Part shown: positions 1 to 64,000 of the stretch, piece after piece
How the letters are laid out: every line of letters starts with the position of its first letter
How positions within the stretch are numbered: the stretch's first letter is position 1
DNA from: Spirochaetales bacterium
Lineage (GTDB): Bacteria > Spirochaetota > Spirochaetia > SZUA-6 > DRHE01
Length of the DNA stretch: 64,000 nucleotides
Direction: 5' to 3'
Assembly (NCBI GenBank): GCA_030615505.1
Contig: JAUWZD010000008.1
Span: forward strand, 104 to 64,103
The notes under the pieces: model-generated
What the model saw: only the letters and a program-made list of their open reading frames with translations
What the model was told of the DNA's origin: nothing
Databases searched by the model: none
Translations under genes and position numbers: made by a program

Positions 1-588
1 CCCTTTCCACATTTCTCTTATAACTCGCAAGCGAAGCAAACAGCTTGCCTTCCACAGTGCCCTTAACTTCCCCTTCAAGCCTGTCAAGAAGCTCTTCATA
101 AACTATTAATGCATCTGTTTCCCAGTTTGAAACCAATATCTCTATTTTATCTTCTAAAAGAGCATCCCACGCTTCTCTGTGTTCATCCAGATCAGCCATC
201 CCCTTGAGCATGGGGTCTCCGGCTGAGTCAAATAGAATATTCCCAGAACCATCCGTTTCAAAAAGGTACTCAAGATTGGCATTTTTTATCTCGGATAAAA
301 AGCTCAAAACATCAACAAGGGGTAAGGTTCTCTCAAACTTCTCTTCTGTCCATTCGGCAAGCCTTTCCTTTAAAAGTTCCTCATACTCATCCTTTTCCCA
401 CTCCGGCGCTGCTGCAAGGCCCAGGTTGGCTACACTTAGCCATGCCTCAAGCGTTTCCTCCCTGTCAGCACGGTTAAAATACACTAAAAGGCTTTCTCTA
501 CCAGCCGCTTGAGTTTCAAGACCTTCCTGTGCGCTTATGCCGGCAATAATAGAAAAGAACAGGAGTATAGAGAGATACCTTCTAAACA
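1..588 (-). CDS. Secreted hypothetical protein, partial (3' end of gene runs off window start)
   Basis: Minus-strand ATG at 588 gives MFRRYLSILLFFSIIAGISAQEG... (signal peptide). The frame stays open to position 1 with no stop. The listed + ORF 204..512 is antisense to it. Confidence 0.6.
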
Positions 589-667
589 TGAGCCGCCCCT
601 CTTATGAATTAATTATTACATAGTTTGATATAAATCAAGCTGTTTGTCAAATAATTTTGATAGTTTA

Positions 668-695
668 TTGACAAATTTATTTTACCAAATATACT
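668..695 (+). promoter_or_regulatory. Sigma70-like promoter (TTGACA-N16-TATACT) for the 726..13357 operon
   Basis: TTGACA at 668-673 and TATACT at 690-695 lie about 30 bp upstream of the ATG at 726. The direct repeat TCAAATAATTTT (649-660 and 699-710) and an imperfect palindrome flank it. Confidence 0.45.
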
Positions 696-725
696 GTATC
701 AAATAATTTTTGCACTGCAGTATAT

Positions 726-1370
726 ATGAAACAAATCCTTCTAATGATTATGCTGATTCTCATCTTCTCTTGTTCAGAGCAAAAAATAACTCATGAGCTT
801 TTAACACAATATGCTGAAGCGAAAACCCTATATATTAAAGGAAATCTTGACGAAGCTCTTCCACTATTTCTGGCAATAAGAGATAAGGCGCCTGAGTTCT
901 CAAGCAATTCCTTTATGTTGGGAAAACTCTATTTTTTTAAAAAAAATCATGAAGAGGCTGAAAAAACCTGGCTTGAAACGCTTGAGCAAAATCCGAAGCA
1001 TATAGATACAGTTAAGTGGCTTTCCAGACTCTACCTGATTCAGAATAAAGCAGAAGAAGCAGAAAGCTTAGTTGTCAAGGCCTTAAAAAACAGTTCCGAA
1101 GACCCGGAACTCCTGATCCTTCTGGGGAAAATAAAACGAGAGCAGAAGGATTTCAGCTTAGCAAATGAATTTTATATTAAGGCTCAATTTTTTAAAGAAA
1201 AACTCGCAGAAGCTTATATCGATTTAGCAGAAATATATGGGAAATTCGGTCTTGCTGGTAAGGCAGAACAAGAACTTGAAAAGGCATTATTTCTTCTTGG
1301 TGAAGAGAGCAGCCTGTATAAATCGATAGAATCTATTCTTGCCGGGTTAAAAGAGGAGACAAAACGGTGA
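726..1370 (+). CDS. TPR-repeat lipoprotein
   Basis: Signal peptide with lipobox (LILIFSC). TPR-like helical repeats in translation. Stop overlaps the next start. Confidence 0.75.
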   Translation: MKQILLMIMLILIFSCSEQKITHELLTQYAEAKTLYIKGNLDEALPLFLAIRDKAPEFSSNSFMLGKLYFFKKNHEEAEKTWLETLEQNPKHIDTVKWLSRLYLIQNKAEEAESLVVKALKNSSEDPELLILLGKIKREQKDFSLANEFYIKAQFFKEKLAEAYIDLAEIYGKFGLAGKAEQELEKALFLLGEESSLYKSIESILAGLKEETKR

Positions 1371-1825
1371 AATATACCTTTATTCTTGTTTTAACAATCC
1401 TTCTATCATCATGCATACTGTTCAAAAGCTCCAGGGTAGAAGATGTTTTTTATAATAAGAGCTATAGCAATGGAATATTAAACAGCAATATTATAATTCA
1501 AAATCTTACAGTCCAGAAAGATCTTGATCATGGAACTGTCAAAGCAAATGCCCAGTATATTCTTGGCCTGCTATCGGCTAAATATAATGAGGATTTAACT
1601 CAAAAAGCTTCCACCCTTTTTGCCCATATAATAATAAAAGAAGCCCCATTTATAAAAAATTATGAAACCCTCAACTCAGTCGCTTTGGAGATTAAACTGA
1701 CAGAAGATCAGGATAAAAAACCTGTGTTTATTTACCTATTAAGTGATGAAACCAAAAATACTATCTCCTCCTATAAATACCTCTATGAGATACTTGAAAG
1801 GCCATTCAAACAAATATACAAATGA
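1367..1825 (+). CDS. Lipoprotein, hypothetical
   Basis: N-terminus MKYTFILVLTILLSSC with a lipobox. 4-bp overlap with upstream and downstream genes. Confidence 0.65.
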   Translation: MKYTFILVLTILLSSCILFKSSRVEDVFYNKSYSNGILNSNIIIQNLTVQKDLDHGTVKANAQYILGLLSAKYNEDLTQKASTLFAHIIIKEAPFIKNYETLNSVALEIKLTEDQDKKPVFIYLLSDETKNTISSYKYLYEILERPFKQIYK

Positions 1826-3261
1826 AAGGTTTTACAGCAGGTTTCTTTATCCTCTTTCTTGGATTATCGCCCTTTCTATTAAATGGACAAAGCAGCCTTA
1901 ATGTTAAACTAAAGACAATTGATCTTGAGACATCTATTTTTAGAGCGCTTTATAATAGTAGTGACATTCAGTATATGCGCTTCGAGCAAAGAATAGCTGA
2001 TGAGAGAGTTAAATTGGGCTTAAGGCGATTTTTCCCTATCCTTGAACTTGGATTCACCCAGAGTGATTCTGTAACCTACGGCAGCCCGGACTCGCGAATA
2101 AAAAAGCTCTCAGTCGGCCTGGAACAACTTATCTATGATGGTGGGAAATTGGCTCAAAGTTATAAGAATCAAAAAAATGAGCTAAGGTTGAATTCATACT
2201 CATTAAACCTAAAAACAGAGGAGCTAATCTTCTCAGTGATAAATCTATACACGGAGATTCTCAGATTTCGACTGACAAAAGAGATACAGAGAGAAACCTT
2301 CCAAAATGCTCTAAAACAGCTTGAAATTGCACAAGTGGAACATAAACTGGGCATGATCACGGAACTGGACCTATTAGATATAAAATTGGCTGTTGCAGAT
2401 TTTAAGATAGACCTTGAAGAGACAGAACAGGAGGAGAGACTCCTTATGTTTCAATTTGCAAGGATTCTCGGCTCTCCACCGGAGGAGACTCCACTTCCAG
2501 CGGGATACATCAACCCTGAGTATTCAGGATTCATCCAATGCGAGGATGATGATCTCTCTTCCTTATCAGATTATTATACTGAAAAAGCAAAAAAAAATAG
2601 TCTTGAGTTTATGAAAAAAAGTCTTCAAGTATTACAGAGTAGAGAGATTTTGCGTCAAGCAAAATGGAGATGGCTGCCCCAAATTAAAGCTAACTTAGAT
2701 CTTAGCATGTCCGGTAACCGCTTTCCCCTTTCTGAACCAGGTTTTAGCTTTGCTTTAGAATTTGGATTCGATCTTCCCGTAACACCCATTCAAACAAGCA
2801 GCACTTTGGGCAAAAAAGATCCTACTGAGAGATCAACTGGACTAAGCGTAAGCACACAACCCATTACAAACCTTGAAGGGCTCCTCTCTAAAAGAATAGC
2901 TGAAATAAACCTATCAAAAACCTGCAGCGAGTTGGACGATTTCGAAACCGATACCCGTTTCACTATTAAAGAGAGCCTAGTAAAAATAGATAACCAAAGA
3001 GAAACACTTGCCCTTTTTAGAAAGAAGCTGAAAATCGAAAAGGCCAGGTTTAAAATCCAAAAATTAAGAATGGAATTAGGGGAGATTAAGAGAATTGACC
3101 TTTTAAACAGTCAAATTGAACTCGCTGAACACAAAATTGAAATATTGAGTAAAATTGTAGAATTGTACTCAGCTGAGATAGCTTTATTGAGAAGCAGCGG
3201 AGTATCAGGACTGAAAGATACGCACAAGCACATTGTTCTAAAAGAAGAAGTAAGCCTATGA
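1822..3261 (+). CDS. TolC-like outer membrane efflux protein (OMF family)
   Basis: Signal peptide. Two-repeat alpha-helical/coiled-coil organisation typical of outer membrane factors. First of the efflux components, overlapping its neighbours. Confidence 0.8.
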   Translation: MKGFTAGFFILFLGLSPFLLNGQSSLNVKLKTIDLETSIFRALYNSSDIQYMRFEQRIADERVKLGLRRFFPILELGFTQSDSVTYGSPDSRIKKLSVGLEQLIYDGGKLAQSYKNQKNELRLNSYSLNLKTEELIFSVINLYTEILRFRLTKEIQRETFQNALKQLEIAQVEHKLGMITELDLLDIKLAVADFKIDLEETEQEERLLMFQFARILGSPPEETPLPAGYINPEYSGFIQCEDDDLSSLSDYYTEKAKKNSLEFMKKSLQVLQSREILRQAKWRWLPQIKANLDLSMSGNRFPLSEPGFSFALEFGFDLPVTPIQTSSTLGKKDPTERSTGLSVSTQPITNLEGLLSKRIAEINLSKTCSELDDFETDTRFTIKESLVKIDNQRETLALFRKKLKIEKARFKIQKLRMELGEIKRIDLLNSQIELAEHKIEILSKIVELYSAEIALLRSSGVSGLKDTHKHIVLKEEVSL

Positions 3262-4592
3262 AAAAAAATGTATGCCTTTTGCTACTATTAATTGCTTTAT
3301 CATGCAAGAACGAAACAGAACAGAAAACAGAGGCAAAAAAAGAAATAATCAGTATATCGGTTGCGCAAAAAGAGATGATAAGCTCTGAGTTTCGTTCATT
3401 CGGTATGATTGTCTATTTCAATAAGGCTGATGTATTTCCAACCACAGAAGGCAATATAGAAAATATCTACGCTGAAGAGGGTATGGAGGTAGAGAAAGGG
3501 CAAATTCTGGCTAGGTTGATGCAGCAAAAACTTCTCATCAGGAAAGAAGAAGCAGAAGCTGAAATCGGATCAAAAAAAGCCCTTGTTGAGCTCTCTGAAG
3601 AAAAACTTAAGGAAGCTGTAAAAGCTATTGAAGCCAAACTTATCAATATTAATAATACAGAAGCAGAGCTTGAACAGAAAAAAGCGGAGTTTGAAAATAT
3701 ATCTAATATTTATGAGAACAAAAAGAAATTATTTGAAGTTGAAGGGGTTTCAAAGGAAGAACTTGAATCCATTAAAACTCAATACTTGAGTTATAAAACA
3801 AAACTCGCACAAACAGAAGGAGATTTGGAGATACGGAGAATCGGGTTTAGAGACTGTGACATCATAAAAGCTGGGTATGAAGTTCCTGAGGATTACGAAG
3901 CAAGGAAGAAAATCCAGGTAAAAATTAATACACGCATGCTTGAAGCAGACAAAAAGGTTTCTGAAGCAGAGCTGAATGCTGCTTTATCCAACTTAAGAAC
4001 AATCGATCTTTTCATCTCAGAAACGATTATACGTGCTCCAATATCAGGCATCATCGGTTCCCGCTATTTGGATATGGGAGAGAAGGCCACTCCCGAAAGC
4101 CAGCTTTTTACCATATTCAACATAAAAAAAGTGTACATACAGGTTGATGTGAGTGAAAAAGATCTCTCTCAGATTAGACTTGGCCAGAAGGCGCTAATAG
4201 ATATTGAGGGGGGAAAATCATATACAATCGAAGGAACAGTAAAGTTGATTTCTCCCTATATCAACCCGGAGACAAGAACGGCAAGAATTAAAATAGAAGC
4301 GGATAATACTCATAAATTGCTCTCTCCCGGGATGTTTGTACGAGTGAAAATTATAACCGGCTTACCGGAAGAGAAGATATTCATTCCGGAAGGCTCCGTG
4401 CTTACCGACCAGGAAGGTAATTTCTACCTCTTTTTAGTGAGAAATAACAGGCTGTTTAAAAAACAGGTGGAAGTGGGGACCAAACATGAAGATAGAATTA
4501 TCATAGTAGATGGCATCGAAGAAGGAGATTTAATATGCTTAAATCCCTCTGTATCTTTTAAAGACGGGACAGAAGTGGAGGTAATAAAATGA
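3258..4592 (+). CDS. Membrane fusion / periplasmic adaptor protein, HlyD family with a long alpha-hairpin
   Basis: Lipobox N-terminus. About 150-aa coiled-coil segment. C-terminal beta-barrel/MP motifs (IRAPISGIIG..., LISPYINPETRTARIKIEADN) typical of HlyD/RND adaptors. Confidence 0.85.
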   Translation: MKKNVCLLLLLIALSCKNETEQKTEAKKEIISISVAQKEMISSEFRSFGMIVYFNKADVFPTTEGNIENIYAEEGMEVEKGQILARLMQQKLLIRKEEAEAEIGSKKALVELSEEKLKEAVKAIEAKLININNTEAELEQKKAEFENISNIYENKKKLFEVEGVSKEELESIKTQYLSYKTKLAQTEGDLEIRRIGFRDCDIIKAGYEVPEDYEARKKIQVKINTRMLEADKKVSEAELNAALSNLRTIDLFISETIIRAPISGIIGSRYLDMGEKATPESQLFTIFNIKKVYIQVDVSEKDLSQIRLGQKALIDIEGGKSYTIEGTVKLISPYINPETRTARIKIEADNTHKLLSPGMFVRVKIITGLPEEKIFIPEGSVLTDQEGNFYLFLVRNNRLFKKQVEVGTKHEDRIIIVDGIEEGDLICLNPSVSFKDGTEVEVIK

Positions 4593-6040
4593 AACAATTT
4601 TTTTTATGCGCCGCAGTCTTATTCATTTGCAGCTGCAAGCTGTTTTTTTTTCCGGATACCTCAGGAATTAAAACATCTCCATCCGAACGGGATCAAATTT
4701 TGGGCTTGGATGAAGAGATTTATATTGATTTTGATTTCTCTGTTGACAGGCTTTCAGTTGAAAAAATCTTTTCAGTAGAAAGCCAGGGTGGAACAGCAGG
4801 CGGCAGTATCACATGGGATGGAGACACTCTAACCTTTACGCCGGAACCGGAACTCATCTTTGGTGCACGATACGTTTTAAATTGCAAGGGCACTATACAG
4901 GATAAAGAAGGCAACAGCTATAAATTGGATATTGAAATTCCCTTTTTTTATGGAAGTGATGAGGAGCAGCAGCCCCTGGTCGTATCAGTGAGCCCTTCAA
5001 GCGGACAGAAGGTTTCAGGCACAACACCTGTAGTGATAGGTTTTTCCAAGAAGATAGATACGCTCACTTTTAAAGATGGGTTTGATCTCTCACCGGATAC
5101 TGACCATGAAATTACCTGGAATCCGGCTAATACAATCGTAACGATTACTCCGGATGACCGGTGGCATAATCTCGTTTTATATACTGTAAGCCTGGATGAT
5201 GCGATAAAGGATACGAAAGGTATACCACTCTCAGTGGAAGTTGAAACGAGCTTTTTAGTTGAAGATGACGCCGATATACCGATGGTAGTAAGTGCCGGTC
5301 CGGCAGAAAACGACTGGGGCCCTCCCCCATTCAACCTGATAAGCACAGATCTGAATGATATCACCTACACGGACGCTATCCGAATCACTTTCTCAGAGGC
5401 CATGGAACAGGAAAAGACCGCTCAAGCCTTTTCTCTTACACCGGGTGTTACGGGGGAGACAGTCTGGATAGACGAAGAAAATCTAGTATTTATCCCGGAA
5501 ACAGGTTACGATATGAGCACGGAATATACCCTGGCTATTGAGAAAACGGCAGAAGATTTATACGGAAACCCGCTTTCAGATGACTATATTGTTCAATTTT
5601 CAACGGATCTCACCATACCGATACTGGAAGTATCCTCTATTAAGGCAATTAAAGACACAAGTACGATTGAGATGACTCCTCCCTATGATACTGCCAACCC
5701 GCAGGACTTAGATGACGGAGGCGGGATTCCTGATTATAACTATGAGTTCATATTCGAATTTTCTGAACCCTTCACCACGAGCGAGGAGAAATACCTGGTT
5801 CAAAGCAATATCAATATTTCCGTTGAGTTTGGTGATGTAAGCAGTCCCTATGCTATTGGCCACACCTGGCTGACCGATTATGAATTAAGCATCACTTTTA
5901 CAGGTTTTAATTCCGCTCTGGACTTAGAGTACTATTATATGCTTGAAATAAAAGGGGGGCAAAATGGTATTAAGAACAACGAAGGGAGTTATCTTCCTGA
6001 AGACATCAGGCAGCTTCTAAGAATAAGGATAGAAGAATGA
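4589..6040 (+). CDS. Lipoprotein with bacterial Ig-like (SbsA/Big_5-type) domain
   Basis: Lipobox FICSC. Motif ITFSEAMEQEKTAQAFSLTPGVTGETVWIDEENLVFIPETGYDMSTEYTLAIEKTAEDLYGNPL matches the Big_5 consensus. ATGA overlaps on both sides. Confidence 0.75.
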   Translation: MKQFFLCAAVLFICSCKLFFFPDTSGIKTSPSERDQILGLDEEIYIDFDFSVDRLSVEKIFSVESQGGTAGGSITWDGDTLTFTPEPELIFGARYVLNCKGTIQDKEGNSYKLDIEIPFFYGSDEEQQPLVVSVSPSSGQKVSGTTPVVIGFSKKIDTLTFKDGFDLSPDTDHEITWNPANTIVTITPDDRWHNLVLYTVSLDDAIKDTKGIPLSVEVETSFLVEDDADIPMVVSAGPAENDWGPPPFNLISTDLNDITYTDAIRITFSEAMEQEKTAQAFSLTPGVTGETVWIDEENLVFIPETGYDMSTEYTLAIEKTAEDLYGNPLSDDYIVQFSTDLTIPILEVSSIKAIKDTSTIEMTPPYDTANPQDLDDGGGIPDYNYEFIFEFSEPFTTSEEKYLVQSNINISVEFGDVSSPYAIGHTWLTDYELSITFTGFNSALDLEYYYMLEIKGGQNGIKNNEGSYLPEDIRQLLRIRIEE

Positions 6041-7461
6041 AAAAAATAATCCTTCTTATCATCGCCATACAAGTAATCCTGACAGGATGCCGTTTAATCC
6101 AGGATTTTATGAACATGAGCCCCCCGGAAATCCTCTCTTTCTCTCCGGATGACGAGTACGTAACGGCATCTGAGTTATCTGAGGTGTGCATCACATTTTC
6201 TCAAGGCATGGATAAAACAAAAACCGAAGGAGCCTTTTCCTTGACAGAAGGCTCAAGCAGCCTTGAAGGCGTGTTTTCCTGGAAAGAAAACAGACTATCC
6301 TTTGTGCCCTTTTCAGGTTTTAAAACAAACAAAACGTATACCATTCAAATTGAAACCACGGCGGAAGATCGATATGGGAACTCTTTAATGGATGAGTTCT
6401 ATTTTACTTTTTTCACAGGAGAGGAAAAAAACCGCCCTAGAATTGTAGGCCATTCCCCTGCTGCCGGGGCTGTAATTGCCAACCTCTTGGAACCTGTTAT
6501 TATTAATTTTTCAGAACCTGTTGACAAGGAGAGCCTTTACTCAAGCTTCAGTATATCACCCGAAGTCCAGGGAAATTTTACTTGGAATATTGATAACAGT
6601 GTGGTCACATTTACGCCTTTAGAATCCTACGTTGAGGGTGAAGAATACAGAGTGGAGATATCAACAGACCTGGAGGACCTGTCCGGCAACACTTTAGCCG
6701 AAGAATTTTCTTTCCGCTTCCAGGCGGGAGTAGAGACAGATCTCGTGATTAATTCACTAACCACTATGGCAGGCGGAACTGTCATCGAAGATACCAGCAT
6801 CATAACAGTGAATACGGGAATTGAGAAAGATGAAGTGTTTCTAATGGATTTCAATATTCCGGTACCTTTTGAACAAACAACCGGTATCTTTAATATTTCC
6901 CCATCCGCTAATTATAACCTCTACTGGGCTTTAGATTACGAGTCCTGTACTGTCAGCTTTACAGAATACCTGGAATACGGCCAGGTATATGAAATAGTCA
7001 TACTCGAGAATACCTACAGGATCAAGATCGATGGCCCCAATTCCTTGCCTCTTGAAGTTATTCGCCTGACGTTTTGCAATGACAAAACAGAAGTTCCACC
7101 TGTATTTACAACACTTAACCTTAATGATCCCTTCCCTGTTGTAGACTCAAGCACGTCCTGCCTGGATTTTTATATCCACCATGCAACAGGGGCAAGTTTA
7201 AACACTGGCTCCTTTATTGACGCCCTGTCCATTGATTCAGACGCTGTAAGCTTTACACTTCAAAGCATCGAAAATCCTGCAAATGCTTCAACCCCCCCAC
7301 CCAATCCGCCAATTGGTGCGGATGTAACCGTTATTCGAGTAAACTGTGAAGTAAGCGAAGTTCTCCCATCCGGCCTCGTTACCATATCCCTTGATACGGA
7401 TCTTAAAGATTCATTCAATAATACGCTTTTAGAAGAATATATCATGCAGGTAAATCATTGA
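6037..7461 (+). CDS. Lipoprotein with bacterial Ig-like (SbsA/Big_5-type) domain, paralog of 4589..6040
   Basis: Lipobox LTGC. Motif ITFSQGMDKTKTEGAFSLTEGSSSLEGVFSWKENRLSFVPFSGFKTNKTYTIQIETTAEDRYGNSL parallels the upstream gene. Confidence 0.75.
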   Translation: MKKIILLIIAIQVILTGCRLIQDFMNMSPPEILSFSPDDEYVTASELSEVCITFSQGMDKTKTEGAFSLTEGSSSLEGVFSWKENRLSFVPFSGFKTNKTYTIQIETTAEDRYGNSLMDEFYFTFFTGEEKNRPRIVGHSPAAGAVIANLLEPVIINFSEPVDKESLYSSFSISPEVQGNFTWNIDNSVVTFTPLESYVEGEEYRVEISTDLEDLSGNTLAEEFSFRFQAGVETDLVINSLTTMAGGTVIEDTSIITVNTGIEKDEVFLMDFNIPVPFEQTTGIFNISPSANYNLYWALDYESCTVSFTEYLEYGQVYEIVILENTYRIKIDGPNSLPLEVIRLTFCNDKTEVPPVFTTLNLNDPFPVVDSSTSCLDFYIHHATGASLNTGSFIDALSIDSDAVSFTLQSIENPANASTPPPNPPIGADVTVIRVNCEVSEVLPSGLVTISLDTDLKDSFNNTLLEEYIMQVNH

Positions 7462-10400
7462 AGCTGTTAGAAAGAGCCGCCGGACATCCCGTATCAGTAA
7501 TTATGGTATATACGGGTGTATTGCTTTTTGGTCTTGTTTCCCTTTTTAAGCTGAATGTTGAGCTACTGCCCACAATCAATATCCCGGTGGCCCATGTTAT
7601 AACAGAATACCCGAATATCCCCTCTTCAGAAGTGGAACAGCTTGTTACAATACCATTGGAAAATGCACTTTCATCTGTAAAAGGCGTTAAACAGCTAAAC
7701 TCAATCACAAAACAGGGAATATCTTCTGTTGATTTGAGATTTGACTGGGGAAGCAATATTGACAAGGTCGCAGTTGAAATTCGAGAGAAAATTGATTCCG
7801 CTTATCCTTTTCTGCCTTATGGGATTAAAAAGCCTCTTGTTTTTACAGAGGATCTATCTGATGTGCCGGTCATTACCCTTGCCGTTTTCCCAAAAGGAAA
7901 CAGCACAATAGAAGAGATTAGTGATACTGTAAAGAAGGAACTGAAGACCAGACTCCTCCAGATAAAAGGGGTTTCTGACTTGCGCATCGTAGGAGCCACA
8001 GAGCCTGAGATAAAGATCGTTGTTGATGCCTATAAGCTGTACGCGGCTAATATTCCGATTAGTCAAATCATTGAAACAGTAGGATCCTCTATCTATGAAT
8101 ACCCGGCAGGAAAAATCACAGAGGGTGATCTTGAGTACCTTGTTAAAGCTTCCACAGGGGTTACAAGCATAGAAGAGATTAAAAACCTGCCAATACTGAC
8201 AGGCACCGGCACAGTAGGTCTTCATATATCAGATCTTGCTGCAGTCTATCCCGGCATAAAGATGAGAACATCTTTTTTTCATATGAACGGGAAAGATGCC
8301 ATCGGTATATTTATAAATAAAACAGGAGACTCAGGAACTTTAAACGCCTCTGGCAATATCCTTAAAGATTTAGAGGATATTAAAGAGATATTTAGAAAAG
8401 AACTGTCCATCGAAGTAATAGAGGACAGATCAGATGAAATAAGGGCTTCAATAAAAAGCCTATTTATCGCGATTGCTCTTGGCATTATTGCCGCTTTTAT
8501 AGTGCTCTTTTTTTTCTTTAAAAAAAGGGCTATACCGCTTATTACGATTATATCAGTACCAGCTTCGATGACATCCGTTTTTTTATTCATGTACATAAGC
8601 AATATTTCTTTAAACATCATCTCTCTTTCCGGTATAGCTATTGGAATCGGTATGATCGTTGATAACAGTATCGTTGTATTGGAAAATCTGCTTAAAAACA
8701 GGGCTAAAAGCCCGAAAGAGATTGCTTCAAGCACTATAGAAATGGGCTCATCAACATTTGCCTCCACAGTCACAACCCTTTTAGTCTTTCTACCTGTTCT
8801 CTTTATACCCGGTATAACAGGCGCACTCTTTAAAGAACTTGCACTTACAATCAGCTTTTTAATAGCTTCATCATTTATTATTTCCATGACACTGGCTCCG
8901 GCACTGTACAGTCTCTTCCTCGCACAATTACCACCTGAACAGGATGGAATGGCTTTTAAAAGAACTCGATTGTCTTTACGTTATCGCCGTATGCTGTGCT
9001 TCATGATAAGAAAACCTGTATTCCCTATTTTTATTTTAGTGTTAGTAGCAGGCCTCGGATCTATGCTATTTTTAGCCTTGCCTAAAGAGATAATTCCGGA
9101 AGTAGACAGGGGAAAGCTCGAAGCCATTTTTTCTTTCCGCAGAGGAATTACAGCGGAAGATTCTTCTTCCCTGACAAAAGAAATTGAGATATCGCTTTTA
9201 GAGCTTGGTGAGGCAGATATTATTTATTCTGAGGCAGGATTCGATAAGACTTCTGTGAAGGATAAGGCAAGCAGCGGGAGAGACTTAGCTACAGTCAGGA
9301 CCGGGATTATTCTGAATAAAAAACGAAGCGCATCCATTTGGGAAGCAAAGTCATTAATAGCAGGACACCTGGAAAATGAAGGCGATTTTAACTTTCAGGT
9401 AAAAATACCTGATGACGTGATTAAGAAGCTTTTAAACGCTGAAGGCTCGATTCAATTTCTGCTTACAGGAACAGACAGGGAAAAACTTATTTATGATGCA
9501 GAAGCTATTGTAAAGCAGGCACGTGAAAAAAATCTGATAAGCATCGCCGATATTGATACAAAAAAAGAAAGCCCTGAGATTCACCTTAATCTAAAGAGCG
9601 ATTCCCTGGCTTACAGCAGTCTGCAGCCATCAGGCATACTTAATGCCATGTCAAGTTCAATAAGAGGAACTGTTGCCACAAAACTTAAAACAGATGAAGG
9701 TGAAACAGATATCAGAGTCAGATTAAGAAAAGAGCAGACAAGCACAATAGAAAAGCTGGAAAAACTGAAAGTGAAATCTCCAAATGGATTCCTGGAAATA
9801 GGCAATCTTGGAGATTTATCAAAAGATCTTGCTTTCAGTGAAATTTTCAGAAGAAACAGAAAAATGTCTGTTGAAATTACATTCCTGCCTCAACCCGGAA
9901 GAGAGAAGATCCTGAAAAATTATCTTCTCTCCATTCAGAACGAATATAACACAACAAGTTCACAAACAGCCCTTGAACGCAGCTTTAAAGAAATCGGTAT
10001 GGTTTTTATCTTAGCTGTTATTCTAATGTATTTAATTCTCGGAGCGCAATTTGAGTCGTTTACAGTACCCCTTCTACTGCTTATATCATTACCTCTATCG
10101 CTTTTTGGAAGCCTGCTCTTGCTTTTTATTACAGGAAAAAGTATCAATATCAACTCATTCTTGGGAATTCTTATTCTTCTGGGAACCACAATCAATACAT
10201 CTATCATTCTGTGTGCCTCTTTCGGAAAAGGAAGTTTTCCTGAGATTATCAGCGGAAGCATCTCCAGGCTAAAGCCCATCCTGGCCACTGTTTGCACAAC
10301 CATCTTTGCTCTTCTTCCTATTGCGGTGAATCCATCTGCAGAGAACACGATCCAGAGTAACACAGCAATCTCTGTAGTCGGCGGGCTTTTTTCAGGAACA

Positions 10401-10463
10401 CTTACAACGCTTATTATCTTTCCGGTCATATATTTCTACTTAAAAAGAAAAAGCCACCATTAA
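7458..10463 (+). CDS. RND-superfamily efflux permease (AcrB/CzcA-like, 12 TM)
   Basis: 1001 aa. TM4 motif GIAIGIGMIVDNSIVVLEN. Large periplasmic loops. Typical RND size and topology. Confidence 0.9.
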   Translation: MKLLERAAGHPVSVIMVYTGVLLFGLVSLFKLNVELLPTINIPVAHVITEYPNIPSSEVEQLVTIPLENALSSVKGVKQLNSITKQGISSVDLRFDWGSNIDKVAVEIREKIDSAYPFLPYGIKKPLVFTEDLSDVPVITLAVFPKGNSTIEEISDTVKKELKTRLLQIKGVSDLRIVGATEPEIKIVVDAYKLYAANIPISQIIETVGSSIYEYPAGKITEGDLEYLVKASTGVTSIEEIKNLPILTGTGTVGLHISDLAAVYPGIKMRTSFFHMNGKDAIGIFINKTGDSGTLNASGNILKDLEDIKEIFRKELSIEVIEDRSDEIRASIKSLFIAIALGIIAAFIVLFFFFKKRAIPLITIISVPASMTSVFLFMYISNISLNIISLSGIAIGIGMIVDNSIVVLENLLKNRAKSPKEIASSTIEMGSSTFASTVTTLLVFLPVLFIPGITGALFKELALTISFLIASSFIISMTLAPALYSLFLAQLPPEQDGMAFKRTRLSLRYRRMLCFMIRKPVFPIFILVLVAGLGSMLFLALPKEIIPEVDRGKLEAIFSFRRGITAEDSSSLTKEIEISLLELGEADIIYSEAGFDKTSVKDKASSGRDLATVRTGIILNKKRSASIWEAKSLIAGHLENEGDFNFQVKIPDDVIKKLLNAEGSIQFLLTGTDREKLIYDAEAIVKQAREKNLISIADIDTKKESPEIHLNLKSDSLAYSSLQPSGILNAMSSSIRGTVATKLKTDEGETDIRVRLRKEQTSTIEKLEKLKVKSPNGFLEIGNLGDLSKDLAFSEIFRRNRKMSVEITFLPQPGREKILKNYLLSIQNEYNTTSSQTALERSFKEIGMVFILAVILMYLILGAQFESFTVPLLLLISLPLSLFGSLLLLFITGKSININSFLGILILLGTTINTSIILCASFGKGSFPEIISGSISRLKPILATVCTTIFALLPIAVNPSAENTIQSNTAISVVGGLFSGTLTTLIIFPVIYFYLKRKSHH

Positions 10464-10477
10464 AGGCGAGATAGCCC

Positions 10478-13357
10478 ATGGCCTTTCATCAAAGCTGGAC
10501 ATCGAAACCTGTACGGGTTCTATTTATTCTCATAAGCTTTACAATGCTCCTTTTCCTTTACAGCAGGACAATACCTCTAGGCTATCTTCCCTCGGTCCAG
10601 AGGAAATCCATTCTTATCAGGATTGAACATAAAGGCGCTTTTGAAAATCAGATTGAAAAAGTGATTACAAACCCGGTGGAGAGAGAAATATCCAGGATAC
10701 GCGGCATAAAAGAGATTTTTTCCGTATCGGAACAGGAAAAAGCTCGCATCAATATCAGCTTTTTTGCAGAAACAGACCTTGATAAAGCTTACTTAAGGGT
10801 TCGAGAGGCCGTTGATAGGGTGTATGCCGCCCTGCCGGACGGCGTACAAAGACCGATCATAGCAAAAAGTGATATCAATTCAAGGCCGGTTTTTATAGCT
10901 GCTTTTGAAAATAAAGGATATCTGGCTGAAGACTATCTAAAACGGCTATATGAAAACATAAAAGGCACAGGGGAGATCGATATAGGCGGTGGAGTTAAAA
11001 TGGAGGTCCAGATATCCTTTTATCCTGACAAAACGGCACAAGCCAAAATATCTGTGCCTCAAATATTGAACAGCATCCGGGGAAACAACATTGTAGGCGG
11101 GTTTGGGCGCGAGACGGAGATCCCTCACATTATCGATGCCAGGCTTAAAAATATTGAAGAAGTAAGAGCATTACGTGTAACTCGTGACATAACCCTTGGA
11201 GAGATTGCTCAAGTCAGGCTGGAAAAAGCTAAGAAGGAAAGCATTGGACGCGTTAATGGCAAAGAAAAAATCATCGTTTATGTCCATGAGGCAGGCGACG
11301 CTAACACGGTAAATCTCTGCAGAAAGCTAAAATGTTTGACACTAAAGATCCCTGAAGGGATGATACTTTATAATTATGGAGAGAAAATTGAGAAGTCTCT
11401 TGAGGAAATTCTTATTTCGATTATTTCCGGAATTGTATTTGTAACAGCTCTCACGTTCATATTTTTAAAGAAAATATATCCGGCCCTGCTTGTCAGCCTG
11501 AACATCCCCTTTTCCGTTCTTTTTACTGCGGCATGCCTCAATTCCTTTGGATATGAATTAAACATCATGACCTTATCCGGTATTGCCATTGGTATAGGAT
11601 TGGTTATTGACTCAGGTATAGTCTATGTGGAAGAGTTCTTTGCCTCTAAAGGCGATCTACAAAAAACCTTACAAGGATCATCCCATCCAATTTTATTTTC
11701 ATCGTGCACAACCATAGCTGTCTTTATTCCTCTTCTTTTTGCCCAAAGGGAGCTTACTGATCAGTTCGGAGGACTGGCGATTGCGGTTTCTTCTTCTATT
11801 ATAGCTTCAGCAATTTTTGTCTTTCTTTTTATGCCGGCTTTTCTTTCTTTGTTTTTTAAAAGAGATTTAAAATCAGAAAATTATCTCAAAGCAAAATCTT
11901 CTCCGCTTATATCAGGCATCCTTAAAAGAGCCTTTTTCCTTACAAGCAGATTTCGCCCTGTTTTTATTGGACTTACACTCATCCTAGTAGCTGCATCAGG
12001 ATTCATTCTTCATAACCTAAGGCGACAAAATTTTAACTTAAACACAGGAAACACTGTATCTTTTAAGTTAGAGTATCCAAGCGGAACAACACTTGATCAA
12101 GTTTTTAACACGGCTTCTGAGCTTGAGGATTATATAACATCGCTCAATGGGATAAAGACAAGCGCCAGTAAATATGAAAAAGAGCGAGCCTCTTTTGATT
12201 TGACATTAAATGACAATACAGAACAAAAACCGATTATTAAAAAATTGAAAAGCCGGGAACACTACTACAAAAATATCTTTTTCTATTTTCCGGAGAAATC
12301 AGATGATGAAGATTCATTCGATGTTATTTTAACAGGAAAGGGAAACACTAAACTCCGGGAGTTGTCAAAATCCGTATCTGAAGAAATAAGGAAAGATCCT
12401 GCTGTCACAGGCATCATTTTCCACTATAAAGATGTGCTCCCTTCAAAGCAGGTAGCAATAAATCTTCACGATTCTGCAGGACTTGGAGTAAATCCGAAAG
12501 ATCTATATTCACATCTATACTGGTCTCTCTCCGGCCCTGTTGCTTCAAAATGGAATCCACCCGGACAAACAGAATCCGGTAATGCATACGCCGATATAAG
12601 GCTCTTTGCTGGAAAACTTCAGACAGCAGCATTTGCTGATCTTATGAATATAAAATTTACAGGCCCGGATGGTAAGGCGGTCGAATTAAAAGACATGGCA
12701 TCCTTCTCTGAAAAACAAGAGACAGGAAGGATATACCACTCAGGCCGGCAGAGAAGCGTCAGTTTTTCGGTTAGAACCAGGAAAGCGGATAAGTTTAAAA
12801 TTCTACAGAGGGCAAACAGGATTATTTCTGATTTCCCATTTCCCGGAGGCTACAGAGCGGAAGCCGGCCGTACAGAAAAAGAAGAAGAGAGACTTAAAGT
12901 TTCTTCGGCAGTCAGTCTCTCTTTGTCAATATTGCTTATCCTGATCATATTGGTTTTTCAATTTGAAGGAATAAGAATACCCCTTATTATAATGTCTCAA
13001 ATACCCTTATCATTTATCCTGCCGGTTCTACTTTTAAAAATATTAAATCTTTCCCTTTCAATGCCCGTTATGATTGGGCTTATTCTTACAGCTGGAATAT
13101 CTGTAAACAACTGCATCTTAGTTTTTGACCGCCTAAAAGGCCGCATATTAAGTGGTATATCTGTATATACAGCACTCGAGGCTAAATTTAAAGCCATGCT
13201 GATAGCCTCACTTACAACAGTCATGAGCGTACTGCCTCTTTTTTTCGTTGGTAGAATCGGAGCGGGTGTTCTTGCTCCGCTGTCACTCACTATATCCGCA
13301 GGTATTACCGGATCTGTTATTTTTCTGCTGATTAGCCTGCCTGTTCTGTTCAAATAA
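10478..13357 (+). CDS. Second, divergent RND-superfamily permease
   Basis: 959 aa. TM4 motif GIAIGIGLVIDSGIVYVEE. Lies 14 bp downstream of the first permease. Confidence 0.85.
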   Translation: MAFHQSWTSKPVRVLFILISFTMLLFLYSRTIPLGYLPSVQRKSILIRIEHKGAFENQIEKVITNPVEREISRIRGIKEIFSVSEQEKARINISFFAETDLDKAYLRVREAVDRVYAALPDGVQRPIIAKSDINSRPVFIAAFENKGYLAEDYLKRLYENIKGTGEIDIGGGVKMEVQISFYPDKTAQAKISVPQILNSIRGNNIVGGFGRETEIPHIIDARLKNIEEVRALRVTRDITLGEIAQVRLEKAKKESIGRVNGKEKIIVYVHEAGDANTVNLCRKLKCLTLKIPEGMILYNYGEKIEKSLEEILISIISGIVFVTALTFIFLKKIYPALLVSLNIPFSVLFTAACLNSFGYELNIMTLSGIAIGIGLVIDSGIVYVEEFFASKGDLQKTLQGSSHPILFSSCTTIAVFIPLLFAQRELTDQFGGLAIAVSSSIIASAIFVFLFMPAFLSLFFKRDLKSENYLKAKSSPLISGILKRAFFLTSRFRPVFIGLTLILVAASGFILHNLRRQNFNLNTGNTVSFKLEYPSGTTLDQVFNTASELEDYITSLNGIKTSASKYEKERASFDLTLNDNTEQKPIIKKLKSREHYYKNIFFYFPEKSDDEDSFDVILTGKGNTKLRELSKSVSEEIRKDPAVTGIIFHYKDVLPSKQVAINLHDSAGLGVNPKDLYSHLYWSLSGPVASKWNPPGQTESGNAYADIRLFAGKLQTAAFADLMNIKFTGPDGKAVELKDMASFSEKQETGRIYHSGRQRSVSFSVRTRKADKFKILQRANRIISDFPFPGGYRAEAGRTEKEEERLKVSSAVSLSLSILLILIILVFQFEGIRIPLIIMSQIPLSFILPVLLLKILNLSLSMPVMIGLILTAGISVNNCILVFDRLKGRILSGISVYTALEAKFKAMLIASLTTVMSVLPLFFVGRIGAGVLAPLSLTISAGITGSVIFLLISLPVLFK

Positions 13358-13362
13358 GCCGC

Positions 13363-14802
13363 TTAAGTTGCTTCAATCCCAAGTATACTATCAAGGCGCT
13401 CTTTCAGCCTGCCTGAGGCATTATCGCGTTTCGCTTCAAGATATGCCCTTACTATCTCGTTTTTTTTTGCCTCTTGTAACATCAACACAGCGGCCATCTG
13501 ATAAACATTATCAGGAGTAGAGAGGAGGTCCATAACCGGATCCAGGATATTTACAATTCCTGTCGAAAGTCTTCTATAAATGGCATCTAACTCATGTCCT
13601 AAGAGGATCTTTTCTCCGTCACTCTTCGATAGTCCTAACAGCCTTCCCAGTTCTATTCTTGTCTCTTCAGCATACAGGGTTCCCGGGGCCAGTAAGATGC
13701 ATTTCTCAAGCACATTTCGGGCCGTGCCAATATTATAATTCCCCTCACTTTTTTTCATCCCCTGCCAGAGGTGATAATAATAGGCGGGAAGCCCGCGGAA
13801 AGATGCTTCTAAATCTATATAAAACTTTAAATCATCTATCCCTGCATTGCCCTGCTCAAGACTCGATGAAAGGACCAAATACCTGTGGAATTCCATATCT
13901 TCATCGAATTTAAAGCTCGTTAAAAGGCTGTTTGCTTCTACCCAGATCCCGGAGACATAGGCTTTAAGCCCTCTTATTAGAGACTTTCCCTGCTTTCGTG
14001 GATTCCAGGAGGTATCTGAAAGCTTTTCTTCAAGACAAATGAGTCTCTCAATTTGCTGCCCGGAGGATATCAATCCATTGTATCTCTGATACTCCAGATC
14101 TTTAAAAGCAGCTAAAATTCCTTCGTTTATGCGGCCAAGCTTTTCATATATGGCCGATTCCTTTATGCCAAGATTCGTCTCATACCCGAATTTAGCCTCA
14201 TATTGCTTTATCACACCGAGAACATCCTCATATTTTTCCTGCTCAAGTAACAGAACGATATAGGCATTCATATCTTCCCTGTTCATGTTATTTTTCTGCT
14301 CCTCCCAACCTTCCTGAAAAACTTTTAAGGCCTCTTCGTCCTCTCCAATTTCTAAAAGGCACTTTGCCTTTGTAAAGAGTACACCAATTTTATCTTTAAT
14401 TTTAAAGCCTAACGCCTTATCAGCATACTCTAATCCTTTTTTGTACTCTTTCTTTCGATAGGAAAGCTCTGCGAGGTTTGTAAAAAGAAGGAATTTTAAA
14501 TTCTTATCTTTATTCTTTCTAACGAGTTTTAGGCCCTGTTCTAAATAAGCTGACGCTTTTTGCATATCGCCGGAAGCCAGCAACATGCCTCCGATATTAA
14601 CCTTTAATGCCAGCTTGTCCGGATACTGCTGATCGAGTGAGAGTAGAGAATTAAAGAGCTCAAGCCCTTTTTCATTTTTCATTGCTTCATTAAACTTATC
14701 TTCAAATTCATTATCCCCGGCTTTACATGAGATAACTAAGAATAAAATGAGGCAAATTACACATAAGTATATATGTGTCCGCATATAGGAACTCCTTTGC
14801 AA
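13363..14802 (-). CDS. TPR-repeat lipoprotein
   Basis: Lipobox LVISC. Multiple TPR-like repeats. Convergent with the efflux operon. Confidence 0.7.
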   Translation of the reverse strand: MQRSSYMRTHIYLCVICLILFLVISCKAGDNEFEDKFNEAMKNEKGLELFNSLLSLDQQYPDKLALKVNIGGMLLASGDMQKASAYLEQGLKLVRKNKDKNLKFLLFTNLAELSYRKKEYKKGLEYADKALGFKIKDKIGVLFTKAKCLLEIGEDEEALKVFQEGWEEQKNNMNREDMNAYIVLLLEQEKYEDVLGVIKQYEAKFGYETNLGIKESAIYEKLGRINEGILAAFKDLEYQRYNGLISSGQQIERLICLEEKLSDTSWNPRKQGKSLIRGLKAYVSGIWVEANSLLTSFKFDEDMEFHRYLVLSSSLEQGNAGIDDLKFYIDLEASFRGLPAYYYHLWQGMKKSEGNYNIGTARNVLEKCILLAPGTLYAEETRIELGRLLGLSKSDGEKILLGHELDAIYRRLSTGIVNILDPVMDLLSTPDNVYQMAAVLMLQEAKKNEIVRAYLEAKRDNASGRLKERLDSILGIEAT

Positions 14803-14978
14803 ATCATACTTTTTCTGCTTTATGGAAAAAGCTAAAATTGGCTTAACTATATCATCCCTTATTTAATTAACGCAACAATTGTTGCAGTTCTTAAAGCATC
14901 GGGGCTTGAACCTTATATCATAACACTCTATGGAGCAGCAAAAGCGCTAAAAGTAAGATTAAAAAAACCAGCTCTTAT

Positions 14979-15383
14979 TTATATATACTTCACCATGCTT
15001 TCAACATCCAGTCCAATATGTTCTGCCATCAAGTCAAAGTAATAGTCAGCATGTACGAGAAGGGCATTCACATAGAGAGCAGAAGCAGCAATAAACATAT
15101 CGGAATGCGGAACTGTAATTCCATTGCTGCGTAAGGTATATGCTTTTTCAGATTAATAATCCCACAAGGATTTTGTGGATTCTATAAATACCAGATTATC
15201 CAGTCTTATTTTCAGTCTTTCATACTCGCTTTTTGTTTTGGTACCTGCAAGGAGCTCAAGCTTAATCATGCCATTTATTGCAACTTCATTTTCCTTTAGA
15301 AAACGATCGATCTTGTCCTTTATTACAGGGTTATAATCTTTTCTTAAGGAAAAAATCCAAGCTGAAGTGTCAATGAGAATCAT
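14979..15383 (-). pseudogene. vapC: PIN-domain toxin VapC, frameshifted
   Basis: ORF 15153..15383 gives the N-terminal half (MILIDTSAWI...). The C-terminal half (ITVPHSDMFIAASALYVNALLVHADYYFDLMAEHIGLDVESMVKYI) reads in another frame at 14979..15149. Together they make about 131 aa. Confidence 0.7.
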
Positions 15384-15595
15384 GAATTTCCTGTATCCTC
15401 TCTATCCTTATTAAGGGATTCCAGTGTAATATCAAGATCAAATGTGCCGAGTTCTTTGCGAAGGATTTCGCGATTTTTTTTCCTGATAATTTCACGAAGT
15501 CCTTCTTCGATAACTGCCTTCTTGGTTTTTAATTGAGTAACCTGCAATGCAGTGTTTATTAGGTTATCATCTATAACTACTGTAGTTTTACTCAT
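15380..15595 (-). CDS. vapB: VapB-family antitoxin (Rv0623/DUF2191-like)
   Basis: MSKTTVVIDDNLINTALQVTQLKTKKAVIEEGLREII... matches this antitoxin family. GGAG sits 9 bp upstream of the ATG at 15595. 4-bp overlap with vapC. The 106-aa track ORF is an over-extension. Confidence 0.75.
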   Translation of the reverse strand: MSKTTVVIDDNLINTALQVTQLKTKKAVIEEGLREIIRKKNREILRKELGTFDLDITLESLNKDREDTGNS

Positions 15596-15607
15596 AAGCT
15601 TCTCCTG

Positions 15608-15655
15608 GTATGTATTATTCATACATACTAATGTATATAAAATAAATATGTATGT
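15608..15655. promoter_or_regulatory. Putative vapBC operator / divergent promoter with four ATGTAT/ATACAT half-sites
   Basis: GTATGTAttattcaTACATACtaATGTATataaaataaatATGTATG. Perfect inverted repeat at 15608-15628. Confidence 0.45.
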
Positions 15656-15687
15656 CAAAAAAGTGACACATCTCAAGGAAGTATCAT

Positions 15688-16062
15688 TTGAGTGTGGCAC
15701 TATCTATTAAGGGTCCCGGCTTGCAGTCTGAAATGGTTGAAGAAGGGAAAGCACAGGCCAGGCTTGAGAAAGAGGCCCCGAAAAAGAAGCATTATAATAT
15801 TCAAATCAAGATCAAATTAAAGGATGACTGCGTTTTCAAATCGGTCAGGGCCTTTATGGTGCTAAAAAATTTGGGTGAGACCAATAAAATAGTCAATACA
15901 GACCCCGAAGTCAGAGACATAGAAGACGAGAAATTTGATCAATCGTTTACGGTTTTCTTAACCACCAAAGAGAATGAAAAAAAGATCAGAAAGGCTGTCG
16001 AATCTGTTTCTGATGTGGAAAGCGTGGTTATCAAGGCTGTCAAAGGTCTTTCAAGGTTTTAA
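15688..16062 (+). CDS. Hypothetical protein (possibly the N-terminal remnant of a disrupted sensor gene)
   Basis: 124-aa ORF divergent from vapB. No recognisable domain. It ends exactly where PAS homology begins in another frame. Confidence 0.35.
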   Translation: MSVALSIKGPGLQSEMVEEGKAQARLEKEAPKKKHYNIQIKIKLKDDCVFKSVRAFMVLKNLGETNKIVNTDPEVRDIEDEKFDQSFTVFLTTKENEKKIRKAVESVSDVESVVIKAVKGLSRF

Positions 16063-16291
16063 AGATTTCTGCTTGTTTGATGTGGTTAAAAGGGTCTGGC
16101 AAACCGGCAACCCCGAGCATCCCCCTGTTTTTCAGTATAAGGATAAGAGCAAAATCGGATGGCTGGATAGTTATGTCATAAAACTGCCTTCCGGTGAAAT
16201 AGTTGTTGTTTATAATGATGTTACCGATCGCAAGCAAGCAGAGGAAGAGAAAAACTCCAGGATGAAAAAAAAGAGTGTTAAAACGATCTAA
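16060..16291 (+). pseudogene. PAS-domain fragment (C-terminal half of a PAS fold only)
   Basis: FDVVKRVWQTGNPEHPPVFQYKDKSKIGWLDSYVIKLPSGEIVVVYNDVTDRKQAEEE matches the PAS C-terminal half. There is no N-terminal half and no output domain. Confidence 0.5.
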
Positions 16292-17186
16292 AAAGAAACC
16301 TTAATTTCCTTTTCCATATTCAATAAGGATGAAAGAGAAAGTATTTTATCTACCAAAGACGGATTTAAAAACACTCCTTTGGGAACCAGCAATAATCCAT
16401 TTTTTAAGGCTATTTCATCAAGCAAATACATTCCCGGTTTGAGATCCTGAATAGCCACACTATTGGATTTTTTAAACTGTATGTTCACATTTACACTCAT
16501 AAGGCTGCAAAATACCCGGGCAATCTGTCCGTCATAAAATGATCCGATATTCCCTTCAATAAATTCCAGAGCCTGCCCCGGCATTTTTTTCTCTCTGAAG
16601 ATTAGATTGTCATAGTCATTTGCAATTCTGACGATGCGCGCGCTCCAGGTGGAATTTTAACACTCCTTAATCCGTCTGGGAACCCTCTACCGTTAATTCT
16701 TTCATGATGGGAGCGAATAACTGCCTCGATCCTTTTTAAGTTTTTAACTGTACTGATCAACTCCTGGCCAACGAGAGGATGTTGAAGGTATATCTGTTTT
16801 TCATTTTTAGTGAAATCATTCACTTTTTTTTCAAAAAGTGCAGTTCCTGCGCCGATGAGGCCCAGATCATGAAGAAGTGCTCCATAATATATGTCTTCTT
16901 GTTCCTCCTTACTAAATTCTAATTTTTCGGTGATCAATTTTGAAAGCTCAGCAACCCGCTTCGAATGTTCGCTCAGGAATTTATGATAATGTGAGAGGAT
17001 ACCTGAAAGAAGATAGATAATTTCACTGAAATTTTGCTTGAGAACGCCGCTGATCTTTCTCAAATGACTAACCACTTTTTCTATTGTTCCACCCCTGAGC
17101 ATATAAATCGGTTGATGTCCGGCATTAGCATACAGAAGATTATAATTGTTCAAATCCAGCAGGCAGGCTGAAAAGCAGGCGTCCAA
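16288..17186 (-). pseudogene. HD-GYP phosphodiesterase remnant split across two frames, with a PP2C/SpoIIE-like tail at its N-terminus
   Basis: 16602..17186 carries YANAGHQPIYMLRGG (PP2C-like), then ALLHDLG...HHERINGRGFPDGL. The VADxYDA segment is degenerate and ends in a stop. 16288..16584 resumes in another frame with ALEFIEGNIGSFYDGQIARVF (HD-GYP C-terminus). Compare the intact copy at 55886..57055. Confidence 0.55.
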
Positions 17187-17852
17187 TCGTCTTCAGCGCA
17201 GGATGATTGAAGATAGATACCGCAGTCTATTTAAAGATTCAAAGGATATGATATTTACCAGAACTCCGGATGGATTGATAACTGATATCAACCAGGCGGG
17301 TGTTGAATTATTGGGCTATGCAGATAAATCAGAGATTATTAATAAAAATGTTAGAGATTTATACCAATCTTATCAGGATCTGCTGCATTTCAATCAGCAA
17401 ATTGGGAAGAGAGGGTATGTGAAAGACTATGAACTCTTGTTAAAAAGAAAAGATGGTAAAGAAATATTTGTCCTTGAGACCTCTAATGCCATAAAAGATA
17501 GCAAAGGCAAAATAATTGAATCCCAGGAGGGGTTCGACAGAATTATATCTATTGTTCAGGGCTTAAAAAACTTTTCCCGGATCGATTATACAGGAAAGAT
17601 CGGGGAGGATGACCTCAATAAAGCGATCGAAAATACCTTAATCGTGGCCAGGAGCGAAATCAAATACGCAGCAGGGGTAAAGAAGGATTTATCCGTATTA
17701 CTGCTAATTCAAGGACAGGCAGATGATGGTCCGGGGATACCGGAGAACATGGGGGAGATTTATCCCTGAGGAGTGAGGTCGGGAAAGGTACAACGATTAC
17801 AATAAAACTGCCTATCAGCTACCAGGGGAAGGGAGAAGTAGAAATGAAATGA
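17146..17852 (+). pseudogene. PAS-sensor histidine kinase remnant (no H-box; frameshift/deletion in the HATPase domain)
   Basis: PAS segment, then a degenerate ...DDGPGIPENMGEIYP* (G1 box). The frame switches to ...SEVGKGTTITIKLP (G2 box) ending at 17852. Confidence 0.55.
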
Positions 17853-17902
17853 GTCGCATAAGCTCTTCAGAAAAAACACTAAAGAGCTGCTTCTCATGCT
17901 TC

Positions 17903-20422
17903 TTAAGGACTAAGATCAAAATAAGAAACAGGCTCTCCATCCCGGCTGTTTGCTAATACGGCCAGACGGGTGATCATCAGGTCAGTTTTCAGGGGGTCCG
18001 CTACACCCAATCTCTCTAAGAGGCGCAGTATATTCCCGGCTCCCTTCTCGGACTGTTTATAGCGTATTTCAATCCCCCCTGGAGTACAAGAGAATGAACG
18101 GACACCTGTTAAGGCATGGCTGCCGGTGTTATTCAAAGCTTCATGCACATTTTCTATTAGGCCGGTTCCGTTTTCATCCTTTATGAGAAAATCAGAACCC
18201 CAGTAGAGGGACATAAGAGAGGCTCTCTTCCCCCCTTCCCGCCTCGGATCAAAGGGCCGTACAGCCCTGATTTTAAAGCCCTCGGGCAGAGTCCGGTCTA
18301 ATCTGCGGCAGAACTCCTCTTCAGAATCATAATCCTGTACCACAATGGCGGCAATCTCCTCCTGAGAGGCAATGCCCAGGGACAGGGGATTGGCAAATTC
18401 CAATCTGGGCTTTGGATTAAAGCCTTGTGTGAATAGGGCCGAATACCCGGCGCGGAGGAAAGCCCGTTCAAAGATCTGCATCACATTCAGATGGCCCAGG
18501 AAAACAGCTCTTCCCAGCTTTGTAAAGGAAAAGAGAATTCTCTGGGCGTTCCCTGCCCATGATGGAAGCTTAAGTCCCGCCTCCTCCGCTTTCAGAGGAG
18601 CTATCCTATCCTTTACCCGCGAATCATTTCCGCATACCCCGCAGTTATGGGTACAGTCGGCAGAGCAGGCACAGGTGAGCTCCCCCTGCTGTGAAAGCTC
18701 ATACTCCTGCCTTAAGTACTTCAGGGTAACCCCCAGGCTCACAGATTCCCAGGGGAGCTTCTCAGCCGGCTCCCTCTCTCTGCAGATCTCTTCCTCAACA
18801 TTCCACTCAGCTTCCTTAAAAACACTTCGCCAGATATCCCACCGGATATACTCCTCCCATGCATCAAGCCTGGCGCCGCGGGTAAAGGCCCTGTGAACCA
18901 GATCCCCTGCCCTTTCGTCGCCCCGGGAGATCATGCCTTCGATCAGGGACAGGAAGGGAGAATGATAGATTATTTTAAATCCTCTGCCGCTGAGGCTGCG
19001 CTTAATGGACATGATCTTATCTAAAGCATCCCTCTCTGTAAGCTGAGGCGCCCACTGAAACGGTGTATGTGGTTTTGGAATAAAGGTCGTGATATTAACA
19101 TTCAGGCTCATGCCCGTTTCACTCTTGATCCGGGTTAAAAGATCAATGATCGGACCTGTCTCATCACGATCACCAATAACCGGTAGACCTACCATAAAGT
19201 AGAATTTGGCCAGCTTCCATCCCCTTCCGTGTGCCTCCCGAAGGATCTCCACCGTCCGTTCCAGGGGAGCCAATTTATTTATACCCCTCTGCCACTCTTC
19301 AAGTGGCGTTTCCACGGCAAAGGTCAGACCGCTCTTTCTTACACTGGAAAGCTCAGAGAGGAGATTTAAGGTGAGTGAATTGATCCTTAAGGATGGAAGG
19401 GGAAAAGAAACCCTGTGCTGCTCAAACCTCCTGTTAAGCGCTCCAACCAGATCACTAATGCCCGGATAATCACCTGTGGACAGGGATGAAAGTGTAATTT
19501 CACGGTAGCCGCAGCCGAATACCAGGTCTTCCGCTTCATGAAGAACGGCCTCGGGCTGTTTCAGTCGAAAAGGCCGGTAAAAAATGCCGGCAAGGCAGAA
19601 CCTGCAGCCATTAGGGCAGCCCCGCATCACTTCAACTACCCCATGATCCTGCACTGTGCGAATGTTAGGAACCGGAAAGGTCGGGTTCCAGGTGCGGTTG
19701 GCTCCTTTTGAAGCGCCGGTGTTGATACATTCAGTGGATTTCGATTTTGAATCTCCAAATTCGTTCCACACGGACCTTCTTGCAGTACCTGTTTTGCTCG
19801 CTGACCAGGCGGAAGGCTCTTCGAGGAGATATGCAAGCATGTCCTGCCGGTGGGCTCCCTTCCGCTTCATCTCTGCGAGTCTTGTAAACATCCGCTTCAG
19901 CCTGCCCTCCGCCTCTCCAATAAAAGTGACATCCACAAAAGGAGCGAGGGGAACGGGATTGGTCACTGCCGGACCTCCGGCCATAATGATCGGCTCATAC
20001 ATTACTCTATCCAGGCAGAACAGGCTAACCCCTCCCAGATCCAGGATATTGAGCAGGTTAGTAAGAGTGAGCTCATAGCCCACGGAGAAGCCAACAATAT
20101 CAAATCGATTCAGCGGTCTTCCCGTTTCCAGAGAATAGATTGGAAAGCCATGGGTTCGCAGCTCTGCCTCAAAATCCGGGGCGGGGGCGAATATCCGCTC
20201 ACAGTACACCCCATCCAGTGAATTGAGCAGCCTGTATAGCAGGAGAACGGACATATTGGACATACCGATCTCGTACAGGTCCGGGTAAGAAATTGCCACG
20301 TGAAGCAGGCCCTCGCCCTCCTTGTGGACAAGACCGTACTCCCCGCCTGTATATCTTCCCGGCTTTTCCACCCTGGTGAGGATATTTTTCAAGTCTCTTA
20401 ACGGATCCAGATGCTCTTTCAT
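17903..20422 (-). CDS. Radical SAM protein (TIGR03960-like, B12-binding-like N-terminus) fused to a DUF2344/TIGR03936-like C-terminal domain
   Basis: 839 aa. CxxxCxxC motif (GCPNGCRFCLAG). The architecture is commonly found next to rodA/mrdA. Confidence 0.75.
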   Translation of the reverse strand: MKEHLDPLRDLKNILTRVEKPGRYTGGEYGLVHKEGEGLLHVAISYPDLYEIGMSNMSVLLLYRLLNSLDGVYCERIFAPAPDFEAELRTHGFPIYSLETGRPLNRFDIVGFSVGYELTLTNLLNILDLGGVSLFCLDRVMYEPIIMAGGPAVTNPVPLAPFVDVTFIGEAEGRLKRMFTRLAEMKRKGAHRQDMLAYLLEEPSAWSASKTGTARRSVWNEFGDSKSKSTECINTGASKGANRTWNPTFPVPNIRTVQDHGVVEVMRGCPNGCRFCLAGIFYRPFRLKQPEAVLHEAEDLVFGCGYREITLSSLSTGDYPGISDLVGALNRRFEQHRVSFPLPSLRINSLTLNLLSELSSVRKSGLTFAVETPLEEWQRGINKLAPLERTVEILREAHGRGWKLAKFYFMVGLPVIGDRDETGPIIDLLTRIKSETGMSLNVNITTFIPKPHTPFQWAPQLTERDALDKIMSIKRSLSGRGFKIIYHSPFLSLIEGMISRGDERAGDLVHRAFTRGARLDAWEEYIRWDIWRSVFKEAEWNVEEEICREREPAEKLPWESVSLGVTLKYLRQEYELSQQGELTCACSADCTHNCGVCGNDSRVKDRIAPLKAEEAGLKLPSWAGNAQRILFSFTKLGRAVFLGHLNVMQIFERAFLRAGYSALFTQGFNPKPRLEFANPLSLGIASQEEIAAIVVQDYDSEEEFCRRLDRTLPEGFKIRAVRPFDPRREGGKRASLMSLYWGSDFLIKDENGTGLIENVHEALNNTGSHALTGVRSFSCTPGGIEIRYKQSEKGAGNILRLLERLGVADPLKTDLMITRLAVLANSRDGEPVSYFDLSP

Positions 20423-20469
20423 AAGTTATCGCAATCAGAAAGCTGCCGGTCCAGGAGAAACAGGCGGAA

Positions 20470-21780
20470 TTAATGCCTGTAGCGCCGCATATAAATATTC
20501 AGAAGCAAGCCGATTCCTATCAGGGCCGTCCAGAGTGATGATCCGCCGTAAGAGAGAAAGAATAGAGGTATTCCGGTAATAGGCATTATGCCCATAGCCA
20601 TGCCTATATTCACCACCACATGAAAGAATATCATGCCCACGATCCCTGAGCCAATATAGAGAGCGTAGTCGTCCCGTGCAGTATAGGCAATACGCATGCC
20701 CCGGATCATAATGACCAGAAATAGAAAGAATATCAGCACTCCCCCGACATATCCCCACTCTTCGGCCAGAATGGAAAAAATGAAGTCCGTACTCTGTTGG
20801 GGAAGAAAGCGGTAGTGGCTCTGAGTTCCCTGCAGGAAACCCTTACCCCAGAATCCGCCTGAGCCTACGGCCGTCATGGACTGTATGATGTTCCAGCCGG
20901 CTCCCTGTGGATCCAGCCGGGGATCTAAAAAAATTATCAGGCGCATGATCTGGTAGTCTTTAAGCACCCTGGCAGCCAGGAGAGCTCCCACAGTACTGAC
21001 AAGTAAGAGCAAGGAGAAGTAGTGAATCCAGTAGAAATAGCGGCGCTTGAATCCGAAGGTGCCCCATGCAGATAAAAGGGTCATAAGCAGTAGAGCCAAT
21101 ATGTAGTATTTTAAGAAATCAAGATCAGTAACCAGACCTAAAAAGTTTATCCTGCCGACCAGAATCCATTTCGCAAATGCCGGAAGTGTGCTGAAAACTA
21201 CTATCAGAAAGCCCGCTGCGGCGATAAAAAAGATGTGCATTAACCTTGCTCCAGCCATAAACGTCATGACCAGAAAAATGGGGATATACACTAAGGCGGT
21301 TCCCATATCCGGTTGAAGCAGGATAAGGCCCATGGGAAGAAGCACAATCCCGAATCCCAGCAGAAAGCGGGGAAGCTCCCGTATACCCCTGCCGATCCCG
21401 GAGAGATATGAACCCAGGAAGAGAATAGTGATGATTTTGGCAAATTCTGAGGGTTGTATGCCAACCTCCCGGAAACCCAGCCAGGATCGTGCCCCATGCA
21501 CCTCCCGCCCAAATAAGGCTGTAATGATCAAAAGGAGGATACTAAACCCATACAGGTAAACAGACAATCCTCTAAGCCTGGTATAATTTATGAGAATAAC
21601 CACGGCCATCAGGATAAGCCCCGTACCGGCCCATACAATCTGTTTAATATACTCTGTGGAATACTGAACCCCTGTGGATGTGATCCCGCTGGAGTAGATA
21701 AACAGCACCCCAATCACTGTCAGAAGCAGGCTTGCCCCTAACAGGAGGAAGTCAAATCCGAACAGGGTAGCGCGCCTCAT
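20470..21780 (-). CDS. rodA: SEDS-family peptidoglycan glycosyltransferase RodA
   Basis: Multi-TM protein with the FtsW/RodA signature. Positioned after mrdA. Confidence 0.9.
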   Translation of the reverse strand: MRRATLFGFDFLLLGASLLLTVIGVLFIYSSGITSTGVQYSTEYIKQIVWAGTGLILMAVVILINYTRLRGLSVYLYGFSILLLIITALFGREVHGARSWLGFREVGIQPSEFAKIITILFLGSYLSGIGRGIRELPRFLLGFGIVLLPMGLILLQPDMGTALVYIPIFLVMTFMAGARLMHIFFIAAAGFLIVVFSTLPAFAKWILVGRINFLGLVTDLDFLKYYILALLLMTLLSAWGTFGFKRRYFYWIHYFSLLLLVSTVGALLAARVLKDYQIMRLIIFLDPRLDPQGAGWNIIQSMTAVGSGGFWGKGFLQGTQSHYRFLPQQSTDFIFSILAEEWGYVGGVLIFFLFLVIMIRGMRIAYTARDDYALYIGSGIVGMIFFHVVVNIGMAMGIMPITGIPLFFLSYGGSSLWTALIGIGLLLNIYMRRYRH

Positions 21781-23696
21781 CGGTTAAGTCTTCCTGACTC
21801 GCTTCCCTGAACCGGTGTCTCGGACTGGTTCCTGAGCTGCTGTATGTACCACCAGGGCTTCATGGTCTCTACGGCTTCTTCATAGCTCTGATGAGCAAAC
21901 AGACCCTGAAAGATCACATTGGCGGCTTTGGGGGCCCACCACTCCCACTCATTCTCGGCTTCTATCATCACCGCAACCACCACCCTCTCTTCAGGGTTAT
22001 TTGTATGGTATGGGGCGTAAGCCACAAACCAGGAGTGCCACCTGTCTTCTAATCCCACCTCGCTGGTACCGGTTTTGCCGGCGATTTCAACAGCCTTTGT
22101 GGTGATCACCACCTTAGCTGTTCCCTCAGTAATAACTCCTCTCATGGCTTCCTGTAATGTCTTAAACGTATCCCTTCGAATGAAAGAGGTGTGCATCAGC
22201 TCCGGTGTGACGGCGGTAATGAGCTCGCCGGTTGCGGAGTCCCGTACCTCTTTTAATAAATGGGGGCGGTAAACCCTGCCATTATTCACAGCCATGGCCA
22301 CTAAGTTGGCCATCTGGATGGGGGATACGGTGAGAAAGCCCTGACCGATAGAGAGATTCAGGGTATCGCCTCCCAGCCATTTCATATGATGAATATTCTC
22401 CTTCCACTCCGGTGTAGGCACGAATCCGCTTGCCTCTCCGGGAAGGTCAATACCTGTAACCCGGCCAAGACCGAATTCTCTGGCATATGAGGAGATCCGC
22501 TCAACCCCGAGCTCATCCCCCAGCGTATAGAAATATACATCGCAGGACTGGGCAAGGCCTGAGTACAGATCCATGTACCCGTGGCCGGTTTTACGCTGCC
22601 AGCAGTAAAAAGTTCTGTCTCCATACTCGATCTTTCCCTTGCAGAATACCTCTCGGGTAATGGGGAAAACCTCTTCTTCCACTAAGGCTGTGGACATAAC
22701 GATTTTAAATGTAGAAGCAGGCGGATACACGGACTGAATGGCCCGATTGATAAAAGGAAAGCTTGGATCCAGGGAAAGCTCCCTAAATTTTTCCGAAGCC
22801 TTATCCGTAAAAAAGAGATTGAGATCAAAGTATGGGTAGGAAACTAAAGCCAGTATCTCACCGGTAGAGGGCTTAAGAACCACCGCCGAACCAATCCTTT
22901 GGCCTAAAGCCTTTTCGCAGAGAAGCTGGATCCTGCGATCAATGGTCAGTACCAGAATGTTCCCCGGTTTGGGAGGTATATCTTTCACCTGCTTCTGTTT
23001 TAAGAGCTTCTCCCGCACATCCACAATTCTATAGCGTTTCCCATCCTCACCCCGCAGCAATTGATCGTACTGTTTTTCAATCCCACTTTTTCCCAGTACC
23101 GAGCCGAAACCGTATCCCAGGTTGTAGAGCACCTGAATCTCTTCACGGGTAATATCTCCTACATATCCGATAACATGTGCCAGGGAGCCGGTTCCCAGGT
23201 AGCTGCGGATGGGCTTGTTATGCCAGCTGACTCCTTTATACTCTTCCAGGTGCTCAGCTAAATAGGCAATAGTTTCATAATGAATACCGCCCTTTACTTC
23301 TATGGGCTGATAGAGATGATAATACTTGGGAGGAACCCTCTTTTCGATCTCTTCCACAGACAAGCGCAGCACCTTAGAGAGCTTCTTAAAAATCTCATGT
23401 ATCTCCTCCTTCGGAACCTCCCCGGGGATAAGGTCTACTGCAAAGGAATCTTTATTTACTACCAGTGGCAAATCATAGTTCCGGTCAAAGATCTCCCCTC
23501 TCTGGGCGGGAATAGGGATAACTCGCCTGGCTACCTCCGTTGCGTAGAGCTTGAATTCCATCCCCCTGATCACCTGAAGATAAAAAAGATGGGAGATGAG
23601 AATCAGAAAAACCCCTGAAATTAGCACTGCCAGGCCTATGGTGCGGGCCTTTAATGAGGAGAGTTTCCGTATGCCGGACAGACCTTGCGAAGTCAA
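21777..23696 (-). CDS. mrdA: Penicillin-binding protein 2 (elongasome transpeptidase)
   Basis: N-terminal TM helix. STFK and KTG motifs. Dimerisation plus transpeptidase domains. Confidence 0.9.
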   Translation of the reverse strand: MTSQGLSGIRKLSSLKARTIGLAVLISGVFLILISHLFYLQVIRGMEFKLYATEVARRVIPIPAQRGEIFDRNYDLPLVVNKDSFAVDLIPGEVPKEEIHEIFKKLSKVLRLSVEEIEKRVPPKYYHLYQPIEVKGGIHYETIAYLAEHLEEYKGVSWHNKPIRSYLGTGSLAHVIGYVGDITREEIQVLYNLGYGFGSVLGKSGIEKQYDQLLRGEDGKRYRIVDVREKLLKQKQVKDIPPKPGNILVLTIDRRIQLLCEKALGQRIGSAVVLKPSTGEILALVSYPYFDLNLFFTDKASEKFRELSLDPSFPFINRAIQSVYPPASTFKIVMSTALVEEEVFPITREVFCKGKIEYGDRTFYCWQRKTGHGYMDLYSGLAQSCDVYFYTLGDELGVERISSYAREFGLGRVTGIDLPGEASGFVPTPEWKENIHHMKWLGGDTLNLSIGQGFLTVSPIQMANLVAMAVNNGRVYRPHLLKEVRDSATGELITAVTPELMHTSFIRRDTFKTLQEAMRGVITEGTAKVVITTKAVEIAGKTGTSEVGLEDRWHSWFVAYAPYHTNNPEERVVVAVMIEAENEWEWWAPKAANVIFQGLFAHQSYEEAVETMKPWWYIQQLRNQSETPVQGSESGRLNR

Positions 23697-24208
23697 AACT
23701 CCTCTCTCTCCCTGGGCTTTAAGGATTTAAAAAGATTTAAGATAGCAAAGAGAAAAGGAGCTAAAACGGCATTATAACCTATCTCAATCCATAGCCGGCC
23801 GCCGAATACTATGAAGCCTGCAGCCGGGATTGCAAAGATAGTAACCAGCAGGGATGAAATAATTCCCTTAATCAGTGTACCGACCACCACAAGAATTACA
23901 GGCATCAGGACCGGATCCACGAAAATGCTGCCCACTGTCAGGCCGTAGAGAAAGCCCAGGACGGTCCGATAAAATGCATGAAAGCCCAAAGGTGATAGAC
24001 TTAAGATATCCTGAATCAGACCGGATATAAATCCGGAGGTCTGGCCGGTCATACTCCCCTTGCGAATGGATATAAAGATCAGGATAATCAGGGCAATATC
24101 CGGCTTCACACCACGAAAGGCCGCCCACTTAAGGAGGGTACTCTGAATGATTACAGCCAGACCGAGGAGCAATGTTGATACTATAACCGGTTTTGTTGCT
24201 TTAGCCAT
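23693..24208 (-). CDS. mreD: Rod shape-determining protein MreD
   Basis: 171-aa polytopic membrane protein between mreC and mrdA. Confidence 0.85.
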   Translation of the reverse strand: MAKATKPVIVSTLLLGLAVIIQSTLLKWAAFRGVKPDIALIILIFISIRKGSMTGQTSGFISGLIQDILSLSPLGFHAFYRTVLGFLYGLTVGSIFVDPVLMPVILVVVGTLIKGIISSLLVTIFAIPAAGFIVFGGRLWIEIGYNAVLAPFLFAILNLFKSLKPREREEF

Positions 24209-25054
24209 TTATTCCCCGGTATCAAGAATAAAAAGATATTCAAGACGGGAAAAATCCACAATAGGCTCGATTTCCAGCTCCAGTGAGGCCTCATAGGCTT
24301 TGGCCTGCATCTCCCGCACACGGCCAATATGAATTCCTTTGGGAAAGAGCAGACCCATTCCGGAGGTAATAACCAGATCACCGTACTGGATATCCTCAAC
24401 TGCTGATTTTTTAATATAGCGCATTATCAGGCCGCCCATGTAATGCTGTCTGCCGTTCACTAATCCATCGTAGCGGGAGTTTTGGAGGCGGGCTGCCACG
24501 TAAGAGGATGGATCCGTAATGGGCTTGATGGTTGAGGTCCATAATCCTGCAAACACTATCTTTCCCACCAGTCCCTGAAGGCCTCCCTGGAAAGCCACCA
24601 CGGGCATCCCCCTCTTTACCCCGTGCATTGTGCCTTTATTGACCATTAGTGTGGAAAATTCATTTCCCGGATCCCTGGCAATTACTTCGGCAGGTATCTG
24701 TTTAAATGCTAAGGCTTTTGAAAACTTAAGCTGAACTTTAAGCTGGGTATTTTCCCTGTGCAGTTCAGCCGCATCCCGGGAAATGCGTTCATGCTCTAAA
24801 AGCTTCTCCCTGGCTTCATCCAGCTCCTGCCGCAGCTTCTTAAGCTCATTGATGGAATTCCATGTATTAACAAACCATGTAGAAATACTGTGAATGCTCA
24901 ACTGCAAAGTAGAGAGCAGGGACTGTCCCACCTCCCTGGGCTTTATCACCATATTTCGGTTTGAAAAGAGAATAAGGATTATACAAACTAAGAGCAGTAC
25001 CGTAAAGCTGACACCGGTTTTGCGTTTTTGGATATAACTGTGTATGCCTGTCAT
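24209..25054 (-). CDS. mreC: Rod shape-determining protein MreC
   Basis: N-terminal TM helix, coiled coil, then beta domain. Lies downstream of mreB. Confidence 0.85.
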   Translation of the reverse strand: MTGIHSYIQKRKTGVSFTVLLLVCIILILFSNRNMVIKPREVGQSLLSTLQLSIHSISTWFVNTWNSINELKKLRQELDEAREKLLEHERISRDAAELHRENTQLKVQLKFSKALAFKQIPAEVIARDPGNEFSTLMVNKGTMHGVKRGMPVVAFQGGLQGLVGKIVFAGLWTSTIKPITDPSSYVAARLQNSRYDGLVNGRQHYMGGLIMRYIKKSAVEDIQYGDLVITSGMGLLFPKGIHIGRVREMQAKAYEASLELEIEPIVDFSRLEYLFILDTGE

Positions 25055-25066
25055 AGAGCAATACTA

Positions 25067-26101
25067 TCAGCTTCTAATATTATAATATTTCCTTCCCATA
25101 TCCTTTATACTTTCCAAGAATTTTCCCGCTCCCTGGGCAACACAGAGCAGTGGATTCTCTGCCAGAATAACAGGAACACCAGTTTCTTTAGACACCAGCT
25201 TGGGAAATCCCTTGAGCAGTGAGCCGCCTCCGGTCATTACGATTCCCCGCTCTACAATATCTGCTGCCAGCTCCGGGGGAGTCTGTCCTAAAGACTTTTT
25301 TATCTCGTCAATGACCTGTGTGGTAGGTTCATGCAGAGCCTCACGGATTTCAACCGAATCCATCTCTAAACGCCTGGGCAGCCCGGTAATGGCATCGGTT
25401 CCTTTCAGCTCCATTTTTTCGATCTTCTTCTCGGGAGAAGCGTTACCTATGGTAATCTTTACGTTTTCCGCTGTCTGCTCGCCAATAATGAGATTGTGGA
25501 TGTTCCGCACATGCTTGATCACAGCCTCATCGAACTCAACCCCCCCAATCCTTATGGCGTTGGAAACAACCACCCCTCCCAAGGATATCACGGAAATCTC
25601 GGTGGTTCCGCCGCCCACATCACAGATCATATGTCCGGCCGGCTCTAAGATGGGGATATTCGCCCCTATAGCTGCAGCCATGGTTTCTTCTATCAGATAC
25701 ACCTCCCGGGCTCCGGCCTGTTCAGCACTCTCCCGAACCGCTCTCTTCTCCACTTCCGTGATACAGTTGGGTATCCCGATGACAATCCTGGGCTTAACCA
25801 GCCACTTCCGGTTAATAACCCTGGAAATAAAGTAGCGGATCATCTTCTCTGTGGTCTCGAAATCCGCAATTACTCCGTCGCGCATGGGACGTATGGCGAT
25901 GATATCTCCCGGGGTCTTCCAGAGCATTCTTTTAGCTTCAGTGCCTACGGCTACAACACGTTTGGTTCCTCTCTCCACAGCAACGACGGAGGGCTCTGAA
26001 AGCACGATACCCTTTCCCTTAACATGCACCAGTGTATTGCAGGTACCTAGATCAATACCTATATCCGTAGAAAAGGATTCGAACAGCTTACCAAGCCACA
26101 T
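25067..26101 (-). CDS. mreB: Actin-like rod shape-determining protein MreB
   Basis: [15 protein letters not shown]..., [16 protein letters not shown]: actin/MreB ATPase motifs. Confidence 0.95.
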
Positions 26102-26126
26102 GAACTTCCTCCGTGTTATTTACTAT

Positions 26127-27071
26127 TTATTTATAATACCGCAATTTGGCCCCGTAATATTCCGGGTCAATGATCAGAGTTTTTCGCCACTCAGCCCGGG
26201 CTTTAACCGAATCGTTCATACTCTGGTAAATCTCTCCCAGATAAAAGTGAGCATCTGCCGATCGCGGATCTATTTTTAAAATCTGCTGATATTCATTTTC
26301 AGCTTTAAAAAAATCCTTGTTCTCAAAGTACAACTGGCCTAAAAGAAAACGGCTTTTTTTGGTGACTGCCGGATCATCGGTTTTATTGATGGCCCGAATC
26401 AGATACTCTTCAGCCTCAGCCGTTCGCTTTAGCTCAAAGTAATTCTGTCCTACAGTCAAGAGTAGAAGATCCGTTGGATGTATCTCCACTGCCTTTATGA
26501 AGTATTCAAGCCCTTGCTCAATCATTCCAAGCTGATTGTAGGATAATCCCAGGTAATCGTAGATATCCACTCCCTCGTATCCCGCCGACAGAGCCTGTGT
26601 CAGGTATTCTATGGCCAGATCATAATAATACTTTCCTTTATGATAGTAGGCCTTACCCAGAACATAAGCGGTCTCTGATCTCCATGCTTCATCTTCTCTC
26701 AGTCTCGCCCTGCGCAGGCAAACGATCGCTTCTTCTATATTGGGAATTTTATCCTCCAGGGATATTTCTGAAGCAGATTTATAGAAATAAGAAAATCCTT
26801 TATACACTAAGGCAAAATAGTCCACAGGGTTGTTTTGCAGCGCCTCATTGCAGCGGATAATAATTTCATCGTACAGGCGATTGCTCCACAGTTCGTTTAA
26901 GGTAGCCCCCTGAACCTTTGGACGGGAGAAAAATTTCAGCCTTTCACCGCTTAACAAATACCATCCTGCTCCAAAAAGGACAAGGATACCTGCAAATATC
27001 AGGACTAAGAGCCATCCCCTTTTTTTTCTATTTCTTGATTTGTACCGGTATCTATCAACATTGATTAACAT
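26127..27071 (-). CDS. TPR-repeat membrane-anchored protein
   Basis: N-terminal TM helix and TPR repeats. Lies 25 bp upstream of mreB on the same strand. Confidence 0.7.
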   Translation of the reverse strand: MLINVDRYRYKSRNRKKRGWLLVLIFAGILVLFGAGWYLLSGERLKFFSRPKVQGATLNELWSNRLYDEIIIRCNEALQNNPVDYFALVYKGFSYFYKSASEISLEDKIPNIEEAIVCLRRARLREDEAWRSETAYVLGKAYYHKGKYYYDLAIEYLTQALSAGYEGVDIYDYLGLSYNQLGMIEQGLEYFIKAVEIHPTDLLLLTVGQNYFELKRTAEAEEYLIRAINKTDDPAVTKKSRFLLGQLYFENKDFFKAENEYQQILKIDPRSADAHFYLGEIYQSMNDSVKARAEWRKTLIIDPEYYGAKLRYYK

Positions 27072-27118
27072 GTATAAACATTTATACCTCTATAAGCAAA
27101 TCTGTAAAACTAAAAAAA

Positions 27119-27508
27119 GGCAGGTCGATAAGCCGGGTTCTGTCAAAGGCTTATAAGCCTAAGTGGCTGCCATCTATCTGTGCAATGCTGTTGCCAGCCT
27201 GCTTAAGCAGTCTACCCGCAGGGCTGTGGGCGAGCAACCCGCCTGCTGCTTGACTTTGCTCCTGAAGAGGTTTGCCGTGCCCTGTCCGTTGCCGGACAGG
27301 CGGTGAGCTCTTACCCCACCTTTTCACCCTTACCTTACGGCGGTATATTTTCTGTGGCACTTTCTGTCACCATAACCGCTTAACGGATACAGTGCCCGGG
27401 AATTACCCGGCATCATGCTCTACGGAGCCCGGACTTTCCTCTATCGGCCGTTCCCCCCGGGAAGAAATCCTGCCCGGGGGACCCCGACAGCGGCAGCCTG
27501 ACCTGCCT
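27119..27508 (-). ncRNA. rnpB: RNase P RNA (bacterial type A)
   Basis: Minus strand contains AGGAAAGTCCGGGCTCC (P4), GGTAAGGGTGAAAAGGTGGGGTAAGAGCTCACC and ACAGAACCCGGCTTATCG, as in E. coli M1 RNA. P1 pairs GGCAGGTC with GACCTGCC. A T-run follows the 3' end. Confidence 0.9.
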
Positions 27509-27528
27509 ATTACATTGTCGGAAGTTTA

Positions 27529-28329
27529 TTATTCTTCCCCATCATCTTTATAATCGGATTCATCTTCGACCACTTCATCTATGGTGTTCAATTCCTCAAG
27601 ACCGTCGCCCTGTTCATCCTCTCCTAAATAGAAAATGATCCGGCTGCAGTTAGGGCAGAACATAATTCCGTCACCCCGTCGAACCACATTTACATACTCA
27701 GAGGTCAGGATCATGTGACATCCGGTACAAACTCCAGCTTCAACGGGTACAATACCCAATCCTGATTTGTTTTTAATTATACGTTCGAATTTGAACAGGA
27801 TTTCCTCATCCAAACCGGGAGTAATCTTTTTCTCTTCCCTTTTCAGGCTCTTAAGTTGTGTCTCCTTGGCCTTAATATCGACCTTAATTCGCTCCTGTTC
27901 CTCCTTAACCTCTTCTTCCTGCTGCTGGATCATCATTTCCTCTTTCTCAAGAGAAAGCTTCATCTCGTCCAGAAGCTCTTCTTCTTTCTGAAGATCTCTT
28001 CTTAATTCCTGTTCTTTTTCACCTGCATCCTTAATCTCTTTATCTAAAGCCTCATATTCCCGCTGAGTCTGAATAAGATCCATCTGCTTCTCAAAGCTTT
28101 CCCTTAGGCGCTCAGCTTCAATCGCTTTATTTCTTAAGTCATTTATATATCTTATTTTTTCCTCATGATCATCGCTTTTTTCCGTGTATGATTTCTTGAG
28201 CCTGTTAAGCAGCTCAACCTTGGTTGCCAGGGCCTGGGGGATCTCTTCCATTTCATTCTGTGTTTCGAATTTCCTGGAAAGAACATCCTGTAAAGCCCTA
28301 AGCTTTTCAAAGACCTTCTCCATCGTCAT
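27529..28329 (-). CDS. Coiled-coil zinc-ribbon protein (COG1579/DUF164-like)
   Basis: Long Glu/Lys coiled coil, then CTGCHM...CPNC zinc ribbon and an acidic tail. Confidence 0.75.
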   Translation of the reverse strand: MTMEKVFEKLRALQDVLSRKFETQNEMEEIPQALATKVELLNRLKKSYTEKSDDHEEKIRYINDLRNKAIEAERLRESFEKQMDLIQTQREYEALDKEIKDAGEKEQELRRDLQKEEELLDEMKLSLEKEEMMIQQQEEEVKEEQERIKVDIKAKETQLKSLKREEKKITPGLDEEILFKFERIIKNKSGLGIVPVEAGVCTGCHMILTSEYVNVVRRGDGIMFCPNCSRIIFYLGEDEQGDGLEELNTIDEVVEDESDYKDDGEE

Positions 28330-28341
28330 AGTGTCAACCCC

Positions 28342-30069
28342 TTAATGTTCAAGATAATCTTTAAGTCTTCGGCTGCGTTGGGGATGTCGCAGCCTGCGCA
28401 GGGCTTTAGCCTCAATCTGCCGGATGCGCTCTCTGGTTACATTGAAATAGAGCCCTACCTCCTCCAGGGTCAGGGAATAGCCATCTTCCAGACCGAACCT
28501 CATCTTAAGGACTTCCTGCTCTCTTGGCGGCAGGGTGTAAAGCACATCCTCAAGCTGCTCCTGCAGCAGCTTGAATGCTGTCTGGCTGGCCGGATTTTCT
28601 ACGTCCTTGTCCTCTATAAAATCTCCCAGCAGTGAATCGTCCTCCTCACCGATGGGTGTTTCTAAAGAAATCGGTTCCCTGGCCACACTCTTAACCGATT
28701 TCACCCGCTGAGTCGTCCAGCCAAGCCTTTCAGCTATCTCTGCATCTGTGGGTTCCCTGCCCAGAACCTGCATGAGCTGTCTCGATTCCCGCACCACCTT
28801 GTTGATCTGTTCTATCATGTGCACCGGGACACGGATTGTCCGCGCCTGGTCCGAAATGGATCGGGTAATTGCCTGTCTGATCCACCAGGTCGCATAGGTT
28901 GAGAATTTATAGCCCTTACGGTACTCAAACTTTTCCACCGCTTTAATCAGGCCTATGTTCCCCTCCTGAACAAGATCAAAAAAGTGCAGTCCACGGTTTG
29001 TGTATTTCTTGGCAATACTGACCACCAGCCTGAGATTCGCTTTGATCAGCCTGTCTTTAGCGCTCTTCATCATGATGCGGCCGTGTTCAATTTCTTTAGC
29101 CATTTTAAGAATTTTATGAATTGTGTTGTGAAACTCATTCTCAAGTTTCATCAACTTCTTATCGTTAATCTGTATCTGCCGGATAAGTTCCTTGATTCGG
29201 TCGGCAGGCATTCCAAGATCCTGCTCGATCCTGTCCCTGTCGGATTTTAAAGCCAGGCTCCGGCCAAGACTGCGGAGCTCTTTATGATTGCTAATATTAA
29301 GGCGCTTTTTTATCTTCTGTCTCTCTCTTAAGATTTTCTTTATGCGGCTTGCCACCATGGCAAACTTCTCAGAGAACATATTGATCTCATCCTGGTGAAG
29401 ATCAATTTTCGAAAGCCGCTTGATAAGCTCAGTTTCCTTTGCGCTGAGAACCTCATTCTTTAAGATACTTTCCCCCCGTCTTTCCACCTCCTTCTTTAAT
29501 TCCATAAACTGCTTCATCTGGAAAAAATGAAAACTCAAGGGTTCCCGGTATAGTTGATTAATTCTTCTCCTCTCTGCCAGAACCTCAGAAATCTCTTTCT
29601 TGGAGAGGTTCAGCTCCTTGGGATCCAGTTTTAAGCTGGTACGTTGAGCAAGCTTGTAAAGCTCAGGAATCAGGAAACCTGCATGCTTGATGACTTTTTG
29701 GATGATACTCTCTCCATCCTCCATTTTTTTGGAAAGAATCACTTCCTGTTCCCCAGTCAGCAGATTTTCTTTGCCTATTTCCCTTAGATACAGACGAATA
29801 GGATCATCGACAGCCGTTTCCTTTTCATCATAAACCATTTTCCTTTTGCCCGGAGCAGGCTTTTCATCAACTTCAATGTCTAAATTGATTTCTTCATCCT
29901 CAAGCTTGATGTTATTCTTCTCTAAAATGGCCATAACTTCCTCGATCCGGTCCGAGTTCACGATATCATCGGGCAGGAAGTCATTGACCTCATCATAGGT
30001 TATTGTTTTTTTCTTTTTTGAGTACTCTATTAATTTAATAATGGCAGGATCATTCTTCAGATCTGTCAT
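28342..30069 (-). CDS. rpoD: RNA polymerase sigma-70 factor RpoD
   Basis: Regions 1.2-4.2. [14 protein letters not shown], region 4 helix-turn-helix. Confidence 0.95.
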
Positions 30070-31834
30070 TCAGCATCACCTTCAATTTTTGTAGTTCTTC
30101 ATCTAAGAATATTTTTTCCGCCAGAAGCTCTTTGAGTTCTTCAGGCCGGCTCCCGGCTCTTTTAGTGATTAAAGATGCAACACAGCTTCTTTTAGTCTCT
30201 AAACTGCGCTGCTTAATTCGACTTATCCCATCCCGGATCAACCTATCCTGATTAATATTGAACTCCTCAGACGATATTTTTCTTAAAAGTAATTCCTTCA
30301 AGCCGGGATCTTCAATGTGCTCAAGCAGGGATTCCAGGCTGTTTTCCTCATTTCGAAAGCACTCCTCCAGCGCAATGTATAATTCTTTTGCCCTACTATC
30401 CTCGATATCATCTTCAATAATAGTATTCCTCAACCATGAAAAATAGTCACGATTCACAGAAATGGCAAGCATTAGAAAAAGGTCGGAGGAAATTCCAATT
30501 TCCTCCTCCTGTCCTGCTTTATACTTCTTAGTTCTGTTGAACCCCCTTAAAAAATCACTTCGTACTGACTCAAAGTCTACCCCAAGTCTCTCTGCCAGAA
30601 TACGGAGGTAGCCGTCTCTTTTTACCTGAGAATCTATACTTGCCAGATAGGAATCGAGAAGTTTGAATATTCCTTCTTTTCCATCCGGAGTTTGTGAATC
30701 ATATTTCAAAAATGCTCTATTCAATAGAAACTGAAAACTATTTATAGGACATTTTAACTTTTTTTTCAATGTCTCCGCACCATCTTTTTCAATAATCGCA
30801 GCAGGATCCTCGCCTTCAGGGAGATCTACAACATTAACGGAAATCCCCTGCTTCTCACAGAGCCCAGCCGCCTTGAATGTAGCCTGTATCCCCGCCTCAT
30901 CTCCATCAAAGATCAGCACCCCCCTCTGGGCATACCGCTTTAAGAGCCTTACCTGGCCGGCCGTTAAAGAGGTACCTAATGGGGCAACACAGTTATCGAT
31001 CTGATCTGAAGCCTGGCATAAAGCCAGTACATCCATATACCCCTCCACAATGATAAACTCATCCTTGTTTCGAATATTCTTGAATACATCCGGCGGGCCG
31101 AAGAAATTCTCACCCTTCCTGAAGAATGGAGTTTCAGGGGAATTAATATACTTCGGAACTTCTCTGTCCTCACTAAGAGCCCGACCGCCAAATCCTATCA
31201 CCTCTTCACGGTTGTTACGTATTGGAAAAATAATCCTATCCCTGAATAGCGAATTTAAAACCCCGCTCCTGCTGGAGAACAGGCCTGAATCTCTAAGGAA
31301 CTCTTCTGAATAATTCTTCTCCTTTAAGAACATAAACAGCCACTCTCTCTCCGGCCGGGCATATCCAACCTGAAATATCTTTAAGCTATCCTGGCTTACA
31401 TACCGGGACATAAGATACGCCCGTGCCTGAGCGGCGATCTTATGATTCAGCAGGATATGGTGAAAGCTCCCCGCAACACGCCTGTAAAGCTCTAAATAGG
31501 CCTCTCTCTGACTGGCGCCGTATTGAGCAGCCTGTTGATCCAGAAAGGAAAGGTCTACACCGGCCTTCTCAGCCAGAAACCGTACAGCCTCTGTAAAGGA
31601 GAGCTTTTCCGATTCCATTATGAACGTATAGATACTGCCGCCCTTGTGACAGCCGAAACAGTAATAAACCCCCTTATCCGGGGTCACGGTGAAAGATGGT
31701 GTCTTCTCCTCATGGAATGGGCACAATCCCCAGTAACGTCCCCCCTTTTTCTGAAGATGGACATACTCAGAGACTACTTCAATCATATCGAGTCGATCGG
31801 CTACTTCGGAAATGACATGATCCGGTATTCTCAT
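30050..31834 (-). CDS. dnaG: DNA primase DnaG
   Basis: Zinc-binding domain ([11 protein letters not shown]...CFGC), TOPRIM (EGYMDV), C-terminal helicase-interaction region. Confidence 0.95.
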
Positions 31835-31848
31835 TGCTTAAGAATGGC

Positions 31849-32892
31849 TCAACCCCCAACTCCGACCCGTTTCAGATAGTAGTATTTAGCCCAGTTATGT
31901 TCCTGGAGGTTCGCAGAGAAGTAATGCTCGCCCGTGGCAGGGTTTTTCAAAAGGAAATACCAGTAATCTGTTTCCGGGGGATGAAAAGCAGCGTTCAAAG
32001 CCACTAATCCCGGATTGGATATAGGCCCGGGCGGCAGACCGGCCCATTTATACGTGTTGTAAGGCGAACCATTTTCTTTATCTTCCAGGGTTAAATATTC
32101 AGGATGTGGTTTCTCTTCTATCTCAGTTACAATGTACTGAAGAGTGGCGCAGGATTCAAGTCCGATATTGCGCTTCAAACGGTTATAAAATACAGAAGCA
32201 ATAAGTGGCGCTTCCTCAGGCCTGCGGTACTCCCTTTCTACAATAGAGGCCATAATGACCTTTTGATGAAGGATCTGTTTATCCAATTGGGTATATTCCG
32301 GGGCTATTGTCTTAAGGCGCTCAAAGAAGTTAATAACCATCTGTTCCAGCACTGCATAGGCCGGATAACCCTCAGGGAAATAATAGGTATCCGGAAACAG
32401 ATAACCCTCCATGGTATCAGCAGGGATTCCGTATTCACTTAAGAGGGCTTCCGATCCGGCCGCAGTCAATACTTCGCTTTTGGTGGCTATACCCTTTTTC
32501 CCCAAATGCTCCGCCACTTTACTCAGTGTCCAACCCTCTGGAAATGTAATTCTTACCTGCTCCTGATAACCGGCTATGAGTAAGTTGTGAATGTCTACGG
32601 TTGTACTGCCGGGCATTATGCGGAAATAGCCGCTCTTGAAGTAGGTCTCGGAGTGATTAAAGCGGCTCAAAATTTTGAGGAACAGGGATGAACGGATTAA
32701 TTGATCATGCTCAAGCCTACCGGCAATCGAATTAAGCGATTCTCCCTTTATGATCTTAAATACCCTTCCCACATCCGGCACTGACGGTGAAGGCGTATTC
32801 AAGTAATATAGAAATGCAGCCGTACCCAGACCGAAGAAAAAGATAAGGAAAAATATGGTAATGATAATATTCGAAATTGATACTCGCTTCAT
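31849..32892 (-). CDS. mltG: Endolytic murein transglycosylase MltG (YceG family)
   Basis: N-terminal TM helix and YceG-like domain. 4-bp overlap with the upstream giant gene. Confidence 0.85.
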   Translation of the reverse strand: MKRVSISNIIITIFFLIFFFGLGTAAFLYYLNTPSPSVPDVGRVFKIIKGESLNSIAGRLEHDQLIRSSLFLKILSRFNHSETYFKSGYFRIMPGSTTVDIHNLLIAGYQEQVRITFPEGWTLSKVAEHLGKKGIATKSEVLTAAGSEALLSEYGIPADTMEGYLFPDTYYFPEGYPAYAVLEQMVINFFERLKTIAPEYTQLDKQILHQKVIMASIVEREYRRPEEAPLIASVFYNRLKRNIGLESCATLQYIVTEIEEKPHPEYLTLEDKENGSPYNTYKWAGLPPGPISNPGLVALNAAFHPPETDYWYFLLKNPATGEHYFSANLQEHNWAKYYYLKRVGVGG

Positions 32893-35800
32893 TTCTTAAT
32901 CAATATAAACTCAACCCTGCGGTTCTTCCATCTGTTTTCTAGATCCCTGAAGGGCACAATCGGATGCTTTCCTCCCAGACCTGCTGTAGATATCCTGGAT
33001 GCCTGCAATCCCAGTTCCACTAAAGCCGTCTTTACCGCTTCAGCCCTGGCGTTGGATAGAGGCCCCAGTTCCTTTATCTCTTCCTCAGCCGCCTTTACCG
33101 GGTCCGCCCAGGATAGATTATTGGCATGACCCTCGATCCGTATCCTGTATTTGCTGTATTTTGTAAAAATCTCGGCCAGGCGCTTTATCGTTCTGTTATT
33201 TCTGTCGATCTTCTCCCCATCCTCAACAGCGGAGAGATCCGCTGAATTTGGCGGAAATGTTATACTGGATATTCTCACTTTAAGCTTATCCCCCTCCCGG
33301 ATAACCAGAACATCCACCGGAATAATTCTTTCTAAATCGGTCGAATTTCCTAAAGTATCGTTTATGCGGAAAAATACCCTGTAATCCTGAGCCGCCTGAA
33401 CCAGCTCGCCGCTGTCCGAAAGACCATCCCATATAATGCGGTCCGTGGGATTTCCCCTGCCGCTGAAAGTTGTGAACAAATGGCCCACCGGATCGTTTAT
33501 TTCCATTGCCCAGCCTGCGATCGGACTCAGATCCTCCACCCCAATACCAATATTGAGCTCATCATCAACACCGTCGTTGTCCGGAGAAAACGGCCTGGGA
33601 GTCAGTGTAAAATCCACCATGGGCGGCGAGATGTCCAACCGGAAGGGAGCAGTCTTTTCCTCGGGCCTGTTTCCCTTGTTATACTCAACTGTGAACAGGG
33701 CCTGATAGAATCCTTCCGGAGCCGCTCCATAGTCTCCTCTGCCGTCCCAGCTTATATTGGAAGGAATCTTGCCTACTCCGCTGAATCTCTTCTTCACACC
33801 CTGCTTGGAATGGATGAGATCCAGATGCCAGGATTTGATTCCATCTGTCATTTCCACATAGGTATTAAACTCAATTTTATCCAGGAAACCGTCATAATTC
33901 GGTGAAAACCCGTCTGCAGAGACCGTAATAAATAAGGGAGTGAGGCGGGTATCGATCTCCAATCCCCTGATCTCTTTAGACACACTGTTGCCTGCAGGGT
34001 CGATGCATCTGACCCTGTAGCTGTACAGGCCGTCGGCAATTTTATTGCCGTTTTCATCCTTTCCATCCCATTTGAAAGTGGAGGCCTGTCCCTTCCAGTA
34101 AAAGCTGCGCACCTCCTCTTCTCGGCTGTCGCGAATCTCCGCCTCCCATAGATTTTCCCGGCTTGAGCTCTGCCGAATCGTTACTTCATCACGCAGTCCG
34201 TCTCCATCCGGTGAAAAGAGGGTAAAATCCACAGAAATCTCAATTGTGGGCTCTTTAGTATCCATAATGAAGGAAGGCGTGCGCACCTCATGATGATCCC
34301 CTTTAAGATAATCCAGCTCCAGCTCCGCTACATATTCCCCATCGGGAAGGCGGCGGCCATTATCATCAAGACCGTCCCAGGCCAAAGTATCAGGAGCCCG
34401 GTTCTGCCCCCGGACATTCTTTACAACCTGCTTCGATTGATCGAGGATGCGCAGGTGGAAGGATTCTACCCCGGAAGTGACTTTTAAAGTGGAAATGAGC
34501 TTTATGCGATCTTTTACACCATCCGCATTCGGGGAAAAATAGCCTGAATCCGTTGAAATAAAAACTTCAGTCTCCTCAGTATTCACCTCAAATTGGATCT
34601 TCTTGGATTCCCCGAAATTTCCCGCCTTATCCGTGGCTCTCAGAAAATAGGAATATATTCCATCCGGCATGAGCCGGCCGTCATCAGAACGGCCTTCCCA
34701 TACCATTTTCGAGTCCACCCTGCCCCGCCAGGAAAAACTTCTTACAGTCTGTCCGAAAGCATTTGTCAGAATTCCCTCCCATTCGGGTTCCACTGAACTT
34801 TCCTGATAGATGGTTACCGTATCTTTTATACCGTCTCCATTTGGAGAAAAAACGGCCAAATCCGAGCTTAAAACGGCAGATGGCGGTGTGAGATCGATAG
34901 TAAAGGAGGGAGAAAGAGCATTAGGATTATTACCGTTAACATAGAGCACTTCCAGCTCTGCATCGTATGTTCCTTCAGGCAGTTTCTTTCCCTCATTATC
35001 CGTTCCATCGAAGTCCAGGGCCTTAAAAATAGACTCAGTTCCCTTGAAGATTCTTCTGATTGTCCCCTGTTCATCACTTATGCTTAAGCTCCACTTTTCA
35101 ATTCCCGAAGTTACCGGCACATCAAGTGTGAATATTAGGGTGTCTTTTACCTGATCTCCGTTAGGCGAGAAAAAAGACTCACTGATATTGATATTGATGG
35201 GCGTTGCCTGGGTACTGATTATTATATTATCAATCTGAGCTGATCCTGTATTTCCGGCCCGGTCTGTAGAAGTGATCCGATAATTGTAAACCCCATCGGG
35301 AGATAGGATCTCTCCTGAGTTCCTGCCATCCCAATCGAAGTTCTGAGGATCACTGTTTTTCCACTTAAGGCTCACTATCTCTTCCCCGTCCACGTTCTGA
35401 ACCGTGCCATGCCAGAGGATTTCTTCGGAACCCTTCTGCTCAACAGGCAGTACGTCCTTGTTCCCATCGTCATTGGGAGAGAAAATCAGATAGGGGGTGT
35501 TCAGCTCAACCGAAGGCGGAGTATTATCCACTATCACGCTTCCGGTGTCGCTTTTGCCCAGGTTGCCGTTATCATCCCAGGCTTCCACCTGAAATGTATA
35601 ATTCCCATCCGGTGCTACACTCCCTTTATCCGTACGACCATCCCATCGAAGCTGTTCCGGAATAGTTATTCCTTTTTTAACATAGAGAAGCCGATCTACA
35701 ATATTTTTTACCGTAACATTCTCCGGACGCTCATCCTTATTTACAATCTCCCGTACCTTCACACCCTGGCTGTCATATACAATGAAACGATAGCCCTTGA

Positions 35801-36866
35801 TAAAGCGCTCATCCGTTATCTGTACAGATTTATTCAGATCATCCTGAACCCCATCCAGATTGGGAGAGATATTCTCTGTAGCAGTGTCAATATTAATAAC
35901 CGGCGGATCTTTATCGACCACCCCTATATGTACATTCACTCCGGCACCAACTGCCCAGATATCGTTCTGCAGAGGTGCAGCAGAAACGCTGGTTTTAACC
36001 TCGCTTCGATCCTGGCGGATCGAGGTGGCGAACCTCAGAGCCAGACCAAAAGATACCGGAAGGTTCCTCGATGTTTCTTTCAGGAACTCATGAGCATCGA
36101 AGAAAGCCCCGGCCTGGACAAATAGAAAATCCTTAAAGGTCAGTTCGGTTCCTAAGGAGGCCTGGAGATTCTGGAAACCCGGAAAAATCAGGTCTGCGGT
36201 GAACGCCAGGTCAAAAGCCTTTGAATCTATCAGTCCGAAATAGGCTCCGATGGATGGAGTAAAGGGCGCCGGGTAGGCGGTCCTTCCTTCAACCGGGGCA
36301 AAACCCTTGCCCAGACCCTTAATGGCTACGCCCCAGCGGAAGTCTTTAAAGAATCCCAGTTCTCCGGGCAGATGAACAAACCCAAGATCCAGTCCCAAAC
36401 CCCAATCACTACCGAACATGGCACCTAAACCCGCGCCTACTAATAGCCTGGGAAATAGGTCTTTGGCAAAGGATACATTGAGTCCTCCGAAAGTACCCAG
36501 TTCCACACTGTCAAAGGGCGTAGAGACGAATCGGGCGCTGCTGCTGAATACACCGGCCCGGGTCGGCAGTGTTAAGCCTGTATTAATAACGTGGCCGAAT
36601 CCACTGTCCTCGTCCGAACCTACTAATCCGATGTAGCTTAAGTCCAGGGTTACCCGCTGTCTGGCCCCTGATGCGGCCGGATTCAGCACATCCCCGGCAG
36701 GGGACAGCGTGGATACAGTTTTTGAACCCCCGGCCAGAAAAGAGGGAGAGTACAGATCATAAAGACTGCTGATTCCCGGCGGAGGGTCATACTCCGAAAA
36801 AACGGGAAATATAATAAACAGAACAAGAAAGCTGATCAATCCTGAAATAACATACTTCTTTTTCAT
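32889..36866 (-). CDS. 1325-aa outer-membrane-type protein: Gly-rich beta-rich N-terminal domain, eight tandem FlgD-Ig-like domains, C-terminal OmpA peptidoglycan-binding domain
   Basis: Signal peptide. Motif (F/I)SPNxDGxxD repeated eight times, each followed by W(D/E)G..d.G...pDG.Y. C-terminus RIEGHANN...NRRVEFILI is OmpA-like. Confidence 0.85.
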   Translation of the reverse strand: MKKKYVISGLISFLVLFIIFPVFSEYDPPPGISSLYDLYSPSFLAGGSKTVSTLSPAGDVLNPAASGARQRVTLDLSYIGLVGSDEDSGFGHVINTGLTLPTRAGVFSSSARFVSTPFDSVELGTFGGLNVSFAKDLFPRLLVGAGLGAMFGSDWGLGLDLGFVHLPGELGFFKDFRWGVAIKGLGKGFAPVEGRTAYPAPFTPSIGAYFGLIDSKAFDLAFTADLIFPGFQNLQASLGTELTFKDFLFVQAGAFFDAHEFLKETSRNLPVSFGLALRFATSIRQDRSEVKTSVSAAPLQNDIWAVGAGVNVHIGVVDKDPPVINIDTATENISPNLDGVQDDLNKSVQITDERFIKGYRFIVYDSQGVKVREIVNKDERPENVTVKNIVDRLLYVKKGITIPEQLRWDGRTDKGSVAPDGNYTFQVEAWDDNGNLGKSDTGSVIVDNTPPSVELNTPYLIFSPNDDGNKDVLPVEQKGSEEILWHGTVQNVDGEEIVSLKWKNSDPQNFDWDGRNSGEILSPDGVYNYRITSTDRAGNTGSAQIDNIIISTQATPININISESFFSPNGDQVKDTLIFTLDVPVTSGIEKWSLSISDEQGTIRRIFKGTESIFKALDFDGTDNEGKKLPEGTYDAELEVLYVNGNNPNALSPSFTIDLTPPSAVLSSDLAVFSPNGDGIKDTVTIYQESSVEPEWEGILTNAFGQTVRSFSWRGRVDSKMVWEGRSDDGRLMPDGIYSYFLRATDKAGNFGESKKIQFEVNTEETEVFISTDSGYFSPNADGVKDRIKLISTLKVTSGVESFHLRILDQSKQVVKNVRGQNRAPDTLAWDGLDDNGRRLPDGEYVAELELDYLKGDHHEVRTPSFIMDTKEPTIEISVDFTLFSPDGDGLRDEVTIRQSSSRENLWEAEIRDSREEEVRSFYWKGQASTFKWDGKDENGNKIADGLYSYRVRCIDPAGNSVSKEIRGLEIDTRLTPLFITVSADGFSPNYDGFLDKIEFNTYVEMTDGIKSWHLDLIHSKQGVKKRFSGVGKIPSNISWDGRGDYGAAPEGFYQALFTVEYNKGNRPEEKTAPFRLDISPPMVDFTLTPRPFSPDNDGVDDELNIGIGVEDLSPIAGWAMEINDPVGHLFTTFSGRGNPTDRIIWDGLSDSGELVQAAQDYRVFFRINDTLGNSTDLERIIPVDVLVIREGDKLKVRISSITFPPNSADLSAVEDGEKIDRNNRTIKRLAEIFTKYSKYRIRIEGHANNLSWADPVKAAEEEIKELGPLSNARAEAVKTALVELGLQASRISTAGLGGKHPIVPFRDLENRWKNRRVEFILIKK
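33476..35876 (-). repeat. Eight tandem FlgD-Ig-like coding repeats (about 290 bp each, diverged at the DNA level)
   Basis: Protein-level periodicity of the FSPNGDG...WDG..DNG..LPDGxY motif. Confidence 0.7.
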
Positions 36867-36927
36867 TGTTTTCTTCCTTTTAAGCTAACGGATCTGTTTT
36901 CGTCATATCCATATAAATTTAGCCCTC

Positions 36928-37137
36928 TTACCGGCCAAATTCAATTCTTTTATTGTAAAGTTCATTCAAACCCTCAAATTTTTCGATTGATAACTCTTCA
37001 TACAGCCTCTTCTCAACACGAGAAAGCAATCGAAGCCGTATCGGGTCCAGTTTATCTTCATCTACTTTTAAAAGAAGATAAAGAGAAATCGTCTCCACCG
37101 GGTTGAGTGTGAAGGGATTCTTGGAATTAGAGTTCAA
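36928..37137 (-). CDS. Small hypothetical protein (69 aa)
   Basis: ORF overlaps the stop of the MBL gene by 11 bp. No homology recognised. Confidence 0.35.
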   Translation of the reverse strand: MNSNSKNPFTLNPVETISLYLLLKVDEDKLDPIRLRLLSRVEKRLYEELSIEKFEGLNELYNKRIEFGR

Positions 37138-38071
37138 GCTCCAGTCCTTCTACAGCTAAAATCACCTTAAACTTCTTGTTCTCAATGCGAGCCCTATACC
37201 ATTCAGCGGAATTCAAAATCCCGTAAATTTTCCGATCATCGTAGAGCGGCTCATGATGGAATAAGGCCAGAGTCTTAATCCCCCATTCTGCCGCGAAATC
37301 TATGGCCATGCTGTATGAAGTATGCCCCCAGTCATACTTTTCGATAGCTTCACCCAGGGTATACTGAGAATCAAGAATCAACAGATCAGTACCTGCAAAA
37401 AACCGCCGGTTTCCCTCGGTTCTCTTGAAGTCAGCAGTAGTGATCTCAGAATCTGTGGCAAAGATCATACTTTTGTTATCTTCACTGATCTTGTAAGCCA
37501 CACACTTCCCGGGATGCTTCATCTCTTTCCATGCTATATGTGCCTTTCCAAGTTTCACCCCGCTGTTTTTAAGCCGCATAAAGCGCAGATCCGCATTAAA
37601 GACCTCCATTCCCACCGGGAAATAGGGGTGCTTCATCTGATTCCTTAGGACTTCTTCCAGATTTTCCCGGGGACTGTAGAAGAAGAGTGTATTTCCCTTT
37701 TTGTACACAATAGGAATAAAAAAGGGCAGACCCTGAAGATGATCCCAGTGAAAATGGGTAAAAAAGATATGAAACTCCCTGATTCCATCATTCTTCCTGG
37801 CCAGGGAAGCTCCCAGCTCCCGGATTCCTGACCCCGTATCAATAATAATCAGCCTATTCTCTGAGGTTCGTATCTCAATACAGGTTGTGTTTCCACCTAC
37901 TGTACCGAACAGATAGGGGGGAAGATCGGCTAAAAAAGCCTCTCTGGTTTCAGGGCTTTTAAGGTCACTTGCTTTTATGCGCATCACAATGGCCGCTATG
38001 CGGCTCTTGAGCTGTTCTGCAGTAATAGGAGTGGGAATTGAACCCCGGGTTCCCCAAAATTTTACTTTCAT
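37127..38071 (-). CDS. MBL-fold metallo-hydrolase
   Basis: HFHWDH metal-binding motif. About 310 aa. Confidence 0.8.
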   Translation of the reverse strand: MKVKFWGTRGSIPTPITAEQLKSRIAAIVMRIKASDLKSPETREAFLADLPPYLFGTVGGNTTCIEIRTSENRLIIIDTGSGIRELGASLARKNDGIREFHIFFTHFHWDHLQGLPFFIPIVYKKGNTLFFYSPRENLEEVLRNQMKHPYFPVGMEVFNADLRFMRLKNSGVKLGKAHIAWKEMKHPGKCVAYKISEDNKSMIFATDSEITTADFKRTEGNRRFFAGTDLLILDSQYTLGEAIEKYDWGHTSYSMAIDFAAEWGIKTLALFHHEPLYDDRKIYGILNSAEWYRARIENKKFKVILAVEGLELEL

Positions 38072-38523
38072 AGCAGCATTATATCCTCAGGCTCAGGGTA
38101 TTTGGCTCTATCAAGCATTTTAAGCCAATGCTCAATCCTTCTTTTGGAGTGCGGGCTCCCCTTGCCCATTCCCGGGCAGGAACTTTTAAGCTTGTTCCAG
38201 CCTTCCTGAGAGGCCAGATTTGAGCTCCAGAAGGGAAAACTGCGGCATTGGACCGGCCTCTGTTTGTATACGGTGCATCCTCCATTCTCCCAGAAGATAC
38301 AGTCACAGTTTCCCTTTTCTATAAGACTGATTTGCTTAATACCATTGATATTGACCTCACGGCAGTAGATTTCCATGAATTCCTCTCCGGACAGTCCCGT
38401 GGCTTTTAGGAGATTCTTCACATCCATTAAACTTAGCAATACAAATCCCGGAGTAAATCGGCAGCAGGCGGAACAGCGGGTACATTCAAAACGCAGTCCC
38501 TCTTTGTAGAAACAATCGGCCAT
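38068..38523 (-). CDS. YkgJ-family Cys-cluster protein (UPF0153)
   Basis: CTRCSACC motif near the N-terminus plus further Cys pairs. Overlaps the MBL gene start. Confidence 0.75.
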   Translation of the reverse strand: MADCFYKEGLRFECTRCSACCRFTPGFVLLSLMDVKNLLKATGLSGEEFMEIYCREVNINGIKQISLIEKGNCDCIFWENGGCTVYKQRPVQCRSFPFWSSNLASQEGWNKLKSSCPGMGKGSPHSKRRIEHWLKMLDRAKYPEPEDIMLL

Positions 38524-38545
38524 ATACTTTTTAATCCTTAAGCTA

Positions 38546-38577
38546 ATAAAAAAGCCTCCTCCGCTCGGAGAAGGCTC
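38546..38577 (-). terminator. Rho-independent terminator downstream of tRNA-Tyr
   Basis: Minus strand: GCCTTCTCCGAGCGGAGGAGGC hairpin followed by TTTTTT. Confidence 0.6.
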
Positions 38578-38579
38578 TT

Positions 38580-38661
38580 TGGGGAGAGAAGGATTCGAAC
38601 CTTCGAAGGCTGAGCCAACAGATTTACAGTCTGCCCCCTTTGGCCGCTCGGGAACCTCCCC
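38580..38661 (-). tRNA. tRNA-Tyr (anticodon GTA), long variable arm, no encoded CCA
   Basis: Near-identical to the E. coli tRNA-Tyr core (…CCCGAGCGGCCAAAGGGGGCAGACTGTAAATCTG…GAAGGTTCGAATCCTTC…). Acceptor GGGGAGG/TCTCCCC. Confidence 0.9.
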
Positions 38662-38728
38662 ACATTGTGCTCGTGTCGTTCAGTAAGCAAAACCCTAACA
38701 ATAAGGTCCTATTTTGTCAAGGCACCCG

Positions 38729-38801
38729 AGCCACCTGCCCGATTCGAACGGGCGACCCCGAGATTACAAGTCACGTGCTCTACCAGCTGAGCTAAGGTGG
38801 C
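38729..38801 (-). tRNA. tRNA-Thr (anticodon TGT inferred), no encoded CCA
   Basis: Cloverleaf GCCACCT / D-stem GCTC / anticodon loop CTTGTAA / T-arm GCCCGTTCGAATCGGGC / AGGTGGC. One U-U mismatch in the anticodon stem. Confidence 0.75.
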
Positions 38802-38825
38802 TTTAGATCAGGCAGCTTTAGATTA

Positions 38826-39593
38826 TTAAAAGAATAACGGAAAGTCAACCGTAAGGACCTCAGTGTAATCTCTAAATACTGCAACGGTATGCTCAAACTG
38901 GGCTGCTTTTGAACCGTCTGCAGTCATCATAGTCCATCCGTCAGCACCGGTCCTTATCCCTCCGCTTCCCAGGCTTACAGCGGGTTCTACGGTGATCACC
39001 ATACCGGGCGCAATCCGTATTCCCTCTCCCTCCTTTCCCACATGAGGAACATCGGGTTCCTCATGCAGGGACTGCCCGATGCCATGCCCCACAAATTCCT
39101 CTATCACCGTACAGCCGGAATATTTTGCAGAGCGGAGCACTGCAGCCCCTATATCCCCTATACGCTCACCGGTTCTTACTGCGTGCACGCCGGCTAATAC
39201 CGCTTTCCGGGCCGCATTATACAGTTGAAGAGAGTCTGAGCTGCCATGTCCAACTACATAACTCCACGCTGCATCTCCATACCAGCCGCTGACAGAAACA
39301 GCGACATCCACGGTCAGAATATCCCCCACTTTCAACCGGTATCCTGATGGAATCCCATGGGCCACTACCTGATTTATCGATGTGCAGATTGCTCCGGGAA
39401 AATGATTCTCCACTGCTGAAACCGCACCTCTTTTGCGTATAAAGTCTGAAGCAATACGCTCCAGCTCAACTGTGCTGATCCCTGGTTTTATATAATTGTA
39501 CAGATGCGCCAGGGTCTCTGAAGCGATACGGCAGCTTATTCTTATTGAGTCTACATCCCGGGAAGTTTTAAGGGGAATAAAGCGCTCCATCAA
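38826..39593 (-). CDS. map: Methionine aminopeptidase type I
   Basis: 255 aa. Metal ligand pattern (D..D..H..E..E) and the MAP type I fold are recognisable. Confidence 0.9.
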   Translation of the reverse strand: MMERFIPLKTSRDVDSIRISCRIASETLAHLYNYIKPGISTVELERIASDFIRKRGAVSAVENHFPGAICTSINQVVAHGIPSGYRLKVGDILTVDVAVSVSGWYGDAAWSYVVGHGSSDSLQLYNAARKAVLAGVHAVRTGERIGDIGAAVLRSAKYSGCTVIEEFVGHGIGQSLHEEPDVPHVGKEGEGIRIAPGMVITVEPAVSLGSGGIRTGADGWTMMTADGSKAAQFEHTVAVFRDYTEVLTVDFPLFF

Positions 39594-41258
39594 TCAGGTA
39601 TCCCCATAATAGAGAGAGAGATAATTTCTCATGACCTTATCCCAGGTATAATGCTCAATAATTTCGTAAAAAGCCTGCCTGCGCATTTTATCAAGATATT
39701 CCGGATTGTTACGATAATCCTCCATGCAGTGTACTATTGCCTCTGTCAGGGCTGAGGTTGAGTGCTCCTTATAGCTGTAACCATTGTAGCCATCCCGCAC
39801 CTTAATCAATCCTCCCACTCCGTGTACTACGGGAAGGTTTCCCATCATCTGGGCGAAAAAATCCGTTAATCCGCAGGGCTCGTAAAGTGATGGTATGAGA
39901 AAGAAATCACCGCCGGCATAGATCATCTTAGCTAAAGCGGAATTATAGCCGATCAGCACGCAGAGCTTCCCCCGTGACGGAGCCTCCCTGCATAATGTGA
40001 TCAGACTGCGCTCAATAGCTTTTTCACCCTGTCCCAGGATTAGAAAACGTGCCTCCACTCCTCGCAGCAGCAGTTCCGATATGGCTTGAGTCAGGATATC
40101 AACACCCTTCTGGCCTGTGAGTCTGCCTACAAAAGTAAAAAAAGGCACTTTGAACCCGCCTGATAGTGAGCCGAAACAGGACAGCCCCGCCAGTTTACAA
40201 CACATGCCCTGTCTCCCCCGCCTGTCCTCCCTGCCATGTCTGTCATGCCCGCTTCCCTGGTGCAATCCTTCACCGGAGCCCTTATCCAGCCGCTTTAAGA
40301 GCGCATCTCTGATCCTTCCCTTTCCTTTAAGCTCTCCTCTCAAAGGATCAAACGCATACGGGATGCCGGACTTTAAAGGATCTCGAGGATCAAAGGGCCC
40401 GGGATCTATGCCATTGGTAATGCCTGTAAGTTTAAATCCCCTTTCCCGGTATGCTCTTCCGAGCCGGCCGGTAAGCTCATCCAGCCCTCCGGGTGCGGAA
40501 CCGGAAAGGATCTCCCGTGCATATTCTTCGGAAACCGTATTCACTTTTGCATAGTAAGCGCCCAGGAGGAGAGGATCCACAGCCCGATTCAGGAGACCTT
40601 TTCCCAATACCTTTACATGCAGTCCGGTTAATTGCCCTGCAAAATTGATATCGTAGATCTCCTGATGATAGCCCATTCCTGCATTGTGAATGGTAATTAA
40701 TGCCCGGGTTCCCTTAAAATACTCCCTGTAGCGGGGAATTTCTCTCATCATGGCCGGAAGCACGGCGCTGTGCCCGTCATGACAGTGAAATACATCAGGT
40801 CTCTCTCTTAAGCGGTAAGCCAGCTCTAAGGCTCCCCGCTGAAGAATCATATTAAGGTGGTGAGAATCCCAATGGCCGGATCCCTCCTTCATCTCCGGAT
40901 TCTCAAGCTCATCCAGCTCTGTATATGTATAGACTGATCTTTTTGATCGAGTTCGGTCAGATCCAAGCAGAAATATCCGGACACCCTCCTGCATTGACTC
41001 ATAAACTTCAATCTGCTCCGAAGCTGAGATTGAAGAGTAATTATGAGCCGGCAGGTCAAGTGAAATGGTTATGGGAATCTTTTGTGCTTCAAGATCCCGT
41101 ATTTCGAGGAAGCCGTACAGGAGAAGAACAACCGTAGTGGGAATACCCTCCGCTGCCAGGCTCTTTGCTAACCCGGCTACTACATCCTTGATGCCGCCCG
41201 CTTCAGCTATTCCGCCGTATTCCCGGGATATATGCCAGATTCCTCTCTCTAACTGCAT
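39594..41258 (-). CDS. glgA: Glycogen synthase GlgA (GT5) with an internal low-complexity insertion
   Basis: N-terminus SREYGGIAEAGGIKDVVAGL. C-terminal GT-B domain. About 45-aa Gly/Arg/Ser-rich insert (GSGEGLHQGSGHDRHGREDRRGRQGMCC...) encoded by a C-rich segment. Confidence 0.85.
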   Translation of the reverse strand: MQLERGIWHISREYGGIAEAGGIKDVVAGLAKSLAAEGIPTTVVLLLYGFLEIRDLEAQKIPITISLDLPAHNYSSISASEQIEVYESMQEGVRIFLLGSDRTRSKRSVYTYTELDELENPEMKEGSGHWDSHHLNMILQRGALELAYRLRERPDVFHCHDGHSAVLPAMMREIPRYREYFKGTRALITIHNAGMGYHQEIYDINFAGQLTGLHVKVLGKGLLNRAVDPLLLGAYYAKVNTVSEEYAREILSGSAPGGLDELTGRLGRAYRERGFKLTGITNGIDPGPFDPRDPLKSGIPYAFDPLRGELKGKGRIRDALLKRLDKGSGEGLHQGSGHDRHGREDRRGRQGMCCKLAGLSCFGSLSGGFKVPFFTFVGRLTGQKGVDILTQAISELLLRGVEARFLILGQGEKAIERSLITLCREAPSRGKLCVLIGYNSALAKMIYAGGDFFLIPSLYEPCGLTDFFAQMMGNLPVVHGVGGLIKVRDGYNGYSYKEHSTSALTEAIVHCMEDYRNNPEYLDKMRRQAFYEIIEHYTWDKVMRNYLSLYYGDT

Positions 41259-41325
41259 GGGACCCTCAATCAGTTATGTTCCCGGCAGAAGCGAATAATT
41301 AAGTGAATGAGTGTACCAGTGAAAC

Positions 41326-41703
41326 TCATGGATGAATCCGTATTCCCGGTTCCTGCAAATCCGGTCTTAAGGCCTCGGCACCGTCAAGGTAAACGGAACA
41401 TGGATATGCTTTTTTCTCAGTATTGTAGGTTAAAAGAACCCTTATTATCCCATTAAGAGAACCTTCTATATCAGCCTCCTGCACACAGAATAGCGGTACT
41501 TCCCTAAAGCCATGATTCCTCAAGCCCGCAGCCGGGTTTGCCTTGTTGAGATCTTTTGTAACCGAATAAATGACACTTATAATATCTTGCTCGGGGATTG
41601 CATTCTGTTTAAGCACTGTACTCACAAGTTTTACTGAGGCCTGAAATATTGCTTCTTCTGTATTCTCAGGCACTTTTATAGCACCCCGGACTGCTCTTAT
41701 CAT
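41326..41703 (-). CDS. aroH: Chorismate mutase, AroH class
   Basis: MIRAVRGAIKVPENTEE... parallels B. subtilis AroH (MMIRGIRGATTV...). Confidence 0.8.
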   Translation of the reverse strand: MIRAVRGAIKVPENTEEAIFQASVKLVSTVLKQNAIPEQDIISVIYSVTKDLNKANPAAGLRNHGFREVPLFCVQEADIEGSLNGIIRVLLTYNTEKKAYPCSVYLDGAEALRPDLQEPGIRIHP

Positions 41704-41723
41704 GCCTATTCTTCACGCTCTCT

Positions 41724-42890
41724 TCAAATAACGGCTCGTATAATTTTTTCCCTCTCCTCTAAGGAGAGCTCTTTTGGATTGCCGGACATGCTTGAACCGG
41801 AAGATCGCATGGCAATTTCCGCTGCCTGATGGGTTGGAATAGAGTATTCCCTCAAATTTTCCGGTAAGCCATAGAGTTTGAAGAGCTTCCCAATCTCTTC
41901 TTGAAGCCACTGCACTGCATCATATCCTTTAGGAATTCCATACCCCTGATCCTGCAGGGCCTCTCCTGCCAGGACTTCACAATCCTTCCGGATGTATTCG
42001 GCATTGGCTTTAAGAACCGGGCGTATAAAAACAGCGCAGATCAGGCCGTGCGGAATATCATAAAGCCCTCCCAGGCCGGAAGCAAAACCGTGAGCCGCGC
42101 CCAGGCCCGAATTGGCCAGGGCAAGACCGCTTATCATAGCTCCGTAGGCAGCGCCGGTTCGTGCGTTAAGGTCTTTCGGATTCTGAGGTAGATCTTTTAA
42201 GGCTTTAAGCATAAAGGGAAAGGCCCTCGTAATTAGAGAGCGTGTAATGAGTTTTGCTTTGCGGGAAACAAATGATTCGATCAACTGGGTCAAAGCGTCC
42301 ATCCCGGCCGTACCGCTTATATTGAGGGGACATTCCAAGATGATCTCGGGATCTACTACAGCACAGGAGGATAAAAGACAGGGAGAGCGAAGGCTGCGCT
42401 TGAGTCCCAGGGCCTTTACTTTTATTACTGCATTTTTTGTCACCTCAGCTCCGGTTCCTGATGTGGTGGGAACCGCAATCCAGGGAATTCCCGGAGCCGT
42501 AATTGCCTTCGGTTCCTGGCAGGCACCCTCTAAAAAATCATCAACTCTTTCATTCAAAGGCAATAGCCCGGATAATGCCTTGGCGGTATCAATCACCGAT
42601 CCGCCGCCGACTGCCAGCATTACATCGGGCCCCTGCTCCCTAGCTTCCATCAACAGCTCTTCAAGTCCTTCACTGGTCGGCTCTCCTCCGGGACATGTAA
42701 GATGGGCATGCTTAAAATCTTTTAGAAGCGAATAGAACTCACTCTTCCATGAAGATTGGTTAAACCATCTCTTCCCGGTAATCAGGAGAACGCGGCGGCC
42801 ATATTTCCCAATCATATCAGGGATCCGAGCTCTCATTCCCGGGCCAAAAATGATGGCCTCAGGCTGTTCATAGACAAATCTCTGTATCAT
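41724..42890 (-). CDS. Iron-containing alcohol dehydrogenase family protein
   Basis: GGGSVIDTAKA NAD-binding motif. His-rich metal site. 388 aa. Confidence 0.85.
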   Translation of the reverse strand: MIQRFVYEQPEAIIFGPGMRARIPDMIGKYGRRVLLITGKRWFNQSSWKSEFYSLLKDFKHAHLTCPGGEPTSEGLEELLMEAREQGPDVMLAVGGGSVIDTAKALSGLLPLNERVDDFLEGACQEPKAITAPGIPWIAVPTTSGTGAEVTKNAVIKVKALGLKRSLRSPCLLSSCAVVDPEIILECPLNISGTAGMDALTQLIESFVSRKAKLITRSLITRAFPFMLKALKDLPQNPKDLNARTGAAYGAMISGLALANSGLGAAHGFASGLGGLYDIPHGLICAVFIRPVLKANAEYIRKDCEVLAGEALQDQGYGIPKGYDAVQWLQEEIGKLFKLYGLPENLREYSIPTHQAAEIAMRSSGSSMSGNPKELSLEEREKIIRAVI

Positions 42891-42995
42891 AATGGGAACT
42901 TTCTTTAGCCAGTATAACAGCCACGGGGAAAGACTGTCAATTTAAACCCTTAAGCTCCAAGATGCTTAAGTCAATCAAGCCGTCCGGTATACTCC

Positions 42996-43325
42996 TTATA
43001 GCTGAAACCAGGCTGAGAGGAATTTAAAGGCAAGTAATAAAAAATAGCAGAACACAACGGAGGTAAAGGTAAGTATAAGTTTTAAAACCTGCTTTTTTTT
43101 CTGCTGCATAATGAAAATTAATGCGATATGAAACATTCCGAAAACAACCTCTAAAAGCAGACTGATTTCCAGCAAATCAAGAAGTAAAATATGGCTGGAG
43201 TCAAGAAACTCTTGAAAATTCCCCAAAAGGTAGAGGGAGAGCAGTATGAGTGATTGAATAAAGAAAAAAATCGTACCCCTGCTGACCAACTGATAGAGAG
43301 TGGCCAGTAGAAAAATTCTTATCAT
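42996..43325 (-). CDS. Small hypothetical membrane protein
   Basis: 109 aa with 3 predicted TM helices. Confidence 0.45.
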   Translation of the reverse strand: MIRIFLLATLYQLVSRGTIFFFIQSLILLSLYLLGNFQEFLDSSHILLLDLLEISLLLEVVFGMFHIALIFIMQQKKKQVLKLILTFTSVVFCYFLLLAFKFLSAWFQL

Positions 43326-43415
43326 GCAGGAGAATTATACACCGTATTAATTAACTGGTCAGGTAGTGTTCTTGCAATTTAACTTAAATTACGTATTATG
43401 GAATGAGAAGAGGTA

Positions 43416-44294
43416 GTGATGAAAAAAATTATTATAATTCTTATTATTCTTCTACTGACCGGAGGTTGTATATTTTACTTCGGCTGGATTCAGATCCTGC
43501 TTCCTCCTGAAACCTATGCGGTTATCTTTACAAAAATGGGCGGCTATGACAGTCATGTAACGGAGCCGGGTGTCTTCACATGGCGATGGGAAAGACTTAT
43601 TCCCACCAATATGACCGTATTTAAATTCGACCTGAAACCCTATACATCTGAGGTATCTTATAAAACCACTCTGCCCTCCGGCGAGCTCTATGCATCGATA
43701 TTGCCCGAAAATCCCGATTTTGACTTTGAGGCCGCAGTTGCTGTGGAGTTCAGATTAAAGCCTGAGAGTCTTCCGGATATGGTTGCTAATGATAAACTAA
43801 AGCCGGAAACACTTTCTGAGTACTATGAAAAAACTGCAAAAGCACTTACACCGAAAATAATGGAGCTTTCCCTTCAAAGAGATAAACAGGGCTCCCAGGG
43901 CAGTGTCCTGCCTGATATAAAATGGGATAAAAGGCTCATTACAAAGCTTGAGGAATTTTATCCGGATATCGAGGTGCTTAGCCTCCATACCCGGGTATTG
44001 AAGATTCCGGACCTCGAACTGTACATGCTGGCTAAAGAATCCTACCTGAAGCTGCTTAAGACCCGGGAAGACTCCATGAACACTGTTGCCGCCCAGCTGG
44101 CTGTTGAGCAGGAAAGGGCAAAAGCCCAGGTACAGAGCGAGCGAGCCAGGCTTAAGCTTATTAGCGAATACGGCGAACTATTTACCAAATACCCTGTCCT
44201 CCTAAAGCTGTACTATATTCAGAAGGCTTCAGGAGCAGAAGGATTGGATATTCCGGAGCTTAAAGACTTAAAAATTCTCGAAGAATCAGAATAA
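43416..44294 (+). CDS. SPFH/Band-7 (prohibitin-like) membrane protein
   Basis: N-terminal TM helix. SPFH-like segment (…YAVIFTKMGGYDSHVTEPGVFTWRW…). C-terminal coiled coil (AAQLAVEQERAKAQVQSERARLKL). Confidence 0.6.
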   Translation: MMKKIIIILIILLLTGGCIFYFGWIQILLPPETYAVIFTKMGGYDSHVTEPGVFTWRWERLIPTNMTVFKFDLKPYTSEVSYKTTLPSGELYASILPENPDFDFEAAVAVEFRLKPESLPDMVANDKLKPETLSEYYEKTAKALTPKIMELSLQRDKQGSQGSVLPDIKWDKRLITKLEEFYPDIEVLSLHTRVLKIPDLELYMLAKESYLKLLKTREDSMNTVAAQLAVEQERAKAQVQSERARLKLISEYGELFTKYPVLLKLYYIQKASGAEGLDIPELKDLKILEESE

Positions 44295-44296
44295 AC

Positions 44297-44803
44297 GTGA
44301 ACAGAGAATATTTCTACAGTTTTGATAAGCTGGCCTATGTAAAAGGAGCTAAACCCAAAGGATGTATCCTGTGTCTGATCCGTGACCAGGACCCTAATGT
44401 TATTGACTTAAGTATTTACAGGGATGATCTGTTCATTACAGTGGTCAATTTATATCCCTATAATCCAGGCCATCTTATGGTCTTTCCGGTGCGGCACATT
44501 GAGGATATCCGGCAGTACACTTTACAGGAGGAAAAGATGCTCTCCAAACTGAAACGATACCTGCTGGATATAACGGACAATCTATTTGAGCCGATTGGCT
44601 ATAATATCGGCTATAATATGGGTCAACCTGCCGGCGCCTCTATATCTCATCTGCACCTTCATATTATTCCCCGTTATCCGAGTGAACTGGGTATCTCTGA
44701 TTTGATTGCCGGGAAGCGTGTTTTAGTGGAAAACCCCCGGGAAACAGCCAGGAAGTTTCGTGAAAAAATAGCTCAGGATGCTTTTTCGATAATGCGAAGC
44801 TGA
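44297..44803 (+). CDS. HIT-family nucleotide hydrolase/transferase
   Basis: Histidine triad HLHLHIIPR. Possibly a GTG start at 44297. Confidence 0.75.
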   Translation: MNREYFYSFDKLAYVKGAKPKGCILCLIRDQDPNVIDLSIYRDDLFITVVNLYPYNPGHLMVFPVRHIEDIRQYTLQEEKMLSKLKRYLLDITDNLFEPIGYNIGYNMGQPAGASISHLHLHIIPRYPSELGISDLIAGKRVLVENPRETARKFREKIAQDAFSIMRS

Positions 44804-46557
44804 TCAAGAAGGTTCTGGAAATCGGCAATAATATCTGAGGCCGCCCTTAAAAGATGGGCCAGGGTCTGGTTTTTCCCCTTGTGATAATGAATGGTTTTCA
44901 GTATGGATTTGACATTCTCAATAGGGCTTGTGGAAAGCTCATCAAAGATCTTCTTAATTCCTAAAAGGTTTTCTTCTCCTCGATCAAGAAGCTCTTTAGC
45001 TTCCCTGTCTTTTTGGACAATAAAGTTATTATACATCTTCTGCTGGGTGAGATCGGTTGATATGCGGTGGCGGTAGCGTGTCAATGTTTTTCCGTCATCT
45101 TCATCCGGTGATAAGGAGCGATCAAAAAGCACAATTTTGGCCTCCAGCTCTTCTAAACCTGCTGCATGCTGCATCAGCCTGGCCTGAATTATCCGATTGT
45201 TGGAAAGCGCATAGGCATTTACTATCTGGACCACATCCTGTATATACCCTTTATACACTTTTGAAAGGTAATTGTAGAAAAGAACCATGGATTTTGTGTA
45301 GGCAAAGTAGGAAAGCCCGATTTTTCTGAAATCAAAACTCGGTTTATCATTATAGTAGAAAAGCTCCAGTAGTTGATCCGTTTTAAAGATTTCCTTGATC
45401 TTTCGATCCACCACATTTCTCTTTATTTCAGTCATTTTTTCATCAAGCTGGTCGAGGAGGGATTTCTTCATGGCGGTTGTATAGATTGATCTAATCTGTA
45501 AGCGGGGAATATTAAAAACAAGTTTGTAATAGGGATCCTTTCTGAAATACTGAACTAAATCAAGGACAGGTACTTTGTGGTCAAAATTAATAGCGGTATC
45601 AATCAGCTTGGTAAGTGCGCTGCTCAGATCAAGCACTTCATGTTCGATTTCCTGGTTATCCAATTCATCGGCTTCCTCAAGGCCTCTTCCCCGGAGGTGG
45701 AGGCAGTAGTAGGTTAAAATCTCCTCATGGCAGAACCAATCCCTGGGGAGTTTCAGGGCTAGATAGATCGCATAGTAGAGCCTTTCCAACTGATCCAGCA
45801 TGAGCATGGCCGGTGCATGGTTAAAGTACGGATAATTATCCTCCAGCCTGTCTCCCAGGAAGTAATTGAAATGCCTGAAAAGAGATGAAAAGGAAAATAA
45901 AACCAGATTCTTAAGATATATAAGAGGTCTTATTCCCTCTTCCATCAGAGAAAACTGCTTATCCGGTATCTTTCTCTGATAATCATTGAATCTGCGAAGA
46001 AGCTGCCTTTTTATCTCTTCCTCATAACCGCTCCGGGCATAGATATCTTCCATTTCATCAAGTGTCATGAGATCTTTAATATCTTTCTTAGCGCCTTCAT
46101 ATTTTTTATTGAATAGATTGATTATAACGGAATCCCGAAAATCCGGATCCCGGTTGAAAAACTTGTAGAGTTCCTGCAGTGGAAAAACAGCAGCATAGAG
46201 ATCATATACATTCTGAGCAAACTTGGATGTCAGATTCCGTGTCTCAAAACCGGAAAGGCCTGCTGTCCTCTGTTTGATTCTGCGCTTCAGATCAGCAAGT
46301 TTCATGTTTATAAAGATGTCGCGTTTGGATCTGCCGGTGAAGAAATGCTTCAGCCAGAGAATGAATAGACCCCACCTGGAAATTTGAAGCATCTCTTCTG
46401 AAATGAGGCGTTCCCGCTCATCTTTATTGAGTTCGACCCGGATAATTTCCTCTCTCTCTTCCCTTGCTCTATTCTTTGAGATCTTGGCCAGCAGCTCCTT
46501 ACGTTCCTTCTCAGGAAGTTCGGAAGACAGTTCTTCAAGCTTTGTTTTTTCAAGCAT
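44773..46557 (-). CDS. Hypothetical 594-aa protein
   Basis: Long intact ORF. The start overlaps the thiN stop by 8 bp. Acidic/coiled-coil N-terminus. No family recognised. Confidence 0.6.
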   Translation of the reverse strand: MLEKTKLEELSSELPEKERKELLAKISKNRAREEREEIIRVELNKDERERLISEEMLQISRWGLFILWLKHFFTGRSKRDIFINMKLADLKRRIKQRTAGLSGFETRNLTSKFAQNVYDLYAAVFPLQELYKFFNRDPDFRDSVIINLFNKKYEGAKKDIKDLMTLDEMEDIYARSGYEEEIKRQLLRRFNDYQRKIPDKQFSLMEEGIRPLIYLKNLVLFSFSSLFRHFNYFLGDRLEDNYPYFNHAPAMLMLDQLERLYYAIYLALKLPRDWFCHEEILTYYCLHLRGRGLEEADELDNQEIEHEVLDLSSALTKLIDTAINFDHKVPVLDLVQYFRKDPYYKLVFNIPRLQIRSIYTTAMKKSLLDQLDEKMTEIKRNVVDRKIKEIFKTDQLLELFYYNDKPSFDFRKIGLSYFAYTKSMVLFYNYLSKVYKGYIQDVVQIVNAYALSNNRIIQARLMQHAAGLEELEAKIVLFDRSLSPDEDDGKTLTRYRHRISTDLTQQKMYNNFIVQKDREAKELLDRGEENLLGIKKIFDELSTSPIENVKSILKTIHYHKGKNQTLAHLLRAASDIIADFQNLLDQLRIIEKAS

Positions 46558-47197
46558 CCTGAAGCTCCGGTAAGGTTCGAATCATCAATATTTTCCCATG
46601 TCCAACACAAACCCGCCCCTGATCGGCAGTAATAATATTGCTGATGCCTGCCTCCCCCCTCTTCCAGCATAATCCGTCTAAAGACCATTTCAGGCCCTCA
46701 GAGTGCATGTCTCCCGCTTCATCTCCTAAAGGGAAAAACGAAACCGTCTGGCCCTTCCAGTTTTCAAATTCCATCTCGCTGTTAATCACCTGTATGTGTT
46801 CACGCGCCGTGAACCATGCATAAGGATAGTAGTCTCGCTCAAACAAGCAGATAATGCCCAGCAAATGATCCAGGCGCCCGCCGCCTCCACCCATTAAAAT
46901 AACCCTTTTGAAACCCATCTCCTTAAACATGTTTAATCCAATTTCCAGATCCGTTTCATCCTTATCTTCAGGGAATTTCTTAAGCTTCTCAGGAGACAGA
47001 GACTTAAAGCGTTTGCTTTTAGCAATTGAGTCCAGATCACCCACTAACAGATCCGGTTCGAGGTTCAGCCTGCAGGCCAGATCAAAACCGGAATTTGCCG
47101 CAATAATATAACGCACGGAATCCAAAACTCTTTCAATATACTGAATTGTTGGTCCCTCACCGCCGATCAATAGGAGCCCATTCTCTTTTACACTCAT
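46550..47197 (-). CDS. thiN: Thiamine pyrophosphokinase
   Basis: LMGGGGGRLDH motif and C-terminal thiamin-binding domain. Confidence 0.85.
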   Translation of the reverse strand: MSVKENGLLLIGGEGPTIQYIERVLDSVRYIIAANSGFDLACRLNLEPDLLVGDLDSIAKSKRFKSLSPEKLKKFPEDKDETDLEIGLNMFKEMGFKRVILMGGGGGRLDHLLGIICLFERDYYPYAWFTAREHIQVINSEMEFENWKGQTVSFFPLGDEAGDMHSEGLKWSLDGLCWKRGEAGISNIITADQGRVCVGHGKILMIRTLPELQDA

Positions 47198-47346
47198 ATA
47201 TGCGAAATTTTATACCCTTTTATGATAACTTTCAATATAAAAACGGAGCTTAAAAATAAACAGCTTTCATTTTTTTTTGAAATACCGAGGATAAAAACAG
47301 GCACAGCGGACAAGGATGTCCGTAATAAACAATCAAGGAGGATTGT

Positions 47347-48219
47347 ATGATCATCAATCACAACATGAGTGCCATCTTTGCTCACCGTCAGCATAAGTTT
47401 AACAGTCGCGCTATAGACAAGGACATGGAAAAGCTGTCCTCCGGTATGCGGATCAACCGTGCCGGGGATGACGCCTCCGGTCTGGCGGTCTCGGAGAAGA
47501 TGCGGTCACAGATCCGAGGGCTGCGCAGGGCGGAAAAGAATGCCATGGACGGCATCTCTTTCATCCAGACCACCGAAGGCTACCTGCAGGAGAGTCAGGA
47601 CATACTCCAGAGGCTCAGGGAGCTCGCGGTTCAGGCATCCAACGGGATCTACTCAAACGAAGACAGGATGCAGATCCAGGTCGAGGTATCCCAGCTCATC
47701 GATGAGGTTAACCGCATCGCATCACATGCCCAGTTCAACAGCATGAACCTGCTGACCGGCCGATTTGCCCGCTTTACCGGCGAAAACGTAGTTACGGCCA
47801 GTATGTGGTTTCACATCGGAGCAAATATGGATCAGAGGGAGCAGGTGTTCATCGGTACCATGACGGCTCAGGGTCTGGGACTCCAGGATGTAAACGGACC
47901 TCCCCATACCGCTACATTCATCTCACTTTCATCGCCTGACAGGGCAAATATGGCCATAGGTATGATCGATGAAGCTCTCATGAAGATCAATAAGCAGCGA
48001 GCTGATCTGGGAGCCTATCAGAATCGTCTTGACATGGCCACCCATGGTCTGGCCGTTGGTGCTGAAAATCTCCAGGCATCAGAGTCCCTAATCAGGGATA
48101 CGGATATGGCTGAACAGATGGTAGAATTTGTCAAGAACCAGATTCTGATACAGTCTTCTACCGCCATGCTGGCTCAGGCAAATACCAAACCTCAAACTGT
48201 ACTTCAACTGCTCCAGTAA
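47347..48219 (+). CDS. flaB: Flagellin (spirochete periplasmic flagellar core protein FlaB-like)
   Basis: [15 protein letters not shown]...[28 protein letters not shown]-terminus. C-terminal [22 protein letters not shown]. 290 aa with no hypervariable domain. Confidence 0.95.
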
Positions 48220-48243
48220 TCCGTCAACATCGGCGTGCAATAA

Positions 48244-48272
48244 AAAAGCCCCTTGCCAGGGGCTTTTTTAAA
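48244..48272 (+). terminator. Rho-independent terminator of flaB
   Basis: AGCCCCTTGCCAGGGGCT hairpin followed by TTTTTT. Confidence 0.85.
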
Positions 48273-48402
48273 AAAAGGCGCGGGGTCCTGCAGAAACCCC
48301 AACTGCTTAGGAATATTTACATATTATACCTGCAAATTGACGATCTTGTACATTAAGCATCAAACCTGTTATATAATCACTATTGTAACAGACCGCTTAA
48401 TA

Positions 48403-49059
48403 TTATTCAATATATGTTCTTATGAGGTTTGCCTCAACCTTTCGGTCGCCCAACAGTAAGCTCTTTTTCAATGTCACAGGTTTACCTTTGAATGACAGAT
48501 TATACTCAGAGAACGTATCCTTCGCTTCCTCGTAGCGGTCATCAATCCTAAGAGCAACCTTACCTTCATCATCTAAATAATAGATTAAATCACCTATGTA
48601 AATAAAAGCATCCTCCTCTAGGAAATCTATTTGCATCTCGGTGATCAGATAAAGCATCGTATCTTCGGATGACTTTTGCTCAGTAACGATTTGCACTGCA
48701 GTCCAATAGAGTTTCTCTCTTGGAATCGCCACTGCGAAATACTCATTCCATCTACCTGAAAATACGGCTGCAGCATCTTTCTGTAGATTTGTTAGATCCA
48801 TCTCTGGTCCATACCGTTCGCGGGTCAATACATTACCATACCGGCTCTCTGCCATACCGCTGAAAATCTTGCCTGTCCCCTTAAAACTTTGCTCTATAGG
48901 TATGTCGATAACTATATTTCCTACAATAGCCAATTTATCCGACTCAATTTCCTGATCGAGCTTTACTGTCTTTGCCATAGGCATGAATAGCGCACAGCCT
49001 GATAGACCAAGAATCAGCATGAATAAAATACGCAGAATAATACATAAACTAGTTTTCAT
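48403..49059 (-). CDS. Lipoprotein, hypothetical
   Basis: Internal start MKTSLCIILRILFMLILGLSGC (lipobox) preferred over the extended 238-aa ORF. Confidence 0.55.
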   Translation of the reverse strand: MKTSLCIILRILFMLILGLSGCALFMPMAKTVKLDQEIESDKLAIVGNIVIDIPIEQSFKGTGKIFSGMAESRYGNVLTRERYGPEMDLTNLQKDAAAVFSGRWNEYFAVAIPREKLYWTAVQIVTEQKSSEDTMLYLITEMQIDFLEEDAFIYIGDLIYYLDDEGKVALRIDDRYEEAKDTFSEYNLSFKGKPVTLKKSLLLGDRKVEANLIRTYIE

Positions 49060-49072
49060 TGAGTTCCTCCTG

Positions 49073-49720
49073 TCAGCGACGTCTGAAATATCTGATGTTA
49101 TTGTCATATTCTTCTGCAAGTAAGATTCCTACTTTCTCATGCTTATTCTTCAAATGCAAACCCATGCCTAAAAACCCTGTTCCAGGTTGGGCATAAATGT
49201 CAAAGCTTGGCACCTTTTCTTCAGGAGGTGGATTAGATAAATTAATCATATAGAGAGTGGTATTGTAGCAATCGACTTCCGTATAGCTATATCCACTCTG
49301 GAATGTTTGGGTCATGCTTTCACCAACGTCGTGCAAGACAAGTATAAAGGCATATCCCTCTGAAGGCAAATCTCCGGGATTAATAATACTGAGTTCTATT
49401 TCCTGCTGAGTCATCTGTTCTGTGAATTCTTGGGTAAAGGCTTTATTGAAATGACTGAGCATCTTTTCGTTCTTCTTGTACAGCTCAGACTCTTTATCCA
49501 TTTTACCTTCTTCCATCCATTGCCCAATAGTTTTTCGATTCACAGAGATGTCATTTATTTGCGCTTCTACAAAATAGGCGCTTGAAAGTTCTTTCAAAAA
49601 GGAAATATCGATGCCCTTCTCTTCAAATTCCCTCTCTAATTTCTTGCCGCCCATCGTGGCACAAGAAGCAAGTACAACAACGATTGCCAGAACGAGACAT
49701 AAAATCTTTGCATACCGCAT
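49073..49720 (-). CDS. Lipoprotein, hypothetical
   Basis: MRYAKILCLVLAIVVVLASC lipobox. Confidence 0.6.
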   Translation of the reverse strand: MRYAKILCLVLAIVVVLASCATMGGKKLEREFEEKGIDISFLKELSSAYFVEAQINDISVNRKTIGQWMEEGKMDKESELYKKNEKMLSHFNKAFTQEFTEQMTQQEIELSIINPGDLPSEGYAFILVLHDVGESMTQTFQSGYSYTEVDCYNTTLYMINLSNPPPEEKVPSFDIYAQPGTGFLGMGLHLKNKHEKVGILLAEEYDNNIRYFRRR

Positions 49721-49894
49721 TATAAAACCTCCCTACAATATGTTTTTTTGTATTAATATTACAAAAATAAACTTATTATAAGTTTTTTTTATAATAGTAC
49801 AATATATTAAATTTAATTATTGTCAAGATGATTCTCAGAAATTCCTCATTGCCAGCTTGACATTTACCTAACCTTGAGGTTTACATAGGAAATC

Positions 49895-51250
49895 ATGATC
49901 AGAATACCCGGAGTCGTTAAATCCTTCTCCTCGGTTTTTATACGAAATAAATTCCAATGCTATTTGGTCGGTGGAGCCGTCCGGGATATAATCATGGGCA
50001 GAAAGACGAGCGATTTCGATATTGCCACCGATGCGAAGCCTGAGGAAGTTACGAGGCTATTCCATCGAGTCATTCCCACTGGTATCGAACACGGGACAGT
50101 CACTGTAATATTTAAGGGCACCACGTTTGAGGTTACAACTTTCCGGATTGAAAGCGAGTATCAGGATGGAAGAAGACCTGAATCGGTCATATTTACACCC
50201 TCGATTTTAGAAGATTTAAAGAGGAGAGATTTTACCATTAACGCTATAGCCTATGATTTAACTAAAGGTGAGCTTTTAGACCCCCATGGGGGAAGGGAGG
50301 ATCTAAAAAAAGCCATCCTCAGGGCTATTGGGAACCCGGATGAACGATTCAGGGAGGATGGCCTGAGGCCGGTAAGGGCCTGCAGATTTTCCGCTCAGTT
50401 TAATTTCAAAATCGAAGAAAAGACTTTCATGGGTATCCGAAATGCACTCAATACAGTGGCCCGGGTATCTTCTGAAAGGATCCGCGATGAACTGATTCGC
50501 CTGCTTGCTTCTAAAATCCCCTCTATAGGCTTCAAATTAATGCTCCAAAGCGGGTTATTGGGATTGATTATACCGGAGCTGAATCGCTGCGTGGGGGTGC
50601 CTCAGCCGGAACTTCACTGCTTTGATGTCTTCGAACACCTCCTTTACAGCTGCGATGCCGCTCCCAGGGAAAATCTGACCGTCCGCCTTGCGGCTCTCCT
50701 GCATGATGTAGGGAAGCCCGAGGCGTTGAGTCGGGATGATCAGGGTAATCTGCACTTCTACGGGCATGAAGAGACTTCGGCTGAGATTGCAGAGAAAATC
50801 ACTCAACGACTAAAATTTTCCAACCATATTGTTCAAGGAACTGCTCACCTGGTCAGGCATCATATGTTCAGCTATTCTGAAGAATGGAGCGATGCTGCAG
50901 TAAGACGATTTATTGCGCGGGTTGGCAGTGAAAATATCCCGGAGCTCTTATCATTAAGAAGAGCCGATCAAATCGGTTTTTGCAATACGAAGGAGATATC
51001 CTACACTCTAATATCTTTTGAGAAGCACCTGTACAAGATACTGGCTGAAGCTCGTGTTTTAACTCTGGGAGATCTTAAAGTTAATGGAAGAGATGTTATG
51101 GAGAGCCTTTCCATTCAACCCGGGCCGCAGGTAGGTATAATACTTAACACACTGCTTCAGAGTGTGCTGGATGATCAGAGCTTAAATCAGCGAGAGATCC
51201 TGCTGGACATGGCTAAGAAGTTCTATGAGTCGCGTTTAAAGAGCATTTAA
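49895..51250 (+). CDS. cca: CCA-adding tRNA nucleotidyltransferase (class II NT plus HD domain)
   Basis: GGAVRD...DFD nucleotidyltransferase head. HD domain (LLHDVGK). Confidence 0.85.
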   Translation: MIRIPGVVKSFSSVFIRNKFQCYLVGGAVRDIIMGRKTSDFDIATDAKPEEVTRLFHRVIPTGIEHGTVTVIFKGTTFEVTTFRIESEYQDGRRPESVIFTPSILEDLKRRDFTINAIAYDLTKGELLDPHGGREDLKKAILRAIGNPDERFREDGLRPVRACRFSAQFNFKIEEKTFMGIRNALNTVARVSSERIRDELIRLLASKIPSIGFKLMLQSGLLGLIIPELNRCVGVPQPELHCFDVFEHLLYSCDAAPRENLTVRLAALLHDVGKPEALSRDDQGNLHFYGHEETSAEIAEKITQRLKFSNHIVQGTAHLVRHHMFSYSEEWSDAAVRRFIARVGSENIPELLSLRRADQIGFCNTKEISYTLISFEKHLYKILAEARVLTLGDLKVNGRDVMESLSIQPGPQVGIILNTLLQSVLDDQSLNQREILLDMAKKFYESRLKSI

Positions 51251-51253
51251 ATC

Positions 51254-52018
51254 TCACTCACGGTAAGCTTTTCTTTTCTTAACCACAGCTTTATAAGCAA
51301 TACTGGCCGCATTCTGTTCTGCTTCCTTCTTATTCTTACCGATTCCTGGCCCGTACTTTTTTTTATTAAAGCCAACCTCTATCCAGAATGTCCTATTATG
51401 ATCAGGTCCTCTTCGCTGAACTATGCGGTAGCGCGGGTAAGTTCTAAAACGTTTCTGTACAAATTCCTGTAAAAGTGTCTTATAGTCTTTTTTATGACGG
51501 TCTTCTAAAACCTTATAGATCTCCGGAATCAACAGCTTCTGGATAAAAGCCCTGGCAGCCTTAAAGCCTGAATCCAAATAATAGGCACCGAAAATAGCCT
51601 CCAGGGTATCGGCAAGCAGGGCTTTCTTGGATCTGCCTCCGGAGTATTCCTCACCCCTGCCAATTAAAATAAAATTATCAACACGCAATTGCTTCGAAAT
51701 ACTGGCCAGGCTGTCTTCACTCACTACAAAGGATTTAATCTTGGCCATATCTCCTTCAGGCCTATCTGTCAAGGTCAAGATCAGGTACTCGCTGACGATC
51801 ATTCCCAATACAGAATCGCCAAAAAATTCTAATTTCTCATTATTATCAATTTCATCCTGTCGTTCATTAGCATAGGAGCGGTGAGAAAAAGCAAGGTTCA
51901 AGAACTCAAGGCTCTTGAACCTTATACCTGCTTGATTTTGGAATAACTGAAGCTCCTTCTTTCTCTCTGGTGAAATACCCGGAGCTCTAAAAGATAGGAA
52001 TTTTGAAAACAATGTCAC
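51254..52018 (-). CDS. rnc: Ribonuclease III
   Basis: EKLEFFGDSVLG RNase III signature plus C-terminal dsRBD. Confidence 0.9.
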   Translation of the reverse strand: MTLFSKFLSFRAPGISPERKKELQLFQNQAGIRFKSLEFLNLAFSHRSYANERQDEIDNNEKLEFFGDSVLGMIVSEYLILTLTDRPEGDMAKIKSFVVSEDSLASISKQLRVDNFILIGRGEEYSGGRSKKALLADTLEAIFGAYYLDSGFKAARAFIQKLLIPEIYKVLEDRHKKDYKTLLQEFVQKRFRTYPRYRIVQRRGPDHNRTFWIEVGFNKKKYGPGIGKNKKEAEQNAASIAYKAVVKKRKAYRE

Positions 52019-52028
52019 CGTTTATGGA

Positions 52029-52271
52029 TTATTTTTTGTCCATTTGAGATTTAATAAACTCTATTGCATCACGCACGGTTTCAAACTCATTTGCCTTCTC
52101 ATCCGGAATGGTGATTCCAAGCTCTTCCTCAATAGCATACACCAACTCATAGGTATCCAGGCTGTCGGCACCCAGATCCTGACGAAAAGAGGAATCCATA
52201 TTGATTTTATCCTCTTCAATCTCCAGTCGTTCAGAAATAAGCTTCTTCATTTTTTCAAAAAGTTCATCCAT
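52029..52271 (-). CDS. acpP: Acyl carrier protein
   Basis: LGADSLDTYELV phosphopantetheine-attachment motif. 80 aa. Confidence 0.9.
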   Translation of the reverse strand: MDELFEKMKKLISERLEIEEDKINMDSSFRQDLGADSLDTYELVYAIEEELGITIPDEKANEFETVRDAIEFIKSQMDKK

Positions 52272-52298
52272 AATTTCTCACCCTCCTATTAGATTGGT

Positions 52299-52487
52299 TT
52301 AAGCTATTTCTTCTGGCTTAAGAATTTGTTTTCCCCGATAGAATCCACACTTTGGACAGACTCTGTGAAGTATAACCCTGTTTCCACAGTTGCTGCACTC
52401 AATCAGGTTGGGCACACTCAACTTCATGTTGATTGCTTTGCGTCTTCGGCACCGTGCCTTGGATGTTTTACCTTTAGGGACTGCCAT
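52299..52487 (-). CDS. rpmF: 50S ribosomal protein L32
   Basis: MAVPKGKTSKARCRRRK... plus CxxC..CxxC zinc ribbon. Confidence 0.9.
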   Translation of the reverse strand: MAVPKGKTSKARCRRRKAINMKLSVPNLIECSNCGNRVILHRVCPKCGFYRGKQILKPEEIA

Positions 52488-52576
52488 ACTTCCATACCCT
52501 CACTATTGTGTACTAAGATTAGGGAAAATTACCTTATTGCAGAATGAATGTCAAGTCGGTTATCTGAGCTTTCCTG

Positions 52577-53080
52577 CTAAGTGGGCAGATGAGTAGAATT
52601 TAAACTCTTGATTTTTGTTCTTAGAGCATCGGCTACAACAGGAGGTACCATATCCGAGATATCTCCCCCAAACAGGGCAGCCTCCTTTACTGCCGATGAC
52701 CTTAAGACGATATATTCCTGGTCGGTCGGTAAAAATACAGTCTCAATTTTTGGATTTAAAGCACGGTTCATCATGGATAATTCAAATTCATAGTCGAAAT
52801 CTGTAAGTGCCCGCACACCTCTTAATATGATATTAACATCTATTTTTTCGGCAAAATCCACAATGAGCCCATGCCAGATAGTTACCTGCACATTATTCAA
52901 ATCCGCCACCAGGCTAGTTATCATGTCAAATCGTTCCTGGGCTGAAAAAAAATATTTCTTTTGCGGATTGGCCGCTATAACTACCTCAATCTGGTCAAAC
53001 ATGCGCGCAGCTCTCTTCATCACGTTCAGATGGCCATTTGTGGGTGGATCGAATGAGCCTGGTAGAATTACTCTTTGCAC
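52577..53080 (-). CDS. coaD: Phosphopantetheine adenylyltransferase
   Basis: PGSFDPPTNGHL (H/TxGH) motif. 167 aa. Confidence 0.9.
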   Translation of the reverse strand: MQRVILPGSFDPPTNGHLNVMKRAARMFDQIEVVIAANPQKKYFFSAQERFDMITSLVADLNNVQVTIWHGLIVDFAEKIDVNIILRGVRALTDFDYEFELSMMNRALNPKIETVFLPTDQEYIVLRSSAVKEAALFGGDISDMVPPVVADALRTKIKSLNSTHLPT

Positions 53081-53175
53081 TGTATTGAATGTACCTGCAA
53101 ATACTTAGAGGGTCAATAAGCTGTTAATTTTAAAGATTCTAATTTATTTTGACAAAACCTTCCGAAAACTATAGA

Positions 53176-53712
53176 ATGAAAGCAGTGAAGAAAAGCTGCT
53201 TTCTTTCTCTTAATATATCGCTCTTATTATTAGCATGTGCCGGTCATACGCCTGTAGCTGACAATACGCTTAAACAGGTCACTTTAGAAACTGTGGAAGT
53301 AACGGAGGAAAGTACTGTTCTGAATGATTTTATTGTTACTGAAGAGATTTATACAAAAACCTTTGAAGAAATCGAGACGTTTATAGAGTCTCTTAATAAT
53401 ATAATCAGTGAAAAGGACTATGAAACCTGGGTTACACATCTGTCCGATGATTATATTGCTAAAACCAGCGATCCGGATTATCTGAGAGATCAGTCCAGTA
53501 TGCCTATTCTCAAAAAGAACAATATAAGCTTAAAAAGTTTAAAGGATTTCTTTTTCTATGTAGTTGTGCCAAGCAGGATAGAAGCCGGGCTTGACGACAT
53601 TGAGTTTATCGATGAGGATCATGTAAAAGCAATTTCAATAGTTCGTAATAAACGGGGTCTTCTCTATTTGCTGGTACGGGTTGGCATTACGTGGAAAATT
53701 GGTGTTTGGTGA
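53176..53712 (+). CDS. Lipoprotein, hypothetical
   Basis: MKAVKKSCFLSLNISLLLLAC lipobox. The start at 53176 is preferred over 53149. Confidence 0.55.
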   Translation: MKAVKKSCFLSLNISLLLLACAGHTPVADNTLKQVTLETVEVTEESTVLNDFIVTEEIYTKTFEEIETFIESLNNIISEKDYETWVTHLSDDYIAKTSDPDYLRDQSSMPILKKNNISLKSLKDFFFYVVVPSRIEAGLDDIEFIDEDHVKAISIVRNKRGLLYLLVRVGITWKIGVW

Positions 53713-53724
53713 GCTATATTTATT

Positions 53725-54432
53725 ATGGAGAGGGATATGAAGATAAAAGCATTTTTTTCAATCATGATTATTAGTCTGACAGGAATTTTCCTGCTGGACG
53801 CCCAGGACAGCGGCCGGGAAGTGACAGTAGAGGAACTTTATCTCAGGAATATCGAGGTCCAAATCCTCAGGGAACAGGCATACTCTGATGACCGTGAAAT
53901 GAAACTCCTGGCTTTAGACGATTTTGAAGAGATGATAGGCTCAGGCAGCCATGATGCAAGAGTTGTTCAGCCTGTCTTAGAGTATTTAGCCATGGAGGGC
54001 ATCGGTCGAAAGGTTCGTGAATCGAACCGGCTTATTAACTACTTTCCTGAAGTCCGCAGACGTGCAGCCAACCTGCTTGGCCGTTTGGGCGGTGAACAGG
54101 CCAAGAATACCCTGATTACCGTTTTGATTAATGATGACGAACCCATGGTCAAAGCCGAGGCTGCTTATGCCCTGGGGGTAATAGGGCTGAATGAAAATAA
54201 TGACGCTGTAAATGCCTTGAATTTTACCCTCGGTAAAGAGGATCCTGACCAGCCGGACAACAATTTTGCCTATGCCATTTGTCTGGCTATAGAGAAAATA
54301 GCTGCAAAGAATAACGGTAAATTGGACCCTATTGCCTACAGGACTTTAGTCAGGATTGCCCAGGGCAGCTATATCAAGACTGTTAAGAGAAAAGCCCTGC
54401 AGTCTTTGAACGAATTGAAAAAATACGATTAA
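53725..54432 (+). CDS. HEAT-repeat (PBS-lyase-like) protein with signal peptide
   Basis: Repeated (E/D)xxVRxxAAxALG units. Confidence 0.65.
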   Translation: MERDMKIKAFFSIMIISLTGIFLLDAQDSGREVTVEELYLRNIEVQILREQAYSDDREMKLLALDDFEEMIGSGSHDARVVQPVLEYLAMEGIGRKVRESNRLINYFPEVRRRAANLLGRLGGEQAKNTLITVLINDDEPMVKAEAAYALGVIGLNENNDAVNALNFTLGKEDPDQPDNNFAYAICLAIEKIAAKNNGKLDPIAYRTLVRIAQGSYIKTVKRKALQSLNELKKYD

Positions 54433-54950
54433 GGAGATTCCAGATCACCAATAACCTCTTCCAGCCATTGATTCTCTGCTTCCAGATGGATTACCCCTTT
54501 GCGAATGATCGCCTGCAGGTAAAAATCTATCTCATCTCTAATAGAGACTAAGGTTCTCTGAAAGTTCTCCTTCTGCATAACTGTTTTTTTCTGCTGAAGT
54601 TTTAGATATTCCAAAACTTTTTCTTTCGGAAGCTTATTGAAAAACAAAAATTTCAGAGTAAACTCATCTTTTACCTTGTAACTGGTTCGCAGTGGCTTCA
54701 ACAGCCATTCATCCAGCTTCTTTCTCCCGCTTGGTGTTATGGAATATATATTTTTTTCTGCTGCTTTTTTCCCCGGTGCAGTTTTTTTAGTCACCCATTT
54801 TAACTCGGAAAGCCTCCGTAAGGTAGGATAGAGCTGCCCATAAGACACCGACCAGACATTCCCTAAAGCGCCTTCGAACTTTTGTTTAATCTCATACCCA
54901 TATTTAGGGCTCTCAGTTAATAATCCCAGCAGAGCATATTTCAATGACAT
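54429..54950 (-). CDS. PadR-family transcriptional regulator
   Basis: ALLGLLTESPKYGYEIKQKF...SYGQLYPTLRRL winged-helix signature. Confidence 0.85.
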   Translation of the reverse strand: MSLKYALLGLLTESPKYGYEIKQKFEGALGNVWSVSYGQLYPTLRRLSELKWVTKKTAPGKKAAEKNIYSITPSGRKKLDEWLLKPLRTSYKVKDEFTLKFLFFNKLPKEKVLEYLKLQQKKTVMQKENFQRTLVSIRDEIDFYLQAIIRKGVIHLEAENQWLEEVIGDLESP

Positions 54951-55028
54951 AATTTTATCTCCGTATTAATACTTATCTATCGTATAATCATATCACAAAT
55001 AGCTCTTATTTCAAGTAAAAAATTGAAG

Positions 55029-55382
55029 TTAATGTAAAGTAAAATCCTCAAGCAGTCTTTTCCGCCAGTCAGGAAGTATGTCGGTGGGTTCATACTGAAT
55101 GCGTTTGCGTATAAAAAAGCGCGAGGGACTGTTCGAGTTTCGCTGCTGAATAATACCGAAACTGCCCTTTCCCAGGTAACATATTTTTTCATGCAAAAGG
55201 AGGTCTGAGCTTTCCCGCAGTATTTTGAGTATACAATCAAAATGAGCCGGGTTTCCGGATTCCCGGTGAGTAATGGCGGAATATAGGTCTCTTACAGGTT
55301 TATGGCAGATGGGGCACAGGGGAATATTAGCATTACATCTGTCATCACCTCTTCTTCGGCGATTCGTAGATGAATGCATCAC
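55029..55382 (-). CDS. Hypothetical protein, possible zinc-binding (CPICH...HFDC)
   Basis: 117-aa ORF downstream of yraN. Arg-rich N-terminus. Competing overlapping ORF 54977..55240 rejected. Confidence 0.4.
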   Translation of the reverse strand: MMHSSTNRRRRGDDRCNANIPLCPICHKPVRDLYSAITHRESGNPAHFDCILKILRESSDLLLHEKICYLGKGSFGIIQQRNSNSPSRFFIRKRIQYEPTDILPDWRKRLLEDFTLH

Positions 55383-55527
55383 CGTTGTTCCTCTTTGTGC
55401 AAATTCTGTGTCAGATCCTGAGCGATTTTCATGATAGCCAGGGCAAGATATTTTTCATCATTTATCTTTCTTTTTATCTCTTCAAGCCGGCGCGGATCAG
55501 TTTTCTTGGCAATTCTAACCACCGTTT

Positions 55528-55884
55528 TTACACCCCATTAAATGCATTTTCAATATGTTCAAGCCTGGTAAAATGCTCATGCACGAAGATGACATCGAAG
55601 CGCATGCTGAAATCCTGGAAACAGGGATTCTTATGCACAAAATATTTAGATGTTGCCAGGATCCTTCTCTGTTTTTCCGCACCTATTGCATAACCCAGGC
55701 TCTCTACCGGTAAGCTGTCCCAACTTTTAACTTCAATAAAGATAACCTGTTTATCAATTTGAGCAATAACATCAATCTCTCCATTTTTGGAACGAAAGTT
55801 TCGTGCCAGAATTTCATAACCCTTCTCTTTCAGAAATATGACTGCTCTCTTCTCACCTAATTGTCCTTTATCCCGCTTATTCAT
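55528..55884 (-). CDS. yraN: YraN-family (UPF0102) endonuclease-like protein
   Basis: GEKRAVIFLKEKGYEILARNFRSKNGEIDVIA...IFIEVK. Confidence 0.85.
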   Translation of the reverse strand: MNKRDKGQLGEKRAVIFLKEKGYEILARNFRSKNGEIDVIAQIDKQVIFIEVKSWDSLPVESLGYAIGAEKQRRILATSKYFVHKNPCFQDFSMRFDVIFVHEHFTRLEHIENAFNGV

Positions 55885-55885
55885 C

Positions 55886-57055
55886 TTAAGACTCTTCGAT
55901 CACCTTCGGATCGATAGCTTTGGCAATAAACAGATTTCTTTTTACCAAAAGGTTTATAATTTCCTGACCGGTTATCTTTGATCCATATTCATCAATGAAC
56001 AATTCAATTTTAGGCCGCAGCGGCGCCTCAACATGATTTTCCACTACCCTGCCTATACTTGAGTTGTTGAGCTGTATAATACTCCCTATGGGAAACACAC
56101 CCATACTCTCTAAAAAAGCCTTAAGGACCTTGGGATCAAAATGTTTTCCATTGTCACTTAAGATATTTTTCATAGCCGAATAACCGATAATTGGGTTTCT
56201 ATAGGGCCTTTCACTGACCATGGCTTCATATGCATCGGCAACCGCTACAATACGTGCATAATGCGAAATATCTTCTCCGCCTAAACCCCTGGGATATCCC
56301 TTGCTATCCCAATGTTCATGATGCTGAAGCGCAACCACAGCAATATCTTCCGGATATTTCAGTTCTTTGGAGATTATTCGATAGCCCAGGATGGGATGGG
56401 TCTTAACCTGATTCAGCTCATCCGAAGCAAGTTTTCCCTCCTTCTGTAGAATTTTTTTAGAGATTCTCATCATTCCCACATCATGGAGTAGAGCGCCTGT
56501 GGCAAGCTGGAGCAGCTTGTGGCCTGCAAGTTTAATAGAGTTCCCAATTACTGATGATATGATGCTGCAGTTCACTGCGCTGGCTGAAAGTTTTCGTTCC
56601 ACCCATTCTCCCATTAAAATAAGCTGAATCATTTCATTCTTACCCAGGCGCAAGATCTCAATGAGATCGGTTACTACTGCATCAATAGGATCATGACTTA
56701 CCGTTGTGCCCTCAATAATGTCTAAGAATATAGAATCTACTTTTTCTACTGCAGAGCGGTAACTTTTTAAATATTTTTCTTCCCTGATCGGCAGCCAGGT
56801 TTTTGTTTTTTTGAGCTTTTTAGAAAGGTCGCCCGGCCGCTCTATAATCACTGATCCTTCAGTCTGAACCTCTTCTATCTCCCACAGGGTTAAGCGGTCA
56901 ATATCCTTCTGTTTTAAAGGAACTTCAGCAGGTACTAAAATATTTTCTCCCTCAATATAGACAGGTTTATCAAACTTCATTCCAGTTTTCAAATCTGCAA
57001 CTTTTATCTTCCTCATATTCCCTTCTTCACCTGCTGCTTTTAAGGTCCCTGACAT
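55886..57055 (-). CDS. HD-GYP domain c-di-GMP phosphodiesterase, intact
   Basis: LLHDVGMM...HHEHWDSKGYPRGL...VADAYEAMVSERPYR. Confidence 0.85.
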   Translation of the reverse strand: MSGTLKAAGEEGNMRKIKVADLKTGMKFDKPVYIEGENILVPAEVPLKQKDIDRLTLWEIEEVQTEGSVIIERPGDLSKKLKKTKTWLPIREEKYLKSYRSAVEKVDSIFLDIIEGTTVSHDPIDAVVTDLIEILRLGKNEMIQLILMGEWVERKLSASAVNCSIISSVIGNSIKLAGHKLLQLATGALLHDVGMMRISKKILQKEGKLASDELNQVKTHPILGYRIISKELKYPEDIAVVALQHHEHWDSKGYPRGLGGEDISHYARIVAVADAYEAMVSERPYRNPIIGYSAMKNILSDNGKHFDPKVLKAFLESMGVFPIGSIIQLNNSSIGRVVENHVEAPLRPKIELFIDEYGSKITGQEIINLLVKRNLFIAKAIDPKVIEES

Positions 57056-57275
57056 AGACTAAAAGTTCAGCAATAATATAATAGAACTGCTCGGGGATCA
57101 GGGCATCTACTTTCAGCTCAATTAAAGCATCTGTTAATTCCGGTATAGCCACTATCTCTACTGCGCTCTCCCGGGCTATCTTTTTGATTCGTTTTGCTAA
57201 TTCCCCCTTACCCCTGGCCAGTATAATTGGCGCCGGTAATTCTTCTGAATATTTAACAGCAACCGCTTTTTCCAT
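57027..57275 (-). CDS. FlhB C-terminal-domain-like protein (YlqH-like)
   Basis: 82 aa, ...VEIVAIPELTDAL...IPEQFYYIIAELLVYV, resembling the FlhB/YscU cytoplasmic cleavage-domain fold. Confidence 0.65.
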   Translation of the reverse strand: MEKAVAVKYSEELPAPIILARGKGELAKRIKKIARESAVEIVAIPELTDALIELKVDALIPEQFYYIIAELLVYVRDLKSSR

Positions 57276-58294
57276 TATCGAACCGTATCTACACTCCGAT
57301 AGAGATAACCTTCATCAGGAAGGCTGAATCCGTCAAAATTTGAATCCTCACGTATAGTATCGTCAATTTTGACTCCGAGGTTTTGTAATTTTACTTCTAA
57401 GTCTCTTAAACCTGCACGCCCTTTGACAATTCCCTGATTACTGTTACAGAATATATTCAGTTTAAACTCCTTTTCTGCTGCGCACAAGTTAAAATACCAG
57501 ATTTCCTCACGGTCCCGGTTTACAACCAGAACAAAACGCTTCGGTCTATCCTGAAAAGGATCATATTGAATGCGTATGGTTCCATATAGAACATTCCCGC
57601 CTGATGCTTCCTTACAGGAAAAACTATAAGGGATGATGATCCAATTTTCCTCATTGCCTTTCAAATGATTAAACAGCATAAGAGAATTATCCGCTTCAGA
57701 TTGCCTCTCTATAAGGGAATTTTTTAATTCATCGGCAATGTCCTTCTCCTGCGCCGGAAGCTTTCTCCTTTTAAAACGACGTTCTTTCTCCGGGTTTCCC
57801 TCGCCATACCCGAGCAATTTTATGAGGTCTTCAATTCCGGTCGATGAGATATCCAGCTTTTTGTCAAGAAGAAGGGCTATCAGGCGGGAAAAACGCTTGG
57901 GATTAAGCTTCATTCTGTTCAACATCTTCTTAATCTGATGTACTGTTTTGGCATTTATGATTAAACCGCACCGAAAAAGGCCGGCAACGATCCTTTCAGA
58001 AACCTTATCAGGACTTAAGCCTTCACGGAGCAGCAGCTCATGAAGGGAATTTTCAATATCTGTCAATTTAAGTACATAGCGGTCTCCGGAGCGGGTAACC
58101 AAAGCTCGTATGCTCTTTCCGGGAACCAAATTGAGATCTGAATAAGCAGGAATGACCCGTCCCTGCAAGCCTACAGCCCACTTATTCCCAATGATTCTTT
58201 TAATAACATTAAGGATTACGATATCGCCGGATTTCAAGTTAATCTCCGGCCTGGCCTTGATCTGTATACTCAAAGGGTACAGGTGTGATATCAT
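57275..58294 (-). CDS. Hypothetical protein (YlqG-position gene upstream of the flhB-like ORF)
   Basis: 339-aa ORF abutting the flhB-like gene. Its placement after rplS mirrors the Bacillus ylqG-ylqH arrangement. Confidence 0.5.
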   Translation of the reverse strand: MISHLYPLSIQIKARPEINLKSGDIVILNVIKRIIGNKWAVGLQGRVIPAYSDLNLVPGKSIRALVTRSGDRYVLKLTDIENSLHELLLREGLSPDKVSERIVAGLFRCGLIINAKTVHQIKKMLNRMKLNPKRFSRLIALLLDKKLDISSTGIEDLIKLLGYGEGNPEKERRFKRRKLPAQEKDIADELKNSLIERQSEADNSLMLFNHLKGNEENWIIIPYSFSCKEASGGNVLYGTIRIQYDPFQDRPKRFVLVVNRDREEIWYFNLCAAEKEFKLNIFCNSNQGIVKGRAGLRDLEVKLQNLGVKIDDTIREDSNFDGFSLPDEGYLYRSVDTVR

Positions 58295-58295
58295 T

Positions 58296-58655
58296 TTATT
58301 TGGACTGTTTTTTCCGTATCAGTTCTGCAACCTTGGCTGATTTGCCTACCCGATCCCGGATATAGTAGAGCTTTGATCTTCTAACTCTTCCAAAGCGGAT
58401 AACCTCAATTTTCTGTAACCGGGGAGAATTTAAAGGGAAGGTCCTCTCTACACCCACACCGTAGGAGATCTTTCGCATTTTGAATGTCTTCCTCACACCT
58501 GATCTTTTTTTACTCAGGCAGATGCCCTCAAATATCTGCACCCTCTCAGTTTTGCCCTCTACAATCTTGTAATGAACGCGCAGGGTGTCTCCTATGTTGA
58601 AGTCTTGAAGATCGTTTCTTAACTGTTCTGATTCTATTGCTTTAATCTTGTCCAT
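58296..58655 (-). CDS. rplS: 50S ribosomal protein L19
   Basis: L19 signature IQIFEG...[13 protein letters not shown]. 119 aa. Confidence 0.95.
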
Positions 58656-59430
58656 CCTGTTTTTCTCCCTTTCTTATTTTCTCCAAAACTTTAAGAATAT
58701 CCGGATGGAGATTCTTTTTTTTAAGTAGTTCCGGTCGATTTATCAATGTTTTCTCAATGCTCTTCTCTAGCCTCCAGCATGCAATTTTAGCATGGTGACC
58801 TGAAAGTAGAATTTCCGGAACCATGCTGCCCCTGAACTCATAGGGCCTGGTATATTGTGGATACTCTAAAAGTCCCTTTCGAAAGCTTTCTTCCTCTAAG
58901 GAATCCTCAGTAATAACGCCTTCTATCAGCCTGGCCACTGCATCTATCAAAACCATAGCGGCAGTCTCTCCGCCGGAGAGGATGTAATCTCCAACAGATA
59001 TCTCATCAGTCACATAGGTATCAATAATCCTCTGATCGATCCCTTCGTAGCGCCCGCATATCAAGATAATTTCTCTGAAAGATAAAGCTGCAAGCTTCTC
59101 CGCATACTCCTGATTAAACAATCTCCCCGAGGGAGTAAGATAGATAACCCTTTTATTCTCAGTCTGATTACTGGTACTCACCTTTTGGCCGGCAGACCAG
59201 AAGCAGCCGACTGAGTCTAACGCACCTGCCAGAGGTTCAGGTTTGAGCACTAACCCTGCGCCGCCCCCGTATGTGTAATCATCACAACTGTGATGCCTGT
59301 CCGTGGCATAATCACGAATATTTACCAAATTCAACTCGATTAAGCCCCTGGTAATTGCCTTGCCCAGTATCGACGACTCTAAGTAACCCTGAAAAATCTC
59401 CGGGAAAAGAGTAAGTATATGAAAGATCAC
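58642..59430 (-). CDS. trmD: tRNA (guanine37-N1)-methyltransferase
   Basis: [13 protein letters not shown]...SPOUT knot. 262 aa. Confidence 0.9.
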
Positions 59431-59927
59431 GGGAGCGTGAACTCCTCTTTCAGGAGTATCCTTTTCTCTTTGACATCGATTTCACCCACAAAGTGGTCGA
59501 TCATTGGGATCATAATCGTTTTTCCGCTTAAGCTTTCCACTTCAAGAATATCCGCAGCACTTCCTTCGCACACTGATTTCACACGTCCGATTTCTTTATA
59601 CCCCCTGTATACCCGGCAATTATATATATCAGCCAAGTAATACTCACCTTCTTTCAAGGGGCTGGCATCCTGTCTGGAGGCCCAGACCTCCAGGCCTCTG
59701 TAATCCCTGGCAATTTCCGGTGTGTCAATACCCTCAAGCTTCATAAGTATACAGGAAGATAATTTTTTTACCGATTGCACTGCAAAGGGTATAAATCTGT
59801 TTTTCTTACGAATATATACCCTTTTTATACGAAAGAAATGGTCAACTTCGCCGGATAAGCTTTTGACCTTCAGATTGCCCTTTAATCCATGACTCGTTTT
59901 GATCAGGCCAATAGCAAGCCGATCCAT
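59427..59927 (-). CDS. rimM: 16S rRNA processing protein RimM
   Basis: IGLIKTSHGLKGNLKV... PRC barrel. Confidence 0.85.
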   Translation of the reverse strand: MDRLAIGLIKTSHGLKGNLKVKSLSGEVDHFFRIKRVYIRKKNRFIPFAVQSVKKLSSCILMKLEGIDTPEIARDYRGLEVWASRQDASPLKEGEYYLADIYNCRVYRGYKEIGRVKSVCEGSAADILEVESLSGKTIMIPMIDHFVGEIDVKEKRILLKEEFTLP

Positions 59928-59941
59928 CAGCCAGGAATTTC

Positions 59942-60175
59942 CTAATCAAGAATCTCCAGGACAACTCTCTTGCCGGATTTGGTTGAGGAAGCACTTAAAA
60001 TTGTCCTGATAGCTCTTGCAATTCTTCCTTGTTTTCCGATCACTTTACCGATATCGTCGTCCGAAACTCTCAGTTCTAGAATAGTCGATTTTTCCCCTTC
60101 GATCATGTTTACGCTGACCCCGCCTGGGTCGTCCACCAGAGATTTCGCTATGTATTCAACCAGTTCTTTTTCCAC
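59942..60175 (-). CDS. KH-domain RNA-binding protein (UPF0109/YlqC-like)
   Basis: 77 aa with KH GxxG motif ([13 protein letters not shown]). Confidence 0.85.
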
Positions 60176-60201
60176 ATGTGCCTCCTTTTTATTTGTATGA
60201 T

Positions 60202-60453
60202 CTACTTAATATGGAAATTCAAATTATTTAGAAGTTTCCTAACTGTTTCACTGGGCTGAGCGCCCCTGTCCAGCCAGTGTCGAATACGATCCTCCTTTAT
60301 CTTGATCTGTTTATCTTCTATTTCAATTGGATGGTAGAAACCTACCTCTTCGATAGTTCTTCCATCGCGGGGCTTCCTGGAATCCATAACCACAATTCTA
60401 AAGTATGGCCTCCGCTTTGTACCAAACCTCTTCAACCTGATTCGTACACTCAT
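60202..60453 (-). CDS. rpsP: 30S ribosomal protein S16
   Basis: [26 protein letters not shown]... Confidence 0.95.
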
Positions 60454-60502
60454 CTTATTCCTCCTTCACACTTACGACCTTTAGGACATCCCTTAAGTCC
60501 AT

Positions 60503-61834
60503 TTAAGAAAGCATAATGCTTTGAGCCTTTTTATTTTTTACCATCTTCTTCATCATTAACCGGGTTTTTTCAAATTTTTTCAAGAGTCTGTTCACATTAT
60601 AAACCGATGTGCCGCTGCCTTTAGCTACTCGTTTTTTTCGGCTGGGTCCAATGATACGGTGATTTCTCCTTTCTGAAGGTGTCATGGACAGAATAATAGC
60701 TTCATCCCTCTCAAGCTCCTGCTCATCTATACTGTCCTCGTTTATAGCTCCTTTGGCCCCCGGGATCATTTCAATGAGAGACTGGATACTTCCCATCTTT
60801 CGAACCTGTCTGAACTGATCCAGATAATCCTCCAGGGTAAAGGTCTCTTTAGCGATACGTTCCCGAAGCTCAGCAGCTTCCTGTGCATCGATGATGCCTT
60901 GAGCCTTTTCAATCAAAGAAATCATATCACCCATACCGAGAATTCTTGAAGCGATACGATCAGGATAAAAGGGTTCTAAAGCATCCAGCTTCTCTCCGGT
61001 TCCTATATACTTAATAGGCCTTCCGGTTATGCTCTTGATTGAGAGAGCAACTCCACCACGGGCATCCGAGTCGAACTTGCTTAATATGATCCCTGTCAAT
61101 CCCAGGCGCTCATTAAATGTTTTGGCAATATCTACAGCGTTTTGCCCGGTCATGGCATCGGCAACTAAGAGAGTTTCATCTGGCTGAACGCTCTTTTTAA
61201 TCTCCTCAATCTCCGCCATCATCTCCTTATCGATCTGGAGTCTTCCGGAAGTATCAATTATTACCGTATCAAACTGCTGTTTAGCGGCATATTTAATAGA
61301 GTTTGAGGATAGCTTTGCCGGATTTTTTACAGGCCTTCCATCCTCCCCCTGCTTATAAACGACAACACCTGCTCTCTCTGCAAGTATTGAGAGCTGTTCT
61401 ATTGCAGCAGGCCGAACCAGGTCTGCAGCTACCAGCAGCGGTTTCCTCCCCATGTTCTTAAGCTGAACGGCCAGCTTAGCTGCACTGGTCGTTTTGCCGC
61501 ATCCCTGAAGTCCCAGGAGAAGAATAACAGATTGAGTATCAGGACCCTTCAACTTGAGGTCTTGACGGCTGTCCCCGAGGAAAGAAATGAGTTTTTCATG
61601 AACGATCTTAATAAACTGCTGACCCGGGGAAACAGATTTTAAAACCTTCTCTCCTAATGCCTCCTCGCTCGTCCGGTTAATGAAGCGCCGAACAACTCTT
61701 AAGTTGACATCCGCATCCAGAAGAGCAATTTTAATTTCACTTATGGCATCCTGGATATTCTTCTCAGAGATGTGGGCCTTGCCCGCAATCTGACGAGTAA
61801 TATCTGTTAATTTTGCAGCCAGTCTATCAAGCAT
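60503..61834 (-). CDS. ffh: Signal recognition particle protein Ffh
   Basis: N, G (GLQGCGKTTSAAKLA, DTSGR) and M domains. Confidence 0.95.
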   Translation of the reverse strand: MLDRLAAKLTDITRQIAGKAHISEKNIQDAISEIKIALLDADVNLRVVRRFINRTSEEALGEKVLKSVSPGQQFIKIVHEKLISFLGDSRQDLKLKGPDTQSVILLLGLQGCGKTTSAAKLAVQLKNMGRKPLLVAADLVRPAAIEQLSILAERAGVVVYKQGEDGRPVKNPAKLSSNSIKYAAKQQFDTVIIDTSGRLQIDKEMMAEIEEIKKSVQPDETLLVADAMTGQNAVDIAKTFNERLGLTGIILSKFDSDARGGVALSIKSITGRPIKYIGTGEKLDALEPFYPDRIASRILGMGDMISLIEKAQGIIDAQEAAELRERIAKETFTLEDYLDQFRQVRKMGSIQSLIEMIPGAKGAINEDSIDEQELERDEAIILSMTPSERRNHRIIGPSRKKRVAKGSGTSVYNVNRLLKKFEKTRLMMKKMVKNKKAQSIMLS

Positions 61835-61894
61835 AATTGATAAGAATATATACCGATAAATAGCCTAATTGTCAACTGGTACTGGTTATGCTCT

Positions 61895-63391
61895 CTATCG
61901 GATATGGAAAAAATATCTATCCAGATACCTGGTCCGCCTGTATGATTCTTCTGCATGTACGCTCTCGGGATATTCATCATACACCTTTTGATAAAAATCC
62001 CGGGATTTAAGTAAATCTCTGTATGAAGAATCCTGCTCGTAGAGACAGGCCAGCATGAAATAGACCTCATCCAGATTTATTACATACCTGCTCCTGTACT
62101 CATCAAGCAGGTTGAGAACCAAACCATACCGACCGTTTTTTAATTGAAATCGGGCCGCATCTAACAGCTCATTCTCAATAGAAAGCGAATTCAGGGATAG
62201 AAAAGATTCTAGATAATCCAGTAGAAGAGCGGAATCACCTAAAACTGAGCTTGAGCGAACAATTCCTAACACTGCTTTTTCCCGATACTGTTTTGAAGCA
62301 AGCAGGTTTTTTTTAAAAAATTTAACTGCAGCCTCATGCTCACCTGTCTCAGCATAAATTGCAGCCAGCCGGTCATTTACATATGGATTTCCCTCCCGGT
62401 AATCTTTTAAGAATTCGATCAAGGCAGATCTGTACTCCCCCAGTGTGAATAATCTTTCCGCATGCACATACCGGGTATTGTCCTCCGGTTCCGCAGCGAT
62501 GAGGTTCGAGCCTCCTGCAATGAGAGACGTAAATTCTTCATCCTTAACAACACTCAGATGTACTACCTCAATATTGCTGGTGCCCAGACTGTTATCCTGC
62601 AGCTGAAACTTCAACTCGTACTTCCCAAAATTGTCAGCCTGAAAACTGAAAGATGTTTTTGCCTGTGTTGAATCTCTTGAAATAAATGAAACTCCCTGTA
62701 ATCTTTTCCCATCAGGTGAGCCAAGGAAGATCCAGCCCTTGCCATCCAGATTAATCTCCAGGTAGTCCCCCTTTCTGGCAAAAATTCCTCTGTGACTCTC
62801 CTTTTCGACCACAACATCTTTAACAATGGGAGCTATTGGCTCATCGTTTCTAATAACTGTTTTACTAACCTTCTTTTTGGTCTTACTCGCTAATTTTGCA
62901 GGCACATTTTTTTCAGGCAGTTTACTTTCCCGGGTCTGCTTTAGTTTTTTAGGTTCAAATTCTAACCTTCTTTCCAGGGAGCTTAAGTTTACAGAATTTA
63001 TTAAAGCATTCGCCTTAACAACAGGTAGGGGATAGTCATGGGATGCAGCCTTCTTCATGGGAGATGAGAAAAATCTTCTCTGATAAATCGAATCCGGCTC
63101 CGGTAAATCCAGATAGGGCAGAGGCAATTCCTGAAGGCCTGCGCAGGGGTTCTTTTTCTCCTCCTCCCGGCAAATTGGGCGGCTTACGGAAAGATCCCAG
63201 GTTTCCTCTGAGGCTTCCGTTTTTTGAGCTTGCTCAATCGCCCCGGTTTTGCCTTCCGTCTCCTTTCCCAAATTCTCTTCTCTCAATTGCTCACCGGCCG
63301 GATGAATTCCCTTAAGCAGACCAGTCATGCTTTGGCAACCTGTGAAAACAACGATGATTACAGAGATCAGGAAAAAAATCTTTTTTTTCAT
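61895..63391 (-). CDS. Lipoprotein with C-terminal TPR-like helical domain, hypothetical
   Basis: Lipobox VVFTGC. 498 aa. Confidence 0.6.
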   Translation of the reverse strand: MKKKIFFLISVIIVVFTGCQSMTGLLKGIHPAGEQLREENLGKETEGKTGAIEQAQKTEASEETWDLSVSRPICREEEKKNPCAGLQELPLPYLDLPEPDSIYQRRFFSSPMKKAASHDYPLPVVKANALINSVNLSSLERRLEFEPKKLKQTRESKLPEKNVPAKLASKTKKKVSKTVIRNDEPIAPIVKDVVVEKESHRGIFARKGDYLEINLDGKGWIFLGSPDGKRLQGVSFISRDSTQAKTSFSFQADNFGKYELKFQLQDNSLGTSNIEVVHLSVVKDEEFTSLIAGGSNLIAAEPEDNTRYVHAERLFTLGEYRSALIEFLKDYREGNPYVNDRLAAIYAETGEHEAAVKFFKKNLLASKQYREKAVLGIVRSSSVLGDSALLLDYLESFLSLNSLSIENELLDAARFQLKNGRYGLVLNLLDEYRSRYVINLDEVYFMLACLYEQDSSYRDLLKSRDFYQKVYDEYPESVHAEESYRRTRYLDRYFFHIR

Positions 63392-63420
63392 TTCGTTCCC
63401 CTCCCAGAATAATTCCTAAC

Positions 63421-63795
63421 CTAAGGGATATCCTTAAAAATATCCTCTATCCTTCTATCATTTTCCTCCATTATTATGTTTAAAGCAATTTCATCCAGGG
63501 GAATCCAGAATCTATTAACCTGTTCATCACCCCATTTTTCCATCTGCTCTCTTAAGAGATATATTTCAGCAGGCTTGTCCTGATTCGGATTCTCAAGCTG
63601 GAAATCGTTTAGAGTTAATCCCTTTTGAATAGATGTTTCTGACTTGTATTGTGGCTTCCATGTCACGGCAGCTGGTATTTGATTTTGTCCTGTACCTCTC
63701 ATAAGAATAATGAATGTAATCAATGAAGAGAGAAAAAATAAACCTACAAGCAGAGGTATAATCCACCTGTGATCAGGCAGTATTCTTTTCCTCAA
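63421..63795 (-). CDS. Small membrane-anchored hypothetical protein
   Basis: One N-terminal TM helix. The start overlaps the smc 3' end. Confidence 0.45.
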   Translation of the reverse strand: MRKRILPDHRWIIPLLVGLFFLSSLITFIILMRGTGQNQIPAAVTWKPQYKSETSIQKGLTLNDFQLENPNQDKPAEIYLLREQMEKWGDEQVNRFWIPLDEIALNIIMEENDRRIEDIFKDIP

Positions 63796-64000
63796 GCTTA
63801 TTCTCCAATCGCAGAGTAACTATTTTGGAGACTCCCGACTCCTCCATTGTAACACCTAACAGATTATTTGCACAGGCAATAGTCTTCTTATTATGGGTGA
63901 TCACTAAGAATTGAGAGTTTCCTGAGAATTCCTTTAAAATATTTACAAAATGTATCACATTCTGATCATCAAGCGCCGCGTCTATTTCATCAAGTATACA
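63773..64000 (-). CDS. smc: Chromosome segregation protein SMC, C-terminal end (partial at window edge)
   Basis: ...MIHFVNILKEFSGNSQFLVITHNKKTIACANNLLGVTMEESGVSKIV matches the SMC D-loop/H-loop C-terminus. Confidence 0.8.
   Translation of the reverse strand, partial: CILDEIDAALDDQNVIHFVNILKEFSGNSQFLVITHNKKTIACANNLLGVTMEESGVSKIVTLRLENKLEEKNTA

Follow-up and report, generated by a model that had tools for sequence, protein, structure and literature searches.

Organization of the locus

The usual description of an RND tripartite pump is an assembly of a channel, an adaptor, and a permease. In the stretch of spirochaete DNA analyzed here (64,000 nucleotides, referred to as the window), genes for these components share an operon with a second permease gene and with genes for two large Ig-like lipoproteins (Table 1), which raises the question of whether the additional proteins are part of the pump and what such a pump would handle.

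All eight plus-strand ORFs that an earlier note, prepared from the DNA sequence, had placed at 726-13357 were found there, and Pfam and NCBIfam returned the domains it had named, i.e., TPR, OEP, a HlyD-type adaptor, Big_5 (twice), and ACR_tran (twice). The tight coupling that it proposed is borne out by the gene junctions, six of which are 4-bp overlaps of the NTGA type (ATGA in four cases, GTGA and TTGA in one each), the seventh being a 14-nt gap ahead of RND2. Five of the products (ORF1, ORF2, the adaptor, Big5a, and Big5b) carry a lipobox; ORF2 had no match in Pfam, NCBIfam, or the PDB. Closely 5' of ORF1 lies a sigma-70-like site, TTGACA-16-TATACT (11/12 matches), which gave the top promoter-like score within the 16.5 kb scanned. 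Among the flanking ORFs inspected, none was found to encode a regulator of the TetR or MarR type.

Table 1. Coordinates of the operon and its conserved neighbors in the window
Feature	Position	Strand	Properties
Giant secreted protein, 5' end	589..1	-	196 codons; divergent; runs off the window start; signal peptide MFRRYLSILLFFSIIAGISAQ
Divergent intergenic region, giant/ORF1	590..725		sigma-70-like site at 668-695 (+)
TPR lipoprotein (ORF1)	726-1370	+	214 aa; lipobox IFSC; multiple TPR Pfam families
Small lipoprotein (ORF2)	1367-1825	+	152 aa; lipobox LSSC; without known family
Outer-membrane factor (OMF), TolC-like	1822-3261	+	479 aa; plain signal peptide; Pfam OEP 1.7e-39, two stretches
Periplasmic adaptor (MFP) lipoprotein	3258-4592	+	444 aa; HlyD_D23 1e-31; TIGR01730 RND_mfp 1e-60; lipobox ALSC
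Big5a, acidic lipoprotein	4589-6040	+	483 aa; Big_5 5e-33 (three stretches); four tandem Ig-like beta-sandwich domains
Big5b, four-domain Ig-like lipoprotein, paralogue of Big5a	6037-7461	+	474 aa; Big_5 2e-32 (two stretches)
RND permease 1 (RND1)	7458-10463	+	1001 aa; TTG start; ACR_tran 2e-166, full length
RND permease 2 (RND2)	10478-13357	+	959 aa; ACR_tran 2e-115
Convergent TPR lipoprotein	13363-14802	-	479 aa; lipobox VISC; TPR families

Although the eight genes stand as described, the boundaries drawn around them were too narrow, as the conserved unit reaches further on both sides, to the divergent giant gene and to the convergent TPR lipoprotein gene. The stop codon of the latter is separated from that of RND2 by 5 nt, and its orthologues occupy the matching position in L006, L010 (56% identity), and L015 (38%), the last of these being the locus of Sediminispirochaeta smaragdinae (CP002116).

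Conservation of the operon in spirochaetes

Related loci were retrieved in a genome scan with a six-sequence Big5a alignment, a nine-sequence alignment being too divergent. About 13 independent loci, whose proteins are 25-75% identical, contain the OMF-adaptor-Big5a-Big5b-RND1-RND2 module, and because the same order recurs over this range, the arrangement is not a product of chance. The neighborhood comparison that had been suggested for this operon does reveal a recurrent OMF-MFP-Big5-Big5-RND-RND order in spirochaetes; all relatives bearing organism names belong to Spirochaetota. The full order, from the TPR and small lipoproteins to RND2, is seen in L001, L003, L006-L010, L012, L013, and L015, while L016 holds a core-only version and L019 and L020 offer partial views. 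Orthologues of the ORF1 TPR lipoprotein are encoded by the first operon gene in L001, L003, L006, L009, L010, L015, L019, and L020, and orthologues of ORF2 (152-167 aa) occur at the equivalent position in L003, L006, L009, L010, L013, L015, and L019. The 4-bp overlaps are also kept in orthologous operons.

Big5a-type and Big5b-type genes are represented once each in every locus. The same is almost always true of RND1-type and RND2-type genes wherever both permeases are visible, the exception being L017, in which RND1 is the best match of both permeases. In L004 and L017/L018, the order is permuted to OMF-MFP-RND1-RND2-Big5a-Big5b, with all four genes staying together. The linkage between the Ig-like lipoproteins and the permeases thus outlasts rearrangement. 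The proposal that the two lipoproteins belong to the pump is thereby strengthened, as their orthologues accompany the RND genes at every locus examined, permuted ones included, and they are probably integral pump subunits.

The channel, the adaptor, and the two permeases

The third product of the operon is an outer membrane factor, with a Pfam OEP score of 136 bits (gathering score 22) in two stretches, and it lies below the cut-offs of the TolC (62.7 versus 225) and NodT (27.8 versus 210) subfamilies. The adaptor is assigned to the RND adaptors by TIGR01730 (205 bits; cut-off 94.9). Both permeases are members of the RND superfamily, with ACR_tran scores of 556 (RND1) and 387 bits (RND2) against a cut-off of 28 and matches spanning positions 8-1020 and 9-1017, respectively, of the 1021 in the profile. 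In pairwise comparison, RND1 and RND2 share 24% identity.

Neither permease falls within the HAE-1, MdtB/MdtC, or HME subfamilies. On the HAE-1 models RND_permease_1, RND_permease_2, and TIGR00915, RND1 reached 495, 373, and 307 bits, respectively (cut-offs 1250, 1250, and 940), with RND2 scoring below RND1. The MdtB and MdtC equivalog models gave 252 and 283 bits for RND1 and 140 and 158 bits for RND2, versus cut-offs of 1584 and 1774, which places both proteins outside MdtB/MdtC orthology, and the CusA/CzcA model TIGR00914 gave 289 and 168 bits, versus 701, which places them outside the HME group. The closest PDB matches of RND1 are CmeB and MdtB; RND2 matches the C-terminal models of SecD/SecF.

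In AcrB, the proton relay is made up of two TM4 aspartates, Asp407 and Asp408, together with Lys940 of TM10. This relay is absent from both permeases, which have one TM4 Asp and an Asn in place of Lys940. The corresponding motifs are VDNS (TM4) and INT (TM10) in RND1, and IDSG (TM4), VNN (TM10), and K-F-K (TM11) in RND2; in solved pumps, the residues aligned with the RND2 motifs are DD, K, and R-L-R. Across 18 orthologues, the TM4 D-(N/S/A/G) and the TM10 N are invariant, whereas the TM11 Arg/Lys is retained in RND1 and variable in RND2.

Structure of the Ig-like lipoproteins

Both genes between the adaptor and the permeases encode Big_5 (PF13205) proteins, as the earlier note had anticipated, with scores of 114 and 112 bits against a gathering score of 23.6. 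An AF2 model of Big5a (pLDDT 88.5) has four beta-sandwich domains, and the AlphaFold model of Big5b likewise shows four in tandem; neither model has an enzyme site or a metal site. Foldseek matched Big5a to Ldt Ig stalks, S-layer proteins, and cadherins. More broadly, the fold matches of the Big_5 arrays are spacer or scaffold Ig arrays and not enzymes, the nearest being the Ig-like stalk of LdtMt2, SbsC, and the MG domains of bacterial alpha-2-macroglobulin; none of these is associated with a transporter. Among homologues, the lipobox Cys is invariant in Big5a (Cys16) and nearly so in Big5b (Cys18). Apart from it, no His, Met, or Cys position is conserved in the alignments of either family.

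A role for these lipoproteins as substrate-delivery chaperones, raised previously, is not favored by models that depict four-domain Ig rods lacking a ligand-binding module, nor by alignments lacking conserved His, Met, and Cys. A surface macromolecule as substrate, which the earlier note put forward, is conjectural.

A giant secreted protein adjoins the operon

The earlier reading overlooked what we rate as the most informative clue, namely, the conserved giant neighbor, 196 codons of which lie inside the window. An exhaustive HMMER search of 1.84e9 representatives with this 196-aa N-terminal piece gave 68 matches, every one at the N-terminus, and the complete proteins are 2,100-4,170 aa long. 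Homologous giants diverge from the operon in L001, L003, L009, L010, and L015, the N-terminus in the window being 62% identical to that of the L009 giant and 29-39% identical to those of the other four; L017 has a giant near its permuted operon. The pairing also held as a prediction: P0064 and the distant P0100, giants found solely through their N-termini, both proved to be divergent to the RND/Big5 operon. The giant is not obligatorily adjacent, since L012, L013, L016, and L004 have the operon without it.

Signal peptides are present in all giants examined at the N-terminus. The N-terminus and core of the family are conserved, and the last 300-500 aa are variable. Among 15 giants scanned with the C-terminal end covered, three (P0064, P0078, and P0100) contain Peptidase_M23. 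In both M23 giants with a visible 3' flank, the gene directly following encodes an LRR protein, which in L019 is a lipoprotein. Most giants had no match in Pfam or NCBIfam, no recognizable toxin domain was found in most of the C-terminal tails, and a PDB sequence search with one giant gave no match. PHROGs returned one match to phrog_22272, a family whose function is not known, and a weak tape-measure match for the L017 giant; a phage origin of the giants was set aside given their Sec signal peptides and chromosomal contexts.

Comparison with known RND systems

The closest layouts are those of MdtABC-TolC and MuxABC-OpmB, in which a single operon likewise carries one adaptor gene and, after it, the genes for two distinct RND permeases, and MdtB and MdtC form a heterotrimer (PMC8277102). 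The duplication in the spirochaete operon is nevertheless independent, considering the low identity between RND1 and RND2 and their scores of 140-283 bits on the MdtB/MdtC models (cut-offs 1584-1774). Moreover, in contrast to MdtABC and MuxABC, the products of this operon include the OMF, the two Ig-lipoproteins, the TPR lipoprotein, and the small lipoprotein, and its permeases lack the DD/K relay. BesABC of Borrelia burgdorferi, the sole characterized spirochaetal RND pump (PMC8277102), has three genes, one permease, and a hairpin-less adaptor, without Ig-lipoproteins.

For Big5a and Big5b, the best functional analogy is provided by MmpL5-MmpS5, in which the small, membrane-anchored, all-beta periplasmic protein MmpS5 binds MmpL5 protomers 3:3 and locks the trimer (PMC12262633). 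The analogy is one of function, with no sequence relationship seen. MmpS5 consists of a TM helix and one domain of eight strands, whereas Big5a and Big5b are both lipoproteins and each contain four Ig domains, and the spirochaete pump is of the AcrB type with a classical adaptor and OMF. In CusCFBA, the gene for an extra periplasmic beta-protein, the chaperone CusF, also lies within an RND operon (PMC8277102), but CusF is a small soluble metallochaperone, in contrast to the four-domain Big5 lipoproteins without conserved metal ligands. YbjP is reported to be a long-overlooked accessory lipoprotein that is stoichiometric in a tripartite pump and binds TolC 3:3 (PMC13095208). Compared with TolC-YbjP-AcrABZ, the accessory genes of the spirochaete system are embedded in the operon. 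The YbjP gene is not known to be linked to pump genes, and the fold of YbjP is not known to be Ig-like.

In the literature searched, we found no description of Big_5 or Ig-like lipoproteins accompanying RND pumps, and NCBIfam has no model specific to this layout; source records label the proteins merely "Ig-like domain-containing" or "hypothetical." With no paper or curated family showing this layout, the suspicion that it is not a described RND subtype holds, and we regard it as an undescribed form of the tripartite RND exporter.

Discussion

The OMF, the adaptor (itself a lipoprotein), the Big5a/Big5b pair, and two RND permeases of ancient divergence are co-inherited with TPR and small lipoproteins, and a divergent, Sec-exported protein of 2,000-4,000 aa usually adjoins the operon. 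The explanation that we favor, and hold to be somewhat better than evenly balanced, is a tripartite RND-type exporter, confined so far to spirochaetes, that contains Ig-lipoproteins and heteromeric RND permeases and whose job is tied to the giant. RND1 and RND2 would form a heteromeric trimer, by analogy with MdtB and MdtC; alternatively, they may form separate homotrimers with one adaptor in common. Big5a and Big5b would be stoichiometric, membrane-anchored periplasmic subunits that, as struts or clamps, could hold permease, adaptor, and channel together in a manner comparable to MmpS5 and YbjP. Transport would be ion-driven through a non-canonical relay made up of one TM4 Asp, the TM10 Asn, and the TM11 Arg or Lys. 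The cargo is probably linked to the giant protein, and the physiological job could be export or deployment of the giant or handling of its products, as opposed to xenobiotic efflux.

A rival explanation is a dedicated machine for two-step secretion. Sec would deliver the giant to the periplasm, where the RND permeases, together with the Ig-lipoproteins, would take hold of it and pass it out through the adaptor/OMF duct; the giant itself would be an effector resembling polymorphic toxins, with a C-terminal domain that varies. The conserved divergent synteny with its two successful predictions (2/2), the signal peptides, the conserved N-terminus and core with variable C-terminal ends, and the M23 domains are consistent with this scenario, as is the LRR gene after both M23 giants, the LRR lipoprotein of L019 being suited to the role of a periplasmic immunity protein. 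SecDF is an RND-superfamily member that acts on polypeptides, so the SecD/SecF matches of RND2 count in the same direction, although such similarity is, to our knowledge, common to all RNDs. Against it, we know of no RND tripartite pump that exports proteins, least of all proteins of 3,000 aa; four loci have no adjacent giant, most giant tails lack a recognizable toxin domain, and the association of LRR proteins with immunity comes from two cases only. On balance, we judge two-step secretion to be unlikely. Also quite unlikely is its elaboration into a spirochaete protein-secretion route, in which an RND-powered, Ig-rod-braced TolC-type duct would export a Sec-delivered polymorphic effector of 2,000-4,000 aa whose C-terminal domain (M23 in some, with an LRR lipoprotein for immunity) attacks neighbors or remodels the wall.

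The operon could instead encode an ordinary MdtABC-like efflux system for multiple drugs or toxic metabolites, with the Big_5, TPR, and small lipoproteins as merely co-transcribed envelope proteins that play no role in the pump. Operons with two RND permeases are known (PMC8277102), and the PDB and NCBIfam entries most similar to RND1 represent multidrug pumps (CmeB, MdtB, and RND_permease_2), but the curated multidrug-pump models all score far under their cut-offs, the DD/K relay is missing, and no drug-sensing regulator was found locally. Furthermore, both Big5 paralogues stay with the RND pair over 25-75% identity and through permutation of the gene order, and stop-start overlaps set their genes between the adaptor and the permeases, all of which makes simple efflux rather improbable. 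Metal efflux, with CopC-like Big_5 domains acting as periplasmic metallochaperones in the manner of CusF in CusCFBA, is very improbable. The Pfam CopC score is 22.9, under the cut-off of 23.3. His and Met are scarce in mature Big5a (3 and 5 residues, respectively), the N-terminal His site of CopC could not be formed by a domain internal to a lipoprotein, and both permeases fall well short on the CusA/CzcA model. With conserved metal ligands absent from both Big5 families (the lipobox Cys aside), a CopC/CusF-type role was rejected.

The accessory subunits AcrZ, YbjP, and MmpS each altered the understanding of pump assembly. The exporter proposed here incorporates a second permease along with two large Ig-rod lipoproteins, and its permeases have lost the residues of the classical proton relay. 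These features point to a different solution for assembly and coupling. Experiments are feasible, since S. smaragdinae DSM 11293 is cultured, fully sequenced, and carries the whole cluster. For Spirochaetota, a phylum with poorly known envelope biology, the recurrent pairing of the operon with a variable-ended giant secreted protein offers a specific lead, open to experiment, toward a function other than drug efflux.

Organization and domain content of the operon

All eight plus-strand ORFs proposed in the earlier note are present at exactly the coordinates it claimed, and every one of its domain assignments is borne out by Pfam and NCBIfam. At six of the seven junctions, adjacent genes overlap by 4 bp in the pattern NTGA: ATGA four times, GTGA once, and TTGA once, the TTGA reflecting the TTG start codon of the first permease, RND1. 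The remaining junction, ahead of the second permease, RND2, is a 14-nt gap. Lipoboxes are found in five of the eight products, namely the adaptor (MFP), the TPR and small proteins, and the pair of Ig-like proteins, Big5a and Big5b; the TolC-like outer-membrane factor (OMF) has a signal peptide of the ordinary type. The 136-bp gap preceding ORF1 contains a sigma-70-like site with 11 of 12 matches, the best within 16.5 kb.

Coordinates of the operon, its neighbors, and features of related loci (L numbers denote loci in other genomes)
Locus	Coordinates (strand)	Feature	Matches and remarks
Window	589..1 (-)	Giant gene, 5' part	Signal peptide plus 196 residues; gene continues past window start
Window	204-512 (+)	102-aa ORF, TTG start	No family match; antisense to 5' end of giant gene
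Window	668-695	Sigma-70-like site	
Window		ORF1, TPR lipoprotein	Multiple TPR families
Window		ORF2, small lipoprotein	No Pfam or NCBIfam match
Window	1822-3261 (+)	OMF	OEP 1.7e-39
Window	3258-4592 (+)	Adaptor (MFP)	HlyD_D23 1e-31; RND_mfp 205 bits (cut-off 94.9)
Window	4589-6040 (+)	Big5a	Big_5 5e-33
Window	6037-7461 (+)	Big5b	Big_5 2e-32
Window	7458-10463 (+)	RND1	ACR_tran 2e-166
Window	10478-13357 (+)	RND2	ACR_tran 2e-115
Window	13363-14802	TPR lipoprotein	Convergent to operon
Window	20470-26101 (-)	mreB-mreC-mreD-PBP2-rodA	Elongasome cluster, 7 kb downstream
Window	27113-27509 (-), 38580-38801 (-)	RNA genes	Bacterial RNase P RNA class A (273 bits) and two tRNA genes
Window	32889-36866 (-)	1,325-aa protein	FlgD_ig x4, CHU_C, Big_13, C-terminal OmpA domain
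Window	1-18000	Operon and flanks	G+C 0.37-0.42
Window	18000-26000	Radical-SAM and elongasome region	G+C ~0.49-0.52
L003	1-6008 (-)	Split giant	847-aa N-terminal ORF; remainder at least 2,030 aa
L017	14347-20877 (-)	Giant	phrog_22272 4e-33 (N-terminal 450 residues)
L019	8675-9711	AbiEi/AbiEii toxin-antitoxin pair	Inserted between giant gene and operon
L019	20575-21177	LRR gene after M23 giant	Lipobox; lipoprotein
L020	22087-22905	LRR gene after M23 giant	

Conservation across loci

Full-length relatives of the Ig-like proteins are few, with only about 10 for Big5a and about 25 for Big5b among 5.8 billion clustered proteins, and the same module is present in every genomic context that could be read for them. 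The order TPR-(small)-OMF-MFP-Big5a-Big5b-RND1-RND2 recurs in L001/L011, L003, L006-L010, L012 (an Oceanispirochaeta MAG), L013, and L014/L015. Of these, L015 is the fully sequenced Sediminispirochaeta smaragdinae DSM 11293, with the cluster at about 1.887-1.908 Mb of CP002116.1. L016 has the six core genes only. At 25-32% identity, L004 and L017/L018 show the permuted order OMF-MFP-RND1-RND2-Big5a-Big5b, so the four Big5 and RND genes stay together through rearrangement. Reciprocal BLAST assigns one Big5a-type and one Big5b-type gene to each locus, and one RND1-type and one RND2-type gene to nearly all, an exception being L017, where RND1 is the best match of both permeases. Both duplications are therefore old and have been maintained.

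Relatives with an organism name all belong to Spirochaetota, and database annotation of these proteins goes no further than “Ig-like domain-containing protein” or “hypothetical protein.” Full-text literature searches returned no description of such an operon layout, and the novelty that had been proposed for it stands within the literature searched.

The Ig-like lipoproteins

Over their first two domains, the paralogues Big5a and Big5b share 28% identity, and both proteins are strongly acidic. AlphaFold2 models of high confidence (pLDDT 88.5 and 90.4) show each as a lipid anchor followed by four successive β-sandwich domains; with a pTM of about 0.6, confidence in how the domains are arranged is lower than in the individual domains. 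Judging by the number of domains, an extended rod would be about 15 nm long. Conservation in the family alignments falls on aromatic and acidic residues, Pro, and Gly; apart from the lipobox Cys, no His, Met, or Cys is conserved. We read both proteins as rod-like structural subunits rather than small-ligand chaperones. The previous interpretation holds in part: of the two roles it suggested, that of chaperone finds no support, and that of accessory subunit is upheld by the persistence of Big5a and Big5b with the RND pair across loci.

The permeases

RND1 and RND2 share 24% identity; both are full-length ACR_tran proteins, and both score far under the curated cut-offs of all multidrug, MdtB/MdtC, and CusA/CzcA models. 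When aligned to pumps of solved structure, RND1 has Asp-Asn and RND2 has Asp-Ser where AcrB-type pumps carry the TM4 Asp-Asp pair; both have Asn in place of the TM10 Lys (Lys940 in AcrB) and Arg or Lys at the TM11 Arg position. Across 18 orthologues, the single TM4 Asp and the TM10 Asn are invariant, and the TM11 basic residue is missing from some RND2 orthologues. These substitutions point to energy coupling unlike that of the textbook relay. Sodium coupling is conceivable in hosts that are mostly marine or halophilic, as a matter of pure speculation. MdtB and MdtC are functionally asymmetric, and by analogy RND2 may be less active than RND1.

A giant protein family divergent from the operon

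The Sec-exported product encoded at the window start is probably about 3,500 aa long in full, and the short antisense ORF there most likely represents a shadow ORF. The 196 residues of the giant product inside the window have homologues at the N-termini of very long ORFs that are divergent from the operon in L001 (2,942 aa), L003, L009, L010, and S. smaragdinae (3,165 aa). The L003 gene is in two pieces, either truly split or broken by an assembly frameshift. Next to the permuted operon of L017 is a further homologue, of 2,176 aa. An exhaustive HMMER search with these residues gave only 68 representatives among 1.84 billion, with the match N-terminal in every case and complete proteins of 2,100-4,170 aa. 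The genomic context was checked for the closest of these, P0064 (3,520 aa), and for a distant one, P0100 (4,008 aa), and both genes are divergent from TPR-small-OMF-MFP-Big5-Big5-RND. Four loci (L004, L012, L013, and L016) have no adjacent giant, so the link is strong, not absolute. The position of the convergent TPR lipoprotein gene is conserved in L006, L010, and S. smaragdinae. The conserved unit is larger than the earlier note reported.

Most family members have no match in Pfam, NCBIfam, or the PDB. When P0064 is compared by BLAST with 28 other long members, conservation covers an N-terminal region of ~440 residues and a core and is absent from the final 300-500 residues. P0064, P0078, and P0100 have a C-terminal Peptidase_M23 domain carrying the HxxxD and HxH motifs, and the M23 tail of P0064 covers residues ~3,300-3,520. 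An LRR protein gene lies directly 3' of the M23 giant in both cases with a visible 3' flank. The LRR protein is possibly a cognate inhibitor or immunity protein, an arrangement resembling a polymorphic effector with its immunity gene in a small sample in which most tails have no identified domain.

The core (e.g. P0064 ~2,650-3,100) conserves a DxDxDG-like “WDDDKDNDG,” “GLLEL.LGG,” “HEA(H/Y/F)R(D/N)G,” and a hydrophobic Gly/Ala-rich stretch; the HEA(H/Y/F)R(D/N)G motif could mark a processing or membrane-insertion module. The PHROG family matched by the L017 giant, of unknown function and with a 4,080-position profile, indicates that members of this giant family also occur in some records labelled as viral; the same comparison gave a weak tape-measure match.

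Elsewhere, a PBP gene lies just past the operon in L003, L012, and L013. With an M23 domain in the giant family and elongasome and PBP genes nearby, a connection to the cell wall is possible. The domain mixture of the 1,325-aa protein, which includes the type IX secretion signal domain CHU_C, is odd for a spirochaete.

Proposed mechanism and alternatives

The best-supported reading has four parts: the operon would encode an RND exporter spanning the envelope with a heteromeric permease, Big5a and Big5b would be integral, paralogue-specific Ig-rod subunits of it, the further lipoproteins would be accessories, and its function would be linked to the giant secreted protein. The analysis shows directly which genes make up the system, that they are inherited together, and the folds, relay residues, and synteny described above; from these data we infer heteromer formation by RND1 and RND2, physical binding of the Big5 proteins to the pump, its ion coupling, and its cargo. 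Accessory subunits have precedents: MmpS5 acts as a 3:3 clamp on MmpL5 trimers (PMC12262633), TolC is bound 3:3 by YbjP (PMC13095208), and a review covers the MdtBC heterotrimers and the chaperone CusF (PMC8277102).

The conservation pattern speaks against an ordinary drug pump with the lipoproteins as bystanders, which is disfavored, and so is a metal pump with CopC-like chaperones, for which the metal ligands are absent. The boldest proposal, secretion of the giant protein by this machine in two steps, seems rather unlikely. The giant neighbor is a concrete lead to function that lies beyond the view of the earlier note, and the system is carried by a cultured, sequenced organism, S. smaragdinae.

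Follow-up and report, generated by a model that had tools for sequence, protein, structure and literature searches.

Introduction

Two adjoining, tightly coupled genes for AcrB-fold paralogues behind a single adaptor gene are found in MdtBC, MuxBC and SmeJK (HAE-1 clade B), and the spirochaete locus described here resembles these systems in that respect. The MdtBC subunits are reportedly functionally asymmetric, an observation attributed to Kim, Nagore and Nikaido in 2010. MdtB and MdtC are ~50% identical and derive from one proteobacterial duplication (PMC10872679). In our alignment both carry the D-D, K, R and T residues of the proton relay. A single TM4 Asp is able to operate in E. coli CusA, in which it is paired with E939 and K984 and accompanied by a Met triad, and in SecDF, which depends on the TM4 Asp and a TM11 Arg (PMC8277102) and has another periplasmic architecture, without adaptor or channel.

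RND clades lacking the TM10 Lys (AcrB K940) are already on record (Perrin 2010, PMC2891726; the proposed HAE-4 family of Bodilis 2024, PMC10872679). The 'uncertain function' group of Perrin 2010 corresponds to Godoy Group 4 and to Clade H, the proposed HAE-4 of Bodilis 2024, which makes up 20% of Gram-negative RNDs in a survey that left out Firmicutes (PMC10872679). The K940-less clade is abundant, mostly uncharacterised and over-represented among marine samples (PMC10872679). By description it is like the permeases analysed here in keeping G403xxxD407xxxxxxE414, R971 and T978 while losing the TM10 Lys, although the Burkholderia members described keep the TM4 D-D pair and the spirochaete permeases are without the second Asp. 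A Leptospira cluster with two acrB genes has also been mentioned, uncharacterised (PMC4956267). It is the LIH_14115/14120 region of L. interrogans serovar Hardjo, and we infer that the cluster on plasmid pl_URK_4a is the same one.

Results

The window, a 64,000-nucleotide stretch of contig JAUWZD010000008.1 from a Spirochaetales bacterium, contains a locus that is best explained as an eight-gene, translationally coupled operon and one convergent TPR gene. The gene junctions are 4-nt overlaps, and the junction between the two permease genes is an overlap or gap of 0 to 31 nt among the module loci compared. A candidate sigma-70-like promoter, TTGACA-16-TATACT (668..695), is the best match at 11/12 consensus positions, a consensus match only, and ends 30 nt 5' of the first gene; the total of sigma-70-like matches in the region is not in excess of shuffled sequence. 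The operon lies on the forward strand, as do the promoter match and the blocks given below. It opens with a TPR-repeat lipoprotein of 214 aa (726..1370; lipobox IFSC; Pfam TPR families), which has an orthologue at the equivalent position in ~15 loci. A 152-aa lipoprotein follows (1367..1825; lipobox LSSC), the position of which is kept in related loci; it is without a Pfam or NCBIfam match, a word search of the database returned 2 matches only, and its AF2 model (pLDDT 54.7) was unusable. The third gene encodes a TolC-like outer-membrane factor of 479 aa (1822..3261; Pfam OEP 136 bits, two repeats) scoring under the NCBIfam TolC and NodT cut-offs, and the fourth a periplasmic adaptor (MFP) lipoprotein of 444 aa (3258..4592; HlyD_D23; TIGR01730 RND_mfp 205 bits, cut-off 94.9). 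The alpha-hairpin insert of this adaptor is unusually long (~150 residues vs ~60 in MdtA), a feature common to its Sediminispirochaeta and Leptospira homologues. Two Big_5 Ig-like repeat lipoproteins, paralogues of each other and both conserved in position, complete the set upstream of the permeases: a, of 483 aa (4589..6040; Pfam Big_5 114 bits, 3 stretches), and b, of 474 aa (6037..7461; lipobox LTGC; Pfam Big_5 112 bits). The module holds two permeases but a single MFP and a single OMF. The convergent gene (13363..14802, reverse strand) encodes a TPR lipoprotein of 479 aa (lipobox VISC; Pfam TPR) in which no similarity to the TPR lipoprotein of the first gene was found; it travels with the module, with an orthologue convergent to the second permease gene in 9 related loci.

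Permease 1 (1001 aa; 7458..10463; ACR_tran 556 bits) starts with TTG, overlapping the stop of the upstream gene, and permease 2 (959 aa; 10478..13357; ACR_tran 387 bits) with ATG; the 14-nt gap between them holds a ribosome-binding-like AGGCGAG. These open reading frames, their spacing and the TM4 and TM10 blocks are exactly as the preliminary description gave them. Both proteins are full-length Pfam ACR_tran matches with a complete AcrB architecture, comprising every porter and docking subdomain and 12 TM helices, and the AF2 model of permease 2 (pLDDT 87.6) gives Foldseek TM-scores of 0.85-0.87 to AcrB, AcrD and AdeJ. The pair is like AcrB in fold, subdomain plan and tripartite context, but AcrB's D408, K940 and distal-pocket Phe cluster are kept in neither permease. 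Unlike MdtB and MdtC, the two are only 24% identical to each other, lack K940, fall outside the DDKR clade in an NJ tree and are accompanied by Ig-like and TPR lipoproteins.

The relay residues were placed by a MAFFT alignment with E. coli AcrB, MdtB, MdtC and CusA, anchored on the invariant G403, D407, E414, G930 and G936. The TM4 blocks are GMIVDNSIVVLEN in permease 1 (aa 398-410, nt 8649-8687) and GLVIDSGIVYVEE in permease 2 (aa 374-386, nt 11597-11635); the TM10 blocks are LGTTINTSIILC in permease 1 (aa 908-919, nt 10179..10214), with Asn replacing AcrB K940, and LTAGISVNNCILVF in permease 2 (aa 870-883, nt 13085..13126). AcrB D407 corresponds to D402 in permease 1 and D378 in permease 2, D408 to N403 and S379, K940 to N913 and N877 (followed in permease 2 by N878), R971 to R937 and K903, and T978 to T944 and A910. 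The textbook Asp-Asp/Lys relay of AcrB is truly missing from both permeases. The D-D pair and the TM10 Lys, for the latter of which the preliminary description had found no obvious equivalent, are not present at an offset position either, because TM4 and TM10 of both permeases hold no further Asp, Glu, Lys or Arg. Since these residues are homology-anchored at E-values <1e-100, chance plays no part. The signatures that the preliminary description quoted for the reference pumps also hold, with D-D and K in AcrB and the Mdt proteins and D-A (and E939) in CusA. The sole conserved buried charges in both permease families are D407 and R/K971, together with E414 and E893 at helix ends.

Neither permease is HAE-1 sensu stricto or HME, in line with the initial suspicion of a non-canonical pump. 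On TIGR00915 (HAE1; cut-off 940) permeases 1 and 2 score 307 and 180, respectively, and on TIGR00914 (HME; cut-off 701) they score 289 and 168. The AcrB distal-pocket Phe cluster is not conserved in either permease; CusA E939, K984 and the M573/M623/M672 triad are absent throughout both families, as is a counterpart of CzcA D402, which is Gly in 79/79 members of the permease 1 family and 24/28 of the permease 2 family.

The signature had been presented as non-canonical, yet it is that of the majority of the relatives sampled. Several hundred relatives from many phyla were compared, and D..N-N..R (TM4 Asp, TM10 Asn-Asn, TM11 Arg) is the signature they most often carry, occurring in nearly all of the best 120 permease 1 matches and in 74/126 aligned sequences of the permease 2 set (120 matches and 6 references), and an exhaustive search found D-x-N-N in almost all of ~140 representatives. 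Its hosts include Clostridia, Bacillota, Fusobacteriota, Aminicenantes and Ignavibacteriales, with the cultured Ilyobacter, Pontibacillus and Treponema among them, and Firmicutes carry many of the D-N-N-R proteins sampled here. The universally conserved G403xxxD407xxxxxxE414 motif is intact at our locus, as is the TM11 Arg of permease 1. Both permeases are best explained as members of a radiation within the AcrB family that lacks K940. In this radiation the place of the HAE-1 D408-K940 ion pair is taken by uncharged residues, either Asn or a small one in TM4 and Asn-Asn in TM10.

The MdtBC-like pairing noticed at the outset is genuine and conserved across related spirochaete loci. The gene order, from the TPR lipoprotein through the 152-aa lipoprotein, TolC-like factor, long-hairpin adaptor and two Big_5 proteins to the first and second permeases, is kept in ~15 Spirochaetia genomes, including that of the cultured Sediminispirochaeta bajacaliforniensis. 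At every locus with enough flank, permease 2-type genes were seen only immediately 3' of permease 1-type genes, the start codon usually overlapping the preceding stop. The Leptospira plasmid module is a component-by-component homologue, laid out as an Ig-like (Big_5 repeat) protein, a lipoprotein, TPR, MFP, RNDa and RNDb, with RNDa nearest permease 1 and RNDb nearest permease 2. Homology to the window extends to its TPR, MFP and Ig-like components (26%, E 8e-16, for the first-gene TPR lipoprotein); identity to the module here is low, at 24-28%. It differs in having a single giant Ig-like protein, homologous to the two 480-aa Big_5 lipoproteins here, in its relay (D-S / D-N / Val in RNDa; no TM4 Asp in RNDb) and in being plasmid- or island-borne, unlike a core chromosomal locus.

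The families differ in how strictly the relay is kept. Among 79 permease 1 sequences, D407 is found in all 79, N408 in 75, N940 in 77, R971 in 71 (plus 5 with His) and T978 in 72. Among 28 permease 2 sequences, N940 (28/28) and D407 (27/28) are retained. The permease 2 family is more variable at the 408 equivalent (A, S, N, T or G) and at 971 (K, R, V, I or N), and carries A or S at 978. The TM4 Asp is gone in one related locus (L007), in Leptospira RNDb and in ~10 of the ~140 permease 2-like representatives. Most permease 2 orthologues nevertheless still have the Asp in TM4 together with a Lys or Arg in TM11, and permease 2 may well couple ions itself. Across seven orthologue pairs there is a modest asymmetry, identity being greater for permease 1 in the TM regions (66/62% vs 57/58%) and for permease 2 in PC1/PC2 (43-51% vs 36-37%). 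On shared contigs the orthologues of permeases 2 and 1 diverge alike (71/68, 58/58, 55/54, 54/53, 53/50 and 42/41%), permease 2 being conserved at permease 1's rate down to 33-40% identity, and the NJ tree places permease 2 in an old monophyletic lineage rather than as a recent copy. Permease 2 is part of an old and conserved lineage of its own, in which the relay is relaxed and, in some branches, lost.

Discussion

We favour, with some confidence, a spirochaete-type tripartite RND export machine built on a K940-less permease heterotrimer, with permease 1 energising and permease 2 in a substrate-handling or structural role. Its parts would be the TolC-like channel, the lipoprotein adaptor with its extra-long hairpin, the two AcrB-fold paralogues and several putative accessory lipoproteins (TPR, the 152-aa orphan and the two Big_5 Ig-like proteins). 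No buried charge is left but that of the Asp in TM4 (AcrB D407) and that of the Arg/Lys in TM11 (AcrB R971); one cation, H+ or possibly Na+, would bind the single Asp in each protomer cycle with the TM11 cation as counter-charge, and this binding would drive the conformational cycle that links the TM and porter domains of AcrB. An MdtBC-like heterotrimer of independent origin, perhaps in the manner of MdtB2C, is proposed on three grounds: synteny, coupling and the precedent of MdtBC. Permease 1, with its strictly conserved relay, is proposed as the energy-coupling subunit, and permease 2, with a relaxed relay dispensable in some lineages and a better-kept PC1/PC2 cleft, may be a protomer specialised for handling substrate or for a structural role. 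What is exported is probably not a metal but an amphiphilic organic compound or a component of the envelope. A single-Asp, Lys-less relay had been taken to point away from a classical drug/H+ antiporter, but the H+ antiporter CusA likewise has a lone Asp in TM4; one Asp with a TM11 Arg is a workable cation relay, as CusA and SecDF illustrate, and the signature is therefore no argument against cation antiport.

E. coli AcrB, AcrD and MdtF all use TolC, and the two permeases here could instead form separate homotrimeric pumps with different substrates and a common adaptor and outer-membrane channel. Each has the whole AcrB fold, docking-domain loops included, and most permease 2 orthologues, with their Asp and TM11 cation, could be self-sufficient; we nonetheless think this rather unlikely, given that, at every locus with enough flank, permease 2-type genes occur only directly after permease 1-type genes, that lineages without the relay Asp could not energise a homotrimer, and that the sole described paired RND genes (MdtBC, MuxBC, SmeJK) form heterotrimers (PMC10872679). 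At the other extreme, permease 2 might be a decaying, non-functional duplicate whose odd TM4 residue reflects drift. The variable position 408 and the loosely kept TM11 cation and T978 would fit, but an intact 959-aa frame, conservation at permease 1's rate, near-invariant N940 and D407, a confident AF2 model, a Leptospira counterpart and an old monophyletic origin leave this disfavoured reading scarcely credible.

Two further alternatives concern what is moved or what drives it. A CusA-resembling D-A or D-S in TM4, D-A being frequent in permease 2 orthologues, could suggest an HME-like heavy-metal exporter, as could a CopC-like match in Big_5 protein b (E 1.8e-4, under the cut-off). That weak match is probably fold-level, CopC and Big_5 each having an Ig-like fold, and with the CusA residues and CzcA Asp missing and the TIGR00914 scores far under their cut-off we regard a metal exporter as very improbable. 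It is less far-fetched, if still distinctly doubtful, that the Asp/Asn/Asn-Asn/Thr constellation is a Na+ site and that the pump and the K940-less radiation are driven by sodium-motive force. With the Lys gone and three carbonyl/amide side chains added around one carboxylate, the chemistry would suit Na+ coordination; the carriers include the marine or halophilic anaerobes Ilyobacter, Pontibacillus and Fodinibius halophilus; and the eukaryotic RND protein DISP1 is reported to bind Na+ in its TM domain. VexEF, placed in the proposed HAE-4, requires Na+, and HAE-4 is enriched in saline habitats (PMC10872679), but VexF is tied to the signature by clade description, not by residues. The signature is also found in non-saline organisms, surfactin export by Bacillus SwrC, likewise compared by description, is reported to be sensitive to proton-gradient inhibitors (PMC12096827), and SecDF and CusA couple to H+ with no more than one Asp and an Arg as its counter-charge.

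A relay signature of this kind is usual in a large branch of the AcrB family that has been little studied. What sets this pair apart is the spirochaete operon to which it belongs, which is conserved and also encodes Ig-like and TPR lipoproteins.

Relay residues of the paired permeases

The two RND permeases encoded by the operon, P1 (7458–10463, + strand) and P2 (10478–13357, + strand), were aligned with the products of E. coli acrB, mdtB, mdtC and cusA, and again with 120 + 120 homologues, using the invariant residues G403, D407, I410, V411 and E414 of TM4 and G930 and G936 of TM10 as anchors. The TM4 blocks and TM10 stretches quoted in the preliminary description lie at their expected places in both proteins, and the alignments bear out its observation of a relay with a single Asp and no Lys: the D-D pair and the TM10 Lys are absent rather than offset, a displaced version having been sought in these alignments without being found. 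AcrB D407 is matched by D402 in P1 and D378 in P2, D408 by N403 and S379, K940 by N913 and N877, R971 by R937 and K903, and T978 by T944 and A910. In the same alignment AcrB, MdtB and MdtC all carry D-D, K, R and T, and CusA carries D-A, E, R and T. No further acidic or basic residue is present in TM4 or TM10 of either permease. The TM4 motif G403xxxD407xxxxxxE414, common to HAE-1 and HME transporters (PMC2891726), is invariant across the six sequences.

The pattern extends to families of 79 P1 and 28 P2 sequences. Gly at 403 is universal (79/79 and 28/28), and Asp at 407 (79/79 and 27/28), Asn at 940 (77/79 and 28/28) and Glu or Asp at 414 (72/79 and 28/28) are nearly so. Position 408 is Asn in 75 of the P1 sequences and Ala (14), Ser (7), Asn (4) or Thr (2) in the P2 family, where Gly is also seen; position 971 is Arg (71) or His (5) in the former and Lys (23) or Arg (2) in the latter, and position 978 is Thr (72) and Ala (16) or Ser (11), respectively. 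Throughout these 79 + 28 sequences the only conserved intramembrane charges are D407 and residue 971, with E414 and E893 located at helix ends. The charged D408–K940 pair therefore appears in effect to have been exchanged for uncharged residues, leaving the TM4 Asp and the TM11 Arg or Lys.

Subfamily assignment

Both proteins are full-length members of the RND superfamily, of the AcrB/AcrD/AcrF type. The ACR_tran profile (PF00873; cut-off 28 bits) scores 556 bits over profile positions 8–1020 of 1021 for P1 and 387 bits over positions 9–1017 for P2, and the AcrB-type porter and docking subdomains all align in both. An AF2 model of P2 (pLDDT 87.6, pTM 0.83) shows the complete AcrB fold, in which 12 TM helices are joined by two large periplasmic loops, with Foldseek TM scores of 0.85–0.87 to AcrB, AcrD and AdeJ and slightly shorter PN2, DN and PC1 subdomains.

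Neither permease reaches any of the curated NCBIfam subfamily cut-offs. For HAE-1 (TIGR00915, cut-off 940) the scores are 307 and 180 bits for P1 and P2, and for HME (TIGR00914, cut-off 701) they are 289 and 168 bits. Membership of HAE-1 in the strict sense is rejected on this low score and because both D408 and K940 are without an equivalent; as for the TM11 residues of HAE-1 (R971 and T978), P1 has Arg and Thr, while P2 has a conservative Lys and an Ala. The HME class is likewise rejected on its score and on the absence of E939, K984 and the Met triad M573/M623/M672 (the corresponding residues being N, I or M, and non-Met residues for the triad). Just the Asp of the CusA relay D405/E939/K984 is present in P1 and P2, the equivalent of CzcA D402 is Gly, and the Phe cluster of the AcrB distal pocket is absent from both permeases.

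The HAE-1 relay has been defined as D407, D408, K940, R971 and T978, and a Burkholderia clade of uncertain function lacking K940 is on record (PMC2891726). Bodilis et al. equate this clade with their Clade H, the proposed new HAE-4 family, which accounts for 20% of Gram-negative RND sequences, is enriched in saline habitats and includes the Na+-requiring VexEF (PMC10872679); VexF (TC 2.A.6.2.30) is one of its TCDB reference sequences. Compared with this clade (Perrin 2010; Bodilis 2024), P1 likewise lacks K940 and has D407, R971 and T978, whereas P2 keeps D407 but carries K971 and A978. In an approximate NJ tree P1 and P2 fall among sequences of the D-N-N-R, D-D-S/T-R and D-N-S-R types (residues at AcrB positions 407, 408, 940 and 971), and are not part of the D-D-K-R clade, to which AcrB, MdtB and MdtC belong.

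The relay signature is widespread

The preliminary description took the signature to point away from a classical drug/H+ antiporter. That it sets the locus apart from cation-coupled efflux pumps is not supported, because a large branch of the family, lacking K940, has it as a rule. Nearly all of the best 120 relatives of P1, down to 28% identity and from hosts including Clostridia, Bacillota, Fodinibius and Anoxybacter, carry D-N in TM4, N-N in TM10 and the Arg. Among the 126 sequences aligned for P2 (120 hits and six references), 74 are D-N-N-R and 17 D-D-K-R. An exhaustive HMMER search with P2 against 1.84 billion representatives returned about 140 full-length top matches, almost all with the Asp and the Asn-Asn, with N, S, A, T or G at position 408 and with Lys at 940 in one only. 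Annotated plasmid records also contain the signature, as D-N-N-N-R-T in Ilyobacter polytropus and Pontibacillus and as D-N-N-N-R-S in Treponema saccharophilum; D-D-K is found in Parabacteroides, Legionella, Sphingobium, S. meliloti NolG, Clostridium butyricum and Photobacterium, and D-D-T in Priestia. Intermediate relays were also observed: position 940 is Thr or Ser in some D-D proteins (including a Priestia megaterium plasmid locus, L036) and Ser in a D-N variant, and Brevibacillus has D-F-N-N. These intermediates suggest a graded series from the D-D-K to the D-N-N types.

A literature search for the D-N / N-N variant found no description of it, the K940-less clades that have been described having D-D. 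D-D is likewise present in each of the top five PDB matches to P1's TM4–TM6 segment, none of which has the D-N / N-N signature.

Operon organisation and accessory proteins

P1 (1001 aa) and P2 (959 aa) are the last two of eight ORFs on one strand (726–13357). They are preceded, in order, by a TPR lipoprotein, a 152-aa lipoprotein (1367–1825), a TolC-like outer-membrane factor of the OEP family, an RND periplasmic adaptor or MFP (3258–4592; TIGR01730 at 205 bits, above its cut-off) and two Big_5 Ig-like lipoproteins that are paralogues of each other. A further TPR lipoprotein gene (13363–14802, – strand) converges on the operon and completes the module. All junctions within the operon are 4-nt start/stop overlaps save the last, between P1 and P2, which is a 14-nt gap holding an AGGCGAG ribosome-binding-like site. 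Promoter and terminator scans gave background levels, except for one promoter-like site just upstream of the first gene (668–695), a consensus match at 11/12 positions, and an Rfam search of the module found nothing.

Six module products carry lipoboxes. The α-hairpin insert of the adaptor is about 150 residues long, compared with about 60 in E. coli MdtA, and a long insert is also present in the Sediminispirochaeta and Leptospira homologues. The 152-aa lipoprotein matches no Pfam or NCBIfam family, a word search gave only 2 homologues and its AF2 model is unusable (pLDDT 54.7). It is nevertheless kept at its module position in most related spirochaete loci whose upstream flank is sufficiently long. 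We speculate that the Big_5, TPR and 152-aa lipoproteins might brace the pump across the wide spirochaete periplasm.

Genomic surroundings

Elsewhere the window is core chromosome of the spirochaete, with mreBCD, PBP2, rodA, RNase P RNA (class A; 27113–27509, – strand, 273 bits), rpoD, dnaG, mltG, flagellin and ffh, and two tRNA genes (38580–38661 and 38729–38801, both – strand). G+C content is 37–42% over the RND module and its near surroundings (1–18000) against 45–52% in the adjoining core genes (18000–42000; mreB, PBP2, rpoD, dnaG), which could be due to membrane or lipoprotein composition or to acquisition of the module from a foreign source. Between 15380 and 17769 lies a run of short ORFs with one isolated domain each: a VapB antitoxin (15380–15700, –), a lone CheA P2 domain (15688–16062, +), an HD_5 ORF (16602–17186, –) and a PAS ORF (17146–17769, +) that overlaps the end of the latter on the opposite strand. 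These ORFs resemble remnants of genes, or genes called in the wrong frame. Farther along, a 1325-aa protein (32889–36866, – strand) combines FlgD Ig-like, CHU_C (type IX secretion signal-like), Big_13 and C-terminal OmpA domains.

The module across spirochaetes

The gene order TPR, small lipoprotein, OEP, MFP, Big_5, Big_5, RND1 (P1 type) and RND2 (P2 type), in many cases with the convergent TPR gene after it, is kept in Sediminispirochaeta bajacaliforniensis, in two Spirochaetia chromosomes that are complete and in some twelve additional MAGs; one related locus has the module divided into two sub-operons. When one genome was scanned for each species, P2-type genes turned up only in Spirochaetia, Spirochaetales and Spirochaetaceae records and one MAG labelled Planctomycetota.

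A more distant counterpart lies on the Leptospira interrogans plasmid pl_URK_4a (1–12910 of the retrieved locus L025), which encodes a giant Ig-like protein with Big_5 repeats, a lipoprotein, a TPR protein, an MFP, two permeases (RNDa and RNDb) and a hypothetical protein. The TPR, MFP and Ig-like proteins encoded there have homologues in the window; RNDa is nearest to P1 (28% identity) and RNDb to P2 (24%; 243 versus 177 bits). The RNDa relay differs in having D-S in TM4 and Asp at the K940 position, and RNDb lacks the TM4 Asp. Similar matches occur on L. noguchii and L. weilii plasmids, and a two-acrB cluster has been noted in L. interrogans Hardjo and left unstudied (PMC4956267). The existence of this counterpart pair implies that the split between P1 and P2 either predates deep spirochaete lineages or was exchanged across them.

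Origin and division of labour of the permease pair

The preliminary description had likened the pair to MdtBC, and this resemblance in layout is confirmed: adjacent paralogous permease genes with one MFP and one outer-membrane factor are kept in about 15 genomes. The junction between the two permease genes, a 14-nt gap here, gives way to overlaps in orthologous loci. A recent tandem duplication is rejected: the partners are 24% identical over their full length and P2 belongs to an old lineage with a Leptospira counterpart, which forms a long monophyletic branch apart from the P1 lineage in the approximate NJ tree. All heterotrimeric RND pumps described are attributed in the literature to a single Clade B duplication within HAE-1 (PMC10872679). 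Descent from that event, which gave MdtBC, MuxBC and SmeJK, is rejected because neither P1 nor P2 clusters with MdtB or MdtC in the approximate NJ tree and both have a different relay. On this phylogenetic and residue evidence, P1 and P2 appear to be an independent, second origin of paired RND permeases. Decay of P2 into a pseudogene is likewise rejected on its conservation. On shared contigs the P1 and P2 orthologues diverge at an equal pace (71/68, 58/58, 55/54, 54/53, 53/50 and 42/41% identity), and P2 is thus under purifying selection.

The two partners differ in what is conserved. In the family comparison the P1 relay is invariant and that of P2 relaxed: position 971 is Val or Ile in the P2 orthologues of two loci, and the relay Asp is missing in about 10 of the roughly 140 P2-like representatives. 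In one related locus (L007, 12988–15882; MAG GCA_964397655.1), the P2 orthologue has Thr for the relay Asp and has lost the TM11 cation (GLLVTSCILYGE / FADNFPTIL), and its P1 partner is intact. Identity in the TM regions is 66/62% for P1 versus 57/58% for P2, whereas in the PC1/PC2 cleft subdomains it is 43–51% for P2 versus 36–37% for P1, a modest asymmetry. We infer that P1 and P2 may form a mixed trimer with a division of labour, in which P1 would couple ions and P2 would be specialised; such an arrangement fits the relay and subdomain asymmetry, the presence of one adaptor and one channel, and gene junctions that overlap or nearly do. It is also possible that the permeases assemble as two homotrimers with the adaptor and channel in common.

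Coupling ion and implications

The residues left in P1 and P2 match the minimal pair of SecDF, in which the TM4 Asp and TM11 Arg are essential (review, PMC8277102), and CusA likewise has one TM4 carboxylate. From the single TM4 Asp and the TM11 Arg or Lys, one cation, either H+ or Na+, would be expected to move per protomer cycle. A far bolder proposal, which we consider improbable, is that the locus represents a novel class of RND machine spanning the envelope, with a Na+-coupled energising protomer (Asp / Asn / Asn-Asn) and a relay-relaxed partner, whose Ig-like and TPR lipoproteins and long-hairpin adaptor would brace the wide, flagellum-containing periplasm and whose cargo would be an envelope component and not drugs.

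The relay signature is by itself no discovery, as it marks a large AcrB-like branch that is documented and mechanistically almost unstudied. The locus is best regarded as a paired RND pump that evolved independently and belongs to a conserved module of spirochaetes, in the company of accessory lipoproteins. This module is phylum-wide, occurring in Sediminispirochaeta, which can be cultivated, as well as on plasmids of Leptospira; it joins an RND pump with lipoproteins of the Ig-like and TPR kinds and offers a tractable system for the question of H+ versus Na+ in K940-less pumps. The natural variants with an Asp-less partner subunit provide a ready means of asking whether protomers of a single type suffice to energise a mixed trimer.

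What the first reader, a model, noticed from the sequence alone, without database searches (positions are those of the whole stretch)
32889..36866. Giant OmpA-family protein with eight tandem FlgD-Ig-like domains and a Gly-rich beta-rich N-terminal domain
After a signal peptide, the first approximately 300 residues are Gly/Ala/Phe-rich with alternating hydrophobics (GFGHVINTGLTL..., GLGAMFGSDWGLGLDLGFVHL...). This is suggestive of an outer-membrane beta-barrel or porin-like module. Eight copies follow of the approximately 95-aa FSPNGDGxxD...WDG.DdnG..lPDGxY unit, the FlgD-Ig-like fold. The protein ends in a classical OmpA peptidoglycan-binding domain. The combination of OM-barrel-like N-terminus, a roughly 30-nm Ig stalk and a PG anchor would span the periplasm, an appealing candidate for an envelope-spanning tether near the periplasmic flagella. 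The gene heads an operon with mltG, dnaG and rpoD.
Basis: partly seen in the sequence, partly recalled or inferred. Interest (0 to 1): 0.6.

Follow-up and report, generated by a model that had tools for sequence, protein, structure and literature searches.

The report
Spirochaete outer-membrane-to-cell-wall tether protein
This spirochaete gene encodes one long protein with a predicted outer-membrane barrel, a rod of eight Ig-like domains and a cell-wall-binding-type end domain, so it probably ties the outer membrane to the cell wall across the wide, flagella-containing periplasm; the family is common but I found no study of it.

Summary
Window 32889-36866 (-) is a real 1325-aa gene with this layout:
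- signal peptide
- 298-aa Gly/Leu/Phe/Ala-rich domain
- eight Ig-like domains (FlgD_ig E 8e-45)
- OmpA_C domain (E 9e-11)

AlphaFold2 models the N-terminal domain as a 14-stranded barrel (pLDDT 82). Its best structural matches are T9SS PorV and FadL, and it carries an invariant Asn-Pro(-Ala) 'hatch' motif. No sequence family covers it.

An even strand count puts the stalk and OmpA domain in the periplasm. In Treponemataceae the protein is split exactly at the barrel/Ig1 linker into two adjacent genes, each with its own signal peptide.

- The stalk is Ig1-(A-B)n-Ig8. Among 203 homologues the domain count is almost always even (4, 8, 10, 12, 14, 16; one has 48).
- The OmpA pocket is non-canonical: the Asp is lost and the Arg is invariant, as in T. 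pallidum Tp0624.
- The conserved cluster starts upstream: CxxC-MBL-gene-mltG-dnaG-rpoD.

Best reading: an outer-membrane-to-peptidoglycan tether with a modular stalk (confidence 0.55). It is a new variant of the OmpA-type tether. Function is inferred, not shown.

The parts
36795..36866 (-). Signal peptide, aa 1-24 (MKKKYVISGLISFLVLFIIFPVFS/EY). It looks like a signal peptidase I type and has no Cys, so no lipobox.
   Evidence: Read from the sequence. The AF2 model has an N-terminal helix at 2-23. Homologues have equivalent leaders.
36654..36794 (-). N-terminal 'hatch' segment, aa 25-71, with the motif L61-N62-P63-A64 seven residues before strand 1.
   Evidence: N62 and P63 are invariant in 26 diverse barrels and in 134 orthologues. 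The hhalign run places NPA on the NPA of E. coli FadL, although the match as a whole is not significant. The role of NPA in FadL hatches is described in PMC8407342.
35925..36653 (-). 14-stranded outer-membrane beta-barrel, aa 72-314. The putative extracellular loops are very short (3-15 aa) and the periplasmic turns are 2-6 aa.
   Evidence: AF2 gave pLDDT 81.7 and pTM 0.77 with 14 strands. Foldseek top hits are PorV 6h3i_F (E 4.5e-8, TM 0.62), then FadL, TbuX and TodX. Strands alternate a hydrophobic face (mean hydropathy +2.0) with a polar one (-0.24). A weak PorV_fam hit scored E 0.0011.
35889..35924 (-). Barrel-to-stalk linker, aa 315-326 (GVVDKDPPVINI), with G315, D318 and P322 invariant. 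This is the point where the gene is split in Treponemataceae.
   Evidence: Conservation and the split form in L056.
35502..35888 (-). Ig1, aa 327-455. A special first Ig-like domain with a conserved 25-aa insert, and the most conserved stalk domain (57% identity).
33609..35501 (-). Ig2-Ig7, aa 456-1086: three A-B pairs of Ig-like domains. Type A is Ig2, 4 and 6 (103-104 aa); type B is Ig3, 5 and 7 (106-107 aa).
   Evidence: Repeat spacing and typing. AF2 of Ig2-Ig5 gave pLDDT 93.0, pTM 0.67 and an all-beta model. The best PDB matches are rod-like adhesin extenders: 6xi3 (E 1.8e-17), 4p99 and 2yn5. No indels occur in this region across 134 orthologues.
33294..33608 (-). Ig8, aa 1087-1191. A special last Ig-like domain next to the OmpA domain (55% identity among orthologues).
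32889..33293 (-). OmpA_C-like domain, aa 1192-1325 plus the stop codon. Its motif is EGHA[N/V]-(x)17-LxPLSxxRA and it ends in NRRVEF.
   Evidence: Pfam OmpA 42.4 bits. PDB sequence hits to OmpA-like domains include Tp0624 (5jir) and AbOmpA (3td3). Column profile of the motif.
31849..32892 (-). mltG (YceG-family lytic transglycosylase). Its start codon overlaps the stop of the giant gene by 4 nt.
   Evidence: Pfam YceG E 1.4e-77. Coordinates. The same gene follows in 28 of 54 related loci.
28342..31834 (-). dnaG (30050-31834) and rpoD (28342-30069), tightly packed downstream.
   Evidence: Pfam and synteny.
37127..38523 (-). Conserved upstream genes on the same strand: an MBL-fold protein (37127-38071) and a CxxCxxCC protein (38068-38523). 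tRNA-Tyr and tRNA-Thr (38579-38801) lie before them.
   Evidence: Pfam, synteny and tRNA scan.

Best explanation
The protein is a single-chain link between the outer membrane (OM) and the peptidoglycan (PG) layer, built for the wide spirochaete periplasm.

Proposed mechanism:
1. After Sec export, the N-terminal 14-stranded FadL/PorV-fold barrel inserts into the OM, with an NPA-containing hatch segment and minimal surface loops (predicted).
2. Because the strand count is even, the chain leaves the barrel on the periplasmic side (inferred from topology).
3. It continues as a rod of eight Ig-like beta-sandwich domains arranged Ig1-(A-B)3-Ig8. By analogy with 104-aa adhesin extender domains this would be about 35 nm if fully extended (inferred).
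4. It ends in an OmpA_C-like domain that attaches non-covalently to the PG layer on the cell cylinder. The pocket is modified: the Asp is lost and the Arg is kept. This may suit the non-DAP (ornithine-type) PG reported for most spirochaetes (inferred, not shown).

The stalk length is changed in evolution by adding or removing A-B pairs.

The gene sits in a conserved housekeeping cluster with mltG, dnaG and rpoD. This suggests constitutive expression and a link to cell-wall growth (inferred).
For: - Barrel: the AF2 model has 14 long strands, pLDDT 81.7 and pTM 0.77. The best PDB matches are PorV and FadL-family 14-stranded barrels at E 4.5e-8 to 1e-6. Strands show dyad amphipathicity, and long and short loops alternate in a way that places both termini on one side. 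N62-P63 is invariant.
- Stalk: FlgD_ig scores 151 bits. The AF2 model of four domains has pLDDT 93. The best PDB matches are rod-like tandem extenders, for which a tetra-tandemer of 104-aa repeats measures about 190 A (PMC4083281).
- OmpA: Pfam and PDB hits, and R1274 is invariant in 133 of 133 sequences.
- Periplasmic location of the stalk: in Treponemataceae a barrel-only gene (352 aa, own signal peptide) is followed one base later by a 1033-aa Ig8-OmpA gene with its own signal peptide. This is seen on independent contigs, and the barrel-only form occurs in 48 protein clusters, including Treponema brennaborense.
- Structural rather than adhesive constraint: the stalk domains are as conserved as the barrel (45-57% against 44% identity), with no indels in 134 orthologues. 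121 proteins keep the positional order 12345678.
- Context: CxxC-MBL-gene-mltG-dnaG-rpoD is conserved in 28 of 54 loci, and mreBCD lies nearby.
- Setting: in spirochaetes the PG belongs to the cell cylinder and the flagella rotate beneath the OM (PMC7225975). In T. pallidum the PG is distal to the OM (PMC5104382).
Against: - There is no experimental evidence for localisation, PG binding or phenotype.
- The canonical PG-binding residues Asp2 and Asn10 of TD(x)7NxxLSxxRA are absent. The similarly altered Tp0624 domain did not bind DAP.
- A homologue with 48 Ig domains (5734 aa), and others with 4 to 16, cannot all be straight perpendicular struts across one periplasm.
- Fixed tethers crossing the space in which flagella rotate might obstruct them (my inference).
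- The barrel keeps a FadL-type NPA motif, which could mean a transport role.
- The barrel has no significant sequence match to any known family, so the fold assignment rests on a prediction.
- I could not inspect model coordinates, so the hatch position, the barrel-Ig1 contact and the rod length are all unverified.
Confidence: 0.55

Rival explanations
1. It is primarily a FadL/PorV-type OM channel or shuttle for hydrophobic or other substrates. The Ig-OmpA extension only positions it, or passes cargo toward the cell cylinder, as proposed for the periplasmic extensions of some T. pallidum FadL orthologues.
For: - The barrel fold matches FadL, TbuX, TodX and PorV.
- The NP(A) motif is invariant at the position it occupies in FadL hatches.
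- Three of five T. pallidum FadL orthologues have periplasmic C-terminal extensions (PMC8407342).
Against: - There is no sequence-level membership: no Pfam Toluene_X hit in 26 members, and hhalign probability is 2.7%.
- The predicted extracellular loops are only 3-15 aa. From my own knowledge, FadL captures substrate with long loops.
- Most of the conserved mass is stalk and OmpA domain.
- The neighbours are housekeeping and cell-wall genes, not lipid or aromatic catabolism genes.
Confidence: 0.15
2. It is an anchoring platform related to the type IX secretion PorP-PorE-type B CTD module. A PorV/PorP-like barrel holds a CHU_C-like domain (Ig1), an OmpA_C domain fixes the assembly to PG, and the assembly serves to dock other envelope proteins rather than simply to tether the membrane.
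For: - The top structural hits are PorV in T9SS translocon complexes.
- There is a weak PorV/PorQ family hit, E 0.0011.
- The repeats match CHU_C (E 4e-35) and TIGR04131 (66.6 bits against a cutoff of 35).
- A PorE(OmpA_C)-PorP(barrel)-type B CTD complex is documented (PMC9143113).
- The split form in Treponemataceae pairs a barrel gene with a gene that starts with the CHU_C-like Ig1.
Against: - The PorV_fam score is far below its cutoff (18.6 against 90).
- The CHU_C-like domains are internal and repeated, not a C-terminal secretion signal.
- T9SS is described as specific to Bacteroidetes (abstracts listed).
- No partner proteins were identified.
- In T9SS the type B CTD protein is on the cell surface. 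Here the chain topology and the OmpA end argue for the periplasm.
Confidence: 0.12
3. It is a surface adhesin. The barrel anchors or exports the Ig repeats to the cell surface, as in an inverse autotransporter or as claimed for Leptospira Lsa66, where they bind host or environmental ligands.
For: - The C-terminal roughly 500 residues match the Lsa66 (LIC10258) model (E 4e-94). Lsa66 was reported to be surface-detected and to bind laminin, fibronectin and plasminogen (PMC3130794).
- The stalk resembles adhesin extender regions.
Against: - The score is below the Lsa66 cutoff (316 against 700).
- A PG-binding-type domain at the distal tip makes no sense outside the cell.
- A 14-stranded barrel with a hatch segment and an even strand count places the C-terminus in the periplasm.
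- The split form exports the Ig-OmpA part with an ordinary Sec signal peptide and no barrel.
- The family is core-like in free-living spirochaete genomes, with strict positional conservation and no indels, unlike fast-evolving adhesins.
Confidence: 0.06
4. It is a flagellar protein related to the hook-cap protein FlgD.
For: - FlgD_ig domain hits, and partial hits to NCBIfam FlgD models.
Against: - All FlgD equivalog scores are far below their cutoffs (for example 105.8 against 230), and they cover only the Ig part.
- The protein has a Sec signal peptide, an OM barrel and an OmpA domain.
- There are no flagellar genes in the conserved neighbourhood.
Confidence: 0.02

Closest known systems
E. 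coli OmpA / Pseudomonas OprF type OM-PG tethers (N-terminal barrel plus C-terminal OmpA_C domain)
   Same: The logic and domain order are the same: an N-terminal OM beta-barrel, then a periplasmic OmpA_C-like domain (Pfam OmpA above threshold). PMC5104382 lists an N-terminal barrel as one of three ways OmpA-domain proteins connect to the OM.
   Different: - The barrel is a 14-stranded FadL/PorV-fold barrel with a hatch motif. OmpA's barrel has 8 strands (my own knowledge).
- About 865 residues of Ig-like rod lie between barrel and OmpA domain, in place of a short linker.
- The PG-binding motif is non-canonical.
FadL family (E. coli FadL, TodX, TbuX) and the T. pallidum FadL orthologues TP0548/TP0859/TP0865 with periplasmic C-terminal extensions
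   Same: - The predicted fold is a 14-stranded barrel.
- An NPA motif lies just before strand 1.
- The layout is bipartite, with a periplasmic C-terminal extension.
   Different: - No significant sequence similarity.
- Very short predicted surface loops.
- The extension is an Ig rod plus an OmpA domain, not an alpha-helical TPR-like domain.
T9SS PorV/PorQ and the PorP-PorE-type B CTD complex of Bacteroidota
   Same: - PorV is the best structural match, and there is a weak PorV_fam hit.
- The same three kinds of part occur together: a FadL-fold barrel, a CHU_C/type B CTD-like beta-sandwich and an OmpA_C PG anchor.
   Different: - Here the parts are fused, or split into only two genes.
- The CHU_C-like domains are internal and repeated.
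- The stalk is predicted to be periplasmic.
- The T9SS is described as specific to Bacteroidetes. I did not check this genome for T9SS genes.
Leptospira interrogans Lsa66 (LIC10258)
   Same: A signal peptide, FlgD-Ig-like repeats and a C-terminal OmpA-like domain. The NCBIfam Lsa66 model aligns to residues 824-1322.
   Different: - The score is below the equivalog cutoff (316 against 700).
- The Lsa66 model is 581 positions long and has no room for the 300-aa barrel.
- Lsa66 has been described as a surface adhesin.
Treponema pallidum Tp0624 (PDB 5JIR)
   Same: A divergent spirochaetal OmpA-like domain in which the canonical DAP-binding Asp is lost while the Arg is kept. It has been proposed to link PG with OM proteins.
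   Different: Tp0624 has unrelated N-terminal domains, no barrel and no Ig rod. Its motif is TAD(x)6[E/Q]xxLSxxRA, against HA[N/V](x)17LxPLSxxRA with a 10-aa insert here.
Extender regions of giant RTX adhesins (MpIBP RII 4P99, MhLap 6XI3, SiiE 2YN5)
   Same: Tandem beta-sandwich domains of about 104 aa forming an extended rod. These are the best structural matches to Ig2-Ig5.
   Different: - Those are T1SS-secreted, surface-exposed, near-identical repeats rigidified by Ca2+.
- Here the repeats are ancient and divergent (23-45% identity), alternate between two types, and are predicted to be periplasmic.
- Ca2+ binding was not tested.
Braun's lipoprotein Lpp as a periplasm-width ruler
   Same: The concept is the same: an OM-PG connector whose length could set or limit the OM-PG distance.
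   Different: Lpp is a small covalently attached helical lipoprotein. This is a non-covalent (presumed) barrel-Ig-OmpA chain, and a ruler role is only hypothesised.

Membership tests
OmpA family (Pfam PF00691 OmpA_C-like domain) | Domain HMM match above the gathering score | tested here: met
   42.4 bits against a cutoff of 27.2, residues 1204-1316. PDB OmpA-like domains match at E 1e-8 to 1e-6.
OmpA family (canonical PG/DAP-binding subtype) | Motif TD(x)7NxxLSxxRA with the critical Asp2, Asn10 and Arg17 (PMC5104382) | tested here: not met
   In this family the motif is HA[N 87/V 34 of 134](x)17LxPLSxxRA. The Asp and Asn are absent, the Arg is invariant, and there is a 10-aa insert.
FlgD_ig (Pfam PF13860) Ig-like domain | Domain HMM match above the gathering score | tested here: met
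   151.1 bits against a cutoff of 27, six stretches. The AF2 model is all-beta with pLDDT 93.
Flagellar hook-cap protein FlgD (NCBIfam equivalogs) | Full-length equivalog score above the cutoff | tested here: not met
   The best is 105.8 bits against a cutoff of 230, and only the Ig part matches.
FadL / OMPP1 / TodX family | Sequence-profile similarity to the family | tested here: not met
   No Pfam hit in 26 family members. hhalign against E. coli FadL gave probability 2.7% and E 0.017. A profile search of PDB sequences found nothing.
FadL / OMPP1 / TodX family | 14-stranded barrel fold | tested here: met
   The AF2 model has 14 strands. Foldseek matched FadL, TbuX and TodX at E 2.5e-7 to 2e-5 with TM about 0.55. 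This rests on a prediction only.
FadL / OMPP1 / TodX family | N-terminal hatch with a conserved NPA motif | tested here: met
   N62-P63 is invariant and A64 nearly so, seven residues before strand 1. Whether the segment plugs the lumen could not be checked.
FadL / OMPP1 / TodX family | Kink in strand 3 with a lateral opening, and a substrate-binding site | not testable with these tools
PorV/PorQ family (NCBIfam NF033709) | Subfamily HMM score above the cutoff | tested here: not met
   18.6 bits against a cutoff of 90, E 0.0011. PorV is nevertheless the top structural match.
T9SS type B sorting domain (TIGR04131 / CHU_C) | Domain HMM match | tested here: met
   TIGR04131 scored 66.6 bits against a cutoff of 35, and CHU_C scored E 4.3e-35.
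T9SS type B sorting domain (TIGR04131 / CHU_C) | A single domain at the extreme C-terminus acting as a secretion signal | tested here: not met
   The matches are internal and repeated, and the C-terminus is an OmpA domain.
Lsa66 (NCBIfam NF053608 equivalog) | Equivalog score above the cutoff and the same architecture | tested here: not met
   316 bits against a cutoff of 700. Only model positions 95-579 align, to residues 824-1322, and Lsa66 has no barrel.
Inverse autotransporters (intimin/invasin) | A dedicated barrel family with the Ig passenger exported to the surface | tested here: not met
   No Pfam hit of that kind. The barrel is predicted to have 14 strands with a FadL/PorV fold. Surface exposure itself was not tested.

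The most novel reading that the evidence does not exclude
The Ig1-(A-B)n-Ig8 stalk is a genetically encoded ruler or spring that sets or limits the distance between the outer membrane and the cell wall in spirochaetes. That would make it their counterpart of Lpp. The number of A-B pairs (1 to 23) would be tuned to the thickness of the flagella-filled periplasm.

In addition, the triad of barrel, CHU_C-like domain and OmpA_C domain would share ancestry with the T9SS PorP / type B CTD / PorE anchoring module of Bacteroidota.
Probability: 0.2. Interest if true: 0.8.

Novelty: new variant of a known kind. Interest (0 to 1): 0.58.

Why it matters
How spirochaetes hold a fluid outer membrane onto a cell cylinder while flagella rotate in between is, as far as I know, still poorly understood. 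The T. pallidum papers read here invoke a need to tether the OM to the PG sacculus and discuss which proteins might position the PG.

This family is widespread in Spirochaetales genomes. It sits in a conserved housekeeping cluster. Its architecture makes it an obvious physical OM-PG connector.

The quantised stalk (4, 8, 10, 12, 14, 16 or 48 domains) gives a direct experimental handle. Adding or removing A-B pairs and then measuring envelope spacing, stability and motility would test the idea.

The work also defines a barrel family with no match in Pfam, NCBIfam or PDB sequences, and it hints at a link between FadL/PorV-fold barrels, CHU_C-like domains and OmpA_C anchors outside Bacteroidota.

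Tried and rejected
- **Locus search with the wide alignment.** The search for related loci with the diverse barrel alignment A2 failed because no stretch was conserved enough. The closer alignment A1 was used instead.
- **Sequence-level tests of the barrel** gave nothing significant:
  - Pfam on the domain and on 26 family members found only chance-level hits.
  - A profile search of PDB sequences found nothing.
  - hhalign against E. coli FadL was not significant.
  - NCBIfam gave only an 18.6-bit PorV_fam hit.
- **Promoter and terminator scan** of 27-39 kb found no more sites than shuffled sequence, so it says nothing about where the operon starts.
- **DNA-level tandem repeats** in the gene: none.
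- **Neighbours of the 4-Ig and 12-Ig versions** are mostly unrelated housekeeping genes and give no functional clue.
- **Literature.** Two full-text searches found no paper on this architecture.
- **Rejected readings:** FlgD hook cap (scores below cutoffs, wrong architecture), Lsa66 equivalog (below cutoff, no barrel in Lsa66), T9SS substrate (domains internal) and general porin (14-strand FadL/PorV fold with a hatch motif).

Full report
**1. The observation**

The ORF at window 32889-36866 on the minus strand encodes 1325 aa.

It is a genuine, conserved gene. An identical protein (P0016) is on record, and 550 homologues passed E <= 0.001. Most of the best 120 are full length. All homologues that carry a taxon name come from Spirochaetales, Spirochaetaceae or Spirochaetia genomes assembled from metagenomes, plus Salinispira pacifica. 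All 54 related genomic loci are spirochaetal.

Pfam finds FlgD_ig (151 bits, E 8e-45, six stretches), the overlapping CHU_C and Big_13 families, and OmpA (42.4 bits against a cutoff of 27.2, residues 1204-1316).

Eight repeats begin at residues 333, 462, 566, 673, 777, 884, 987 and 1093. The period is 103-107 aa, not about 95. Repeat 1 is 129 aa because of a conserved insert. Repeats are 23-45% identical, and nothing repeats at the DNA level, so the array is ancient.

The N-terminal 25-322 is Gly/Leu/Phe/Ala/Ser-rich.

**2. The N-terminal domain is a predicted 14-stranded barrel**

No Pfam family matches this domain, in this protein or in 25 diverse relatives. A profile of it finds nothing among PDB sequences.

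AlphaFold2 with a 16-sequence alignment gives pLDDT 81.7 and pTM 0.77. The model has 14 strands of 10-16 residues, preceded by a partly helical segment at 35-68.

Foldseek against the PDB puts PorV of the type IX secretion translocon first (6h3i_F, E 4.5e-8, TM 0.62; also 8gl6_F). E. coli FadL, TbuX, TodX and other FadL-family 14-stranded barrels follow.

In nearly every strand one face is hydrophobic (mean hydropathy +2.0) and the other is not (-0.24). Connections alternate between longer ones (3-15 aa) and very short ones (2-6 aa). This is the pattern of extracellular loops and periplasmic turns, and it puts both chain ends on the periplasmic side.

Asn62-Pro63 is invariant and Ala64 nearly so. 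The motif lies seven residues before strand 1. An (insignificant) hhalign alignment places it on the NPA of E. coli FadL. A conserved NPA in the luminal hatch is a hallmark of FadL and of the T. pallidum FadL orthologues (PMC8407342).

The only sequence-level hint is a weak NCBIfam PorV/PorQ hit (E 0.0011, 18.6 bits against a cutoff of 90).

I therefore call this a FadL/PorV-fold barrel that belongs to no family in Pfam, NCBIfam or PDB sequences. It is not a demonstrated member of either known family.

**3. The stalk**

The eight domains are not equivalent:
- Ig1 has the insert and is the most conserved stalk domain.
- Ig2, 4 and 6 (type A, 103-104 aa) alternate with Ig3, 5 and 7 (type B, 106-107 aa).
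- Ig8 is again special.

121 proteins read 12345678. The four-domain proteins read 1278, the ten-domain proteins 1232345678, and the twelve-domain proteins 123456345678 or similar. A/B parity is kept in nearly all the patterns listed.

| Ig domains per protein | 4 | 7 | 8 | 9 | 10 | 11 | 12 | 14 | 16 |
|---|---|---|---|---|---|---|---|---|---|
| Proteins (of 203) | 8 | 1 | 149 | 1 | 9 | 2 | 30 | 1 | 2 |

One further 5734-aa homologue has the barrel, 48 domains with alternating 103/113 spacing, and an OmpA domain.

The architecture is therefore Ig1-(A-B)n-Ig8, with length changed in two-domain steps.

In 134 eight-domain orthologues there are essentially no indels anywhere in the stalk. Its domains are 45-57% identical to the query, against 44% for the barrel.

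AlphaFold2 of Ig2-Ig5 gives pLDDT 93.0, pTM 0.67 and an all-beta model. Its best PDB matches are the rod-like extender regions of giant adhesins: 6xi3 (E 1.8e-17), 4p99 and 2yn5.

For 4p99, four 104-aa repeats span about 190 A (PMC4083281). By analogy, eight domains would reach roughly 35-38 nm if fully extended. This is an inference. I could not measure the model, and Ca2+ binding is untested.

**4. The OmpA domain**

The fold-level assignment is solid.

The canonical peptidoglycan-binding motif is TD(x)7NxxLSxxRA, with Asp2, Asn10 and Arg17 critical (PMC5104382). Here, and across 134 orthologues, the motif is EGHA[N/V], then about 17 residues including a 10-aa insert, then LxPLSxxRA. The Asp is Asn (87 sequences) or Val (34), the Asn is Leu, and the Arg is invariant.

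T. pallidum Tp0624 shows a comparable change (Asp to Ala, Arg kept). It did not bind DAP. Its authors suggested adaptation to the ornithine-type peptidoglycan of most spirochaetes.

So 'classical' is wrong, and peptidoglycan binding is plausible but unproven.

**5. Topology and the natural split**

An even number of strands returns the chain to the periplasm, so the stalk and OmpA domain should be periplasmic.

Independent support comes from Treponemataceae. A 352-aa barrel-only protein (P0282) has its own signal peptide and ends just after the conserved D-x-x-x-P linker. One base later a 1033-aa gene begins. Its product starts with its own signal peptide (MKKYLLLLLCLFCFELFA/QSS) and continues directly with Ig1, seven more Ig domains and the OmpA domain.

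The arrangement is seen on independent assemblies. Barrel-only proteins of 340-380 aa form 48 clusters, including Treponema brennaborense.

A stalk-OmpA protein exported by Sec with no barrel is most simply periplasmic. The fused and split forms argue that the two parts work together.

**6. Genomic context**

- The stop codon of the gene overlaps the mltG start by 4 nt.
- dnaG starts 14 nt after mltG ends.
- rpoD overlaps dnaG by 20 nt.
- A zinc-ribbon gene and the RNase P RNA follow.
- Upstream on the same strand are an MBL-fold gene (260-nt gap) and a CxxCxxCC gene. Two tRNA genes precede those.

The order CxxC-MBL-gene-mltG-dnaG-rpoD-zinc ribbon recurs in 28 of 54 related loci, always with a gene of eight-domain size. 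The four- and twelve-domain versions, and a few eight-domain ones, lie elsewhere.

The gene is thus embedded in a conserved housekeeping and cell-wall cluster, and mreBCD lies 7 kb away. 'Heads an operon' is not established. The promoter scan was uninformative.

**7. Interpretation**

The best-supported reading is an OM-to-peptidoglycan tether of the OmpA type, adapted to spirochaetes. In these bacteria the peptidoglycan belongs to the cell cylinder and flagella rotate beneath the outer membrane (PMC7225975). In T. pallidum the peptidoglycan is distal to the OM.

- Shown by computation: the domain architecture, the predicted barrel fold, the modular stalk, the split form and the synteny.
- Inferred: membrane insertion, periplasmic location, peptidoglycan binding, rod length and function.

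Three things keep confidence at about 0.55: the altered OmpA pocket, the 4-to-48 range of stalk lengths, and the possible obstruction of flagella by fixed struts. A flexible or spring-like tether, or different roles for the length classes, would reconcile these points.

Rivals:
- A FadL/PorV-type transport or shuttle function with an anchoring tail (0.15).
- A PorP-PorE-type B CTD-like docking platform (0.12; complex documented in PMC9143113).
- A surface adhesin in the sense claimed for Lsa66 (0.06; PMC3130794).
- A FlgD-like flagellar role (0.02).

**8. Novelty**

Databases label these proteins only as 'OmpA family protein', 'FlgD immunoglobulin-like domain containing protein' or 'gliding motility-associated C-terminal domain-containing protein'. 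Two full-text searches found no study of the architecture.

It is a new variant of a known kind, the barrel-plus-OmpA_C tether. Three features are new: a barrel family with no match in Pfam, NCBIfam or PDB sequences, a two-domain modular stalk, and a fused/split dimorphism.

Noticed in passing
L056 6001-7059 and 7061-10162 (also L057, L058): In Treponemataceae the family is split into two adjacent genes: a barrel-only protein (352 aa) and an Ig8-OmpA protein (1033 aa). Each has its own signal peptide, and they are separated by one base. They sit next to an rnf operon, not next to mltG-dnaG-rpoD.
   Followed up: yes
Proteins P0296 (5734 aa), P0150 and P0297: One homologue on a roughly 3-Mb contig has the barrel, 48 Ig domains with alternating 103/113-aa spacing, and an OmpA domain. 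In a related assembly the same gene is called as two pieces (4065 + 1669 aa).
   Followed up: partly
L044, L047, L049 and L050, downstream of the 12-Ig gene (e.g. L047 17220-18500): In Alkalispirochaeta/Spirochaeta loci the twelve-domain version is followed by a 426-aa protein with one POTRA domain and an Omp85 barrel (Pfam E 3e-7 and 9e-7). A possible dedicated assembly partner; not examined further.
   Followed up: partly
window 27113-27509 (-): Bacterial RNase P RNA class A (273 bits). It fills the apparent gap downstream of the zinc-ribbon gene that follows rpoD.
   Followed up: no
window 38579-38662 (-) and 38728-38801 (-): tRNA-Tyr(GTA) and tRNA-Thr(TGT) lie between the methionine aminopeptidase gene and the CxxC-MBL-giant gene cluster. 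They probably mark the start of the transcription unit.
   Followed up: no
window 23693-26101 (-): An mreB-mreC-mreD cluster (Pfam E 2e-142, 1e-39 and 6e-12), followed upstream by a TPR protein (26127-27071). This places the locus in a cell-shape and cell-wall neighbourhood.
   Followed up: partly
window 1-18000 versus 18001-42000: G+C content steps from about 37-42% to about 45-52% near 18 kb and falls again after about 42 kb (2-kb windows). The cause was not examined.
   Followed up: no
window 35502-35888 (aa 327-455, Ig1): The first Ig domain carries a 25-aa insert (consensus NKEDRPEN...R...VK.GI.VP..LRWDG) that is conserved across the family, including in the split form. Its role is unknown; it may form the contact with the barrel or with a partner.
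   Followed up: partly
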